Shown here piece by piece: positions 1 through 64,000 of a stretch of DNA of 64,000 nucleotides. The stretch's first letter is position 1. The number at the start of each line of letters is the position of its first letter. The stretch covers positions 18,662,001 through 18,726,000 of the forward strand of contig JAGIQG010000013.1 of NCBI GenBank assembly GCA_024679065.1. The letters run 5' to 3'. The notes beneath the pieces are model-generated. The model saw only the letters and a list, made by a program, of their open reading frames with translations, had not been told where the DNA came from and did not search any database. Both the position numbers and the translations under genes were made by a program. This DNA comes from Sphyrna mokarran (Eukaryota).

Positions 1-401
1 TCCTCGTTTCCCATTATTAAATGCTCTTTCTCGTCCTCTAAAGGACCAATGTTTATTTTAACCACTCTTTTTTATTTTATATATTTATAGAAACTTTTGC
101 TATTCTGCTAACTTTACTGTTCACTGATATATATTTTTGCTGAGCACTGTGGAAAAATTGCTTTGAAAGTCCTCCAATGTTCGTTAATTGTGCCACCTAT
201 GAAGTGTTTGCTCCCAGTCTACCTTAGCCAACTCCCTCAACTTGTTGTACTCTCCTTTATTAAGCACAATGCACTGATATTGGATTCTACTTCTCACCCT
301 CCATCTCCCTTGTTAGTCGCATTACGTACTGTTTGAAGAAGCTTTTGTGGATACATTCTCCTCCTCTAAGCTGCCTTGACCAGCCTGGTTTGGTTAATCG
401 A
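1..401 (-). mobile_element. Older degraded CR1 LINE fragment, continuing at ~2500-3450 after a younger insertion
   Basis: CR1-like sequence breaks at ...aatcgacat (~403) and resumes at tgtagattgaaatcccc (~2515). No intact ORF. Confidence 0.6.
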
Positions 402-2500
402 CATAGAACACTACAGCACAAACAGGCCCTTCGGCCCATAAGTTGCGCTGATCATATCCCTACCTACCAGGCCTTTCTATAACCCTCAATTCCATTAAAT
501 CCCATGTACTCATCCAGAAATCTCTTAAAAGACCCCAACAAGTTCGCCTCTATCATCACCGACGGCAGCCGATTCCACTCACCCATCACCCTCTGAGTGA
601 AAAATCTACCCTGATATCTCGTCTGTATCTACTCCCTAGCACCTTAAACCTGTGTTCTCTCGTAGCGATCATTTCAGCCCTGTGAAATAACCTCTCAGAA
701 TCCACCCTATCTATACCTCTTAACATCTTATAAACCTCTATCAGGTCATTTCTCATCTTTCGTCTCTCCAGGAAGAAAAGACCGAGCTTCCTCAATCTAT
801 GCTCATAAGGCATGCCACCAATCCAGATAACATCCTTGTAAACTTTCTCTGCACCCTTTCAATAGCTTCAACATCCTTCTTATAGTGAGGCGACCAGAAC
901 TGCACACAGTACTCCAAGTGGGGTCTGACAAGGGTCTTATAAAGTTGCAGCATTATCTCTTGACTCCTAAATTCAACCCCTCAATTAATGAAGGCTAGTA
1001 CACCATGCCCTTTTTGACCACATCCTCCGCCTGCGAGGCCAATTTAAGAGTTCTGTGGACCCGGACCCCAAGGTCCTTCTGATCCTCTACGCTGCTAAGA
1101 GTCCTACTATTGATATTATATCCTTCATCCCATTGGACCTGCCAAAATGGACCACTACACATTCATCCGTGTTGAAGTCCATCTGCCACTTCTGTGCCCG
1201 GTCTTGCATCCTATGTATGCCTCGCTGCAACTTCTGACATCTCTTTAGACTATCGACAACACCACCAACCTTCGTGTCATCAGCAAACTTACCAACCCAT
1301 CCCTCCACTTTCTCATCCAGGTCATTTATGAAAATTACAAACAGCAAGGGTCTCAGAACAGATCACTTGGGCACTCCATTCATGACCGATCTTCTTGCAG
1401 AAAAAGACCCATTCACAACCATTCTCTGCCTTCTGTAGGCAAGCCAATTCTGGATCCACAAGGCAACAGCCCCTTGGATCCCATGCCCTCTCATTTTTTC
1501 AAGAAGTCTTGCGTGGGGGATCTTATTGAATGCCTTGCCGAAGTCCATATAAACCACATCCACTGCTCTTCCTTCATCAATGTGTTTAGTCACATTTTCA
1601 AAGAACTCAACCAGGCTCGAAAGGCACGACCTGCCCTTGACAAAGCCCTGCTGACTACATTTGATCATACTAAACTTTTCTAAATGTTCACAAATCCTGT
1701 TCGTAAGGATCCTGTCCATCAACTTGTCAACCACTGAGGTCAGACTCGCTGGTCAGTAATTTCCTGGGCTATCCCTGTTCCCTTTCTTGAAAATAGGAAC
1801 CTCATCCGCAATCCTCCGGAACCTCTCCCGTCTCCATCAACGATGCAAAGATCGTCGCCAGATGCTCTGCAATCTCTTCCCTCGCCTCCCACAGTAACCT
1901 GGGGTACATCCCATCTGGTCCTGCGACTTATCTATCTTGATGCAATTTAAAAGTTCCAACACATCCTCTTTCTTAATGTCCACATATTCAATCTTTTCAG
2001 TCCGCTGCAAACCTGCAGAATCCAACCACCCAGATCATTTTCCACCGTGAATACTGAGGTAGAGTATTCATTAAGCACCTCTGCCATTTCTACTGGTTCC
2101 GCACAAACTTTTCCCCCTTTACCTTTTATAGGTCCTATTCCTTCACATCTCATCCTTTTACTCTTCACATATTTGTGGAATGCCTTAGGGTTCTCCTAAA
2201 TCTTACCCACCAAGGTCTTCTCTTGACCCCTTCTGGCTCTCCTCGTTTCCTTTTTAAGCTCCTTCCTGTAACCTGTATACTCCTCTAGATCCTTAACATC
2301 GCCTAGCTCCCTGAACCTTCTGTATGCCTTTCTTTTCTTTCTGACTAGGTTCATTACAACCTTTGTCCAGCACAGTTGCTGTAACCTACCAAAATCTCCC
2401 TGTCTCACCAGAATGTTATCATGCAGAGCTCCAGACAAACATTCCTTGAAAATCCGCCACCTTCCTTCAGTACTTTTCCCCAAGAACACCTTCCAATTTA
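402..2500 (-). mobile_element. CR1 LINE, 5'-truncated, frameshifted RT
   Basis: Minus-strand ORF pieces [53 protein letters not shown]; CR1 3' tail catagaacactacagcacaaacaggccc at the left end. Confidence 0.92.
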
Positions 2501-3450
2501 CTTGTCTAATTTACTGTAGATTGAAATCCCCTGTGATAATTGCCGTAGCATTTTTACATGCATTGGTTATTTTTTTGTTTATTGTCCACTCTACTATGAT
2601 ATTATGTGGTGGCCCATGCCTATCAATGATTTTGTTTCCTTACTATTTCTGATTTCCACCCAAATGGATTCAACCTTTTGCTCCATAGAACTTTTTCATT
2701 TTAATACCGCCTGATGGCATCCTTAAATATCAGAGTTTACACCACCTCCCTCACCTTCCTGTCTATTCTTCAGAATAATCTGATATCCCTGGATAATTGT
2801 AAACACCCTGCAAACATGTCTGTTTAATGGCCAGCACATCATATTCCTTTGTGATGTCAACTCATTTACCTTGATTCAAATGCAACGTGCATTTAGATAA
2901 AGTGCCCTTGTGCTAGTTTTTACTTCTTTTTGAATCCTAACATTTCCTGAGTTGTCCTCCTTTTAATTTTTTTCATAATTTTCCATGTAGTTGAACCCTC
3001 CTCCCCACATGCTGCTTTGCTTCCTGTTAACCATTATACTTTCCATAGTTTTTCCCTTCCCTTGCCCCCCCACAATTGTCAGTTTACAGTACTTGTTATT
3101 AACCTATTTATCCTTTCCACTAGAAACTTGTCCCAGATCAGTTCAGATGAAGACCATCCCAACAACAAAAATCCCTCCTGTCCCAATACGGATGCCAATG
3201 CCATATGAAATGAAACTCCTCTTTCCTGCGCCACTCCTTTAGCCATGTGTTTACTTATTGAATTTTCTCATCCCTATATACCACTTCACACGTAGCTCGG
3301 GCAGTAATCCAGAGATTATAATTCTTGAGGACCTGTTCTTTATTTTAGTTCCTAATAATCCCAAGCAGCTCCTCTTTCCTCGTCTTGCCTATGATGTTTG
3401 TCCCAATGTGAACCCCAACAACTGGATCTTCCCCTTCCCAGAAGGAAAAA
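2500..3450 (-). mobile_element. Older CR1 LINE, endonuclease/ORF1-side remnant
   Basis: Continues the element at 1-401; CR1-like motifs such as ggcagtaatccagagatta. Heavily degraded. Confidence 0.5.
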
Positions 3451-3503
3451 AAGAACTAGAAGAAAACTATTGATTTTTTTTTTTGTCCTTGTGTATATTT
3501 CAG

Positions 3504-3603
3504 TATGGAAAATTGTATGAATCTGATGAAAGCAAAGAACACGATAAAAAGCTGTACAAACCTGATGAATGCCAGGAGAACCTGATGAGCACTAAGTTAT
3601 CAA
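3504..3603 (+). CDS. HJURP: HJURP-like internal exon (YGKLYESDESKEHDKKLYKPDECQENLMSTKLS), phase 0 to 1
   Basis: tttcag acceptor, gtaagg donor, 100 nt open; phase joins the next exon. Confidence 0.65.
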
Positions 3604-3930
3604 GTAAGGCAAAGTTTTCCAAGGTTAAACTATGAAATTGTATTTGAGAGGAGAAACATTTTACAAACAACATATCATTTTCCCTAAAGTTATAATTTAA
3701 AACTTTAGTGGGAAACCTGTACCACTGCTTTACTCTCATCAAAAAAACACAAATTGGAATATTTTACTGATCAAAGATGACAACTTCTTGGCTAATCTTC
3801 TCTGTATCGTTCCAAGATGGGATTATCTTGTCAGCTTGAACCGTTTTTGTTTCTCTTGTGGGGATCATGAATTGGATTTATCTGGATTTTGAATTAGATT
3901 TTTGGAAAAAGCAAGAAATGTATTTGGGTT

Positions 3931-4045
3931 TAGACAAAATACTGTAGATGCTGGAATGTGAAACAAAAGTAGAAAATGCTGGAAAAATTCAGCAGAGCTA
4001 ACAGCTTCTGTGGGGAGAGAATATAGATTTTGGTTTGCATGGTCC
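3931..4045 (-). mobile_element. Penelope-like (pLTR-type) repeat fragment
   Basis: Minus strand reads tctctccccacagaagctgttagctctgctgaatttttccagcattttc; same family as 27355-27445. Family call is from memory. Confidence 0.45.
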
Positions 4046-4880
4046 ATTAGCATTGAGCATTGATCCTGAGCATTAGCTTTGTAACTTCATTTTTTTAAAA
4101 AAATTAAATGACTTCGCTGCCCAATGTCCCTCTGCTACAGTTGTGTTCAGTCTCTTTTTAATTTCCTGCTCCCATGCCCACAACCTAGTGACTCTTTAAT
4201 GATCATCTGCAAACGTATATATAGAAGACAACTTCTCCATCCAATTTATTAGTATATATGAATCACTGGCAAATATTGATTGTTGCAACCTGCCAATCAG
4301 AATATTTTCTTTATGTTTATTCCATTTCCTACTTCCTAACCAATTGCTGATCCATGTGGCAGGATTGCCTTCAATTCTATGCACTTCCATTTTCATTAAT
4401 AATTTCATGTATTGAATCTTAGCAAATGAGTTCTGAAACACTATTACATAATATCTATAGACATTCCCTTGCCTTCAGTACTGGTGACTTCGAAAATAAT
4501 CAAGGTGACCAGACAAAATTAACTTTCCAAAATTCATGCTGACTCTCAACTTCACAAATAGTGATCAGTTATTCTGTTAATGATGGATTCCAGTAACTTC
4601 CCAAAATGTGAAATGTACTGTAACGTAAATTCCATAGTCACTTTGGTTGAGAGTCCAATCATTTTGTATCTTTAAAAGCCTAATTCATGTTTCCAGCTGA
4701 TGGATTAAAATTGTTATTTGGCATAAAGCCCATCTTCATGACAAGCCCAACAAAGATTGTGAAGTGTGGCCTACTGGTGAGGGAATAACCAAGTAGAAAT
4801 ATGGCAGGAGTTGTATACATCAAAATTATAATATCTTGTATGTTTTAAAGTGATGTTGAGTAACTTTTTTTTAATAAAAG

Positions 4881-4948
4881 GTCAAGCAGATCAGACTTCT
4901 GATAGTGAAATTTTGAAAGATGGAAAGTGCACTGAAAGTATATCCAAG
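4881..4948 (+). CDS. HJURP: HJURP-like internal exon (SQADQTSDSEILKDGKCTESISK), phase 1 to 0
   Basis: T-rich ...aaaag acceptor, gtacag donor, 68 nt, in frame with both neighbours. Confidence 0.7.
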
Positions 4949-5419
4949 GTACAGTGTGATATTTGTCATATAAAGATGTATAAACTGCTTTCAAATATCA
5001 GGCGGACCACGTGCATAATAACATCAGTGGTCCAAAGTAGATTTCAAGCATTGAAAAGTGAAGCAATTGACTAATCTTTCCCCTCTGCCTATGGCTGAAA
5101 TTCTCTATTATTATAAAACTTGGCTTCTCAAGCAATATATTAGATGTTATTTGAAGAATAAACAGCCAAGATATTGGGGAGAATCTCATAGCCTTTCAAT
5201 TAGTGCATGAGATCTACATCCAAGGCAACAAACAAAGTATCAGTTTAAAGTTTAATCCGAAAGATAACATTGCCAATAATGTAGGTGCCTCGCCATATAG
5301 ATTAAAATATCGACCCAATGAGTTCACAATATCCATACTCAACAAGACCTTGGTAACATTCAGACTTGGGCTGATATATAGTATAAATGTTATTTGCCAT
5401 AAAAGTGCCAGGCAATTAC

Positions 5420-6170
5420 CATTTCCAAAGAAAGAACCTAGCCATTTTCCTGGAGTGGCATTCCCATTGTTGAATCCCCACAATCAAGACCTTAGAGGTT
5501 CCCATTGACCAGAAACTGAACTGCACTAGCCATATAAGTACTGTGGTTACAAGAATGTCACAATCTGGGTATTATGCAGCTAGTAATTTGTCCACTGACT
5601 CCCCAAAGCCTGTGCACCATCTACAAGGCAGAAGTCAGGAGTATGATGGAATACTCTCCATTTGCCTGGATGAGGGCGGGTCCAACGACATTAAAGACGC
5701 TCAATACCACCCAGGGCTAAGAATTTCACTTAATTGACATCCCAACCATTTCTTTAAACGTACACTCCCTCCATTACTGATGCACAATGGCACAATCCAG
5801 AAGATACACTACAAGAACTCACCAAAGCACCTTCAATGGCACTTTTCAAACCTGCCCACTCTACCACCTAGAAGGACAAGGGGTAGCCAATGTATGGGGA
5901 CACCTGCACCTGCAAGTTCTCCTTCAAATCACATATCATCCTGATTCAGAACTATATTGCAGTTTATTCACTGATGCAGTATCAAAATCCTGGAACTCCT
6001 TCCACCTAACAACACTGTGAATGTGCTCAAACCAGGATTATAGCAGTTCAAAAATGTTGCTCTCTGCCACTTTCTTGTACAATTAAGGATGGCAGCAAAT
6101 GCTGGCATAGCCAGCGATATCACCTCTTCCTCTCCTGCCTCCTCATCCTGCAATAGAATAAAAAAACTTC
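5420..6170 (+). mobile_element. 3' part of a second CR1/L2-group LINE family
   Basis: atctacaaggcagaagtcaggagtatgatggaatactc (IYKAEVRSMMEY-like) and tail aattaaggatggcagcaaatgctggc; related copies at 22365-23880, 31600-32360, 56500-56780. Confidence 0.7.
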
Positions 6171-6696
6171 TGATTCAGAGGAGAATGATACCATGAAAGT
6201 GGGTGACACTTATTGATATTCCACTCATGTTCAAATTTGATAACAATCTTTATGTACCAGCTTTTATTCTACTGACATATAATGCAGTTGGCAAATAGAA
6301 ATGGACTAAGTGGATGCAAGGAGAAATTTTGTGCATTTGCCTGCTAGTTCAGTGAATAAATATAGTTTACTCTTGCAAAACAGACTAATAATTCCCAATT
6401 TTGATCAATGCTGGCTATACTTGGTAAAGATGGAACAATTAGGATTTTTTAGAATCGTATAACTTGCACATTTGTGTAATTTTAATGTTGACAGCTATTG
6501 TACAAATATTTGCCTAAACCAAAGCAGTATCTTGTGCAGCACTCCATCAAAATCTATCTATGTTTCTGCCATCGTTTTGCCGTGGCATTTTTGACTATGT
6601 TTGATGGAAATATTTTGAATCAGGGTGAAATTTTAGTCCTTTTGCATACTCCACAAGAATAACGTAATAAAATTGTCTTCTTTTTTAACCTACTAG

Positions 6697-6801
6697 TCAC
6701 AAACCAGCATCACTATGGGAGAAATGAATGTAGGAGATAAATATAAGGTAGATGTTGACATACTGACTACTGGCAATGGTAATCGTGGAAAGCAAGTCTT
6801 G
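6697..6801 (+). CDS. HJURP: HJURP-like internal exon (SQTSITMGEMNVGDKYKVDVDILTTGNGNRGKQVL), phase 0 to 0
   Basis: Polypyrimidine tract plus ctag acceptor, consensus gtgagt donor, 105 nt open. Confidence 0.75.
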
Positions 6802-7785
6802 GTGAGTATTGCATTTGCATGTATATTAAAATAACAGTGTTTACATGATTTGGGAAGTGATGGGCATTTTTGAAATTACTTATGCAAATAGAAAAGCTGA
6901 AAGTAACATTTAAAATTTGTTTACAAATCTACAGAAAATTGCCAATAAATCTGATTTAATTTAATGAATTGTCTCAACATTAGGATGTTTAATCTCACTA
7001 ATGCTGTGACAAAATCTTCAAACTTGATATTTGGCTTCAGAGATCACTAATGATGCATTCATATTTTATAACCCATTATGATCGTAACTATTTTCTCAGA
7101 ATTGTAGAACTCTACAACATACAGTCTATTAGAGCTCACTTTGTCTATGTTGCCCATTTTGAGAGTGTAATTGTGCCTTTAAAGCAGAGATCAAAAGATT
7201 GTTGATAAATTAGGGATGAAAGGTTATCAGGAGTAAGTGGGAGGTTACAATAGGATCAACCAGGATCTTATTGAATGGAGGAGCGGACTTAAGAGGCCAA
7301 GTGGCCAAGTCCTGGTTTACATGTTTGTATGAATAAAGGGTGCTGGAGGCTGATTCAATAGAGCAAAATTTGAGAAGAGAAAATGTTGCAGAAATAATAG
7401 CTAGTGGGACCTGATTTTCTTTTTGTAAAAGGCAGCACAGACTCAGCGGGCCTACTGGCCAGTCCTGTGGTATAGCATTCTATAGCCATGCTGCCATGGA
7501 AAGGGATCATTAAGAAATCTGTTCTGTTTTGTAAGCATGAAAATTTTAAGGGGAGAATTGCTGCATCTTATTTGCATATATCTTAGTAACTAGTTTTAAA
7601 ACAATATTGACAACGAGTCCACCACAGAAGTGTGTCAAGAGGATTATTTTACCAGGAGACACTTTTTGTGACTTATACTGTTCGGATAGCTGGATCAAGG
7701 AATTATTATTTGTTGATCGAATATGCAGTGTGGTGTGAGTGATTGAACGTTTTTTCTGTCTTAACCTTTGAATGTCTTTTTGAAG

Positions 7786-7876
7786 GTGGAATGTGTTGGG
7801 AGGACCAAAGATAAACCAATGATCATGTTTACCGATACATGGAAGACGGAAGTTGGATTGTCACATACAGATCCTG
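7786..7876 (+). CDS. HJURP: HJURP-like internal exon (VECVGRTKDKPMIMFTDTWKTEVGLSHTDP), phase 0 to 1
   Basis: ctttttgaag acceptor, gtacgg donor, 91 nt; phase matches the large exon. Confidence 0.7.
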
Positions 7877-8283
7877 GTACGGTTGTGTTGTAGTTGAATC
7901 AATGCTGTCTAAAATTCTGTGACTGCACAAGCTTTGGTTTTAATTAATCGTTTACATTGTAACGCATGCAGCTTAATCCTAAAATCTTTTAATGGGGGGA
8001 GAGGGCAATAAGTGCTGACCCAGCCAGCAATACTCATGCCCCGTAAAATTAATAAAAAAGAGAAGCAGTCAATCTAAAATCATCTACAGTTGAAATTTCT
8101 GGCCATTTTAAAGTACTATCAAATTATTAATGAAATTTAAATACTATTTGTGTAACTTAGCAGGTAACTCTCTTGTTTTGTCTGTGAAGATTTTTATATC
8201 TATGGCAGCTTCTTATCAATATTTGTTGGTTACTGATAGAGCCAAATGTTGCTTATGTGTGTGATTTCTTTATCTCTCACAAG

Positions 8284-9767
8284 ATCGCAACGATGACTTG
8301 CAGGCAACAATTTCTGGAGAATTAAATCATTCATCGAGACCTGAACGTGATGAAGATGACTCAAACTTCATTTCTTCTATATCCTATGATCAGTCTTTGG
8401 TGAAGCCACTTTGTGAACATGGTAGCAAAGAACTTTCTTTTACGCTCGGGTTTGAAAAAAATACAAGCAATGTTTTAGATTTGGCAGAAACAATATCCAC
8501 TTGTATCAGTGAAGATTCCAGAGAAAATCATGATGATACTTCATCTGGTTTAAGTGATACAACCCTTATCGATATCTACCCGAGTATGCTAGCATCAATG
8601 AGTAAATTGCTTGACCGTGGCTACAAGACGCAGGTTGCCTCAAGATTAATAAAACATTATCGACGTCTCCAGTTGAATGCATGTAAATCAAAACTAAATA
8701 TAACTCAAGATGGATTAAGAATGAAGGCCAAGATGGATGCCCAAATGTTAAAGAAGGTGGAGGGTAATCCTGTTATTGAATTAAAGGCATGTTCTGGAAT
8801 CAAATGTGTGAATGGAACAATTTCTTCTCTGAAGAGATACAGAACTGCAGAATCTAATCTTGACACATGTATGTCCATGCCTGCTGCTGAAAGTTCTTTG
8901 GCTGCACAGCAAACAAATCCAAAATTGTTTGAAATTGAAACTTCTGAGTTTAGAAATTCAGACAATGATGCAAATTACTCCCAGTCACAACTAAACCCTT
9001 CCAACCCAAAAAGTTCAGTACCAGTTACAAATTGCTGCAGCATGAAGAAAACTTTACTTCCTATAGTCATTTCTTTGAATGGACCATCTTTGCCCCAGCT
9101 GGATACTGTGACCAGTTTCAGATGTTTCCATACAAAACCTAATGTAGTAAAAGCACAATTGCCATGCTCAGAACTTGTTCTTAACCATTCACCGAAGAAA
9201 AAATTATCTCCACTGAACAATAATACAATGACTAAAGAGGATTCTGCAATAGCAAATTTCTGCAGATCACCATTTAGAATGTTTTTGTGCTCAAACAATG
9301 TTTCCCACACTGACCAAAGAAGTAGACGGAGGCATTCATTTTCCTCTACGAGTTCTGTTCCAACCATGTTCTCTTCTATAAGGAGCCCAATTAGCACTCG
9401 AGTAAAAGAAATGGATGCATTTGAATCCATATATAATAACTTGGTTCATAATTCATTCTCTCTTTCAACTTCTGTGAAGCTTCCCAATATATTGAATGTA
9501 AGTTCTGTCTCTGGTAGAACTATTACATCAGTGACATCTGTTCCAAACTCACCTTCCCATCAATCAAGGAAGCGAGCTGCTTGTATTGACCAGTTGAGAG
9601 AAACTTCGCGATTACCATTAAAGAGGTTCCGCTCCTTTCTGGTATCATCTAGTTCAAATCAAAGTAATCAGGAAATGGTGCTGCTGAATACTGTGTTAAA
9701 AGATCAGAATTACCACTCTGCACAAATGAGTCGCTTTTATTCTCCAAGGTGCCAGCGGTCCAGAGAG
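8284..9767 (+). CDS. HJURP: HJURP-like large exon (1484 nt, ~494 aa), Ser-rich, with middle-domain motif and one C-terminal-repeat-like motif
   Basis: ORF 8298-9779. SDTTLIDIYPSMLASMSKLL resembles human HJURP SDVTISDLYAGMLHSMSRLL as recalled; EMDAFESIYNNLV resembles the HJURP C-terminal repeat core. ctctcacaag acceptor, gag|gtgaga donor. Confidence 0.85.
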
Positions 9768-9824
9768 GTGAGATCCTAATTGTTTTTAAACTCACACTGC
9801 TTAAGTTTTTAAACTTAAATTTTA

Positions 9825-10096
9825 CTTATTAGCATCATGTAGGCTTACATTAATACTACTATGAAAATTCCCACACTCTGGCGCCTGTTCGGGTACATTG
9901 AGGGAGAATTTAGCATTGCCAGTGCACCTAACCAGCATGCCTTACAAACGTAGGAGAAAACTGAAGCAGCTGGAGAAAACCTTTGCATACACGGAGAGAA
10001 CGTGCAGACTCCACACAGACAGTGACCCAGACTGGGAATTGAACACTTTACCTGGTGCTGAGAGGCAGCTGTGCTAACCATTGAGCCACCATGCAC
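9825..10096 (-). mobile_element. tRNA-derived V-SINE (HE1-like), tail type A
   Basis: tRNA A/B-box head (tggttagcacagctgcc...gttcaattccc) and V-domain ctgtgtggagtctgcacgttctctccgtg. Confidence 0.85.
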
Positions 10097-10546
10097 TATG
10101 CATTAGTTCATACTAATGAGTGTTAGGATTTTAATAATAGCATGATGATGGATATTTGAAACATCCATACTGTGCTCAGATGGAGCATCAATAAAGAATT
10201 AACAGTGGGGTTATAGATTTTTGTTGTTACAACTTTGGGTTGTATCTAGAGTAGTTGGTTGATTATTTCATAGCTTCAGTTTTGTCTCATCTAATTAAGA
10301 GTAAAGCATCACAAATTGCTTTGGCCTACTATTGGGTTTTATTTCTTCCTGCAGTGTGTTGATACCATAATATTAAATATTCACTTAATAACAAAACTAG
10401 CAACTGTCAGTAATTAAGCCAAGTTTTGATGCTATTAAATCTAAGCTGATAATTAAGTTTTTTGCATTCAATTTTAATATTTCTGCTGCAGGGAGTTATA
10501 ATCTCTGATTGTAAAGAATGTTTACATCTGCTTTATTTTAGCAATG

Positions 10547-13190
10547 TTATAAAAACAAAGGAAATAGGTGCAAGAGTAGGCCCTTCGAGCCCGCACCATC
10601 GTTCAGTGTGATTATGGCTGATTTTGCACTTTCAGTATTCCTCTCCTGCTTTTTCTCCATACCCCTTGATCCCTTTAGCCACAAAGACCATATCCAACTC
10701 CCATTTGAATGTAATCTAGGAAACTGGCCCCACCAGTTTCTGTGGTAGAGAATTCCACAGGTCCACAACCCTGGGTGAAGAAGTTCTTCCTCAGTTCAGT
10801 CCTGAATGGCTTACTCCTTATTTTTAGACTATGATCCCTAGTTCTGGATTTTCCCAAAATCAGGAACATCCTTCCCGCATCTAGCCTGTCTAGTCCCATC
10901 GGAATTTTATGTTTCAATGAGGCGCCTTTCGTTCTTCTAAATTCCAGTGAGTACAAGCCCAGTCGATCGAGTCTTTTCATATTAGTCCTGCCATTCTGGG
11001 AATCAGTCTGGTGAACATTCGCTGGACTCTCTCACCAGTAAAAATGTCCTTTCTCAGATTAGGAGACCAGAACTGCACACAGTACTCGAGGTGTGACCTC
11101 ACAAGGGCCTGTATAACTGCAGCAAGACATCTGTACTCCTAAACTCAAATCCTCTTGCTATTAGTTTTCCTCAGCGCCTGCTGTATCTGTATCCTAATCT
11201 TCAGTGAGTGTTCCACCATGGCATCCAGATCATGTTTCACTTCCCCTTTTTCTAAACTAGCATTCAGATAATCTTCCTGTTTTTGCCACCCAACTGGATA
11301 GCCTCATATTTCTCCACGTTATATTGTAGTTGCCCATTTTGTCAGCCTGCCTAAGTCACTCTGCAACCTCTTAGCATCCTCCTCACAACACATAATGCCA
11401 CCCTGCTTAGTGTTGTCTGAAAACTTGGAGATATTGCATTCAATTTCTTTGTCCAAATCATTAATGTATATTTTGAATAGCTGGAGTCCCAGCACTGAAC
11501 CGTGTGATACACAATTAGTACTGCCTGGCACTCTGAAAAGGACCCATTTATTCCCATTCTGCTTCCTGTCTGCCAACTAGTTCTCTATCCACGTCACTGT
11601 TACCCCAATACTGTGATGTTTAATTTTGGTCACTAATCTCTTGTGTGGAACCATGTTGAAAGCCTTTGAAAATCCAGGTACACAGTGGTTCACCCTTGTC
11701 CATTCTACTGGTCACATCCTCAAAAAATTTCAGCAAATTTGCCAAGCACAGTTTCCTTTTAGTGAATCAATGCTGACTTGGACCTATACTTTCCAATGCT
11801 GAGTTATTACATCTTCAGTAACTGAGTCAAGTATTTTCCCTACCACCAATACCAAGTTAACTGATCTATAATTCTTTGTTTTTTCTCTCTCTCCTTTTTT
11901 TAAAAGTGTTACATTAGTTACTATCCAATCCATTGGATCTCTACCAGAATTTATAGAATGCTGGAAAATAATCACCAATGCGTCCACTATTTCTGGGACT
12001 AGATGTGGGAAGAATATTCCTGATTTTGGGAAGTCCGAAACTAGGGGTCACAGTCTAAAAATAAAAGGTAAGCCATTCAGGACTGAAATGAGGAAAAACT
12101 TTGTCACTCAACGTTATGAACCTGTGGAATTCTCTACCACAGAAAATTGTTGGGGCCAGTTTGCTAGATTGTGTTCAAATGGGAATTGGACATGGCTCTT
12201 GTGGCTAAAGGGATCAAGGGGTATGGAAAAAAAGCAGGAGAGGGATGCTGAAAGTGCATAATCAGCCACAATCACTATTTCTAATACTCTGGGATGCAAA
12301 GCATCAGACTCTGGAGACTTATCGGATTTAATCCCAATCCCTTTCCCCAGTACAATTTCCTGACTAAAAAGATTCGCTTTAGTTCCTCCTTCATGCTAGA
12401 CCTAGTCCCTAGTATTTCTGGAAGGTTATTATGAGGACAGATCAACAGTATTTGTTCAGCCATCTTTGTTGCCCATTATTATGAATTTACTGGAGGGGTA
12501 AGGGACCTACATTTGTCTTCCAGTTTTTTTCTCTTCACATGTTTATAGAACTTTTGCAGTCAGTTTTGATGTTCTCTGCAAGTTTACTCTTGTATTCTAT
12601 TTTCTCCTTCGGAATAGAACCCTTTGTCTTCCACTGCTGAATTTTAAATTTTTTTAATCCTCAGATTTGCTGATTTTTCTGGCCAATTTATAAGCCTTCT
12701 CTTTTGACTTTAATACTAATTTCCCTTGTTATTCATGGTTGAGCTATCTTCTTATGTCAGACAGATGTGTTCTTTAAGTATCTGCCATTGTTTATCCACT
12801 GTCAACCCCGCTAAAGTATGTGTTGCCAGTTTATCCTAGCCAATGCATGTCTCATACCATCAAAGTTAGCTTTCCTTAAATTTAGGACCCTAGTCTTAAA
12901 CTTAACTGTGTCACTGTCCACCTTAATGAAAAAATTCTACCATATTATGGTCACTCTTCCCCAAAGATTCTCCCACCGCAAGGTTGCTAATTAATCCCCT
13001 CTCATTACATAATACCTAGTCTAAAATGGTCTAATTTGTCCCTCGTCATGTTGGTCAAGGAAACCATCCCTTGTACATTCCAGGAAATCCTCCTCCATTG
13101 CATTGCTGCCAATTTGATAAGCCCAATCAAAATGCAGATTGAAGTTACCCATGATGATTGCTGTACCCTTGCAGCAATTCTTATGGATTC
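10547..13190 (-). mobile_element. CR1 LINE, degraded, with an internal inverted copy of its own 3' end (~11998-12275)
   Basis: ORF pieces RLDRLGLYSLEFRR, GSVLGLQLFKIYINDLD, KKGEREKTKNYRSVNL. Confidence 0.9.
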
Positions 13191-13454
13191 CTTTGTTTGT
13201 CTAGTTGAAGGGATGACGTGTTTTAAGTTGTATTCACTGTATTTCTTTTCACACTGCTCTATGAAGCTCACTGTATCCTAATTAAGCCTTAAGTAAAGAT
13301 CAAGTTGTGGTATTGTGCTGGAAAATGTTCACAATGTGCACAAATTGTTGCAACCTGAGTAGTCTTGCTTCCCTTAATCTTAAAACCCCTTGTACTTCAG
13401 TTGTATAGGAAAACACATTTCGTCATCAGTTTCCTCTTTGGCTGCATGTTTTAG

Positions 13455-13760
13455 CTGCACAGTGGCACAATGGTTAGTGCTGCTGCGTCACAGTGCCAGA
13501 GACGCAGATTCGATTCTAGCTTGGTCACTGTCTGTATGGAATTTGCACTTTCTCCCCGTGTATGCATGGGTTTCCTCAGGGTGCTCTGGTTTTCTCCATA
13601 ATCCAATATGTGCAGGCTAGGTTGATTGGCCGTGCTAAAATTGATTGTAGTGTCGGGGGATTAGCAGAGTAAATGTTACGGAAATAGGACCTGGGTGATC
13701 AGTACAGACTCGGTGGGCCAAATGGCCTCTTTCTGTATTGTAGTTATTTTATGATTCTAT
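13455..13760 (+). mobile_element. V-SINE (HE1-like), CR1-type tail B
   Basis: gtggcacaatggttagtgctgctg head, V-domain, tail gggccaaatggcctctttctgtattgtag...atgattctat. Confidence 0.85.
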
Positions 13761-14067
13761 GTGTTGTTTATAATAGATATAATAAAAGATCATGATTAAA
13801 GATTGCACATGATTAATTAATGATCTTTTGTTTGGACCAGCTAATAAATTTTATCCCTTTCAGAAAAATAGATTTTCCTAAATGTCAACTGTATGTTCAG
13901 TTTTGTTGGGTAGTTGAAGGATTAAAAATGCAGGAGTTTGGAGAGGTTGCGATGGGAATAACATGTGAACATGAGAATTAGGAGCAGGAGTAGATCTATA
14001 GTCATGTAAAATCTGGAGTTTATTCTCATCTCAATTGTATTACTCAAGTCAATTAAAAAGTGCAAAG

Positions 14068-14345
14068 TTAAAGTTTATTTATTACTCAGAAGTAGGCTTT
14101 ACATTAACACTGCAATGAAGTTACTGTAAAATTCCTGTAGTCACCACACTCTGGTGCCTGTTTGGATATACTAGGGGAAAATTTTAACATGGCCAATTCA
14201 CCTATCACATCTTTGGACAGTGGGAGAAAAAACACAGATACTGGAAAGACTAACAAACTCTACACAGAAGTGATCCAAGCTGGGAATTGAATCCAAGTCC
14301 CTGGCACTGTAAGGCGACTAACCATTGTGCCATCATGCTGCCCCT
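14068..14345 (-). mobile_element. V-SINE, tail type A
   Basis: aagtttatttatt...cattaacactgcaatgaagttactgt tail; tRNA head at the right end. Confidence 0.8.
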
Positions 14346-15815
14346 TTTTTTTTAAATACAACTTGGGAAATTTATCTAAAGGACTCTGCAGTTCCTGAGC
14401 AGATATAGATTACTCCCAGATACAAGTGTGTTGTTACAAAGTTTCACAGAATTTATTAAGTTAATTGCAATAGGTACAAAATTATAATACTCAATAAATC
14501 AGTGAATTAGTTCATTCATTCAAGAATAATGGCTCTCAACTTCTGGCTGATTGTGTTCTCTCTTGTCTGTTAAGTGAAGTCCATCTTCATGGGACAATTC
14601 TCCCAAAAATATTCTAAGTGTCAAGTTCGAGTGAAAACAGTAATAAATCATGCTGTTTTTTTCCTACCAACAGCACTTAATCAGTCCCTAATTGGTTAAA
14701 TCGTTTATAATCCATTGTTCTCTTAAAGGGTATGGTCATCTAGTGATATCACTTCTTGTTGTTTCCTGACTGGTCCTCTTGATGTCAGTTACTCATGGGA
14801 CCTGCCCGTTCATTATAGCTTTTTTAGTCGTTTCATTAAATATTACAATTTTCTTCCAAAATAGTAAGGGCCTTAGGATAGGTTTGATATCTTTTCATTT
14901 ACAATAGGAGAACCTGACATCTGAACACCAAACTCATCGGCCCATGTGTCTACTTTATCCAAAGATATTAGTATTTCATGTCCTGTATAACACTCATTAA
15001 AACACTTATCGGTATGTTTTGGTTTGAAAGGACACTCCTGTCATTGTATGTTTTTGTTGCATCTACCATGCTTTGTATAAGTTAATTAAAAATACAGAGT
15101 AATGCATAGCCTTATTGAAATTACAATTTATATAAAATGCAGGTAACATTGGTGCTTAAAAGTGATCGGTGTGCTAAAGTTAAGGCAGTAAGATTCATTT
15201 AAAAATATAACACGCCATATTTCTAAATAATAAAAGTCATGAAAACTACATAGCTACAAAGGCTAATTACAGAACTTATTTCTAAACGTATAGAATTGAA
15301 TATAAAAGAAAGTGGCTGCTTCTTTTACATCATCACAAATTAAACTGCATTACTTTTAAGGCATAAGGCTGAATATTTTAATATCTGTTCTTCTTTGCAC
15401 AATAGACTTTTAAATGTAAGGAATATACAGTGATAAATTTAATTGGTAGAGAGGTTGATGGTTTCAGACCAAAACTGTTCAATCCATCTTGCATCATTGG
15501 CTTGGGGTTATGTGGTTTCTCTCACTTATTAAATAGGAGTACGATGCTAATGGCCACAATTCTGCATCATATATTGGATTAATATACTTCGATTATTTGG
15601 ATTACTAATTGTAAATTGTCAACTTTAATATTTTCTACAGTGGAACTAACTGGATTGTACTTCAAATGAAATATCTCGTACTCAGTGGGCCAAATGGCTC
15701 CCACCTGCCTATTTTATGAATGTTACCAACTATAATGCTTATAACATTGGCGATATTTAATGCAATTCAGCCCATTTTGACTTCTGTTTATATTCTTTTC
15801 CTTAAATCTTTACAG

Positions 15816-15876
15816 AATATTACTTTGGACTCAGATATTAAATGGGAAGATAATGCGAGATTGTACTCCACTTATG
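15816..15876 (+). CDS. HJURP: HJURP-like exon (NITLDSDIKWEDNARLYSTY), phase 0 to 1
   Basis: Strong polypyrimidine tract plus tacag acceptor, gtatgt donor, 61 nt, in frame. Confidence 0.72.
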
Positions 15877-16819
15877 GTATGTATTAAAATATATCACCTA
15901 GCTATTTGTTAGTTACAGCCCAACTAATGAAATTGCTTTGCACTTCTTTGAACCCTTGGTTGAGGATGTTTTGAAAACAGATGGTGACTCAATATTTCAG
16001 AAATTTTGCATTGAAAAAGTGTTCCATCAAGTGGAAACAGCTTTGATTTGATTTATTATTGTCACATGTGTTAGTATACAGTGAAAAATATTGTTTCTTG
16101 TGTGCTATACAGGTAAAACATACCATTCATAAAGAAGAAAAGGAAAGAGTGCAGAAGATAGTGTTGCTGTCACAGCTAAGATGTAGAGAAAGATCAACTT
16201 AGTGCGAGGTAGTTCCATTCAGAAATCTGACAGCAGGGAAGAAGCTGTTCTTGAGTTGTTTGGTATGTAACCTTAGACTTTAGTATCTTTTTCCCAATGG
16301 TAGAAGGTGGAAGAGAGTATGTCCAAGGTGCATACGGTCATTATGCTGGTTGCTTTGCCGAGGCAGTGGGGGAAGTGTAGGCAGAATCAACAGATGGGAG
16401 GCTTGTTTGCATGATGGATTGGGCTGTGTTCACGACCTTTTGCAGTTTCTTATGGTTTTGGGCAGTGCAGAAGCTACACCAAGCTGTGACACAACCAAAA
16501 AGAATGCTGTGTATGGTGCATCTATAAAACTTGTTGAGAGTTGTAGCAGACATGCCAGATTTCCTTAGTCTTCTGAGAAAATAGAGGCAGTGGTGGGTTT
16601 TCTTAATTATAGTGTTGGCATGGGGGGATCAGGACAGGTTGTTGGTCATCTGGGCACCTAAAAACTTGAAGCTCTCGACCCTTTTCTACTTCATCCCCGC
16701 TGATGTAGACATGGGACATGTTCTCCTCTACTCGTCCTGAAGTTGATGACAATCTCCTTCATTTTGTTGACCACCAGTTCTATCTCATTCAGTACTCTGT
16801 TTCATCATTGTTTGAGGTC

Positions 16820-17357
16820 TGTGTTCAATTCTGGTCACCACACTACCAGAGAGTGTCATAGCGTGGTGAGGCTTTAGAAAGAGTATGGAAAAGATTTAGC
16901 AGGATGTTGCCTGGTACGGAGGACATTAGTTACGAGGAGAGGTTGGAGAAACCTGTTTTTTTCTCACTGGTTGAGCAGAGACCTGATAGAAGCCTACAAG
17001 ATTGTGAGGCATGGATAGTCAGAAGCTTTTTCCCAGGATGGAAGAGTCAATTACTAGGGGGCATAGATTTGAGATGTGAAGGACAAGGTTTAAAGGAGAT
17101 GTATGAGGCAGATTTTTTACACAGAGGGTGATGAGTGCTTGGAACTCATTGCTAATAATGGAAGTGGATATAGTTGTGACTTTTAAGGGGCATCTTGACA
17201 AGTACATGAGTGGGATGGGAATACAAGGATATGGTCCCCAGAAGGGTAGAAGGGTTTTAATTAAGTTGGGCAGCATGGTTGCTGCAGGTTTTTTTGGGGG
17301 GGAGGGGGTGTGGTGTCGAAAGGCCTGTTCCTGTGCTGTAATTTTCTTTGTTCTTTG
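16820..17357 (+). mobile_element. CR1 3' fragment nested in the Rex1/Babar element
   Basis: MLPGTEDISYEERLEK; tail aggcctgttcctgtgctgtaattttctttgttctttg. Confidence 0.85.
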
Positions 17358-18952
17358 TCTGTCCCACTACGGTGTGTTGTCAGCAAACTTGAAAATCGAA
17401 TTGGAGAGGATTTTGGCTACACAGCAATAGGTGTATAAGGAGTATAGTAGGGGATTAAGAACACAGCCTTGTGGGGCACCGGTGTTGAAGATGATCATGG
17501 AGGAGGTATTGTTGCCTATCCTAACTGATTGTGGTCTATGAGTTAGGAAGTTCAGGATCTAGTTGCAGAGGGAGGAGCCAAAGCTCAGGCTACAGAGTTT
17601 GGAGATTAGCTTCACAGCAATAATGGTGTTGAAGGTTGAGATGTAGTTAATAAATAGGAGTTTAAAATAAGTGTCTTTATTATCTAGGTATTCCAGGATT
17701 CAGTGCAGGTCCAGGGTGGTGGCATCTGCTGTGGACCTGTTGTGGCAATAGGCAAACTATTTATGGATCCAGGTAGTCCAGGAGGCTGGAATTGATTTGT
17801 GCCATGACTAGTCTTTTGAAGCATTTCATAATGATTGATTTCAGAGCCACCGGATGATAGTTTTGAGGCACGTTGCTTGATTTTTCTTGGGTACTCGGAT
17901 GATGGCCGTCTTCTTTAAAGCAGATAGGGACTTAAGATTGTTGTAATAAAGAGAGGTTGAAGATGTCTGCGAATACCTCCACCAGCTGATCCGCAGGATC
18001 TGAGTGCTCATCTGAATACCCCATTTGGGCCAGTTGCTTTCCGTAGGTTGACCTTTGATAAAGCTGCTCTGACATCTGCAATGGTGACCCCAGATACAGA
18101 TTCTTCCAGGGTGGAGGGTATGCTCTCACTGAACTCTTGCTCAAAATGGGCATTGACTGCATTGGCTCATCAGAGAGAGGTGAGTTGGAACCGGCGATTT
18201 TACATGCCTTCATCCCGTAGCGTGTTATGTCTTGCAGATTTTGCCATAGTCGGCGGGGGTCTGTATGGCTAATCTGAGACTCTAGCTTGATCTGATACTG
18301 TCTTTTGGCATTTTTGGGTCTCAAATTATATCTGGCTTTCTTGTATATCAGGGTCACCTGACTTGAATGCCTCAAATGTAGACTTCAGTAAGCAGTGGAT
18401 ATCCCTATTCATCCATGGTTTCCAGTTGGAGAACACGTGTATTTACTCTTCTACACATTTACTAATGAAGTCAGCTATTATAGTGGCATACTCATTCAGA
18501 CCGGTTGCAGAGGTTTTAAATATTGGCCAGTTCACTGACTGGTTGCAGGGTTTTTAAATACTGATTTTCAGATCAAAATTGCTTTGATGGATTCTCCTGT
18601 TTCAGTTTTTGCTTGTAAGCCAGGAGCAGGAGCACAGCCCTGTGGTCTGATTTGCCAAAATGTGGGTGGGTGATAAAGCAGTAGGCATGTTTGATATTTG
18701 TGTAGCAGTGGTCTGGGGTACTGGGTCTCCAGTAGAACAGGAGACATGTTGGTAGTATGCTCTTGAGCTTGGTCTGACTTAAGTCCCCTGCCATAATAAA
18801 CAAGGCTTTAGAATGTTTTGTCTCAAGGCTATTCATAGTTGTGTATATTTCATCCAGCATGATCTTCACATCGGTATGGGGTGAGATATAAAGTGCCATC
18901 AGGATAATGGAGGTGAACTTTTGCAGAAGGTAGTAGGGCGGCATTTTAGCTT

Positions 18953-19210
18953 TTTTAAGTTTATTGATTAGTAACAAGTAACGAAGTTACTGTGAAATTC
19001 CTGTATTGCCACAGTCCGTAACTGTTCAAGTCAAGACACCTAACCAGCATGTCTTTCAGAATGTGGGAGGAAGCCAAAACATCTGGAAGAAACCCATGCA
19101 GACTTGGGAGAATATGCAAACTCCTCACAGACTGTGACCCAAGCTGGGAATCGAACTTGGGTCTTTGGTGCTGTGAGGCAGCAGTGCTAATCACTGTGCC
19201 ACCATGCTGC
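18953..19210 (-). mobile_element. V-SINE nested in the Rex1/Babar element
   Basis: tRNA head, V-domain and type A tail. Confidence 0.8.
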
Positions 19211-20661
19211 AAAAACTTGCTCATGTTGGTATGTCTAGGCACCACGAGGTGTTTATTAAGATGCAGATCCTAGCCTTGTCTGAGGCTGTTGTATGGTCCA
19301 TTCAATGGATTTGAGAAACCCTCTGGTTGTAAGGCGCAGTCCAGTGAAGCAGGAGTGAACCATGTCTCCATGAAACAGTACACAGCTGTTCTCTTTGGAA
19401 AATGAATCTGGCTCTGTGTTCGTCTTGTTTGTTTCCCAGAGATTGGATATTTGCAAGCAGTAAGCTGGGGAGGGGAGCCTTGGGACTGCATTGTTTCACT
19501 CTCACCTGCAGGCCTGCATGTTTTCCGTGCTTCCTGGAATGTCTGCTTTTTTTCAAGCTTGGGAGACACTGAGAGTGGTTTGCAGTGTTAAAGGTATAGT
19601 TGTGTCCAATGAAGTTCTTCTCTCTGGTTGGTGTATGGATGAAAGATTTGTTGGCTCGCTTACAGTTCCTGCGTCAGTAGATGGTCCATGCAGTCGGGTG
19701 TTCCAGATCACTGTCAGGCTGTGGTTTGGCTTCGCCAGTTGGTGAATATCCAGGCCACACTCTGGTGTGGATGGGTCGAAGACTGGTAAGTGGATGAAGT
19801 CCCTGGATTCACGGTCATGGATGAGCCAGTGGTTGGGCCCATGTGTTGAGGTCCCCGGGTCACTGCTGGGTTGAGCTCTTCCTTTAGAGGTCGGAGGATC
19901 TCTCGACCTGTAAGTAAATTTAAAAGGGCAGCTTTAGTGATTGTTAGGAATTAATTTTTAGCAGGGTGGGGCAACTGTAGAAGGGGGATTGAAGGGAGTG
20001 CTTGTTGTAGCTCTCTGGGTCAAAGAGATAGGGGACGGAGAGGAGGGCTCTAAGCTCGCTTGGAGGTCTGGTCGTTGGAGACCAGCGGAGTGGAGGTCCC
20101 AGCTCCCATGGTGTTTTCCTGGGTGCTAAAAGTCTTCCGAGTGTAGACCCAGGCTTCTCGGGCATTTTCCTGGTCTCTGAAAGCTGGTGTGGTGTAATCC
20201 CCACCTCTGGGACTGCATGCCAGCTGCTGTTCATGTGGGTGGCCGGTCAATTTCAGGTCAGCCTGATTGGGTGTCTGCAGGGTCCTAAGGATCACCACTT
20301 CTGTTAAACATTGTTTTAAAGCATTGTTGGAGAGTTCAAAAGAGTTGGAATGAAATTTTAGAGGTATAGAACGAGAGTAAAAGAGACAACTTGAAGCTAT
20401 GCTAGGCGTAGCTTGCAAGAAGTCACCTCACTCTGGTACAATCTTGAATTTTTTTTGGCATGGAAAAATTGTGTAAGACTTAATAATATGTGCAATCCCA
20501 TATTGATCTTAAACATAACAGCCAGATTTGACCACCCGTCACGGTATTCCATATTCATAGTTCTGCTGTAGTAAAATAAATGCTGTTGATTAAATTTTAT
20601 GTTTCTGCAGTTTTGTCAGATGGAAATTAAACAATAATAAGTCTAATTTTCTTATTTTTAG

Positions 20662-20734
20662 GAACTCTCTTGCCTGTCGTAAATAGTTCAGGAAATACTG
20701 AGAGTTTATGTTTATCACCCAGATTTCGGAACAG
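20662..20734 (+). CDS. HJURP: HJURP-like exon (GTLLPVVNSSGNTESLCLSPRFRNR), phase 1 to 2
   Basis: ttattttttag-type acceptor, cag|gtatgt donor, 73 nt, in frame. Confidence 0.72.
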
Positions 20735-21517
20735 GTATGTGGTGAAGTATTTAGTTTATTGTTCAATTAAACTATTAAATAATCTATTATGTAGGTTTTC
20801 AATATTTTGATTTTGAAAGAAATGGTCTTGTAGTTCTATGTTTTAGAGTATGTAGCATCACTGGATGTTCATTTTTTTTTACAACGTTATTGTGAAAACT
20901 TCATTTTGCCACCAGATGCTAAATTTTTAAACAAAAATGTCTCCTCCTCGTTAACTGTTTCCATCTCATTGCCTTTATTCATTTGCTCTCTTCGTGGAAT
21001 AGCTATTAATTGTATATTTATAGTTCAAAGTTCTGTACAGTAAGTTTCTCAGCTACGCATTTTCAAGTTCAATTTCAGTAAAGAACCTGTATAATTTGTG
21101 TTAGTCTTCTAAGGAATATATAGAGTGTGAAGATATAAAGTAGGCGTTGTGGCTTTAAAATACCCCAGGCAAGAATTTCATAAGATATTTTTCCATTCCT
21201 TTCCACCTTTTTGAATTATGAAATGGGGAGCGGCACACTGGACTATAGTGCATGCAATTAATTTCATATCTTCGTTCTAATACAATATACTCAGTATAAA
21301 GCTGAGGCAATTTTAAGTTCTCCAATAATTTGAATAAATCTGTTAATAAAATGAGATTTTAATACTTTTAAAAATTGGTTGAATTAAGAGTAGAACATGT
21401 TTGTGTGGATTTGATGGACCCGAAGGGCCTCTTCTGCGCTCTGTGATTCTGTGAAAGAAGAAGCAATTACTAGCTGGAATGTTGTAATTAAATGACATTT
21501 TTACTTTCTCTTAACAG

Positions 21518-21563
21518 AGTGTCAAGAAAACTGGACTATACCAAACTCAACACCCCAGTCTGA
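21518..21563 (+). CDS. HJURP: HJURP-like last coding exon (VSRKLDYTKLNTPV*)
   Basis: ctttctcttaacag acceptor in phase 2, TGA at 21561-21563, followed by an AT-rich repeat-free 3'UTR. Confidence 0.72.
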
Positions 21564-22032
21564 ACTTTGCTGACTTTATTGCAAAACTTGTGTTGTGCAC
21601 CATAAACCTGTTTTTGCTTGTTTCTATGCTGATGCTTTTAACTATGTTTTTCAGTATTACAAACATTTTTAAAGTACTGATTTTTAGTGTGTTTTCCACT
21701 CTCTTCTTCACAAGTGCACAAGTGTGATACTGTGCAACTTGAATCACAAAAGATTATCTGGTCATCTCCCACAAATTTTGAAGACAATCAGTAGTTGGTA
21801 CCTGCATCTCTGTAAAGGAACACTGTCTGAATGCTGGTCACTGCCATATTTTGAACCCTAAGTCAAATGTAAACCATGTTACCATCATGTCTTCATAGCT
21901 GAATTTGAGTCTGAAATTATTTACCTGTTTATTTTGTTTTTGTCCATATTTTATTATGTTTTAGTCCTCCTTGTTAATCCTTACTATATTGTGATTCATG
22001 CAGCTTAAAAACCATCATTTTAATGGACTTTC

Positions 22033-22292
22033 AATAAATTTTTATTGCTGATTTTAAGTATTGTACTGAAGTTAATGCAATATTTTCTTATTTGTATATA
22101 CTTGGTGCATTATTAAGATGCATGTGGATTATTTAGTATGAAAGCAACTATTGGTGGGACGGCAGGGTGGGAGATGTATTCTTAAAAATTTAGAGTTGCT
22201 TTCTTTTGACTAATTCTGGTGTTAAGCAAGCATTTTTTTAATCTTAAGATTTTGTGCTTAATTTATTTCTTGTTAAGTAAGTTTGGAATAAA
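22033..22292 (+). terminator. Candidate polyadenylation signals of the HJURP-like gene (AATAAA at 22033 and 22287)
   Basis: Two AATAAA hexamers downstream of the stop, with T/GT-rich sequence after them. Confidence 0.45.
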
Positions 22293-22364
22293 TGTGAAAA
22301 TTCTGGATTGCTTGTAGTGACTTTGGTACAAAGGGACATATATGTCTCTATACAGCCACAGTTC

Positions 22365-23880
22365 TAGGCTCTGACAACTATGTTAGCTGTATAACTGAAG
22401 ATTTGTGCTCCAAAGCTCGCCACGTCCTGAGCAAGGTGTTCTATTGCAGCAATGCTAGCATACATCCAAAGATATGGAAAATTGCCCAAATACTTTCCAT
22501 CTGCAAAAAGCAGGATAAATCCAATCTAGCCAATTGCTGCCCCATCAGGTCTGTCATCAGCAAAGCACTGAAATCTGTTGTTGATGGTGCTAAGTAGCAC
22601 TTATTCACTAATATCAATGCTTAGTTTGTGAACTGCAAAAGCAACCAGACTTCACATTTCTTTACAGCCTTGCCCAAAGTCAGTCCGTCAAACATGTTGA
22701 ATTTCAAATGTTAAGTGTGAATGACTGCCTTTGCCAACGAAACATTTGATAACATGTGGCATTGTGGCAGCCCCAGCAAAATTAAAGTCATTGCAAATGA
22801 GGGGTAAATTCTCCACTAGGTGGAGTCATTTAATAGAGGAAGATTTGTTGTGATTAGATCAATCATCTCAGCCCCAGCACATTGCCCTGATCCAACCACA
22901 TTCAGCTGCTTCATTAAGAACATTCCATCATAAAGTCAGAAGTGGGGATATTTGCTGATGAATGCAGTGTGCATTAGCATTTTAAAAATGCTTATATTGA
23001 AGCAGTCTGCATACATGCAGCAAGATGTGGAGATGCCGACATTGGACTGGAGTAAACAGCGACCTGACGAAGGGGCAAACTTATGGATTTACTATCAAAT
23101 AAACTTGTTGGACTTTAACCTGGTGTTGAGAGACTTCCTACTGTACATGCAGCAAGACCAGGACAACATTCAGGCACAAGTGGCAAGTGCCAGACAGTGA
23201 CCATTTTCAAAGTAATTTGACCATCTACCCTTGACATTCAATAGTATTCATTGCTGAATGCCCTACCAATAATATTATGGGGTTACCACTGACCATAAGT
23301 TGAATTGGATCAGACCCAGCAGATCAGAGGCTAGGAATACTGGAGCAAGAAACTTGCTTCTTGATTTTGCCAAAGCCTAACCACCATTTACAAGATACAA
23401 GCCAGGAGTGTGATGGAATATTTGCCTGGTTGAATGCAGCATCAACAAGAGATCCAGGGCAAAGAGCTCAACTGATTGGCATCCTATTTACCACCTTAAA
23501 CATTCACTCCCTCCAACACCAGCATACCGGCAGCACAAGATGTACTGCAGTAACTTACCAAGCACCTTCCACACGTGCAACCTGTACTATCTAGAAGGTT
23601 GGGAATTTTATAGTAACTTTATTGCAGTGTTAATGTAAGCCTACTAGTGACTAATAAATAAACTTTAAACTTTTTAAGGCTGAGGCCAAAAGCATGGGAA
23701 TGCTGCTACCTGCAGATTTTCTTCTGAGTAATAAACCAATCTGACTTGGAACTTGGACTTCGCAATTCTTTCACTGGTGTTGGGTAAAAATCTTAGAAAA
23801 CGCATTTCCTTTCTGCACTGTGGATGGATGTACTGATACCAGTTTGATTACAGTGCTTCAAAAGATCATGATCACTTCAA
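22365..23880 (+). mobile_element. CR1/L2-group LINE (family 2), degraded, with nested Penelope-like piece and SINE tail
   Basis: WKIAQILSICKKQDKSNLANCCPI and atttgctgatga (FAD) RT motifs. Confidence 0.75.
23024..23142 (+). mobile_element. Short Penelope-like element with partial hammerhead core
   Basis: gatgtggagatgccgacattggactgg...cctgacgaaggggcaaac...ttggactttaacctggtgttg; relatives at 38706-38855, 39632-39690 and 49328-49355. Confidence 0.5.
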
Positions 23881-23952
23881 GGACAATGAAGGGTGGAATG
23901 TATGTAATTTCATGCTTCAAACATCCAGGTAGTCAAGTGAATTTATGTAGGA

Positions 23953-24878
23953 CGCTGTTTGTAATTTTTATAAATGATCTGGATGAAGGTATTGAAGGAT
24001 GGATTAGTAAATTTGCGGATGACACCCAAGTCGGAGGAGTGGTAGATAGTGAAGAGGGGTGTTATAGTTTGCAGAGAGGTGGCAAATGGAGTTTAATGCA
24101 GAAAAGTGTGAGGTAATTCACTTTGGCAGGAATAACAAATGTGTAGAGTATAGGGCTAATGGTAGTACTCTTAATAGTGTTGAAGAACAGAGGGATCTTG
24201 GTGTATATGTGCATAGATCCCTGAAAGTTGGCAATCAAGTCGATAAGGTTGTTAAGAAGGCATACGGAGTCCTAGCTTTTATTGGTAGGGGGATTGAATT
24301 TCGGAGCCGCAACGTCATGTTGCAACTGTACAAAACTCTCGTGCGGCCGCACTTGGAGTATTGTGTGCAGTTCTGGTCCCCGCATTATAAGAAAGATGTG
24401 GAGGCATTGGAGAGGGTACAGAGGAGGTTTACCAGAATGTTGCCTGGTATGGAAGGCAGGTCTTATGAAGAGAGGCTGAAGGTTTTGAGGTTGTTTTCGT
24501 TAGAAAGAAGGCGGCTAAGAGGAGACCTTATTGAAACACATAAGATGATTAGAGGTTTAGATAGGGTGGACAGTGATAGCCTTTTTCCTAGGATGGAGAA
24601 AGCTAGCATGAGGGGACATAGCTTTAAATTAAGGGGTGGTAGTTATAGGACAGATGTCAGAGGTAGGTTCTTTACCCAGAGGGTGGTAAGGGTATGAATG
24701 CCCTGCCTGCTGCAATTGTAGATGCGTCAAGTTTGGTGGCATTTAAGAGGTTAGTAGATAAGTTTATGGACGAAAAGGGAATGGTTTAGGTTAGAGGGTC
24801 ATTGCTTTTTCCTAATTGGTCGGCGCAACATCGAAGGCTGAAGGGCCTGTTCTGTGCTGTAATGTTCAATGTTCTATG
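23953..24878 (+). mobile_element. Young CR1 3' fragment
   Basis: 203-aa ORF 24086-24697 (LYKTLVRPHLEYCVQFWSPH), nearly identical in protein to 62640-63392; atgttc-type tail. Confidence 0.95.
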
Positions 24879-25843
24879 ATCAGTTTGTGAGAACTGGAAA
24901 ATGTTACAGCTGAACATTAAAAAGCAAAGGGAAGAACAAAGATATATTATGAATAATTTTTATTCTTGAAGGGAAATACAGATAGTTTAAAAGGAAATCT
25001 TATGGAAGGAGTAAAGTAATGCGCACTACCCCAGCAAGCTGTTAAGAAAATGTAGGTTAACACAGTCATTATCCCAAACACAAACCAACCATTTTACTCC
25101 TATATCCAAAAACACAATGTAAATTTAACCCACACTGTTCATAAGATGATGGATATCACAATTAAGATCAGAGGTCCAGCTGTAAAGCCAGAAGACTGAA
25201 ACTACCTGCTTAAAAAGAGAACTAGAGTTGAATTTCATTGGAACTGTAAAAATCCAAAGAAGGAGACTCAGTTGGACAGATAATTCATGTGGCAAATAAC
25301 AAGAAATTTAGGATTGTGAATATGGCTACAAAATGGTAGCTCTGCATTTTGTCTCCAACAAAAAACGAATGCGTACCTGCCTAGTATATTGGATTTGCTG
25401 CTTTTATTGCTCATTTGAAATTATTGAAGTGCACTGATTCAAATATAGTTAATATAAGCTGCACCAAATGCTGGAGATCCATACTACACATAACATTGGC
25501 TTGGAAGTTTCTCTACTTGATGGGTTTAAACAATCATCCTTTCCAACTTCTAAATTGTAGACCATGCCATGTTGTTAAATGCAGGTATACATTGTGTTGA
25601 ATATATTCCTGTACACTGTCAACCTGCTTGGAAGAAATTAATTTAAATTATTATGGGCACGATAACACTGAGTCTATTAGATTTATTTAATGAGTTGCAC
25701 GTATACGAGAGTATTTAATGCAGTAAAGCTAGACTATCCCAAGTCATGAAATAAAAATTGCTCTGAAGTTAAATATATTCAAATAGAATGCAATATCAAA
25801 GTAACTTCTATACCACATCTTCGCATCAAGCTAAGTACTATCA

Positions 25844-26458
25844 GAAGCAATTAAAAGTGTGCACCAAATACAGCTATGCCAGCTGAAGTGCTAACAGCAA
25901 TATTAAAACGGGGAGACAATGGTATTGTCACATGATTAGTAATTCAGGGATCCAAAGCAAGATCTGGGGACCCAGGTTCAAATCTCACTGCAGCAGATAG
26001 TGAAATTTGAATTCAATAAAAAAACTGGAATTAAAATTCTAATGATGATCATGAAACCATTGCCAATTGTTGGAAAAACCCATCTGGTTGATTAATGGCC
26101 TTTAGGGAAGGAAATTTGACATTCTTACCCAGTCTGATTCAATTAAAACAATTAATTGAAGCAGTTAAAATTGTGCACCAAATAAAGCTTTGCCAGCTGA
26201 AATGTTCACACCAATATTAAAGTGGGGAGACAATGGCATTGTGGTATTGTCACATGATTAGTAACCCAGGGATCCAAAGCAAGATCTGGAGACCCAAGTT
26301 CAAATCTTGCAGATAGTGAAATTTGAATTCAATAAAAAAAAATGGAATTAAAATTCTAATGATGACCATGAAACCATTGCCAATTGTTGGAAAAACCCAT
26401 CTGGTTGATTAATGTCCTTTAGGGAAGGAAATTTGACATTCTTACCTGGTCTGATTCA
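25844..26458 (+). repeat. Tandem duplication with 314-bp period, covering unique flank plus the 5' part of a tRNA-derived SINE
   Basis: Copies begin gaagcaattaaaagtgtgcacc (25844) and gaagcagttaaaattgtgcacc (26158) and align to ...tctgattca. The second SINE continues to ~26580. Confidence 0.9.
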
Positions 26459-26689
26459 CAGCAACATCATTGACTCTGAAAGGCCTTCTGAAATGGACGG
26501 CAATTAGAGGTGGACAATAAATACTGGCCCGGCCAATAGATGCTAGCCCAGCCAGTGATGCTCATGTCTCATAACAATGAATATTAAATTTCTAATCAGG
26601 TTGCCTGACATTTAGATATTTGTACTAGTTGCATTTTCTTAAGGAGATTCAAGATTAATAAGAATATTTATATCCTTAACCAGCCTATT

Positions 26690-26910
26690 CTTGGTTCTGT
26701 CTACACTTTGTGCTATCTCAGGAAAGCAACCAGCGTAATTAAGAACGCCACGCACCCTGGACATTCTCTCTTCCACCTCCTTCAGAAAAAAAGTCTGAGG
26801 TCATGTACCAACCAACTCAAGAACAACTTCTTTCCTCCTGTTGTCAGACTTTTGAATGGACTTACCTTGCACTAAGCTGATCTTTCTTTACACCTTAGCT
26901 ATGACTAAGA
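26690..26910 (+). mobile_element. Rex1/Babar 3' fragment
   Basis: ggaaagcaaccagcgtaattaag...caactcaagaacaacttc, matching the 3' end of 16042-20447. Confidence 0.7.
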
Positions 26911-27179
26911 CAATGATAAATCAAATTTCATATACTTTGCCAAAGAGGTTTTCAGCAATGTAACAGCGTACCTCTTAGCTAAATCCTGCAAGTTGACATT
27001 TGGTCTTAGTTTAGTGTAGCACTTTTAGATTCAAGTCCCACTGCAGGATGTGAGCATGAAATCTAGACATTGCAGATTTTTTTGGATGAAGCATTGAACT
27101 GAGAATCTGACTATCTTCTTCGGTGAAGTGTATGAATGGGGTTAAAGAAAAACTCCATTTGTAGATGTCTCAACTTTAT

Positions 27180-27885
27180 CCTGTCTCAACATGGATATGG
27201 ATGTAAATTGAGGGAGGTTGATACTCCTTGGTGTCCTTGTGCATCTGTGGCTGAAAGTAAACCTGCACGTACAGCAGACAGTAAAGAAGGCAAATGCTAA
27301 GTTGGTCATCATAGCGAGAGGATTTGAGTAAAGGAATAGGGATGTTTTACTGCAACAAAAACAGAAAGTTCAGGAAAATCTCAGCACATCTGACAGCATC
27401 TGTAGGGAGAGAAGAGCTAATGTTTTGAGTATGGATAACCCTTCAGTGAGGCCACACCTGGAGTATTGTGTGCAGTTTTGGTATTCTTATCTAAGGAAAA
27501 ATGTTCTTGCTATAGAGGGAATACAGTAAAGGTTTAACAGGCTGATTCCTGGGATGGCTGGTCTATCATATGAGGAGAGACTAAATTGTTTAGGATTATA
27601 TCCACTGGAGTTTAGAATGAGAGGAGAGCTCACAGAAACTTATAAAATTCTAACAGGATTAGACAGGATAGATTCAGAAACATTGTTCCCAATGGTGGGG
27701 GAGTCCAGGACTAGGGATCATAGTTTGAGGATTAGAAATAAGGGTAGAAGAAATTTGATCTAGCTGTTGGGGTTAAAGGGATAAAGGGATATGAAGAAGG
27801 ATCAGGATATTAAATTCAATGATCAGTCATAATCAAAATGAATGGCAAGCAGGCTTGAAGGCTTACTGCTGCTTCTATGTTTCTA
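27180..27885 (+). mobile_element. CR1 3' fragment with nested Penelope-like piece (27355-27445)
   Basis: MAGLSYEERLNCLGLYPLEFR. Confidence 0.85.
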
Positions 27886-29229
27886 GGTACAGTGCAGTAT
27901 GTTGCCAATTTTCCTTTATATATACAGATAGCACTTCGCACTTTTGTCCAACTCAATTTAAGTGAAATTTGGTTTCCTTTGCAAATTTGACTATTTTGCT
28001 TCGAGTTTCTGAATCCATTTCATTAAAGACCATAGCAATCTCTAACAATTCTTTGGCATATTCTCTCAGTATATGGATGCACACTCCACTAATAAGCATT
28101 TGTTTTTCAGCCAATATTGACATTAATTCATAAAACATACACTGAATCTTCCATTGAATCTTCAATTGTACGCAGATTATTCAGAATGCTTTACAATTTT
28201 AATTTACTAAAAATGACAGTATAAAAGTTTCAAAATAGCAACTCTTGGATTGAAAAATTACTTTTATGACATCATGATTGACCATTACATTACCAGTGAA
28301 TTTATAAGAAAAATGAAAAGATCTCTATTAAATTCACTGAAAATGGCCTAAGTATTTATTTATGCTACATTAAGTGCTTAGGAAACTAATTTTAACTCAA
28401 GAAGTACATATCAAAATACAGTACTTTATATAATTTAATGTTTATTTAAATAATCTGCAGTTGTTAACTTTTACTTCAGAATACATATTCAGTATATAAG
28501 AGAACATAATCAATTAGCATTATCATTTTGTTAGCAAATCTACAAATAGTACATCGCCCTGTCAGCAATATTGTTAATGCCTCCTATTAGAAGAAGCAAT
28601 CTTTTCAAAATCTGCACCAGATCTAACCTTTAAATAAAATTGGAGGTTATTTCTGTTCAGTTAAAGGCAAAAAACACAAGTTATCAGATTGCAATGCACA
28701 TTAACCACAATCTTCAGAACATCTTTAAGTTACGTGCTGATACTCCACTAATCTTTGATTATGATCCCTCAGTTGTTGAAGCTCTCCATCAAACTTTGAT
28801 TTAAAAATATCTTATTTTTGATTTTGCATCATGTTGGTGACTATTTCAAAAAGAAATTTCCACATTTGCTAGCCTGCAAATTTCTGCTCATTAATTTGAA
28901 TGAAAGAGAAGTCACAGACAGACTGCTGAATGAAGGAGAATTCCTACCCAAAAACATATTTTCAAATGCAATTTGAGGTAACTGGTTGCAACTTAATTTT
29001 TGCTCATATGTAGCTATCTGGTTGAATAGACATCTTGTTACATATCAAGACTTTAAACTTAAATACCAGATCAGAATTTGACATTTATCAGTTTCTTCCA
29101 TTTGCTGCAATCTGTATTAATCAGGTGCAGGAATGTTTTTCCTGATTTGTAACAGCATTCAGTCGCAAGAATGGCAAGACAAAGCAAATGTATTTATATA
29201 AATGCTATTTAAGATAAAATAATTAGCAT

Positions 29230-29750
29230 GTCAACAATAATTGCATATATTTACATAGCAACTTTATTATGATGAGAGTTCCCAAGGCACTTCATGGGGT
29301 TATAAAACAAAATATGACAGTGCTACATCAGATAATAGAACAAATGACCAAAGGTTTGATCAAAGGGAGTTATTAATGAGTGTCTTAAAAGAGAGGGTGA
29401 TGGAGGAAACTTCAGATCTTAAAAGCTGAAAGATGAACGTTCACCTGCATTCAAGCGATTTAAAGTAGAGTGCTTAAGAGGCTAGAATTAGAGGAGCGCA
29501 GATTGAAGGACTGCAATGTTGTAGGAAATGACAGAGGTAGGGAATCCATGGATTTGAGCTCAAACATGAGAATTTTAAAACTCAGGCACTGCTTAACTAA
29601 TAGGTAGTGTAGATCAACAAACATTGGAGTGAAGAATAATTAGGCTTTGGTGTGGATCAGGGCACGGACTGCAGGGTTTTGGTTAACCTTGAGTTTAAAG
29701 TGGGAAGGACCTGAGAGGCTGGCCAGGAGTGCCTTAAGATACAAGAGTTT
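29230..29750 (-). mobile_element. L2-like LINE 3' remnant
   Basis: atttacatagc...cccaaggcacttca...atgaccaaaggtttgatcaaag resembles L2 3' ends; very degraded. Confidence 0.5.
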
Positions 29751-29789
29751 TGAACCACATTACTTTTTTAATGATTTACTTTGCCTTTT

Positions 29790-30069
29790 CTCGGCCTTTT
29801 GGCTAAGATCAAGTGAAGTATGCTGTGCTTGCTTGAAGTCATTTGATTACATTTCAGCTTCATTTGAAGCAATCTTTAAAAGCAACATCTCAGCCTTTTG
29901 GCTAAGATGCAAATAAGATCAAGCCTTGGAGAAGGAGCGATGCCTACTCCAATCAGTTTGGATCATGTAGGTCAAGCCCAAGACAGAACGTGAGAGCCCT
30001 GTCTTGTCAACTTGTTGAGACTCTGAATTGGACTTCGTTGGATTGAATTGGAATAAAAACAAAGAAAAT
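29790..30069 (+). mobile_element. U2-snRNA-headed retroposon (SINEU-like) with A-rich tail and 11-bp TSD
   Basis: 29788-29821 matches U2 nt 6-39 at 33/34; second U2-like tract at 29888-29908; tail aataaaaacaaagaaaa; ctttgcctttt repeated at 29779-29789 and 30070-30080. Confidence 0.75.
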
Positions 30070-30664
30070 CTTTGCCTTTTTAGGCTTATTTTTAAACCAA
30101 CAGCATTAGCAAATAGTGTAGCTATAGCAGATGACTCAAACTGTAAAATGACTGGATTTCAAACCTTCAAACAATTTGATAATTCCACATTCCAAACATC
30201 AATTCTTATTTAATCATGTTGTCACATTTACCATCCTGCTTTTTCTGTATGAATTGTCCAATTCAAATGGATGTATACAGGCAGCAATGATGCAATTCTA
30301 CCATGTGTCTTCAATGAGGAATAACATGGAGATCTCTGACATCTGAATGCACTTGAACATTCAGACTGGTTAGAACCTCTTTAACTGCAAAAGCAATAAG
30401 TGAATTATGGAAAATATGAATATTGAGGCATGCTTATTTTTCACTGCTCATGAATTCAAAATGGAGTTTCTCATCTGGGCTTTTTTTTGAAATGATAGAA
30501 AATTAAAACTAAAAGTAGTTTGTTCTTCCCAATTTCTTGTATAAATGGTGCACAAACCAACTTTCAATGCAAACTATTTCACAATAAACGGGGATACATT
30601 TCTCCAGATGTTGTATTCCTTCAAGATAAATCTTATCAACACTGATACCAGCATAAGCTAAGAG

Positions 30665-30970
30665 TCATTTTGTATTGTCAAATGCTGTTGCTGTATCATT
30701 TATGGACAATGTGCTTTGAGATGTATTTATCCTGCCATAAAAAATAACTGAATCATCATGATTAGTTTCCTCTCTTCCACCTTCATTGAAAGAAAGCTGC
30801 TCGCTGTTCAGATAAAGGCTGGGTCTTGAGGTCAATGCATGTGTGTTCAGTGACATATTATCTTCCTCTAGTATATCCTTATTTGGCTTTTGTTTTTCCA
30901 TCTTTCTGAACTTCTTTTTTTCCACTGAAAGATCTAGAGATGCATAACACATCTGATTTTCAATTACCAC
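30665..30970 (-). CDS. TRAT1: TRAT1 (TRIM) exon 6, last coding exon
   Basis: NQMCYASLDLSVEKKKFRK and EETNHDDSVIFYGRI match human TQMCYASLDHSVKGKRRK and EENIHDDPIRLFGLI as recalled; ttcatag acceptor, phase 0, TGA stop. Confidence 0.92.
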   Translation of the reverse strand: MVIENQMCYASLDLSVEKKKFRKMEKQKPNKDILEEDNMSLNTHALTSRPSLYLNSEQLSFNEGGREETNHDDSVIFYGRINTSQSTLSINDTATAFDNTK

Positions 30971-31599
30971 CTATGAACGAACACAGCAGCATATTAGAAT
31001 GTGGAGATTATTTCATGTTTAAAGTACACTTAAAAGATTTTAGGTGACAGTGCCCAGTAGCAGAGCCTTCCACTCTATTCTCAAGTCAGCAGATAGCAGT
31101 TCACAAGTTTTTAGGTCAGTGCCAAATAAGATATAAACTGAGCTTGTGTAGGAAGTAAAAAAGTGATGTGGGGAAATTCCACTGAGAATATGTTGCCATT
31201 GGTCAAAAGCGACAATTGAAGGACAATATCAGAAAACATTTGTAATAAAACTACCATTTTGCGGCTAAAGTACTAACAACATCCATCACAGATTTAGTCC
31301 AGCTACTTCAGTCTTAGTTACCACATCATAATTTCTGCCCTGTTTCAATGTTCACTTCAGTTACTCTTTTTAAAAAAAATCTCCCTACCTCCCTACTGGA
31401 AAGGCTATTTTTTTTTCACATTGTTTACAATTGTGGGGGTCTTCACCTGCTCCCCTTGTATATCGGAGAATTGTGAACGTGCTACCTAGGAACAGAAACT
31501 ACCTTAAGCAGATACCTTTAATAGTGCTGAGGCAGAAGCGGGTAATGAGCAGATCTTGTACTTTTCTGTTGATTTTCTCCCTAAAATTGTCAGCAATTT

Positions 31600-32360
31600 A
31601 CTCTTGCTTTTATGTGTTTAGTCATTTCTAAATCTTTCCTTCTGCAACCCCCACCTCCTAAATTCCCTGACTCCCCTCAACAATGCAAACCTCCAAGTCA
31701 CAGATCGTTCTTCAGCCAATTCGATTCACTCTACTTGATGTCAAGAAATGACTGAAGGCACTGGTTATTATCAAGGCTATGGGGCGTGACAGCATTCCAA
31801 CAAAAGTACTGAAGACTTGTGCTCCAGAACAATTTGCATCCTTAGCCAAGTACTGTAATTTCTCTGACAATGTGGAAAATTGTCCAGCTATGTCTTGTCC
31901 ACAAAAAGTAGGACAAATCCAACCTAGCTAATTAGTGCAACATCAGACTATCTGTGATCACAGTGATGGAAAATGTTATTGATAGTGTTATCAAGTGGCA
32001 TGTACTCAGTAATAACCTGCTCACTGACACTCAGTTTGGTTTCAGCTGCTTATCTTACAGCCTTATGGAAAAAAGAGGTGATAGCCTTGACATCAAGGCA
32101 GCATTTGAATGTGTATGGCGGCTTAGCAAAACTGGAGCCAATGGGGATCGGGAAAAACACCCCACTAGTTAGAAATAGGAATGTTCGCTAATGATTGCAA
32201 AATGGCCAGCATTATTCGTGATTCCTCAGATACTAAGGCTATCTATTCTATATGCAACAAGACCCAGACAACATTCAGGCTGGGCTGATGAGTGGCACGT
32301 AACATTCTTGTGACGCAAGTTCCAGTTAATGACCATCACTAAAAAAAGAGAATTCAAAAA
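31600..32360 (+). mobile_element. CR1/L2-group LINE (family 2) remnant in a TRAT1 intron
   Basis: NNLLTDTQFGF and LDIKAAFECVW RT motifs. Confidence 0.7.
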
Positions 32361-32494
32361 ACTCTTGCAATGTGGCATGAAGGATTATGCATGCTGAATT
32401 AACTTCATAAAGTTACAATGTCCTGTCTAACTTAACATTGCATTTGTTAATTAAGATATGAATTACTAATGGATTATCTCCTTGACAGAAATAC

Positions 32495-32556
32495 CTTGGT
32501 TTCATCTCTGTATCTATTAGCTGGCGTCATGGCTTCATAACAGCACTCATCCTGAA
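32495..32556 (-). CDS. TRAT1: TRAT1 exon 5 (VQDECCYEAMTPANRYRDETK), phase 1 to 0
   Basis: Matches human DENCYEQM (YxxM); tttttaaag acceptor, aag|gtattt donor, 62 nt. Confidence 0.9.
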
Positions 32557-33491
32557 CTTTAAAAACAAAAAGATTGCACTTGTTGATTATTTTCTAGAGC
32601 AAAACATTTTTCACAATGATCCTTCTGTTATTAAGACTAGTTATTAAGGTTTCCCTTTTGATTTTTGAAATGTATAACTATACCACCGTTATTGTACCAC
32701 CAACTTGTACAGTTTTGTATTATATGGGATTTTACCAGAAAAGCTGGCTGCGGGGGGTGGAAGAGGGCAGTTGCGTCAGTTCAGGATTGGGACAGTGGAG
32801 GAATTGCACGTTACATGGGGGTGAGGGAGGTGGTGAACAGGGTCGTCAGCTGAAAATCAGGTCTGGCTGTGGGGAATGGGGGAGGTGGTGGAAGTTCCGT
32901 AAGGAGGGGAATGATCCTGTAGAGGTGGAAGGTTCCAATAGGAATTGGGTGCTCCATTGGTGAGCAGGTGAAGTAGGGTTGGATATCCTATGGAGAAGGA
33001 CAGGAGTCCTCTGGGTGTTCAGGCGTAGATGAATGGCAGGGGTCCTGTGGGGGATTGGTGCTGCATTATACAATTGTTATCCAGAAGCTAGCAGAGGTTT
33101 TAATTCTTCTAACTTTTTCTGGATAACTTGATTGGAACAGTCGCAACAACCAGGAGTTTGCGATTTAAATTACTTCTTCGGATGATTCCCAATTTGAACC
33201 TTCTGGGCAATTTCAGTGCAATCTTTCCTGGAGGCCGGAAGTTACAGCCCATTGTCATTTGTTTATTAGGTTAAAATCTTTTGATGTATAATTTCAAATT
33301 TCTTGATGCACTTGGATGATTTAACATCCTTTTAAAATTTTAACAAGTTGTTGACCTGTCCGAACTGTGTGGAGGTGAGATATCTTAATATTATTGTTTG
33401 TCTGATTACATCACTCTCAGTAATTCCAGCCTTTAATTATCTCCAATTTGATCAATCATTTTACTGGATACATTAAGACTGGGAAGCATAC

Positions 33492-33553
33492 CTGTGTTAT
33501 CCTGGTTGAGATTGCCATAAATTGGATTGTCATCCACCTCCTGAATTGCAGGA
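33492..33553 (-). CDS. TRAT1: TRAT1 exon 4 (SPAIQEVDDNPIYGNLNQDNT), phase 2 to 1
   Basis: Matches human EDTPIYGNL; cattag acceptor, cag|gtatgc donor, 62 nt. Confidence 0.9.
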
Positions 33554-34269
33554 CTAATGCATAAAAACAAGACAATTACATTAAATAAAGAATTAAACTA
33601 TTAGTGCAATATTTCTGTTTTACTGATCCTTTATTGAAATAGTTTTAAGTGAGTGTCTTGGGCTCAACTTCTAATATGTAAAGATACACTGATTGTAATT
33701 GTCCGCTTGTAAATGAGGCTGGTTAAAAGTTTAAAGTTTATTTATTAGTTATAAGTAAGACCGACATTAATACTGCAATGAAGTTACTGTGAAATTCCCC
33801 TGATTGCCACAGTCCGGTGCCTGTTTGGGTCATTGCAGCTAACCAGCACCCCTTTCAGAACTCGTTAACGCACTATGTAAGCTGCTGTGCCATTCCATAT
33901 GATCTTCCACCTCTCTTCATTAGCCCCTTTCATTCTCGAGTACCCCATAAGAATCCATTGAGCTGTCTTGAATACATTATTTATAGCTATATTATGTATG
34001 AATATATGGTAACATAGTAACTGATTCAGGCATGTTTGATCCAGCTAATCCATCTATCTAAATATTCCATTTGAGCATTTCTAATTGAGTTGTGTTTGCT
34101 GATGAGAATGTGTCTAATTCCTTTTTGAAATCCATTACATTTGCTTGTTATACCACCCATGCCAGTAACCTGTTCCACATACTTATCACCCTTTAGTTAG
34201 AAAATGCAGAAGGAGCTTATTTTTATATTCTCCAGTTGCTTTTAATTTTTTTATATGACTTTTTGAGCA

Positions 34270-35665
34270 TTCATTCCTTCTTATTAAAGGGCAATCATGT
34301 CTAACCTACTTGATTGCATTTTTCAAAGAAGTAAAAAGTTGAAAGTTTATTTATTAATAAGTAAGGCTTACATTAACAGTGTAATGAAATTCCCCTAGTT
34401 GCCACACTCCAGCACCTGATCAGGTCAATGCACCTAACCAGACTGTGGGAGAAACCAGAGTAAACCCATGCAGACAATGTGCAAACTCCACACAGACAGT
34501 AATCCAAGCTGGGAATCAAATCTAGGTCACTGGCACAGTGAGATAGCAGTGCTAACCATTATGCAACCATGCCGTCCATGGTGTGTAGATAAAAGCAATG
34601 TATAATTGGACGAGAGCAAGACTTTTGATAAGGTTGCACATGGGAGACTGATGGTGAAAGTAAAGAACCCATGGGGATCAGAGAAATTTGGCTAATTAGA
34701 TCCATATTTGGCTGAGTGGCAGAGTGGCAGAAAGCAGAGGATAATGGTCAAGGGGTGTTTTTCTGACTGGAAGACGGTATCCAGTGGAATCACATAGGGA
34801 GGCCCTTGCTGTTTGTGATTCACATAAATGACTTAGGCTCAAATGTAGGAGGATAGCCTTAGATTATAGAAGAAAATAGACTGGCTGGTCAGATCGGCTG
34901 ATCAACGCCAAATGGAATTCAATCCAGTTAATTGTGAGGTGATGCACTTGGAAAGGACAAACAAGGCGAGGGAATACAGGATCCTCAAAAACATCAAGGA
35001 TCAGAGGGACCCTGGTGTGCATATACACTGATCCTTTAAGATAGCAGGACAGGTGGATAAAGTGGTTAAGAAGACATATGATTACTTGCCTTTATTAGCC
35101 AAGGTGTAGAGTTTTAGAGCTGGGGAGATTATGCTGGAACTATATAAAAGGCGACAACTAGATATATTACATAGTTCTGGAATCCACTTTATGGTAGGGA
35201 TGTGATACTGCTGGAAAAGTGCACAGGAGATTTACCAGGATGTTTTCTGGGCTGGAGAATTTTAATTATGAAGAGAGATTGGATAGCCTAGGGTTGTTTG
35301 CTTTGGAGCAGAGGAGCATGGATAGAATAAACAGGATTAAACTTTTCTCCTTGGCAGAGGGATGACTGACTAGGGGCTTAGATTTCAGGTAAGGGACAGA
35401 AGGTTTAGAGGGGACGTGAAGAAAATCATTTTCACCAAAGAGTGATAGGAGTTTGGAATTCACTGCTTGAAAAGGTGATGAAGGCAGAAACCCTCATAAT
35501 ATTTAAGAATTGTTTAGATGTGTACTGGCAATGAGAAGGGATATAAGGCTATAGGCCAAGTGCTGGGAAATGAGATTAGAATAGTTAAGTGGTTTGTCTT
35601 TGGCTAGCACATGTGCTGTGGGCTGAAGAGCATTTTCCAGTGCTGTATACCTCTGTGTGATTATG
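34270..35665 (+). mobile_element. Degraded CR1 with nested V-SINE (34335-34575, minus)
   Basis: tttgataaggttgcacatgggagactg, atggaattcaatcc and tatgaagagagattggatag CR1 motifs. Confidence 0.8.
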
Positions 35666-35782
35666 ACCTAATTTAGGATGCTTTTGGAAACTGGTGTCAG
35701 AAGGTGCAGAACAGAACCCACACTGCTTCCCTTCAAATGGGTGGATGTGGCCCAAACGTGAGTTTTACTCATTTTATTTCTC

Positions 35783-36082
35783 CTGGCGGTTCAGTGGGTT
35801 AGCACTGCTGCCTCACAGCGCCAGGGACCCAGGTTCGATTCCAGCCTTGGGTGATTGTGTGGAGTCTGCACATTCTCTCCATGTCTGTGTGAGTTGCCTC
35901 CAGATGCTTTGGTTTCCTCCCACAGTCAAAAGATGTGTGGATTAGGTTAATTGGCTGTGATAAATTCATGGGTTTTTGGGGTTAAGACAGGGGAGGATGG
36001 ACCTGGGTAAGATGCTCTTTCGGAGAGTCAGTACAAACTACATGGGCTGAATGGCCTCCTTCTGCATTGTAGGGATTCTATG
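35783..36082 (+). mobile_element. V-SINE, tail type B
   Basis: tRNA head, V-domain, tail gaatggcctccttctgcattgtagggattctat. Confidence 0.85.
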
Positions 36083-36464
36083 TCTTCACAACAAGTTGCT
36101 GGCCATAATACTTCAACCTCCTGATGCAGCTGATAATCTTTTTTTAGAACATATCTGTAATATGCATTATCTCCATCCAATATCTGAAATATTTAGAAAT
36201 GCCAACATTGCAATTCACTGCTAGGAAACAGAGCTTTGAAGACTTCAGGGATAAAGCTTCAGTTAAATAATCAATCCTACAATGCGAATTGAGTAATTTC
36301 AGTAAATAAGTGAATTGGCATAAAGTTTTCTTCATTTAGTGGATTAGATCATTTGTTTGTAATGGCCATCGTTATTGATGCAATTAAGTTTCAACAGTAA
36401 CATTTAGCAAACATTTTAAATAAATCAATTACAAAATGATTAAACTTATACCTAAGTATTTAGA

Positions 36465-36830
36465 GCAAAAACTACAAATGGTTGTCAGCGTAGCCCCGTC
36501 CACAATGCAAATCAGCCTCCCATCCACTGACTCTGTCTACACTTCCTGCTATCTTGGAAAAGCAGCCAGCATAATTAAGGAGCCCACACACCCCAGATAT
36601 TCCCTCTTTCATCTTCTTCCATTAGGAAAAAGATACAAAAGTCGGAGGTCATGTAGCAACCAACTCAAGAACAGCTTTTTTCCAGTTGCCATCAGACTTT
36701 TAAATGGACCTGCCTTGCACTAATTGATTTTTCTCAACACCCTAGCTATGACTATAGCATTACATTGTGCACTCTCTTCTTTTGCTCTCTTTGTGTAGTA
36801 TGCTTTGTCCGTATAGTGCATAAGAAACAT
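36465..36830 (+). mobile_element. Rex1/Babar 3' fragment
   Basis: KAASIIKEPTHPRYSLFHLLPLGKRYKS...LKNSFFPVAIRLLN. Confidence 0.85.
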
Positions 36831-36999
36831 TGGGGGCAATTCTCCTAGAACATCACCCTGCTTTTGTAGTGCAGCAGGATGGGAGACTCTAGTGGAGGCT
36901 GTTTTGCAGGCTTCTGCTGGGCGCTACAGCCTTCGTGAGTCTCCAGCAACTGGATTTCCAGTGTCACCAGCCACAAGCAAGAAATTGGTGTGTAGCTGA

Positions 37000-37297
37000 T
37001 GGCAACACAGCGGTTAGCACTGCTGCCTCACAGCACCAGGGACCCGGGTTCAATTCTCGGCTTGGGTCACTGTCTGTGTGGGGCTTACATGTTCTCCCCG
37101 AGTCTTCATGGGTTTCCTCCTGGTGCTCTGGTTTCCTCACACAGTCCAAAAGATGGGTTGATTGGCCATGTTAAATTCTCCCTCAGTGTACCCGAACAGG
37201 CACTGGAGTGGGGCATCCAGGGGATTTTCACAGTAACTTCATTGCCATGTTACTGTAAACCTAATTGTGACACTAATAAATAAACTAAAAAACTAAA
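37000..37297 (+). mobile_element. V-SINE, tail type A
   Basis: tRNA head, V-domain, tail gtgacactaataaataaact. Confidence 0.85.
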
Positions 37298-37559
37298 TTA
37301 TGTCAGCCACATACTGGTATATGCATAATGATGTTTTTAAATTCCAGTGAAAACCTCGTGTGAAAAATCAAATGGCAAAAATAGGACCATTGGTCAAATA
37401 CTGTAATCAAGGGACATAATACTTATTTTAGATTCCTGTACAAATGTGATTCCTTGGGCTCACAGACCAACGCAAATATCTTCGAGAAATACACATTCAC
37501 AATAAGAAAAGTTAGTTTCAAGTCCAGGCAAACTGGAATATTAATTGAGATTTCCATAC

Positions 37560-37599
37560 CTCTGCAATTCTTTGACACTGTGGTATATTGGTCTAGGAG
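37560..37599 (-). CDS. TRAT1: TRAT1 exon 3 (APRPIYHSVKELQS), phase 1 to 2
   Basis: ctttctctgatttgcag acceptor, ag|gtatgg donor; 40 nt gives exactly the phase change needed between exons 2 and 4. Confidence 0.75.
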
Positions 37600-38029
37600 C
37601 TGCAAATCAGAGAAAGTTTGGTTCATTTTTACAAGTCAAACAAATATGGTTTTTAATAACAGACAAATTGCTGGATCATATCTGAGTGATAATTGAAACG
37701 GAATCTTTCTCTTTGGTGAACTTTTAATGGCCCAAGTCTTTGTATTGTTTTAGCCAATAAGACAGCAAATTATACTCATAATTCAACTGAACCTTTTAGC
37801 TAAGACTGCTATTCCACAATTTCTAATTAAGCTAAAGGGTAAGAAATCTATTGTATTTTTAGAATTCTAATTTGTTAGAATTAGAATTAACCAACTAATA
37901 CATATGGTCTTTCAAAGAATGCAACACTAGGATAGAAACATTGAAATATAGAAAATCTACAGCACAATACAGTCCCTTCGACCCACAAAGTTATGCCAAA
38001 CCTGTCCCTACTTTCGTGACAAGGTAGTG

Positions 38030-39240
38030 ACAATAGAGAGAGAACATAGTTATGGAAAAGGACAAAGATAGAGCAGGAGTTAAAGTTCAAAATTGGGGTA
38101 AGGTTAATTTTATAGTTTGCAGAAACAGCTACTTGATAGTAAATCAGTGATAAGACAGTGAGCGCCAGGGATTCAGATTCGATTCCTGGTTTCAGTCACT
38201 GTCTGTGTGGAGTTTGCATGTTCTCCCCATGATTATATGTGTTTCCTCTGAGTGGTTAAGCGTGTTGATCCGAACAGGCGCTGGACCTCAGTGACTAGGG
38301 GAATTTCACAGTAATGTGACTGCAATGTTAACGTAAATCTTACTTGTGACTAATGAGTATTTTTTTTTAAAAAAGCATTCAAAGGGAGATTATGGAGTTC
38401 TGAAAATACATGTTCCTACAAAGAGAAAGGGTGAATGGCTAGAGCTGGAACGCCCCTTGATGTCATGTAACATACAGGATTATAATGTAGAAAAGGAAAG
38501 CCAATGTAGGGATGAACTTCTGAGGATGTATAACACTCTGGTCAGACCCCATGTGGAATACTGTGAGCAGTTTTGGACCCTGTATCTAAGAAAGGATGTG
38601 CTGACCTTGGAATGGTTCCAGAGGAAGTTCACAAGAGTAATCCCTAAAATCCACTGTCATATGATGAATGGTTGAGGACTCTGCGTCTGTATTTGTTTGA
38701 GTTCTGATGTGGAAATGCCAACATTGGGTTGGGGTAAACTTAGTAAGAAGTCTCACAACACCAAGTTAAAGTCTAACCAGTTTATTTGATAGAAAATCCA
38801 CAAGCTTTCGGGGTCACTGATTGGACTTTAACCTGGTGTTGTGAGACTTCTTACCTCATTGAAATTTAGCAGATGAGTGGGGTTCTTATTGAAACTTACA
38901 GGATATTGCAAGGTCTGGATAAAGTGGACATGGAGAGGATGTTTCCACTAATAGGAAAAACTAGAAGCAACAACTTCAGGCTAAAGGGATGATCCTGTAA
39001 AGCAGAAATGAGGAGGAATTTCTTCAGTCAGTGAGTGGTGAGTCTGTGGACCTCTTTGCCGCAGAAAGCCAGGTCATTGAGTGTTTTTAAGACAGAGATG
39101 GATAGGTTTTTGATTAATAAGAGGATCTGGGATTACGGGGAAAAGGCAGGGGAAAGAGATGAGAAAAATATCAGCCATGATTGAATGGTGGAACAGACTC
39201 AATGAGCCGAGTGGCCTAATTCTGCTCCTATATCTATGGT
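38030..39240 (+). mobile_element. Degraded CR1 with nested V-SINE (38160-38360) and palindromic Penelope-like piece (38706-38855)
   Basis: MYNTLVRPHVEYCEQFW; CR1 tail at ~39200-39240. Confidence 0.8.
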
Positions 39241-41840
39241 ATTACAGAAAGTCAAAAGGGGTTTAGGGAATGTAGGGGTAAAATCAAAAAGCAAATTAGG
39301 AAAGTAAAGAGTGGTATGAAAAAATATTGGTGAGTAAAGTCAAGAAGAACCCAGAGTTGTTTTATCAATGCATTACATGGGCAGCATAGTGGCACAGTTG
39401 AAAGCAATGCTATCTCACAGCTCCAGGGAGTTGAGTTCAATTTGGATGACTTTGTCGAGTTTGCATATTTTCCCCCTGTCTTCATGGGTTTCCTCTGGGT
39501 ACTCCGGTTTCCTCCCAGAGTCCTAAGATGTGTGGCATTACGGGGAAGAGGTGGGGGCTAGGGCCTGGGTAATATGCTATGTCAGGAAGTAGGTACAGAC
39601 TCAATATATTCAATGGCCTCTTCCGTACTCATGATGTAAAGATGCCGGCGTTGGATTGGAGTGGTAAGAACTCAGTAAGAATTCTTACTCTTCCGTACTG
39701 TCAGGATTCTATGATTAAGAGTAAGAGGATAACCAAGGAAGGAGCAGGGCCTATAAAAGATGAAAAAATAACCTGTGTGTAGAGGCAGAAGTTGTCTTGG
39801 ACATATAAGTTGGACAGCAGGGTGGCACAATGGTTTGCACTGCTGCCTCACAGCGCCAAGGACACGGGTTCGATTCCCAGTTTGGGTTACTATCTGTGTG
39901 GAGTTTGCACGTTCTCCTTGTGTCTGCGTGGGTTTTCTCCAGGTGCTCTGGTTTCCTCCCACCGTCTGAAAGACATGCTGGTTAGGTGCATTGACCCGAA
40001 CAGGCTCCAGAGTGTGGCAACAAGGGGAATTTCACAGTGACTTCATTGTAGTGTTTATGTAGGCCTTACATGTGACTAATACATTAACTTTAGCTGTGTG
40101 GATATTGATAAATATCTTGAATCTGTGTTCACAAAAGTGGGCCGATGCAGACATTGTAGTGGAGGAGGTATACGGGGTATTGGATGTGATGAACATAGGG
40201 AGTGAAGCAATATTAAGGAGATGAGCTTCTAATAGCTGGAATTCTCTGGTCCAAGACCCTGACCAGACCATTAATATCTTCCTGCAGTCTACAGCTTCCC
40301 TCCTATTAACCATGCGGCCAATTTTTGTGTCATCTGCAAACTTTATGCCTCCTACATTTAATCCAATTGATCAGAATATTCCACAGAAAATGGGGACCTA
40401 GTACTGAGTTCTGTGGAGGCCCAATGGGAACAATCTTCTAGTCACAAAACACTTGTCAATCATTGCCCTTTATTTCCTGAGCCAAGCTTGATGGGTTTTA
40501 ACTTTTTCTACCAGTCTGCCATCTGGGGCTTTGCTAAACTCCATGTAAATCTTACCAACTGCACTACCTTCATCAATCTTTTTTATTATCTCCTCAATAA
40601 ATTCAATCGTTAATCAGATACAATCTTCCCTTAACAAATCCTTGTTGACTGTTCTTGATTACTCCATGCCTTTTGAAGTGGCAGTTTATCCTGTCTCAGA
40701 ATTCAGATTCCAAAAATTTGCCTACTGAGATTAGGCTGATTGGTCTGAACTTACTCAGTCTATGACTCAATTGTTTATTAAACAAAAATAAAATGTTAGG
40801 AGTCCTCCAGTCATCTGGCACAATGCCTGTACCCAATTAATTATAGTCAGAGCATCTACTGTTTCTTTCCTGGTTTTTTTTAACAGCCTGGGGCACAGTT
40901 AATCAGACACATCGGGCAAGATCCTCCAGCCTATCAGCTGTGTGTTTCCTGCCGGGGAGGGGAGGAGGCAGGTTATTTGTTAGTGGCGGGATTCTCCGGG
41001 CCCACCACTGTCAATGGGAATTCCATTGACATCACCCCACACCAATGGGAAATCTGGGGCTGCGCTGTGGTGGCTGCCAAAGTGAGAGAATTCCAGCTAT
41101 TAGAAGCTAACCTCCTTAATACAGCTTCACTCCCTATGTTCATCACATCCAATACCCTACATACCTCCTCCACTACAATGTCTGCATTGGCTCACTTTTG
41201 TGAACACAGATTCAAGATATTTATCAATATCCACACAGCTCAAGTTAATGTATTAGTCACACATAAGGCCGACATAAACACTGCAATGAAGTCACTGTGA
41301 AATTCCCCTTGTTGCCACACTCTGGAGCCTGTTCGGGTCAATGCACCTAACCAGCATGTCTTTCAGACTGTGGGAAGAAACCAGAGCACCCAGATAAAAC
41401 CCACGCAGACACAAGGAGAACGTGCAAACTCCACACAGATAGTGACCCAAACTGGGAATCAAACCTGCATCCTTGGCACTGTGAGGCAGCAGTGCAAACT
41501 ACTGTGCCACCCTTACATTGTCCAAGACAACAAAAAGATGGCAAATAGAATTCAACAGGGATAAATTGGGGCATAGATTTAAAGAGGCAGGAGACTGAGA
41601 GGGAATGTGAGGAAAAGCTTTTTCACTCAAAGACTGATAGGAGTCTGAAGCTCACAGCCTGAAAGGGTGGTTGAGGTACGGACCCTCATAATATTTAAGA
41701 AGTATCCAGATGTGCATTTGCCATGTCAAGCATTCAAGGCTGAGCCAAGTACTGGAAAATGGGATTAGAATAATTAAACGGTTTGTCTTTGTCTGATGTA
41801 GACACAATGGGCCGCAGGGCTTTCTTTATGCTGTATACCT
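39240..41840 (+). mobile_element. Rearranged CR1 with nested V-SINEs; internal inversion 40248-41531 and duplicated arm
   Basis: CR1 motifs read + on the flanks and - in 40248-40905; inverted arms at 39791-40247 and 41085-41531. Confidence 0.75.
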
Positions 41841-41842
41841 GG

Positions 41843-42200
41843 AATCATAAAATGCTGCGCAGAAAGAAGCCATTCAGCCCATAGAGTCTGCACAACTCTC
41901 TGACAGAGTAACTAACTAGGCTCTTTCCCTCACATTATCCCTGTAACTCCATACATTTATTATGGCTAATCCATCTAACCTATTCATTTTAGGACACTGA
42001 GAGGCAATTTAGCGCGGCCAATTCTCCTAATCTGCACATCTTTGGACTGTGGGAGGAAACTGGAGAACTCAGAGAAAACCCATGGAGACCACAGGGAGAA
42101 TGTGGAGACTCTGCTCAGACAGTCACTTAAAGTCGGAATTGAACTCAGGTCCCCAGGGCTGTGAGGCAGCAATTCTAACCATTGTGCCAACATGCTGCCA
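41843..42200 (-). mobile_element. V-SINE, tail type B
   Basis: tRNA head at right, V-domain, gaatcata...gaagccattcagccc tail at left. Confidence 0.8.
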
Positions 42201-42209
42201 TCTCTAGAC

Positions 42210-42960
42210 TAAACATGAGCTGACACATTTGTGAAGTCAAACAATGCAAAGGAACATACAATAAATGGGAGAATACTGAGAGGTGTTGAGGAAGTGAGGG
42301 AGCTTGGGGTGCATGTCCACAAATCTCGGAAGATAGCAGGCCAGGTTGCTAAATTGGTTAATATGGCACGTGAAATATTTTCCTTTATTTGCTGATTCAC
42401 AGAATATAAGAGCAGGGAGGTTATTCGGAAGCTATGTAACACACTAGTTAAGCCATAACTTATTGTGTGCAGTCACCTTATTAGAAAAGAGTGTAATTGC
42501 AATAGGAAAAGTACAATGGAGATTTACGAGGGCAGTGTCTGGTCTGCGAAATTGCAGCTAAGAGGAAACATTGGGTGGGCTGAAGTTATTTTCCTTGGAT
42601 TAGAGGAGGCTGAGGGGAGATCTGATTGAGGTGTACAAGGTTATGAGGAGCCTGGATTAGGGGGGATAAGAAGGACCATTCCCCTTTCGGAGTGAGGTTA
42701 GTGACTAGAAGGCATAGCTTTGAAGTGATTGATAGAAGGATTAGATGGGAGATGAAGAAAAATATTGTGACCCAGAAGGTGGTAGGGATCTGGAACTCAC
42801 TGCCTGGAAGGGTATTAGAGGCAGAAACTCATGCATCTAAAGTCCAATACCTTCCAGGGCTACAGACCAAGTGCTGGAGAATGGTATTAGGCTGAATGGT
42901 TCATTTCTTGTCATTGCAGACATTTGCAGAGTGGCCTCCTGTATCATAATGTTATCTACA
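42210..42960 (+). mobile_element. Degraded CR1 3' fragment
   Basis: gaggaggctgaggggagatctgattgaggtgtacaag; VVGIWNSLPGRVLEAET. Confidence 0.8.
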
Positions 42961-44204
42961 TTTTCTGAATTTTCTAAAGATCTGAAAGGGAAGAATGTGC
43001 AGGGACAAGGGGAAAGAGCAGGCGAGTGGCACTATATAAACTGTTCCTTAGGAGAGTAAGCATGACACAATGGACCAGATGGCTAACTTCTGCATTGTAA
43101 CAAATCCAACGATTCTGCACACAAGCTGATCTGCATTGTATCAGTTTGCTTTGCAAACTATCTTTCCACTAACTATCCTCTAGTTGCTCTTTCGGAATTC
43201 ATATCCTTATCATTTTAGATTATGAACTGACCAATAAGAGGTAATATTGTTTCCTTCCTCCAGAGATTGACCTTAATGCTTGAATTACAAATGTACAAAT
43301 TTTGGAAGTTCCATGCCCACACATTTTCACAGTTTCATCACCATGTTATAACAGTCCAGCACTTTTACAGTTCTGCCTACATTTGCTCTACTGATGCTGC
43401 CCTGACATATAGGCAAATGTAGATTTGATTTTGTGAATGACGGAAACATGACTTTACATGCTATAAACGATGGAAAATTATAACGGTAGTCTAAAAGAAT
43501 TTGTTACAGTGAGGCAAGTTCACTGTTGCACTATCTGCTATTCACCTGATGTTTCAAGTTGATGAGCATAGCTTCTCAAGTCGCTATTACCTGTTTTAAT
43601 TGCATTTGAAATAAATTCCAATTCAAGAAAGAGCACACTTATAATCAGAACACAAAAACTAACTTTCATATTGAATCTGCAATACAGTCAAATTCTCAAT
43701 CCATCTAAAGTTGCTCAAAACAAAATTAATACTCTGGTCAAAGGCTGAAATTATATTCGGACAAAAAAACTACCAACTTAAGAACTGTGACAAATGGGTT
43801 CAACTACCATATTTAAGACGGAGATGTTTGTTCGCCTTCATTGTTAAACATCCATTCAAACAATCAACCCAGAGATTAATAGCAAGTTCTTTTTTAATTA
43901 TCCGATCAGCTTATATTTCTACTTTTCATTTTCTCATCAGCTAATTTTTTCTATCATGTTTTCTACTTTTTTTGTTGTATTGGTTCTTCCTCATTCATTC
44001 TGTTTACTATCCTCGGCAATCTTTACTCCCATCCATTGTTTCTTCCTTTAGCTAGGAGTGTTGCACATACAGGAGTACAGTGCTGCTGTGGGGCTGGGTT
44101 CTGCTCAGCAGTATTAATGGCTCTAGGCCTCATGTTACATCAGGAATAGTGCGTCCTTACATGGTGTCTGTCAGAGTGTTCAGAAATATAATGAACATTG
44201 TGCT

Positions 44205-44490
44205 TTGATTTGATTTGATTTGATTTATTATTCTCACATATATTAGCATATAGTGAAATGTACTGTTTCTTGCAACCTATACAGTCACAGCATTCTGTTC
44301 ATAGAGAAGGAAATGAAAGCGTGCATAATGTAGTGTTACAGTCATATCTAGGGTGTAGATAAAGATCAACTTAATGCAAGGTACATCCATTCAAAAGCGA
44401 CGGTAGCAGGGAAGGAGCTGTTCTTGAGTCGGTTGATACGTGACCTCTGACTTTTGTACCATTTTCCCAACGGAAGAAGGTGGAATATAT
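44205..44490 (-). mobile_element. Rex1/Babar 3' fragment with (tttga)n tail
   Basis: Matches 16042-16320. Confidence 0.8.
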
Positions 44491-44812
44491 GAGTTCAGGA
44501 AACAAGTTCTTAAAAATTTAAGGAAATTAAAATGCTTGCTTACAAACGAAAACTGAAACTTAAGCCATTTCCCTCTTAAATATAGTAGTCGGGCCCAGTT
44601 ATCACATTTCTTGAGCCCCAATAGTTTTTTTATCTTAATATAATTTTGTACTTTAACCAGAGTATTCATCTTTTTCGCAACTCTTGGGTGGATTTAGAAC
44701 TTAATGACATTGCAGACTCAAACTGAAAGTTAGTGTTTGTGTTCTGACTACAGGCATGTATTTGAATCGGACATCATAGGGACAATATTGAAACAGCAGA
44801 AAGGATGCTTAC

Positions 44813-44926
44813 CTTTCTGACGGTTTGCTGTACAGTAGATAACATTCATCACAAGCGAAGTCATCAAAGCTAAAACAGTAATACCTAACAGCCACCAAAT
44901 TCCAAGGTGGCATTTGGTTAAATCAT
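44813..44926 (-). CDS. TRAT1: TRAT1 exon 2, transmembrane (DDLTKCHLGIWWLLGITVLALMTSLVMNVIYCTANRQK), phase 1 to 1
   Basis: Short ectodomain with Cys then a hydrophobic helix, like human GCPFFLWGLLALLGLALVISLIFNI; ttttacag acceptor, aag|gtaagc donor. Confidence 0.9.
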
Positions 44927-45895
44927 CTGTAAAAATAAATGAGCAGTTGTTATTGCATGTTTTAGCTTCCTCAAGAATAAAGGTTTCTGACTCTGCTTTG
45001 ATACATTGTTATCTAAATGCTTCCATCCTAACATACAGGCCACATGTTCTTTTTAGCTCTAATGGTTTAGGCTTTGAGAGATGGATGGCCAGTCATTGCT
45101 GGCAGGTCAGCAGTGATTAGGTAGGCAAGAACCCTATTCAGAATTCTGACTAAAGGTTTAAGCCGGGCAATGAAAATGTTAAAAGAGAGGCAAACAAAAC
45201 AGTCCTTGGCCTCTTCCAGTTTTATGTGTTCCATCTACCAAGTCCACTCCTCTCATTCCATATTTCGAAGAAAGCTGCGACAAAATTTCTATTCTCCATC
45301 CTTAAAAGTAAATGTAACAAAAGCAGACAGTAATTCAGGTTGGAGAGCAGTGTCCTTATTCGTGCTCCAGTGTCTGCAAGTCTCCAGTCCTGATTATTAC
45401 TTCACCATTCCCCCAGCTTTATTTTAAAAAAAAGATTAAGTTGATGCCCATGTTACTAACAGGATGGTGGTGTTGGTGAAGTTTCCTACCCTTTGTAGAA
45501 GGGACTAATCTCCAGATCATCACAGATTCAGAAAGAAACAAGTTTAAACAGTCGAAAATGCTAGCGATTCCCAACGCACTTTACAATCTGACAATATACC
45601 AAATCGTCAAATTTATTCTGGTGTATTCATGCTGGTTGGAGTGAGTACGCTGTAACCGTATGTGGCCCCAATGCCACAATAATAACTATCCCCTGACATT
45701 TTTGTTTTGATTGCGGGTTTATTGTTGCCAGCTACTAAAAAGCAACCTTGCAATCTTTACAAGCAAATAAACAATCCCTGTACAATTAACCGAATCATCT
45801 TACACACTGCAAAGAAAACTAACTACGTTTCCAGAGCTCTGTTTTGTTCACATTCCGGAAAGCTACCTTTGCAGCGACTAGGATGAATAACCTAC

Positions 45896-45899
45896 CCAT
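45896..45899 (-). CDS. TRAT1: TRAT1 exon 1 coding part (ATG G)
   Basis: acaATGG|gtaggt: strong Kozak context and a phase-1 donor joining exon 2 to give MDDLTKC. The spliced CDS is 588 nt (195 aa). Confidence 0.65.
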
Positions 45900-46029
45900 T
45901 GTATTCCCCAGGTTGTAATCCTCAGTCCTGGAACAGCGCCTGATGCAGACGGAGTCATCTGAATTTCCCCAGTGCTCACTGCTACGCTTCCTCCAGTCTG
46001 TACATATCTGGGGCTGTCTCGTACATTCA

Positions 46030-46180
46030 GAGCAACAGGAAATCGCTGACTTTGTTGCAACATTGCATTCACACCAGAACCCTGGGCACCACGTTTCTCA
46101 CTGATAATCTAATGTCAAAAATATGAAAAGGAAAGGCATAGACATTGAGAGACAAGCGAGGAAGTGATGCCTGGTGACAC
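46030..46180 (-). promoter_or_regulatory. Candidate TRAT1 proximal promoter
   Basis: ETS-type sites acaggaaat (~46035) and gaggaagtga (~46158) and GATA site ctgataa (~46101), 130-270 bp upstream of the ATG. Motif evidence only. Confidence 0.4.
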
Positions 46181-46259
46181 TTTTTCATGCGTGTTTCTTA
46201 TCTGCATTCGCTATTAACATCTATAACGAAAATAACAGGCAATAAGCAGAAAATGCTCG

Positions 46260-46560
46260 AATCATTGAGAACCTACAGTGCAAAAGAGGCCATTCGGCCC
46301 TTCGAGCCTGCACTGACAACGCAGCCACCCAGGCTCAATAGCATAACCCCCACGTATTTACCCTGTTAGTCCCCCTGACGCGAAGGGGCAATTTATCATG
46401 GGCCATCCGCCAAACCTATACATCTTTGGACTGTGGCGAGAAACCCACGCAGTCACGGGCAAAATGTGCAAACTCCACATAGCCACTGACCCGAGGCCAG
46501 AACTGACCCCAGGTCCCTGGCGTGGGAGGCACAGCTAGATACAGTGCCACATACTGCCCC
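46260..46560 (-). mobile_element. V-SINE, tail type B, CpG-retaining
   Basis: tRNA head, V-domain, gaggccattcggccc tail. Confidence 0.8.
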
Positions 46561-47167
46561 TACTCAAAGCAGGTGAGAGTTAGTTGCGTTCGCCCAATGT
46601 ATTTCATTTCCTTTCAAATCCTTTGGGTTTGGCAGTTTATTCCAATGGTACCCTCAAAGCTGTAGGGATGCACAATAATTGATGTGGCTTCATTCATCAA
46701 TGCTGCTTATCTGGTGTAGCGGCAAGAATTCCAGTTTAATTGAGGCGACTATTATGGAATGATTCACTGAGATAAATCTTAGCCATCAGGTCGTACCTCA
46801 ATTTATATGAGAGGGTCTATATGCGAACAAGACGTGTTTCATCACGGGTTGTAATGGACTCCAGCGAACATTCAAGAATGAATTAATCTCAGGGATTTAA
46901 GGTGAAGATAACCAGGATATTTCCCTGAATGCTCTCATACCCAGAACCATCACGGACCTGGAATTGGAATCATTTTCCAAAGACGTACTTCATAGTCTTG
47001 CATTTGTCCTAGAAACAATAGTCACGGAACTTGATATATTGTGCGAAGAACTGTTACCATCAAACGTTATTGTGTTCCATCGAATTGGACAAGAACATCC
47101 ATTCTGCTGAGCTGATCCTTACCAAACTTCATAATTCAGTCAATCTCCTCGCAATCTGCTTCATTTA

Positions 47168-47775
47168 ACCCTCTCAGCCCCTCCATCTCACTCCCCCCAT
47201 CTTTCCCCTCTATCTCCTCTCCCTCTATCTTTCCACCTATCTTCCCCCTACTATTCCTCCTCTTCTATCTTTCCTCCTCTATCCCCCCGTTCCTCCCCGT
47301 CTATCTCTCTCCCTTTACCTTCCCATCTTTCCCTCACTCTATCTCTCCCCCTCTATCTCTCCTCCCTCTATCTTCCTCCTCTACCTCTCCCCATCTCGCC
47401 CTCTCTACCCCATCTAACTCTCCCCTCCATCTCCTTCTCTATCTCTCCCCCTCCTCGATCTCTCTATCTTCTCCCTCAACCTTCCCCATCTTTACCCTCC
47501 ATCTCTCCCCATCTCCCCTTTATCTCCCCCCTCTCCCCTATTTCTCTCCCCATTCCCCGCTCTATCTCTTTCCATTTATCTCTTCCCCCTCTACCTCTCG
47601 CCCTCCTCTCTCTTCCACCCTCTATCTTTCCCCCTTCTATCTCTCCCCCTCTACCACTGCCTTTTCTCCCTCTCTCTCCCCCTTCTGTCCCTCCATCTCT
47701 CCCATCCACCTCTCCCTATCTACCCCCTCCATCTCTCCCCTCTCTATCTCTCCCACCCCCCTCCCAGCCCCACCA
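47168..47775. repeat. ~600 bp polypyrimidine low-complexity tract (ccctctatct-like units)
   Basis: Almost entirely C/T on + with scattered A. Confidence 0.95.
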
Positions 47776-47829
47776 TTTGCTTTCCCGAGTTCATTCTATA
47801 TTCACCCCTACCCCGTCCCCCAACCCCCG

Positions 47830-48250
47830 CCACTCTGGTGCCAATGAGCAATGTTTCTCATTGGTAAAGAAGTTTCCGTATTGGATTCATTAGAGGTTAT
47901 TTTAAAAAAAATATGGTTCCTGGTTTCGGTGCCCCAACGCTAATGGAAACAACTCTACTCCTACCCCACCAAACCCATTTAACATCTCAAATACCTCAAT
48001 CCGCTTATCCTTCAACGTCCCTCATCTAGAGAAAAGTTCAATCTTTCCCGATAGTTGAAATCTCTCAATGTCTTTTTATATTTTGTATGCATTTCCCCAA
48101 ACCTCCAATATATATTTTTAGGACTGGAAAAGGAGAATTGTTCACATTACTCCCAAATGAGGTCTAACCAGGTTTCCGTACCAGTTAACTGTAACTTCTC
48201 TGCTTTTGACTCCAGAAGTGAACGCTAGTATTGTGCTTGTTTTTATTATT
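47830..48250 (-). mobile_element. Degraded CR1 3' fragment
   Basis: gaattgttcacattactcccaaatgaggtctaaccagg is the reverse of the LVRPHLEYC motif. Confidence 0.6.
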
Positions 48251-50554
48251 ACCTTTAATTCTTTATTCTCAGCCACCATTATATCCCTCAATCAACAACA
48301 TCTCAACGCAATGCCCCAAGGTACACGGGATGTTCAAAGTAGATTGGGAACGTGTACGGTGAGAGGAAATAGCTTCAAAATATTACCTTAAATCCGCGGT
48401 TTTCTTGTGAGTTCTTCTGGATAAATGAATTGTTGACCCTCTGATTGTTTGATTTCAAGGTTAGGTCTTCGACAATATTGTATTTATAAAGTAAAACACA
48501 ACACCAGCAGAAAATACTGTGCTCAGACACAAGCCGTAGTCCACTGAAGCTAACGTATGAAGAGGGGAGATATCTTAGGGAGATAAAATGCAGAACCGCA
48601 CACCGCGTTTTCAACAGAAAATGAACTACTGACCTTTTATTTAAAAGACGTAATAAGTTAAGAACATAATTCCCAGAGTTATTTTGGAAGGATAACTTGC
48701 AGAGGTAGTTGGAGGTATTTACCTATCACTCGAGTTTGATTAAGTGTCCTGCAATAATTGAAACAGCGTTAATAATAAAGGATTAAAATCAAATTCAATC
48801 TGTTCTTTAAATCAAAACGGTTGGATGGAAGATAGAGCGTTTTACAAATGCATTTTTATATAAAATATAATTTTCGATGAAAAATCACTATGATTGAAGG
48901 CAATTTATATTTACAGAATGCATGTGTGTTCGTTTGTATTTGGATTATATATACTAACGGGTGAACATTAAATACTAACATAGTTATCTATTCACATGCA
49001 GATTATTTAACTGTCTCTCTATACATGTTTCTCACTGTTATCCATGTGCATATAAGTCTTTGTATATCCAAGCGTGTATAATGGTATATGAATGCACCAA
49101 GTTTAAATAAACAAAATTATTTCTGATTTATGACAGCAAGTTATAGGGCTGATATTTCGCCTACATTGTTTCTTTCTTGCAGAATTTCCTTGTGAAATTG
49201 CCACCCCCCTGAGGACAGTTAGAAAGCAGAACTATCAGATTACTGAGGTGGAATTCCTCCTGCAACAATTTGCGCTTCCTTTCACGTTATAGAATCTGGC
49301 TAGTTGTCTTGTAAGTTGTCTTGTATCCCACTCCAATGCCGGCATCTCCACATCCCAGTTGTCTTGTTCCCAACTCACTCGTCAAATGAGCCTCATTATA
49401 TCCCGACTATTTTAAATATACATTTAGGCTACATAAACCTTAGATAATCTACTTCCTGCAGCTATTTCGGGATTCAGAAGGGTTTATTGGATCCTTTACC
49501 ACCCATGTAGCAAAGTGTTTTCAATATTTCATGTAAAGGGAATCTTATCGCTAATATACAAGTATTGCTCACTGTCCCTTCCCACGCCGATAGGTTAGAC
49601 ATTAAATAATAAAACACAAAAACACTGGGTTTACAGTACAAAGATTGTACGATGTGACCATCTGTAAAGCGGGAATATCTTTGAGGAGAAATAGAAAAGA
49701 TTCTTAAGATTGTAATCGCATAGATCGACACTGCAATTCCATTCTTTCATTGTAGCGCGTGATAAGCGGTGGATAGCAAGGGATGGAAAGTCTGGCGAAT
49801 TTACAATTTATTCTTCAATTCAATCTTGCTTAATGTCAGCCACACGCAATTATTCTGAATTCGAACCGACTCAATATAAAGGAGGCCTTTTATGATTTCT
49901 ACCGACAAATTTTAGACACAAGCTCCAAAAGATTTCAGAATCAGATTAACGCAATTAAACGTTTCGCCACAGTCATATTTCATAATTCATGTGGTTGGGG
50001 TTTATCAGATATTTTAATATTCCCTTCGATCTTCCAACAGTTTTGGTGCATTCGAATAAACTTGCAGCAGCCTCTTATATGTCTGTCCCTGGTGAGATCT
50101 GGAACCTTTAGGACTTGCACAGGTCCCAGTTTATACTCACACTCTACATTACTGGTGTTTGCAATGATAGAAATACCAGATCAGGGCACTGCAGTTCATA
50201 ACAGTTTCTTAGTGTTACCATATTTTATTTATAAGCAGTTGGTGAAGTGAAAACACAAAACAGCACAATTCCATACAATGATTAGCTACTAAAGACTTTG
50301 ATCTTTCAAGATACTCCCCAAGCCTTCAGCAGTAAAGGAATAAATACATTTTAGTACCGAAACCTATCTTCCAGCGCAGAACACACTTCTGGTCAGGCCA
50401 ACAGCTCAGGTCCATATTACATTATTACTGCATTTCTTGTAAATGTCACATTTTGCCTTTAATTTACCCAGACATTTCATATTCATTATGAATTTACTGT
50501 AATGGTACACTTTCCAACAGCCTGTTTGATCATCTGATCTTGCAACAACACTTC

Positions 50555-50830
50555 AGATTTGGGAAAATGCCAGAATCGGTTATTAAGGAAATAGCAGTGG
50601 AACATTTAGAAAATCATAATAAATTCAGACAAAGTTGACTTGGCTTTGTGAAGCGGAAATTGTGTTTGGCAAATCTATTAGAGTTCTTTGAGGATGTAAC
50701 AAGCAGTGTAGATAAAGGGGAACCAATAGATGTGGTATATTTATATATCCAAAGGAATTTGCTAAGGTATAGAGTAAAAGGTTACTGCACAAGATAAGAG
50801 TCTGTGGTGATTGGTTGGGGAGCATTTTTC
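50555..50830 (+). mobile_element. CR1 RT fragment
   Basis: gagttctttgaggatgtaacaagcagtgtagataaaggggaaccaatagatgtggtatattta (EFFEDVT..VDKGEPIDVVYL). Confidence 0.75.
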
Positions 50831-52057
50831 TCTTCTTAAACTAAGACATTTGTCCACATTAAGAGTTGGGTCATAAAAATATTCATTCATCATAGTATAA
50901 TAGTGAATGAATTGATAGTAATGTAAGCACTGGCCTAGAGTTTATACATTATAATTAATAGTTTAAGTAGGATACTAACTAAACTACTAGAGAATAGTCT
51001 TTTTAGAACATATATGGGCACCTGAGACCTGTTGCTTGCAATTCCTGTGCTATTTGGGGTCTCCAGGAATTGTAAAATTAAGCCCATTGGACACATAACT
51101 GGCAGAATTGCTATAACTATGGTCACTTACATTGTGCCAGTTTCTGTTCAAAAGATTGCCAGTGCACTTGAAGCAATTTGCAACAGCAACATAAAAGGCA
51201 AACATCCATCCCTTGAGGAAGTTAACAACAAGTTGACAGGAAGAACAACGAGAGTCACAGGACTTTGTGGCAGAGATGTAATTGTGCTCACTATAGAAGG
51301 GTCCTGATTTGAGGTACATATACCAACTGGTCTTCCAGCAAAAATTTGGGATGAACACTCCTTGAGCCATCTTTCAATCAGAAGATTTGTATAGATTTGC
51401 ACAAAAAGGCTAAAAAGTGTTTTGGATGACGTAGGCAGGCCTACCACTCAGACCTATTCAACCAGTCTACTGAGAATATGGCATGGGACCATAAAATCCT
51501 TACAGTGCAGAAAGATGCCATTTGGCTCATCATGCCTGTATTGATCCTCTGAAAGAGCATCTTACCCATGCAGACATGGAGAGACCGTGCAAATTCTACG
51601 CACTCACCCAAGGCTGGAGTTGAACCCAGGGCCCTGGAACGGTGAAGCGGAAGTGATAACCATTGTGCCATTATGCTGAATATTGGAGCCAATGACTTAA
51701 CTGTATCTGTCAGCATATATTTCTTATATGATCACTAGGTAATGCAGGTGGTATCTGCAGTGGAAGCCTCATGCTTTTGTTGTGCTGCCACTGCTGTAAC
51801 TGAGGGCAAAAATCAAAGCTACACCCTTTGTCCCCCCATTTGCAAGCATTCTATAGCCTTGGCCCATTTGTCCTCCTCAAGGCCAAACTTTCCAAAATAC
51901 TGCTGCATGCTCCAATTAAGTCCTGCCTATCCATCATTTTTGCCCATGCTGATCTAAATTGACTGACAATGTCGCAGTGCATTGAATGTAATATCAAGAT
52001 CCTTATCTTGAAAATCCTGCATCGCTTTGAATTAGTCAACCTCGCCAATCTTCACTA

Positions 52058-52335
52058 AAATTTATTTATTGGTCAGAAGTAAGGCTTACATTAACACTGC
52101 AATGAAGTCACTGTGAAATTCCTCTAGTTGCACAGTCCAGCACCTGTTCAGGTCAATGCACCTAATTAGCATGTCTTTCAGGCTGTGGGAGGAAATTGGA
52201 GCTCTCAGAGGAAACCCATGCAGACACAGGGAGAACGTGCAAACTCCACACAGATAGTGACCCAAGCTAGGAATCAAACCCAGGTCCCTGGCACTATGAG
52301 GCAGTAGTACCAACCACTGTGCCATCATGCCACCC
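52058..52335 (-). mobile_element. V-SINE, tail type A (further copies at 51485-51675, 52766-52925, 55527-55803, 56058-56366, 61575-61850, 63910-64000)
   Basis: Shared tRNA head, V-domain or tail in each copy. Confidence 0.85.
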
Positions 52336-55300
52336 AAAGAAATATACCAGCAATTCCTCCACTCAGCCTGAACAAACTTCCTCTGGCTCCAGCTACTTTT
52401 GTGCATGCCTTTTGTTGAAAAAGACAAATGTTTGTACCTTCAGCCGTCTGGGATTAAACCTTAAACCTCTCTATCTCCATCTCTTTTTATTTTTAAACTG
52501 CTCCTCAAAAAGAAAATCATCCTTCTGTCAAATCGAGTCCCCCTCCCAAGCTTCCATTCATGGCTTCATGCCCATTTTCCACATCTATGCCTATCAAGTA
52601 CAGTGGCTTATTTTAAAACTTAACACATGCTATGTAAATGCAAGTTGTTGACTCATATGCAAATGATTGAGAAATTGCGTAATCACTCAGTGAAGAATGA
52701 AGAGCCAGACCTAGCTAGAATTAGGTATAAAATATGCTATGAAAATTGGTTAATTGAAGATATGAATCATAGAATCCCTATAGTTCAGAAGGAGGACATT
52801 TGGCCCATTGAGTCTGTACTAACTCCCTGACAGAGCATTTTACCTAGGCCCACCATCACCATTTCCTCAGCCCATAAATCTCCTTAACCTACACATCTTG
52901 AGACACAAAGGGGTAATTGAGCATTTCCTATGCTCTGAAAAGAACATCAAAATCTTTCTGTGTCACACATTAAAGCACCAACGCAATCGCATTACTTCCA
53001 AATGTACTTCCAAATTTAAGGCGTAGTTTTCATTGATACCCTATTTGTCACATATAAGACCCACATCCTACAGGAAGTGCTGAAGGAAGTCATTTAAAAA
53101 GCAGACATTGATGAGCACATCATCATTGATAAGTATCAACAGTGCAAAACATTATATACCAAATTTAGGGTATCTTGAGATTGTTTAAACTTTGAAGTTT
53201 TTAAAGAAAGACTTGGAAGAATGGTTATCAAGCAATAATTATTGGAAATCTTCAACAATTTAAAAAAGTACTGGAGTTGAAGATGTGGTTTTTGTTAACA
53301 AAACAAGATACCTCAACTTTTTGCAGCAATTTAGCTTTATCTACCATCACCTGCACATGTTCTGCCAAAAACATTAAGTGATGTCCCCATGCTCAGCCTA
53401 TATACAATGATTGATTTAGTTTGACTGCATGTGTGACAAATCAAATATAACTCACGCGGTAGCATTTATATAAATAATGCTTTGTGAAATTTGAATGTTG
53501 CATTGTCATGGGCTGTTGCATTTTGGAAAAAGAGACATTGCAAGTTCTTCTTGCAAATGCAACTGGATTTCTGCTCACTTTCGAGCAGGTGTTGTGAATT
53601 TGTTACGCCCTCAATATTTCAAAAAGAGAAAACATTGTAGAAGTGTGGCAAAGAAAGGAAGGAAGAAGAATTGTACAGATAGTTAATGACTGATATAGCA
53701 AAAGTTAACATCCTTGCTGTGGTTGCACATTTGAGTGGGACGGTTTGTTATTTCTGTCACCGTTCAATTCTTAGATCTCAACTAGAATCTAAGTGGGACA
53801 AAGGTTTGAAAATACAAGCTAACAGTCAGGAGCTCTTAAGCCAAAGGATATCACAATACAATTGGCAAGCGTGCTGGTTTTATAGGAAGGTAAATGATCG
53901 TTATCAGGAAAAGGGAGGAGAAAAATGTTGGTGCATTGGACAGAAATGCACATTTTGAAAATGCTGTCATACATAATGGACAATAATTTGATCAGGAGAT
54001 CAGAGTCCACACATAAATCCTAGCTGACATCTGCAGTTAGGATAAATTTTACCAGAATTTGACAGCTGTCTAAAAGACAAAAGACAAATGATTCAGAAAT
54101 TACTCAAATGTGTCAATTCGGATGTTCAATTGCACCTTCCAAGAAAGGAGATGGTTCTGAACACTTTAGTTACCCATACCGTCCATTGCTCAAAACTACA
54201 AAACATAACAATATGCATTTACAGGATACAAAAAGCCCTTTTGGCCCCATAGGTCTGTCTCATCTGCTTACTCAATGCCATCCTTTACTCTCCAACATGA
54301 CTTCCAATTGCTATGTGGACATGTTAACGCAATCCATTTCAATCTTTTCTCTAGTGAGTTATCCCATAATAATTACAGCAGAATTTTCACTTTGGGCATC
54401 TGAACCCGATCAAATGGCTCAAGTGGGAGTCAGAGTGGGAACCAGTCACTCAATGTGATTTTCCCCAGAATTGTAAATTAATGGCCAGAGGCTGAACTTG
54501 TGGTCCAGTTAAGGAAATGGTCCATTAATAAGTGGCCCTTAACCATCTGATTCCAATGTCTGCCATGTGTGGATTCAGAGGTTGGTGATACTAATTTTAG
54601 TCTGTCTCTCTCTGCACCCTTCCAACCAAGATTCCAGATCTAACAGGGGCTAAAAATATCAAGATTTAAATTATAAAAGCTTCCTGGCACCCTAATTTAA
54701 ACTGGTGTCTCCCAGTATTTGAACCATTCATTTCCAGATGTGGTGTGTTTTGAGATGGTGCTGGAGTATGGTGACTTTTGGTGAGCTGTCCACAGCATAC
54801 TCTCAAATTCAATCTTTTATTCTTGTTCTATGCTCTTAAAATCATACTCTAACTCTTTTAAACATCAACACTATATTCTGCACCCTATCCTTTCCTTTTC
54901 CCCTATATACTCTATAAACGTTATGTTTTGTCTCTAACAGCTTGCAAGAAACAATATTTTTCACTGTATTCCAATGCATGTGATAATAATAAATCAATTT
55001 AATCAATTTAATCTACTGAGATGAATGTGCCCAGACTAATTTTAATAAGTCCTTTTCATAAAATCTTGAGCACCTGGATTTCCTTGAAACATCCTTTTTC
55101 AAAACAACAAAAAACATTATTATTGATAAGTTAAGTGTATGCATCATAAAAAAAAATGGTGGCAAGTATTTCTTTGCCAAATGATACTTGTTCAAGATAT
55201 TTTTAGATACAATACTCCCACACCATTACCTCTGGAGTACCCAAAGCATCTAGACTTGGTCTCTTTCTTATCTACATGCTGTCTTTGATTGAAATAGTCT

Positions 55301-56499
55301 GAAAATACATAAATTCCACACAGTTCCACTTTACTACCATCTCTCAATACTGCCTGTTACTTGTCACACTGCTTGTCCAATGTTTGTCCATCAGATATTT
55401 CCTCTGACTAAATGTTGAAAAAACTAGAGTCACTGGGCAGGGCCCCAGTGATATCTTTTCCAGCGATGAATGCAGCTCACTAAAGACAATGGTTTAATTT
55501 TCTGGCCACTCCCACTAACGGGATGTTAAAGTAAAAGTTTATTTATTTGTCACAAATAAGGCTTACATTAACACTGCATTGAAGGTACTGTGAAATTTTG
55601 TCACACTCTGGCACCTGTTCGGGTCAATGCACCTAACCAGCACGTCTTTCAGACTGTGGGAGAAAACCAGAGCATCCAGACGAAACCCACACAGACATGT
55701 GGAGAACTTGCAAACTCCAGATGTACAGTGACCCAAGCTGGGAATTGAACCCGAGTCCCTAGCACTATGGGGCAGCAGTGTTAACTACTCTACCACCATG
55801 ATGTCCATACATCTTCCAGTGCCTATAGAATTTTGCATGGCATATCTGTCCTGCTGACACAGGGGGGTTGCCTTTGGCAGGACTGGAAAATCGGGAAGAG
55901 CTGGAAAATTCAACCCATCAGTTCCTGCCACAAATTCCACTCCACAGCCATTGATTTCATCCAACTGTGTGAAACTGAACCAGACTTTTCACAACCTTGG
56001 TACCACACTTGACCCTGAGGTGGACTCCTAACTCCTAATATCGAAAGCATCATTGTTTTAAGTTTTTTTTAAGTTTATTTATTTATCACGAGTAGGCTTA
56101 CATTAGCACTGCAATGAAGTTACTGTGAAAATCCCCTAGACACCATACATTGGTGCCTGTTCAGGTACAATGAGGGAAAATTTAGCATGGCCAATGCATC
56201 TAACCAGCAGATCTTTTGGGCTGTGGGAGAAAACCGGAGCACCTGAAGGAAACCCACACAGACACAATTAGAACTTGCAGGCTCCACACAGGCAATGACC
56301 TAAGCCAGGAATTGAACCCAGGTCTCTGGTGCTGTGAGGCAGCAGTGCTAACCGCTATGCCACCACGCAGCCTCCTTCATACTTTCATAACTCTATCCAA
56401 GTCTACATCCATTTATCTGCTGATGAAAGTCTCATCGATATTTTTGTTACTTCTAGACTTGAGTACTCTAACACATACCTGGCCAGTGTCTATCGCCCT

Positions 56500-56780
56500 G
56501 TCATAGGGTATGGGTGTTGCTGGCTAAGCCGGCATATCACCCATCCAGAATTGTCTGTGTGAAATAAAGCTGAGCCTCCTTCTTCAGCCACTGCAATCTA
56601 TGTGGTGTATGCATGTCCATAGAGGTATTAGGAAGGGAATTCCAGGATTTTGATCTGATAACAGTGAAGGAATGTTGATATAATTCCGAGGTCAAGATGT
56701 TGTATGGCTTGGATGGAAACTTGCAGATGACAGTGTTCCTGTCCACCTCCTGTCATTCCTGATGGCAAATGTGTGTTTGC
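56500..56780 (-). mobile_element. CR1/L2-group LINE (family 2) 3' end
   Basis: SFTVIRSKSWNSLP; matches 5900-6120 reversed. Confidence 0.7.
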
Positions 56781-57977
56781 GTGGTGCCGTTGAAAAATGT
56801 CCTGGGGTTGTTGCATTGTCTAAATGTTTCAAAATGTTGCAACATCATTTCAGTAAAATTAGCTTTGTGGATCAGAATTACCTCCAATTACATGAATTTT
56901 CAGCATATGAACAGGCCACATGCCCCCTCAGGGTTTTCTATTCCAAACAAACCTTCTCCCAATCCTCTTACATAATCCTATCATATTTTATGGGGATAGG
57001 AAAATATTCTTTCCTTTCTCCCTCATATGTTTATCTTTCCCTTACTTGCATCTATGCATTGAGTACAATATGTTCCAAACTAATCTGAGTGCTGATAATA
57101 AAGTTTTTGTGAATCTTTGTGTCAAGGTAAGGGATGTTTATGGTGGAGAACAAAGCATTCTGCCAATTTTGCACAGCTCCCAGATTAAACTTGCTTCAGT
57201 AAAAATCTCAGCTAGAACAAAGAAGTTGAGACCCAATGTCAGAACACACACGCACCAACATACCATGTTCCATTAGGGTGCCCAGATAATTTTAAATGCC
57301 ACTAGAGAATGGGCATCACTAATATATAGTGACCAACCTGCCAAAAGTATAGCTGGCATTCTTTTAACGACTAACTCCTGTCCCCAGCCATCACTGCCAA
57401 GAAGCAGGCTGGGAGGTGGTGAAGATGGGGCATAAATTCTAGAAGAATCTCCCCAACCCCTCACCCCATGGTCACAATCGACACATCCAACTGGCTGGCA
57501 GTTCCTGGAAGTGGGACATCCGGACAGAAGCCACGCTTGTAAACAGTGAATTATTTAAGGACAGCAAAATTCCTTGGACAATGGATTCTGGCTGGCAGAG
57601 GCTGGGTTGCCACTTAAAATCCTGGCCTATGTGTCAATAAAATTGTTAAATGTTAAATTGTTAACATTGTTAAATCAAGATAAGGAATAGCTACATGGGA
57701 TGTGACCATCTGTGTCTGTCTCTCCTTTTACTTTTCCCACATCAGCTATATTGTCAACCATATGGTCAGGATTCAGGTCTTCAGAATGGATTTCTGGTGG
57801 GACACAACTTTTATGACTCTCAGTTTCCTGGCTCCGAGCACACTCAGTATACCTGGCAGTCTGCCAGGTACAGCTGCAGCATTCAAAGAGACATCAGGAG
57901 CCCTAAAAGGCTCTCAGATGTAATCAAGGCTCTGACTGAAAGCGTTGGCAAAGAGTGGGAACTTTATTGAGTAAATG

Positions 57978-58400
57978 ATAGAACATAGAACATTACAGCA
58001 TAAACAGGCCCTTCGACCCAAAAGTTGAGCTAATCATATCTCTACATATCAGGCCTATCTATAACCCTCAATTCCATTAAATCCCGTGTACTCATCTAGA
58101 AGTCTCTTAAAAGACCCCAACGATTTCGCCTCCACCACCACCAACAGCAGCCAATTCCACTCACCCACCACCCTCTGAGTGAAAAAATTACCCCTGACAT
58201 CTCCTCTGTATCTACTTGTGTCCTCTCGTAGCGACCATTTCAACCCTGGGAAATAGCCTCTGAGAATCCATCCAATTATACCTTGCAACATCTTATAAAC
58301 CACTATCAGGTCACCTCTCATCCTTTGTCTCTCCAGGTAGAAAAGACCGAGCTCCCTCAACCTATCCTCATAAGGCATGCCACCCAATCCAGGCAGCATC
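57978..58400 (-). mobile_element. CR1 3' fragment, same subfamily as 402-2500
   Basis: MLPGLGGMPYEDRLRELGLFYLERQR; atagaacatagaac tail. Confidence 0.9.
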
Positions 58401-60719
58401 TGAATTGGAGGTGGAAGAGGCTTCTAAATCTGCTGGAAGGCTCTGCCTTTCCATTATGAAAATTAAGTTTTTTTTAAATTTCCCAGAGCACTACACCAGC
58501 CTCATTCATTCCCAGATGACTTCTTGGTGAGAATATGCGAGGATGGCGGAAGTGAAAGAAAATTGCAGGGCCTGGAGATGCTCATTACGGCAGGATTGGT
58601 TTCAGATCCAGCTTGGAGAAGTTTTGTGGGGGTGGGGTAGGGAGGGAGGAACTGGGATAGGCTGCAGACGACAGGGTTATGATAATTTTCAGGTCTGGAG
58701 GACCTTTAACTGATTTCAATCCAATTATTGTGTTGGGTTAATGTGTATTTGTTGACATTTGATGAATACAAGATTAGGGTTGACTTTGATAAGAGTATGT
58801 AATATTCGAAACAGAAGCAGAAGTAAGCTATATGGCTTTTCAAGTATAATTTACCATTAAGAAGACCATGGCAGAACTTTTCCATTAACTCCATTCTCTC
58901 CCAATCTACTATCATATTCCTTGATTTTCTTCATGTGCCGAGATCTATTTGTCTCATTCTTGAAACTACTCAATGACTGAGAATAATCATCTTCGAGGGC
59001 TAGAGAACTCCAAAGATTTGTACCTTTCCTTGAAGAAATTTCTCCTTATCTCCATCCTATGTGGCTATTCCTTATCCTGAAATAAAGGCCCATGTTTCTA
59101 CAGATTGTCCAGCTAGGAGAAACAGCTTCTCAGTACCTACCTTGCCACATCCTCTGAGTTTTAGACCTTTCAGTGAAACCACCTTTTCATAATTCCAGAG
59201 CACAGAGGCCCATTCCACTCAGTCTCTCCTCAGAGGAAAGCCTTCTCACTAAAAACTGTTGTATGGTGAACTGCACTGCACAGCATAACACATGAAGAAT
59301 GACTAGTTCAGGGAATCAGATTCGCGTGTGAAAGAATTTCTTCACGAGAAGAGCAAATTAAAAAAGAGTAACTTCATGATTCTCATTTGCATCAATTTAT
59401 TCTGTATTTTTAAGAAATGTCCCTGATGTTGACTAATGAAGAAATTTAAACTGAGAAGTTTGGGATAAAATCACTTTACTGAACAGAATTTAAACAGCAT
59501 GATCTGACAAGATTAAACCTTGCACAGTGAGCGCATCATGCCTTCTGCACTTGTGGTGGGACATCTTCAAAATATGGAAGATGTTATGTTTTTCCATTGC
59601 ACTTAAATGGTAGCATTTTTCAGGTCGCAGTTTTTGGAGGGAAGGCTGCAACATCAGAGCAATTAGAGCTAAAGTGATCTGTGGGGTAAAACAAACCCCT
59701 TCTGATGAATGCACTAATTCCCGGAACAGGTGGGGCTTGTGCAGATTGCTGAGGATGTGCAGCAGTGCCTTTCAATGTAAAAATACCACAAAAGATGAAA
59801 CGCAGATCTATATAACCTTGCACGTTTTGGTTATATTTATTCTGCTGCATTCATTCTGTTTGTTAAAAGATCCAGATTTGCATGCAGCCTTGTATATACG
59901 ATAGAAATGTTAGAAAATAGAGTTCACTCTGAACGACATGTTTCTGACTGACGGCTTTGGTGTTACGATGGCATTTACTTAAGCAGCACAGTTGCAACTT
60001 ATTAATTTAATATAATTATGAATCTGTATTTTTCAGAATATCCAATTTTGGAAATGTAACCACTATTGATAAAATTAAATGGCTCAATGAGGCCGAGTGG
60101 AACTAATAAACAAATTGAAAGTGTTAGCAATAATCACAGAATCATAGAATCCCTACAGTGCAGAAGGAAGCCATTCAGCCCATTGAGTCTGCACTGATAG
60201 TTTAGATCCTATAATTAAAGTAACTACATCTGCATGTTCAATAATGATTCTTTTTATCTACTCATTGTGAGGGTAGTCATTTTTTCAGCTTCAGGAACTT
60301 AAAAGCCTGCAAAGTTTGGCCATTTATCCTGGTTTAAATGCCAGTCTGAGATCAATATCTGAGGGATTTAGAGCCTATCCAGAAGTCTGTAAAATGCCAT
60401 CCAGAGTTCATGATTTAGGAGGTTGCTGGGTCTCAGACTCTCTTTAAATGGTCTGATAAATCCAAAAAAAATCAAGGTTTAAGTTTCCTCCTAAGTGGCA
60501 TGTTATGATTGCCCTAACTTCATCAGCTCTCCTCCAATATGGATCTCCTTCGGTGACCAACTGTCTTGTATTTTATCCCTTATTTTGATAATTTGATTTA
60601 CCTCCCTTAAGACAGGCCTTTTGTTGCTTAATTCTAGAAAGCTTGTGAGAGATTGATGCTGGGAGTCTCCTCTTACCTTTGCCTCTTTAGTTATTTATTG
60701 GGGTCATTCAGGGACTAAT

Positions 60720-63700
60720 GATCACTAGTAACCTGGTCGCATGATCATCAACACAGTCCCTGCTCTTATGGTCACCAAGAATTCCTCACCTCCCCCACTG
60801 CCCATTGAGGATGATGTACTCCCACACCAAAAATGACTTCTCAGGTAACTGAGGATTCCAGTGCAGTCTCTGGCACAGGCAGGTGGTGGCTGGAGGAGGC
60901 ATTTTGCCACGTGTTCTTTTCGTTGTTGATGCTTGAATTCAGCTTGTTCTCAGCAGTGTTCATTTCCTTTCCAGATATTTTTCCTCTACTTCGGGTGTCC
61001 TTGGGATTCCCAAGCATTGGTGGGGATGTTGCACTTTATCAAAGGGGTTTTGTGGATACCCTTGAAGTGTTTCCTCTGCCCTCATGGGGCTTGAGTTGAG
61101 TGGTTTGTTTCAGGAATCTGACATCAGACAGGCGGACAATATGGCCCATCTCATGGAACTGAATGAACGTGTTCAACACTATGATGTTGGGAATGTTGGC
61201 CTGAGCAAGAGCACTGACATTTGTTGGATAGGTTTACCAATGGATTTGCAGCATTTTACAGAGGTAGTGCCAATGATAATTTTCCAGGCTTTTCAGGTGC
61301 CTGCTACACATAGTCCACATCTCTAAGCCATATAAGAGGACAGATATCACGACTGTGCTGTTGACTATGAGCTCAATGCTGGTTCTGAGGTTCTTGTCAT
61401 CAAACACTCTCTTCTTCAAAGAACAAAGAACAATACAGAACGGGAAACAGGCCCTTCAGCCCAACGAGACAGCGCCGTCATTTTAACATTATGAGTGCCC
61501 TTCTTCAGGTGACAGAAGACTATCCTAGCAAACTGAAGGCTGTGTTGAACGTCGTTGTCAATATCGCCCTTATTAAAGTTTATTTATTAGTCACAAATAA
61601 ATCTTACATTAACACTGCAATGAAGCAGCTGTGAAATTCCCCTAGTACCCACACTCTGGCGCTTGTTCGTGTCAATGCACCTAACCAGCTCGTCTTTTGG
61701 ACTATGGGAGGAAACTGGAACACCTGGAGGAAGCCCACACAGACACAGGGAGAATGTGCAAACTCCAAACAGACAGTAACCTAAGCTGGAAATCAAACCC
61801 AGTCCGTGATGCTATGGGGCTGCAGTGCTAACCATTGCGTCATTGTACCATACGTTTTTGAAAGTGGGCTCTCAAGACATGGAAAGTTGATCATTCATCA
61901 TGGATTTTGTTAACTGCAGACTCATGATCTCATCTGCCTCAGTGAAGGTGAAGATGGTTGGACCTTGGCCTCTGAGCGTGCGCCGATGCAAACTTGAATC
62001 TGGCCTGAAGGCTACGGACATTGAGAAGATTCCCATTTGTTCTGTAGTTTATCTTGACACCAGTGGGGAATGATGGAGCAATTGTAACAATGAAGATTGA
62101 GAAGAGTATCAATGCAATGACAAAACCTTGCTTTATGACAACCCAAATGTGAATTGGGTGTCTGATGGATCCATTGGTCAGGATCACAGCTTACATGCCA
62201 TCCTAGAGCAGGCAGAGGATGGTGACAAACTTTTGGGGGCAGACTAATGGAGGAGGACATTCTGTAATCTCTCATGGCTGACAATGTTGAAGGCCAATGT
62301 AAGACCAAAGAAGGCTATGTACGAAGGTTGGTGCTGTTCCCTGCATATCCCTTGTAGATGCTGCACAGTGAGGGTCATGCCCCTTAGTAGAATCCACACT
62401 GTGATTCTTGGAACAGTGCTTCAGCGACAGACAGAAAGCAGTCATGGAGATTCTTGTGATGACTTTCCCTATAGCTGACCGCAAGGAAATTCCTCTGCAG
62501 TTACTGCAGTTGGATTTGTCACCTTTCTTGAACGTGGTCATAGAACATAGAACATAGAACATAGAACATTACAGCACAGAACAGGCCCTTCGGCCTTCGA
62601 TGTTGCGCCGACCAATATAAAAAGCAATGCCCCTCCAAACTAAACCATTCCCTTCTCTTCCATATACTTATCAACTAACCTCTTAAACGCCACCAAACTT
62701 GGCGCATCTACAACCGCTGCAGGCAGGGCATTCCACTCCCGAACCACCCTTTGGGTAAAGAACCTACCTCTGATATCCGTCCTATAACTATCACCCCTTA
62801 ATTTAAAGCTGTGTCCCCTCGTGCTAGCTTTTTCCATCCTAGGAAAAAGGCTATCACTGTCCACCCTATCTAAACCTCTAATCATCTTATATGTTTCGAT
62901 CAGGTCCCCTCTTAGCCTCCTCCTTTCTAACGAAAACAACCTCAAATCCCTCAGCCTCTCCTCATAAGACCTGCCCTCCATACCAGGCAACATCCTGGTA
63001 AACCTCCTCTGTACCCTCTCCAATGCCTCCACATCTTTCTTATAATGTGGGGACCAGAACTGCACACAATACTCCAAGTGCGGCCGCACTAGAGTTTTGT
63101 ACAGTTGCAACATGACGTTGCGGCTCCGAAATTCAATCCCTCTACCAATAAAAGCCAAGACTCCATATGCCTTCTTAACAACCTTCTCGACCTGACTGCC
63201 TACTTTCAGGGATCTATGCACATACACACCAAGATCCCTCTGTTCATCTAGACTACTAAGAATCCTACCATTTGCCCTATACTCTACACATTTATTATTT
63301 CTGCCATAGTGCATTACCTCACACTTTTCCACATTAAACTCCATTTGCCACCTCTCGGCCCAGCTCTGCAACTTGTCCAAGTCCCTCTGCAAACTATAAC
63401 ACCCTCTTCACTATCTACCACTCCACCGACTTTAGTGTCATCTGCAAATTTACTAATCCATCCTTCAATACCCTCATCCAGATCATTTATAAAAATTACA
63501 AACAGCAGGGGCCCCAAAACAGACCCCTGAGGTACACCACTTGTCACCGATAATTGTCATGATTATGGTCGTTGAGATCTCCTTCCAGATAAGGGAAATT
63601 AGGTCATGCATTCACACCAATTTTGCTTCTTCACCATGTTTTAGTGCTTTGTTAGGGATTCCATCTGCTCCTGATGCCTTGTTGTTCTTTAGCTGTCAAA

Positions 63701-63900
63701 TGGCCTTTTCCACTTCATGCCAGGTTGGGATAGTGAGCTGGGGGTGGGTAGTATGATGCAGAATGGAGTTCAGAACACTTGCATTGAAGACTGAATCTTC
63801 GTTAGGGAGGTCTCCTTACAGTGGGCACTAACTGCATCTCTTTCTTGATGAGCATTTCTCTGTTGTTGGCCAGCAGAGAGGCGGAGCCCAGGTGCTTGGT
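60720..63900 (-). mobile_element. Decayed RTE-clade LINE interrupted by a V-SINE and a young CR1
   Basis: FKKGDKSNCSNCRGISL, KQGFVIALILFSIF, VVISVLLYGLEMWT...LCKMLQIHW RTE-type motifs. Confidence 0.8.
62541..63543 (-). mobile_element. Young CR1 3' fragment (1 kb) inserted in the RTE
   Basis: [22 protein letters not shown]...FADDTK plus a 250-aa ORF with one frameshift; (tagaaca)n tail; gtca on both flanks is a possible 4-bp TSD. Confidence 0.95.
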
Positions 63901-64000
63901 CTGTAGATTGTCTAGAATCAATACAGTGCAGAAGGGGCTTTTTGACCCATTCAGTCTGCACCAACCACAATCCCACGCAGACCCTATCCCCATAACCCCA

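Follow-up and report, generated by a model that had tools for sequence, protein, structure and literature searches.

Eight exons beside TRAT1 in the shark Sphyrna mokarran very probably encode most of an HJURP orthologue

Our main finding is that eight exons, in a 64,000-nucleotide stretch of Sphyrna mokarran DNA (the window), almost certainly make up the 3'-terminal 90% of an HJURP orthologue, in a ground shark closely related to Mustelus. By analogy with HJURP in other vertebrates, the encoded protein would very probably work as a CENP-A/H4 deposition chaperone. HJURP orthology had been proposed by a first-pass annotation of the window, and is supported here by profile searches, shared sequence blocks and synteny with TRAT1.

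The gene model occupies positions 3504-21563 of the + strand. All 8 acceptors are AG preceded by a pyrimidine tract, and all 7 donors are GT. Once joined, the exons total 2028 nt and form a single open frame of 675 residues plus TGA; the other two frames contain 47 and 63 stops. Serine makes up 14.8% of the spliced protein. Hence, the splice check, together with tblastn, confirmed the eight in-frame exons, canonical GT-AG sites and Ser-rich product described in the first-pass annotation. Using P0001, a Mustelus asterias protein labelled 'uncharacterized', as the tblastn query, all eight exons were matched in order (E 0 to 1e-3), while the next match had an E of 0.7. The spliced model and P0001 are identical at 597 of 675 positions (88%), with at least 80% identity in each exon. 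The first coding exon in the window (3504..3603, phase 0) aligns with the Mustelus orthologue from residue 76 onwards and the second (4881..4948) is identical to P0001 at 19 of 23 residues. The next two encode the first half (6697..6801; splice model and tblastn) and second half (7786..7876; tblastn) of a conserved beta-rich block. A large exon of 1484 nt follows (8284..9767), supported by the splice model, tblastn and database matches. The remaining three, all in the splice model and matched by tblastn, are at 15816..15876, 20662..20734 (a conserved, short, beta-hairpin-like segment in the predicted structure) and 21518..21563, where TGA occupies 21561-21563. The first AATAAA downstream is at 22033. 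Note that the exon junctions are backed by orthologue protein models, not RNA reads.

Exon 3504-3603 must be internal, because it has an acceptor and the frame upstream stops at 3471 with no ATG. The first 75 residues of P0001 map upstream of the window. Within positions 1-3503, tblastn with residues 1-74 of five orthologues found no Scm3 exons, only chance-level matches (best E 0.31), as anticipated by the earlier statement that the Scm3 domain lies outside the window. Pfam Scm3 (PF10384) was matched in 9 of the 13 shark and ray orthologues scanned (E 9e-6 to 5e-3). Two of these, including P0001, scored above the curated cut-off and the other 7 below it; gene models for the 4 orthologues with no match miss that N-terminus. 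Of the 13 chondrichthyan rows that include the Scm3 core, 12 have a KY dipeptide. From these orthologous sequences, the Scm3 domain of the Sphyrna mokarran locus is presumed to lie in exons upstream of the window. It is very unlikely that the gene, though HJURP by descent, has had its Scm3 exons deleted or inactivated in Sphyrna mokarran and is no longer a CENP-A chaperone. Such a loss would fit the absence of Scm3 exons from the 3.5 kb upstream, which is mostly LINE-like sequence, and the Sphyrna mokarran branch of our tree, whose length (0.1) is four times that of the Mustelus branch (0.025). However, all 675 codons remain in an intact frame and the splice sites are canonical. The first exon is preceded by an acceptor, with no ATG upstream, and P0001 from Mustelus, at 88% identity, carries an Scm3 domain that clears the Pfam cut-off. 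Furthermore, other introns of the HJURP-like gene reach 6 kb. Therefore, a longer upstream intron would be ordinary.

We identified the protein by means of database searches. The large exon produced 16 matches. Among these, 14 were named, all chondrichthyan, and all 14 were labelled 'uncharacterized' or 'hypothetical', an outcome of automated annotation that the first-pass annotation had thought could easily occur. A profile of 10 elasmobranch proteins gave 19 matches. The only ones outside chondrichthyans were two turtle proteins named 'Holliday junction recognition protein' (E 5e-19 and 4e-11). Similarly, among 177,635 PDB sequences, the profile matched only 3R45_C, human HJURP (E 1.6e-8). 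The hhalign probability against turtle HJURP was 99.2, spanning Scm3 and a conserved block. With the Scm3 part removed, leaving the region encoded in the window, the turtle HJURPs were still found among 5.8 billion sequences (E 1.1e-6 and 1.2e-4). Hence, in database-scale profile searches, the best match outside the chondrichthyan family is HJURP, with or without the Scm3 part. A Ser-rich disordered protein, unrelated to HJURP, could have helical motifs that look HJURP-like by chance. The full spliced model has 22-25% identity to turtle HJURP, and pieces of the window have no Pfam match, as such a protein might. Against this, database-scale E-values with and without Scm3, collinear blocks and synteny are mutually independent. 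We consider the probability of chance resemblance negligible; it is refuted by the elasmobranch profile matches to turtle HJURP and 3R45_C, and by the Scm3-less profile.

The first-pass annotation had proposed a Pfam check for HJURP_mid, HJURP_C and Scm3. This drew a blank on seven pieces of the window itself, where only weak, unrelated rows appeared. Likewise, HJURP_mid and HJURP_C had no Pfam match in any of the 13 orthologues. Note that turtle HJURP itself is missed by HJURP_mid and scores below the HJURP_C cut-off. Hence, these two Pfam domains do not define the family. An HJURP_C carrier of the MEF2 type was also considered, then dropped, since no such domain or match appeared. Rfam gave 0 matches. 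In ESM Atlas, residues 60-170 of the large exon produced two unrelated leads, scoring <0.8, which were rejected. An AlphaFold2 model of P0001, from an 8-row alignment, had a mean pLDDT of 34 and no residue above 70. Helices and strands were predicted at the expected places, which carries little weight at that pLDDT. Foldseek found 0 matches to the model at E<=0.001, a result that is uninformative at such model quality.

The next gene is TRAT1, 9.1 kb from the HJURP-like gene and arranged tail to tail (convergent). On the - strand, its last coding exon (30665..30970), our synteny marker, is 95% identical to Mustelus TRAT1 (E 2.6e-53). A sub-threshold Pfam SIT match was seen on a TRAT1 exon in the scan of window pieces. 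The gene model places exon 5 at 32495..32556, exon 4 at 33492..33553, exon 3 at 37560..37599 and exon 2, with the transmembrane segment, at 44813..44926. The probable first coding exon (45896..45899, ATG plus 1 base) was picked from 8 candidates as it reproduces the start of protein P0022. The complete model is identical to P0022 at 185 of 195 positions. For 6 of 8 TRAT1 matches, the HJURP-like and TRAT1 records have a longest contig of equal length; the other 2 are not comparable. We take human HJURP not to be near TRAT1. In chicken, both TRAT1 and HJURP are given in a GWAS table as genes surrounding the same SNPs at chr1:88.87 Mb, indicating proximity, not adjacency (PMC9850194). A figure legend in PMC4467842 names Hjurp together with Trat1 and Dzip3 and sets apart genes located elsewhere in human. 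Hence, a conserved HJURP gene neighbourhood is present, with TRAT1 adjoining in shark and linked in chicken. This suggests that HJURP ancestrally resided in the TRAT1 neighbourhood.

The location bears on whether the gene could be an HJURP paralogue of chondrichthyans, another locus encoding the functional chaperone. Our tree, made by a quick method with P0014 and P0015 omitted as partial or duplicate models, follows elasmobranch relationships. It sets the window beside Mustelus within Carcharhiniformes, and the cartilaginous-fish origin first suspected proved correct; having no outgroup, it cannot test paralogy. Even so, the searches found one family, with one gene per named species, the two Scyliorhinus torazame models have a common N-terminal sequence, and the locus is beside TRAT1, as expected from chicken HJURP. 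We regard a paralogue as extremely unlikely and the gene as the HJURP orthologue.

Next, consider the protein itself. Six blocks, chosen after viewing the alignment, were each compared with 300 shuffles. One, encoded at 8553..8699 (+ strand), is predicted helical and corresponds to the vertebrate conserved block at human 247-308 in Fig S4C of PMC13322267. It is 35% identical to turtle HJURP over 62 aa (pairwise E 9e-11), scored 36.7-47.7 bits on all 3 non-chondrichthyan rows (0 of 300 shuffles each) and contains an RxL-type string (8658-8675). The first-pass annotation was right that the motif at 8553-8612 has a human counterpart, but wrong to place it in the middle domain; according to PMC13322267, the 247-308 block sits immediately upstream of that domain. 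The human peptide quoted earlier also began S-D, where the alignment in the same source has C-N.

A single C-terminal repeat, R-x-HSFSS ... F-x-x-hydrophobic-Y-x-x-L (9327..9443, + strand), matches the human 556-601, or R2-type, Mis18-binding block. It scored 7.6-17.5 bits on the 3 non-chondrichthyan rows (17.3 and 17.5 for the turtle HJURPs), with 0 of 300 shuffles. The window protein has exactly one repeat core, as do 16 of the 17 other elasmobranch rows; the remaining row, P0015, is an internally deleted model and has none. Both turtles have two. Pattern, profile and matrix scans found no second repeat in the shark proteins, the second-best windows being at shuffle level. An SP ... RKR ... 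PxKR basic block (9546..9635, + strand) resembles human 647-687 by eye, and had no match on either turtle HJURP in the shuffle test. The C-terminal block passed this test in one turtle only. The beta-rich block (residues about 51-107) is more conserved than the whole (identity 0.72-0.73 vs 0.56 overall). AlphaFold2 predicts strands here, at low confidence, and the block was aligned to a turtle region, but comparison with the two turtle HJURPs was not significant (46 of 300 shuffles, and no match). It may be the counterpart of the CENP-C-binding module in chicken and frog HJURP. At 7831-7836, the window encodes Thr-Asp; Thr-Pro is found at this place in 14 of 17 chondrichthyan rows. The lineage of the window and Mustelus lacks the proline of a likely CDK site. 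The remainder of the protein is largely a disordered, Ser-rich linker.

Together, these parts suggest how the protein may act. A KY-containing Scm3 domain at the N-terminus, shown in orthologues and expected for the Sphyrna mokarran genome, would bind the CENP-A/H4 dimer, as family knowledge predicts. The beta-rich block (6697-6801, 7786-7876) might dock on the cupin dimer of CENP-C, a mode of binding seen in chicken and frog; we rate this at slightly under an even chance. Binding of the single helical repeat (9414-9443) to the Mis18 alpha/beta helical bundle is moderately likely. CDK activity, via the 8553-8699 block and S/T-P sites, could bar centromere access until G1. Our broader model, which we offer tentatively and think rather doubtful, is that shark HJURP has the ancestral jawed-vertebrate design of one Mis18-binding repeat and a strongly conserved CENP-C-docking module. 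Thus, two copies would act per Mis18 complex, or a CENP-C route would predominate. The two-repeat dosage rule shown in human would have arisen in amniotes, and a CDK switch controlling CENP-C binding would also have disappeared in the Mustelus lineage.

The claim that HJURP is hard to detect outside tetrapods is outdated. A 2026 survey reports HJURP across most metazoans, including teleosts (Hollis et al. 2026, PMC13322267). Its text and readable supplements showed no chondrichthyan. Shark HJURP, an outgroup to bony vertebrates, therefore adds to the survey as far as it can be consulted. The three non-Scm3 blocks of its Fig S4C, described there as tetrapod and teleost, occur in sharks too and in the same order. 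This dates them back from the tetrapod-teleost ancestor to the jawed-vertebrate ancestor. A gene 'uncharacterized' in all named shark and ray records found now has the name HJURP and, as a naturally occurring one-repeat form, could be used to test the HJURP repeat number required per Mis18 complex. Note that, after the 2026 survey, a shark orthologue was expected. Hence, an expected gap is filled, with little surprise, and no new system is described.

In human HJURP (PDB 3R45 chain C), residues 16-67 are matched by the Scm3 part of the shark profile (E 1.6e-8), and the 247-308 and 556-601 blocks align to the shark protein. Conversely, the shark protein has no Pfam HJURP_mid or HJURP_C match, and one repeat rather than tandem R1 and R2. 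Loading in human cells requires both (PMC6731319). Teleost and coelacanth HJURPs, such as zebrafish si:dkeyp-117h8.4, were also previously uncharacterised and share Scm3 and the same three short blocks, according to PMC13322267, where the zebrafish orthologue was validated by pulldown, localisation and CRISPR. Teleost HJURP proteins were not recovered by our searches, and shark Scm3 keeps a tetrapod-like 'PFEDD' string absent from teleost rows. Sauropsid HJURP (turtle P0020 and P0021) differs in its two repeat cores, its low identity, and the proline in the S/T-P site that follows the beta block, a residue missing from the window protein and Mustelus. It is otherwise similar in length (about 750), is linked to TRAT1 in chicken, and has the same features in the same order: Scm3 (in the shark orthologues), the helical block, R-x-HSFSS with the repeat helix, the basic block and a C-terminal RV-x-R-x-L-x-Y.

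The HJURP-like gene lies on the (+) strand (3504-21563) and comprises eight exons: 3504-3603, 4881-4948, 6697-6801 (phase 0-0), 7786-7876, the large exon 8284-9767, 15816-15876, 20662-20734 and 21518-21563, where the last ends in TGA. Each exon of the spliced model is matched, collinearly, by P0001, the orthologue from Mustelus asterias. As described in the first-pass annotation, the exons join through canonical sites (acceptors AG, 8/8; donors GT, 7/7) to give a single open frame, encoding a Ser-rich (14.8%) protein of 675 residues. The match begins at P0001 residue 76 and 597 of the 675 positions are identical. Because P0001 residues 1-74 have no match anywhere in the 64-kb window, and the frame upstream of 3504 runs 10 codons to a stop without an ATG, the gene must start before window base 1. 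The Scm3 domain was rightly noted as absent from the window.

Some parts of the model vary between species. Directly after the Scm3 domain, a unit of approximately 12 residues (3504-3570) is present in two copies in the window protein, Mustelus and Carcharodon. Most other sharks have a single copy, and rays have as many as three. At the opposite end, shifted-frame reading past the stop (21554-21613) resembles the longer C-terminus of the Scyliorhinus canicula protein, which points to a single-base indel close to the stop that alters the protein tail from species to species. The C-terminal tail is longer in skate proteins as well. Exon 6697-6801 has no counterpart in P0018, a more distant family protein (0/35 matches). 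This may reflect exon skipping, or an exon missed in the P0018 model.

The locus had been read as a divergent HJURP orthologue, with Pfam HJURP_mid, HJURP_C and Scm3 suggested as the check. When seven pieces of the window were scanned, no HJURP-family model matched. A search with the large-exon protein returned 16 matches, 14 of them named. The named matches are all from sharks or rays and, as anticipated, all are called 'uncharacterized' or 'hypothetical'; one of the 16 already bears a precomputed Scm3 annotation. When 1.84 billion representatives were searched exhaustively, five proteins matched, including P0018 and a second distant protein, P0019. Pfam Scm3 was detected at the N-terminus of 9 of 13 named orthologues scanned (E 9e-6 to 5e-3), exceeding the Pfam cut-off in two, P0001 among them. 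Models of the other four do not contain that N-terminal region.

A profile built from 10 elasmobranch proteins matched 19 proteins. The sole non-chondrichthyans were two turtle Holliday junction recognition proteins (E 5.4e-19 and 4.4e-11). Against 177,635 PDB sequences, the sole match was human HJURP (3R45_C, E 1.6e-8). Trimmed to the window-encoded part, the profile still matched both turtle HJURPs (E 1.1e-6 and 1.2e-4) and P0019 (2e-9), with E-values scaled to a database of 5.8 billion sequences. Hence, the link to HJURP does not rest on the missing Scm3 domain. P0019 also has stretches identical to a tetrapod row in published HJURP alignments. We conclude that the gene is real, was correctly recognised, and is a new member of the known HJURP family with small evolutionary extras.

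Fish HJURP is no longer an open puzzle, because a recent survey finds the protein across deuterostomes and most metazoans (PMC13322267, 2026). The text and readable supplements of that survey contain none of the shark, ray or chimaera terms searched, and neither of two shark-specific strings; its figures and supplementary PDF could still include a chondrichthyan. Searches of titles and abstracts found no chondrichthyan HJURP, which subscription journals or bioRxiv supplements could hold.

A quick maximum-likelihood tree (20 rows, no outgroup) pairs the window protein with Mustelus (support 100). Catsharks, Carcharodon, carpet sharks and Heterodontus follow, with rays apart. We take this order to agree with the elasmobranch species tree. 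The pairing, and the exclusively shark and ray origin of the named large-exon matches, fit the cartilaginous-fish source proposed earlier.

The next gene is TRAT1 (45899-30665, minus strand), whose stop is 9,101 bases from that of the HJURP-like gene. The final exon shares 95% identity with Mustelus TRAT1, all eight matches are named TRAT1 or TRAT1-like, and 185 of 195 residues match in the six-exon model. For six of these eight matches, the longest contig is equal in length to that of the HJURP-like protein from the same species; this indicates that the two genes share one chromosome, which is not proof of adjacency. In a chicken GWAS table, one pair of SNPs is listed with MYH15, KIAA1524, SH2D1B, TRAT1, HJURP and GUCA1C around it (PMC9850194). 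The legend of a synteny figure includes Hjurp among Trat1-Dzip3 neighbours (PMC4467842).

Between the two genes is a tandem duplication (25844-26458; period 317 bases, 1.9 copies, 88% matches). Upstream of TRAT1, CpG observed/expected is raised (0.7-1.05) and GC is low at 48000-50250, possibly a promoter region or young insertion. A C/T-only, low-complexity tract of ~580 bases (47178-47754) precedes the probable start codon of TRAT1 by ~1.3 kb. Reverse-transcriptase-like open-frame fragments occur in both orientations (1249-1752, 24068-24697, 58055-58423, 62640-63407 and others), and those at 24.1 kb and 62.6-63.4 kb are nearly identical to each other; presumably, the fragments are CR1/L2-type LINE remnants. 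A short interspersed repeat, which we take to resemble the elasmobranch HE1 SINE, has many copies (approximately 13455-13720, 35790-36070, 37005-37290, 39820-40090, 41250-41510, 52080-52330, 55540-55750, 56080-56360 and 61590-61850).

Across 14 elasmobranch rows, mean conservation of the HJURP-like protein is 0.56, with peaks at residues 51-100 (0.72-0.73), 201-250 (0.80-0.82), 551-575 (0.77) and 626-675 (0.70-0.71). Non-Scm3 blocks common to tetrapods and teleosts have been assigned to the ancestor of both, and the accompanying data file has three (human 247-308, 556-601 and 647-687; PMC13322267). By alignment, the shark protein holds all three in the human order, at 8553-8699, 9327-9443 and 9546-9635 (+) respectively. 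In shuffle tests of blocks picked after viewing the alignment, the first two pass on 3/3 non-chondrichthyan rows (0/300 each), and the third is not significant on such rows.

In chicken, HJURP residues 100-150 bind the cupin of CENP-C via a sheet predicted to have two strands, after which comes S143 (bioRxiv 10.1101/2025.10.05.680587). The frog counterpart of this site, S220-P221, turns CENP-C binding off in metaphase (bioRxiv 10.1101/2021.10.28.466278). A shark island, residues 51-107, has the same position as the chicken segment. Of 17 chondrichthyan rows, 14 have Thr-Pro at its end; the window protein has Thr-Asp there, Mustelus Thr-His and Hypanus Thr-Ser. We infer that the island may correspond to the CENP-C-binding segment; against turtle HJURPs, it was not significant in the shuffle test.

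The gene model, homology, blocks, repeat number and neighbour are direct results; all binding and timing steps are inferred from human, chicken, frog and a validated zebrafish orthologue. Most likely, the full shark protein would bind CENP-A/H4 through Scm3, be kept away by CDK activity up to the exit from mitosis, be recruited via CENP-C and the Mis18 complex, and deposit CENP-A in G1. Structure prediction was of too poor quality to support this mechanism. In human cells, CENP-A loading requires two HJURP repeats (PMC6731319). The repeat core is absent from truncated P0018; the window protein and P0019 each have a single copy, as do 16 of 17 other elasmobranch rows. Both turtle HJURPs have two cores.

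Follow-up and report, generated by a model that had tools for sequence, protein, structure and literature searches.

Retroposons headed by small nuclear RNA (SINEU) are described from crocodilians. According to the available text of the original description, SINEU-1 has recurrent additions of U2 5' sequence, partial duplications inside its snRNA pieces and heads that begin inside U2 rather than at nt 1 (Kojima, 2015, PMC4494074). Its 3' body has no known LINE partner and ends in a poly(A) tail, target duplications are about 10 bp, and Tx1 elements are named for its mobilisation (PMC4494074). T runs in SINEU argue against transcription by RNA polymerase III, and the same text leaves open the mode of SINEU transcription, given the lack of an internal promoter, and the reason for the stacking of U1 and U2 pieces (PMC4494074). 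The 2015 study found no SINEU outside crocodilians, as far as its available text goes (PMC4494074). A 2017 review, in the part available, places SINEU in crocodilians; its entries for cartilaginous fishes are L2, CR1 and SINEs (PMC5381603). The shark SINEs in the accessible part of PMC5499810 are tRNA-headed, and on snRNA heads the accessible passages of PMC7245038 and PMC5786205 refer to the 2015 paper alone. No shark snRNA-headed SINE was found in the full-text literature, a coverage that excludes most subscription papers, Repbase Reports and the Repbase and Dfam catalogues.

U2 is also tied to the autonomous elements Keno and Utopia, downstream of which U2 resumes at nt 39 (PMC4640811 and PMC6136364, available text). 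Their 5' boundaries are variable, and Utopia of reptiles duplicates 20 bp, according to the accessible part of the former source (PMC4640811).

The window, a 64-kb stretch of shark DNA analysed here as a whole, contains a 280-bp insertion (29790-30069) between exact 11-bp direct repeats. Its parts follow in the order U2 piece, spacer, U2 piece with a partial duplication, body and tail. Judged by anatomy, the insertion probably belongs to a ground-shark family of non-autonomous retroposons similar to SINEU-1. Such a family probably arose independently and is likely copied by a LINE of the Tx1/L1 group; we give this reading a probability of roughly 0.55. An earlier note on this DNA had drawn attention to the locus, and all of the features that it listed were recovered at their positions.

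Structure of the insertion and its U2-derived tracts

The insertion and its flanking repeats consist of the following parts.

29779..29789, + strand: 11-bp direct repeat, 5' copy, likely target-site duplication (exact; chance 17/1500 anchors)
29788..29830, + strand: U2-derived tract 1, model nt 6-47 (Rfam RF00004 alignment, E 7.7e-7)
29831..29887, + strand: spacer of 57 nt, origin unassigned, containing a 5-bp hairpin and rich in A at its end (low-confidence columns only in the RF00004 alignment)
29888..29923, + strand: U2-derived tract 2, consisting of nt 7-27, five more bases and nt 22-31 repeated (self-comparison, 20/21 and 10/10)
29917..29925, + strand: B-box-like match (pol III consensus) where tract 2 meets the body (possibly fortuitous; one of 30 window matches)
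29924..30051, + strand: body outside the U2 tracts; hairpins predicted at 29926-29952 and at 29979-30006 (no U2 or significant Rfam match; folding)
30052..30069, + strand: AATAAA, then an interrupted A-rich tail (14 A in 30050-30069)
30070..30080, + strand: 11-bp direct repeat, 3' copy, resembling U2 nt 8-18 (exact; 9/11 to tract 2)

The U2 model of Rfam (RF00004) matches 29783-29898 with an E value of 7.7e-7 and 41.8 bits, below its gathering score of 46, and at gathering level Rfam has no hit anywhere in the 64-kb window. The head differs from the printed RF00004 consensus at one of the 34 positions of model nt 6-39 (33/34 agree), as expected from the claim that the element starts with the 5' end of U2, and this substitution falls in the branch-pairing hexamer, where a change had been reported. 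U2 nt 6-7 are at the same time the last two bases of the 5' direct repeat. Clear similarity had been said to end at about nt 37-38; it instead continues beyond a single base inserted after model nt 39 and runs to nt 47 (7/8 further positions).

The second U2-like tract, also proposed earlier, is present. Positions 29888-29908 repeat 29789-29809 at 20/21, and 29914-29923 are identical to 29804-29813 (10/10), a partial duplication in which nt 22-31 occur again. Tract 2 ends at U2 nt 31, and both tracts lack U2 nt 1-5. In both of them an extra G appears to follow an AT relative to the U2 consensus (29822 and 29909). Between the tracts, the spacer has 9 A among its last 20 nt, and no other match to 29831-29887 was found within the 64-kb window.

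The body gave two Rfam hits, neither significant (E 3 and 8), and no U2 match. Seven hits were obtained with the tail region, none of them significant (E 1.7-9.8); one weak and likewise non-significant alignment places the A-rich stretch 30025-30069 (+) on nt 1-49 of the U6 model (10.6 bits, E 2.3-3). A possible likeness of the 3' junction to the U5 loop was absent from the Rfam hits of the tail region and was dropped. The element is short (280 bp) and non-coding, the longest stop-free frames across the body having 59 and 46 codons.

Small hairpins are present without making the element unusually stable. The one noted earlier, at 29979-30006, does fold (z -2.88, reached by 2/200 shuffles, in a hand-picked 39-nt window), but the body (z -0.68) and the complete element (z -1.50) show no unusual stability. 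Three hand-picked windows with small hairpins had z values between -2.3 and -3.0, and a fourth had -0.55.

Insertion site and proposed mechanism

Target-primed retroposition leaves a direct repeat around a tailed insertion. The exact 11-bp flanking repeat that had been claimed is present (29779-29789 and 30070-30080, 11/11); its 5' copy adjoins the U2 head, and immediately before its 3' copy stands a 20-mer in which 14 bases are A, an A content reached by 0.07% of the 20-mers of the window. This 20-mer contains the claimed A-rich tail, which opens with AATAAA. An exact bracket of at least 11 nt was found around random anchors in 17 of 1500 draws (~1%) under loose rules. Since a head, a body, a tail and an exact repeat occur together, target-primed retroposition, an established part of non-LTR biology, is the clear reading, and a retroposed insertion with a U2-derived head, as proposed earlier, fits such a product. 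The AATAAA/A-rich 3' end of an RNA would have been reverse-transcribed at a staggered nick, with duplication of 11 bp of target.

The cut consensus of L1 is 5'-TTTT/A, according to the available text of PMC4476161. Here the repeat starts with a C/T-rich stretch on the sense strand, so that the primer end could not have paired with poly(A), unlike the L1 consensus. The nick was thus probably not made with the T-rich preference of L1, and a sequence-preferring endonuclease of the Tx1 type is the better guess; this repeat start, at one insertion site, is suggestive of Tx1 mobilisation. Against this, the sequence of the 3' repeat on the minus strand begins with an A run after a T, which corresponds to an L1-like nick on the opposite strand. 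An element oriented on the minus strand was rejected, as it would begin with a T-rich run and end in U2 sequence in antisense; the tail shares the + strand with both U2 tracts.

Transcription of the element is the next part of the model. The A-box and B-box motifs used for matching were what we take to be the pol III consensus. The B-box-like match at 29917 is one of 30 in the window on both strands, the A-B spacing in the element is 18 or 117 nt as against 44-45 nt in 6 of 14 window pairs, and a run of four T lies inside the element at 29896. An internal pol III promoter is unlikely on this sequence evidence. A classical pol III SINE was rejected on the T run, the A-B spacing and the lack of any tRNA, 5S or 7SL match in Rfam. 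Master copies would instead be transcribed by read-through from an upstream pol II promoter, with no internal promoter. Read-through from the U2 promoter itself, as the earlier note had it, is inapplicable to the 280-bp copy, which lacks U2 nt 1-5 and adjoins unrelated DNA. The copy is likely inert.

If the element follows the pattern of SINEU-1, its two U2 pieces may have been stacked over several generations through 5' additions and a partial duplication. The target site offers a hint of how this could come about. The duplicated target agrees with U2 nt 8-18, as represented by tract 2, at 9 of 11 positions, for which the chance expectation is about 0.03-1%; this comparison was devised post hoc, concerns one site and pairs two pyrimidine-rich motifs. 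A 9/11 agreement with tract 2 in register occurs in 36 of the 127,340 11-mers of the window, the same likeness in any register in 116/20,000 draws, and an equal local score including the downstream flank in 181/20,000 draws, the denominators of the draws including a few that were skipped inside the element. The inner and outer 3' junctions are also alike, each having an A-rich run, AT and then the motif (13/16). Taken from the sequence, the U2 nt 8-18 likeness hints at a U2-like target other than the Keno/Utopia site, one that would be open to self-insertion.

A bolder scenario, which we regard as improbable, is that sharks independently evolved an snRNA-headed retroposon whose U2 head is its own target: a Tx1-type endonuclease would nick before motifs resembling U2 from nt 8 and duplicate 11 bp, and copies would enter each other's heads. 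Were this true, head stacking would be explained without repeated template switching. A bias towards U2 nt 8-18, if it holds in other copies, would add to the known target sites in U2 and account for head stacking in a simple way.

Genomic setting, copy number and competing explanations

The surroundings of the insertion are those of a gene-bearing, repeat-rich shark region. A long frame at 8283-9776, which corresponds to a large exon at 8271-9767 (+), has 16 relatives, and all 14 of the named ones are sharks or rays, in support of a shark host. The best is from Mustelus asterias, a triakid carcharhiniform, at 89% identity, and the next reaches 68%. Exons of this gene match across 3501-21560 on the + strand. 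An N-terminal Scm3 domain passes the Pfam cut-off in two of three scanned relatives, the shark relatives being annotated as 'uncharacterized', and the gene presumably encodes the CENP-A chaperone HJURP. The insertion lies about 8.2 kb downstream of its last matched exon.

The window is rich in a repeat of roughly 270 bp and in LINE remnants. In translation the left flank (29520-29759, -) looks, by eye, like the C-terminal end of a reverse transcriptase of the L2 type in a decayed state; it had no Pfam hit. At 39811-40250 and 41085-41513, an abundant tRNA-type SINE with about 160 nt of shared extra sequence forms a 429-bp inverted pair (93.7% identity, ~0.8 kb apart). A 300-bp repeat is duplicated head-to-tail at 25844-26141 and 26158-26458 (88.6% identical). 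Young LINE 3' fragments, presumably CR1-like, lie at 23954-24881 (+) and 62550-63551 (-); they are 89% identical over 960 bp, and one has a 255-codon open frame.

Copy number bears directly on whether the insertion belongs to a family. Neither a second copy nor a partner LINE 3' end was found within the 64-kb window. A metagenome scan with one 18-nt body motif returned 10 loci, none of which (0/10) extended beyond 24 aligned nt, as expected by chance; such a scan is insensitive for a vertebrate non-coding repeat. Translated-body searches covered two of the six frames. The plus frame (40 aa) gave no candidate among proteins of 71-2000 aa, again an insensitive search for a non-coding repeat. The minus frame (49 aa) gave one hit among 1.84 billion proteins (P0017, E 5.7e-6), which was rejected as chance: the match covers a 61-residue repeat, short stretches of which are 37-43% identical, and its score is the sum over four repeats. 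These searches lend the family reading no support. A word search of sequencing runs with 29480-30380 listed 24 rows from 13 studies. In 23 rows 0.04-0.15 of the 91 words were present, which is no evidence on copies, an empty site or habitat; the remaining row contains 0.89 of them and may be the source sample, thus not independent support. No RNA runs were listed among the 24 rows.

The family reading is preferred because three junctions (U2/spacer, spacer/U2 and U2/body) and a duplication are hard to produce in one round and easier over generations, and this preference is an argument rather than a measurement. A one-off chimeric retrocopy is an unlikely rival. A LINE reverse transcriptase would have begun on the tail of its own or another RNA and switched to U2 RNA more than once, and the product would never have propagated. 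Chimeras of snRNA and LINE with target duplications are a known class that is not confined to L1, according to the available parts of two sources (PMC4476161; bioRxiv 10.1101/2025.02.02.635956), and the single copy seen in the 64-kb window is in keeping with such an origin, which would nevertheless need three switches and a duplication in one event. Double template switches are uncommon: in the accessible text of PMC2104539, chimeras comprise 1 tripartite case versus 33 bipartite ones. The known chimeras are moreover mostly of U6, and the human U2/L1 case was inverted by twin priming (PMC4476161, available text), whereas both U2 pieces here are in sense with the tail. A twin-primed U2/L1 chimera was rejected, since it requires an inverted snRNA piece. 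The earlier argument that a simple U2 pseudogene would lack such a body is right in that the insertion is not a simple pseudogene, but template-switch chimeric snRNA retrocopies also carry a non-U2 body, as the accessible text of PMC4476161 describes. Should the copy be unique, it would be an ordinary though elaborate chimeric retrocopy.

Other explanations assign the parts to different events. Two sequential insertions, which we consider rather improbable, would first place a U2-headed element (29889-30069) at a motif similar to U2 nt 8-18; a short retroposon would later have entered its head, where the 11-mer was duplicated again (29790-29800 and 29889-29899). The outer repeat matches tract 2 at 9/11, the inner and outer 3' junctions are both A-rich and end in AT before the motif (13/16), and the available text of PMC4494074 describes SINEU-3 inserted in tandem around a duplication. 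This test is again post hoc with two pyrimidine-rich motifs, the A-rich inner end is modest (9 A of 20), and the inner unit would need its own head of U2 nt 19-47, seamlessly joined. It is quite improbable that the insertion is a deleted, non-autonomous Keno or Utopia derivative whose master insertion lies within a U2 gene and is transcribed along with it from the U2 promoter; the head would then represent the 5' flank of that master insertion. Given the variable 5' boundaries reported in the accessible part of PMC4640811, a head reaching nt 47 could be such a flank plus a 9-bp duplication; the duplication is instead 11 bp and closer to nt 8-18 than to nt 39-50, tract 2 ends at nt 31, and neither tract has nt 1-5. 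Least probable, and highly implausible, is decay of a U2 pseudogene fragment that also underwent a local duplication and has its bracket and tail by chance. The sub-threshold Rfam score and the ~1% frequency of an 11-nt bracket among anchors agree with it, but the boundaries of repeat, tail and head fall together exactly, and a head that is nearly unchanged beside sequence with no U2 likeness is not expected of decay alone.

Comparison with known U2-associated elements

Group IV chimeric snRNA/LINE retrocopies resemble the element in having an snRNA piece 5' of other sequence, a tail and one target duplication, as given in the available text of Doucet et al. (2015, PMC4476161). They are mostly U6 chimeras with one junction, and their U2 case is inverted, while the shark element has two sense U2 pieces and three junctions (PMC4476161).

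Like the element studied here, the non-LTR elements Keno (Tx1 clade) and Utopia (RLE type) are associated with the 5' part of U2. They are autonomous and several kb long, with U2 from nt 39 on their 3' side, whereas the shark element has neither such an ORF nor a U2 3' flank, and its target resembles nt 8-18. Compared by eye on the RF00004 consensus, its flank agrees with U2 nt 39-50 at 5-6/11, so that U2 from nt 39, or a look-alike of it, does not form the 3' flank (9/11 with nt 8-18). The connection drawn earlier to the Keno/Utopia site is weakly supported at best, as the U2 match runs to nt 47 and the repeat fits nt 8-18 better than nt 39-50.

SINEU-3 of crocodilians also has the 5' 32 nt of U2 as its head and a unique 3' end. 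The second piece of SINEU-3 is the middle 83 nt of U2, while that of the shark element repeats the 5' end and its body has no U2 match, the comparison being with the available text of the SINEU description.

The likeness to SINEU pointed out in the earlier note holds best for SINEU-1, and a U2-derived 5' head, a 3' A tail and a non-coding length under about 500 bp are all present. A shark family, if real, would mean that snRNA-headed retroposons arise repeatedly, and it would offer a second system for the questions of SINEU transcription and stacking. Compared by description rather than by sequence, with the accessible SINEU-1 text as reference, the element differs from SINEU-1 in its shark host, in having no U1 piece and in having no recognised Mariner-N4 flank. 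Its anatomy parallels that of SINEU-1, and it may work in the same way: in that text SINEU-1 likewise is shorter than 500 bp, with stacked U2 heads that need not include nt 1, a partial duplication, a non-snRNA 3' body, an A tail and T runs in the head, and its target duplications of about 10 bp compare with 11 bp in the shark element.
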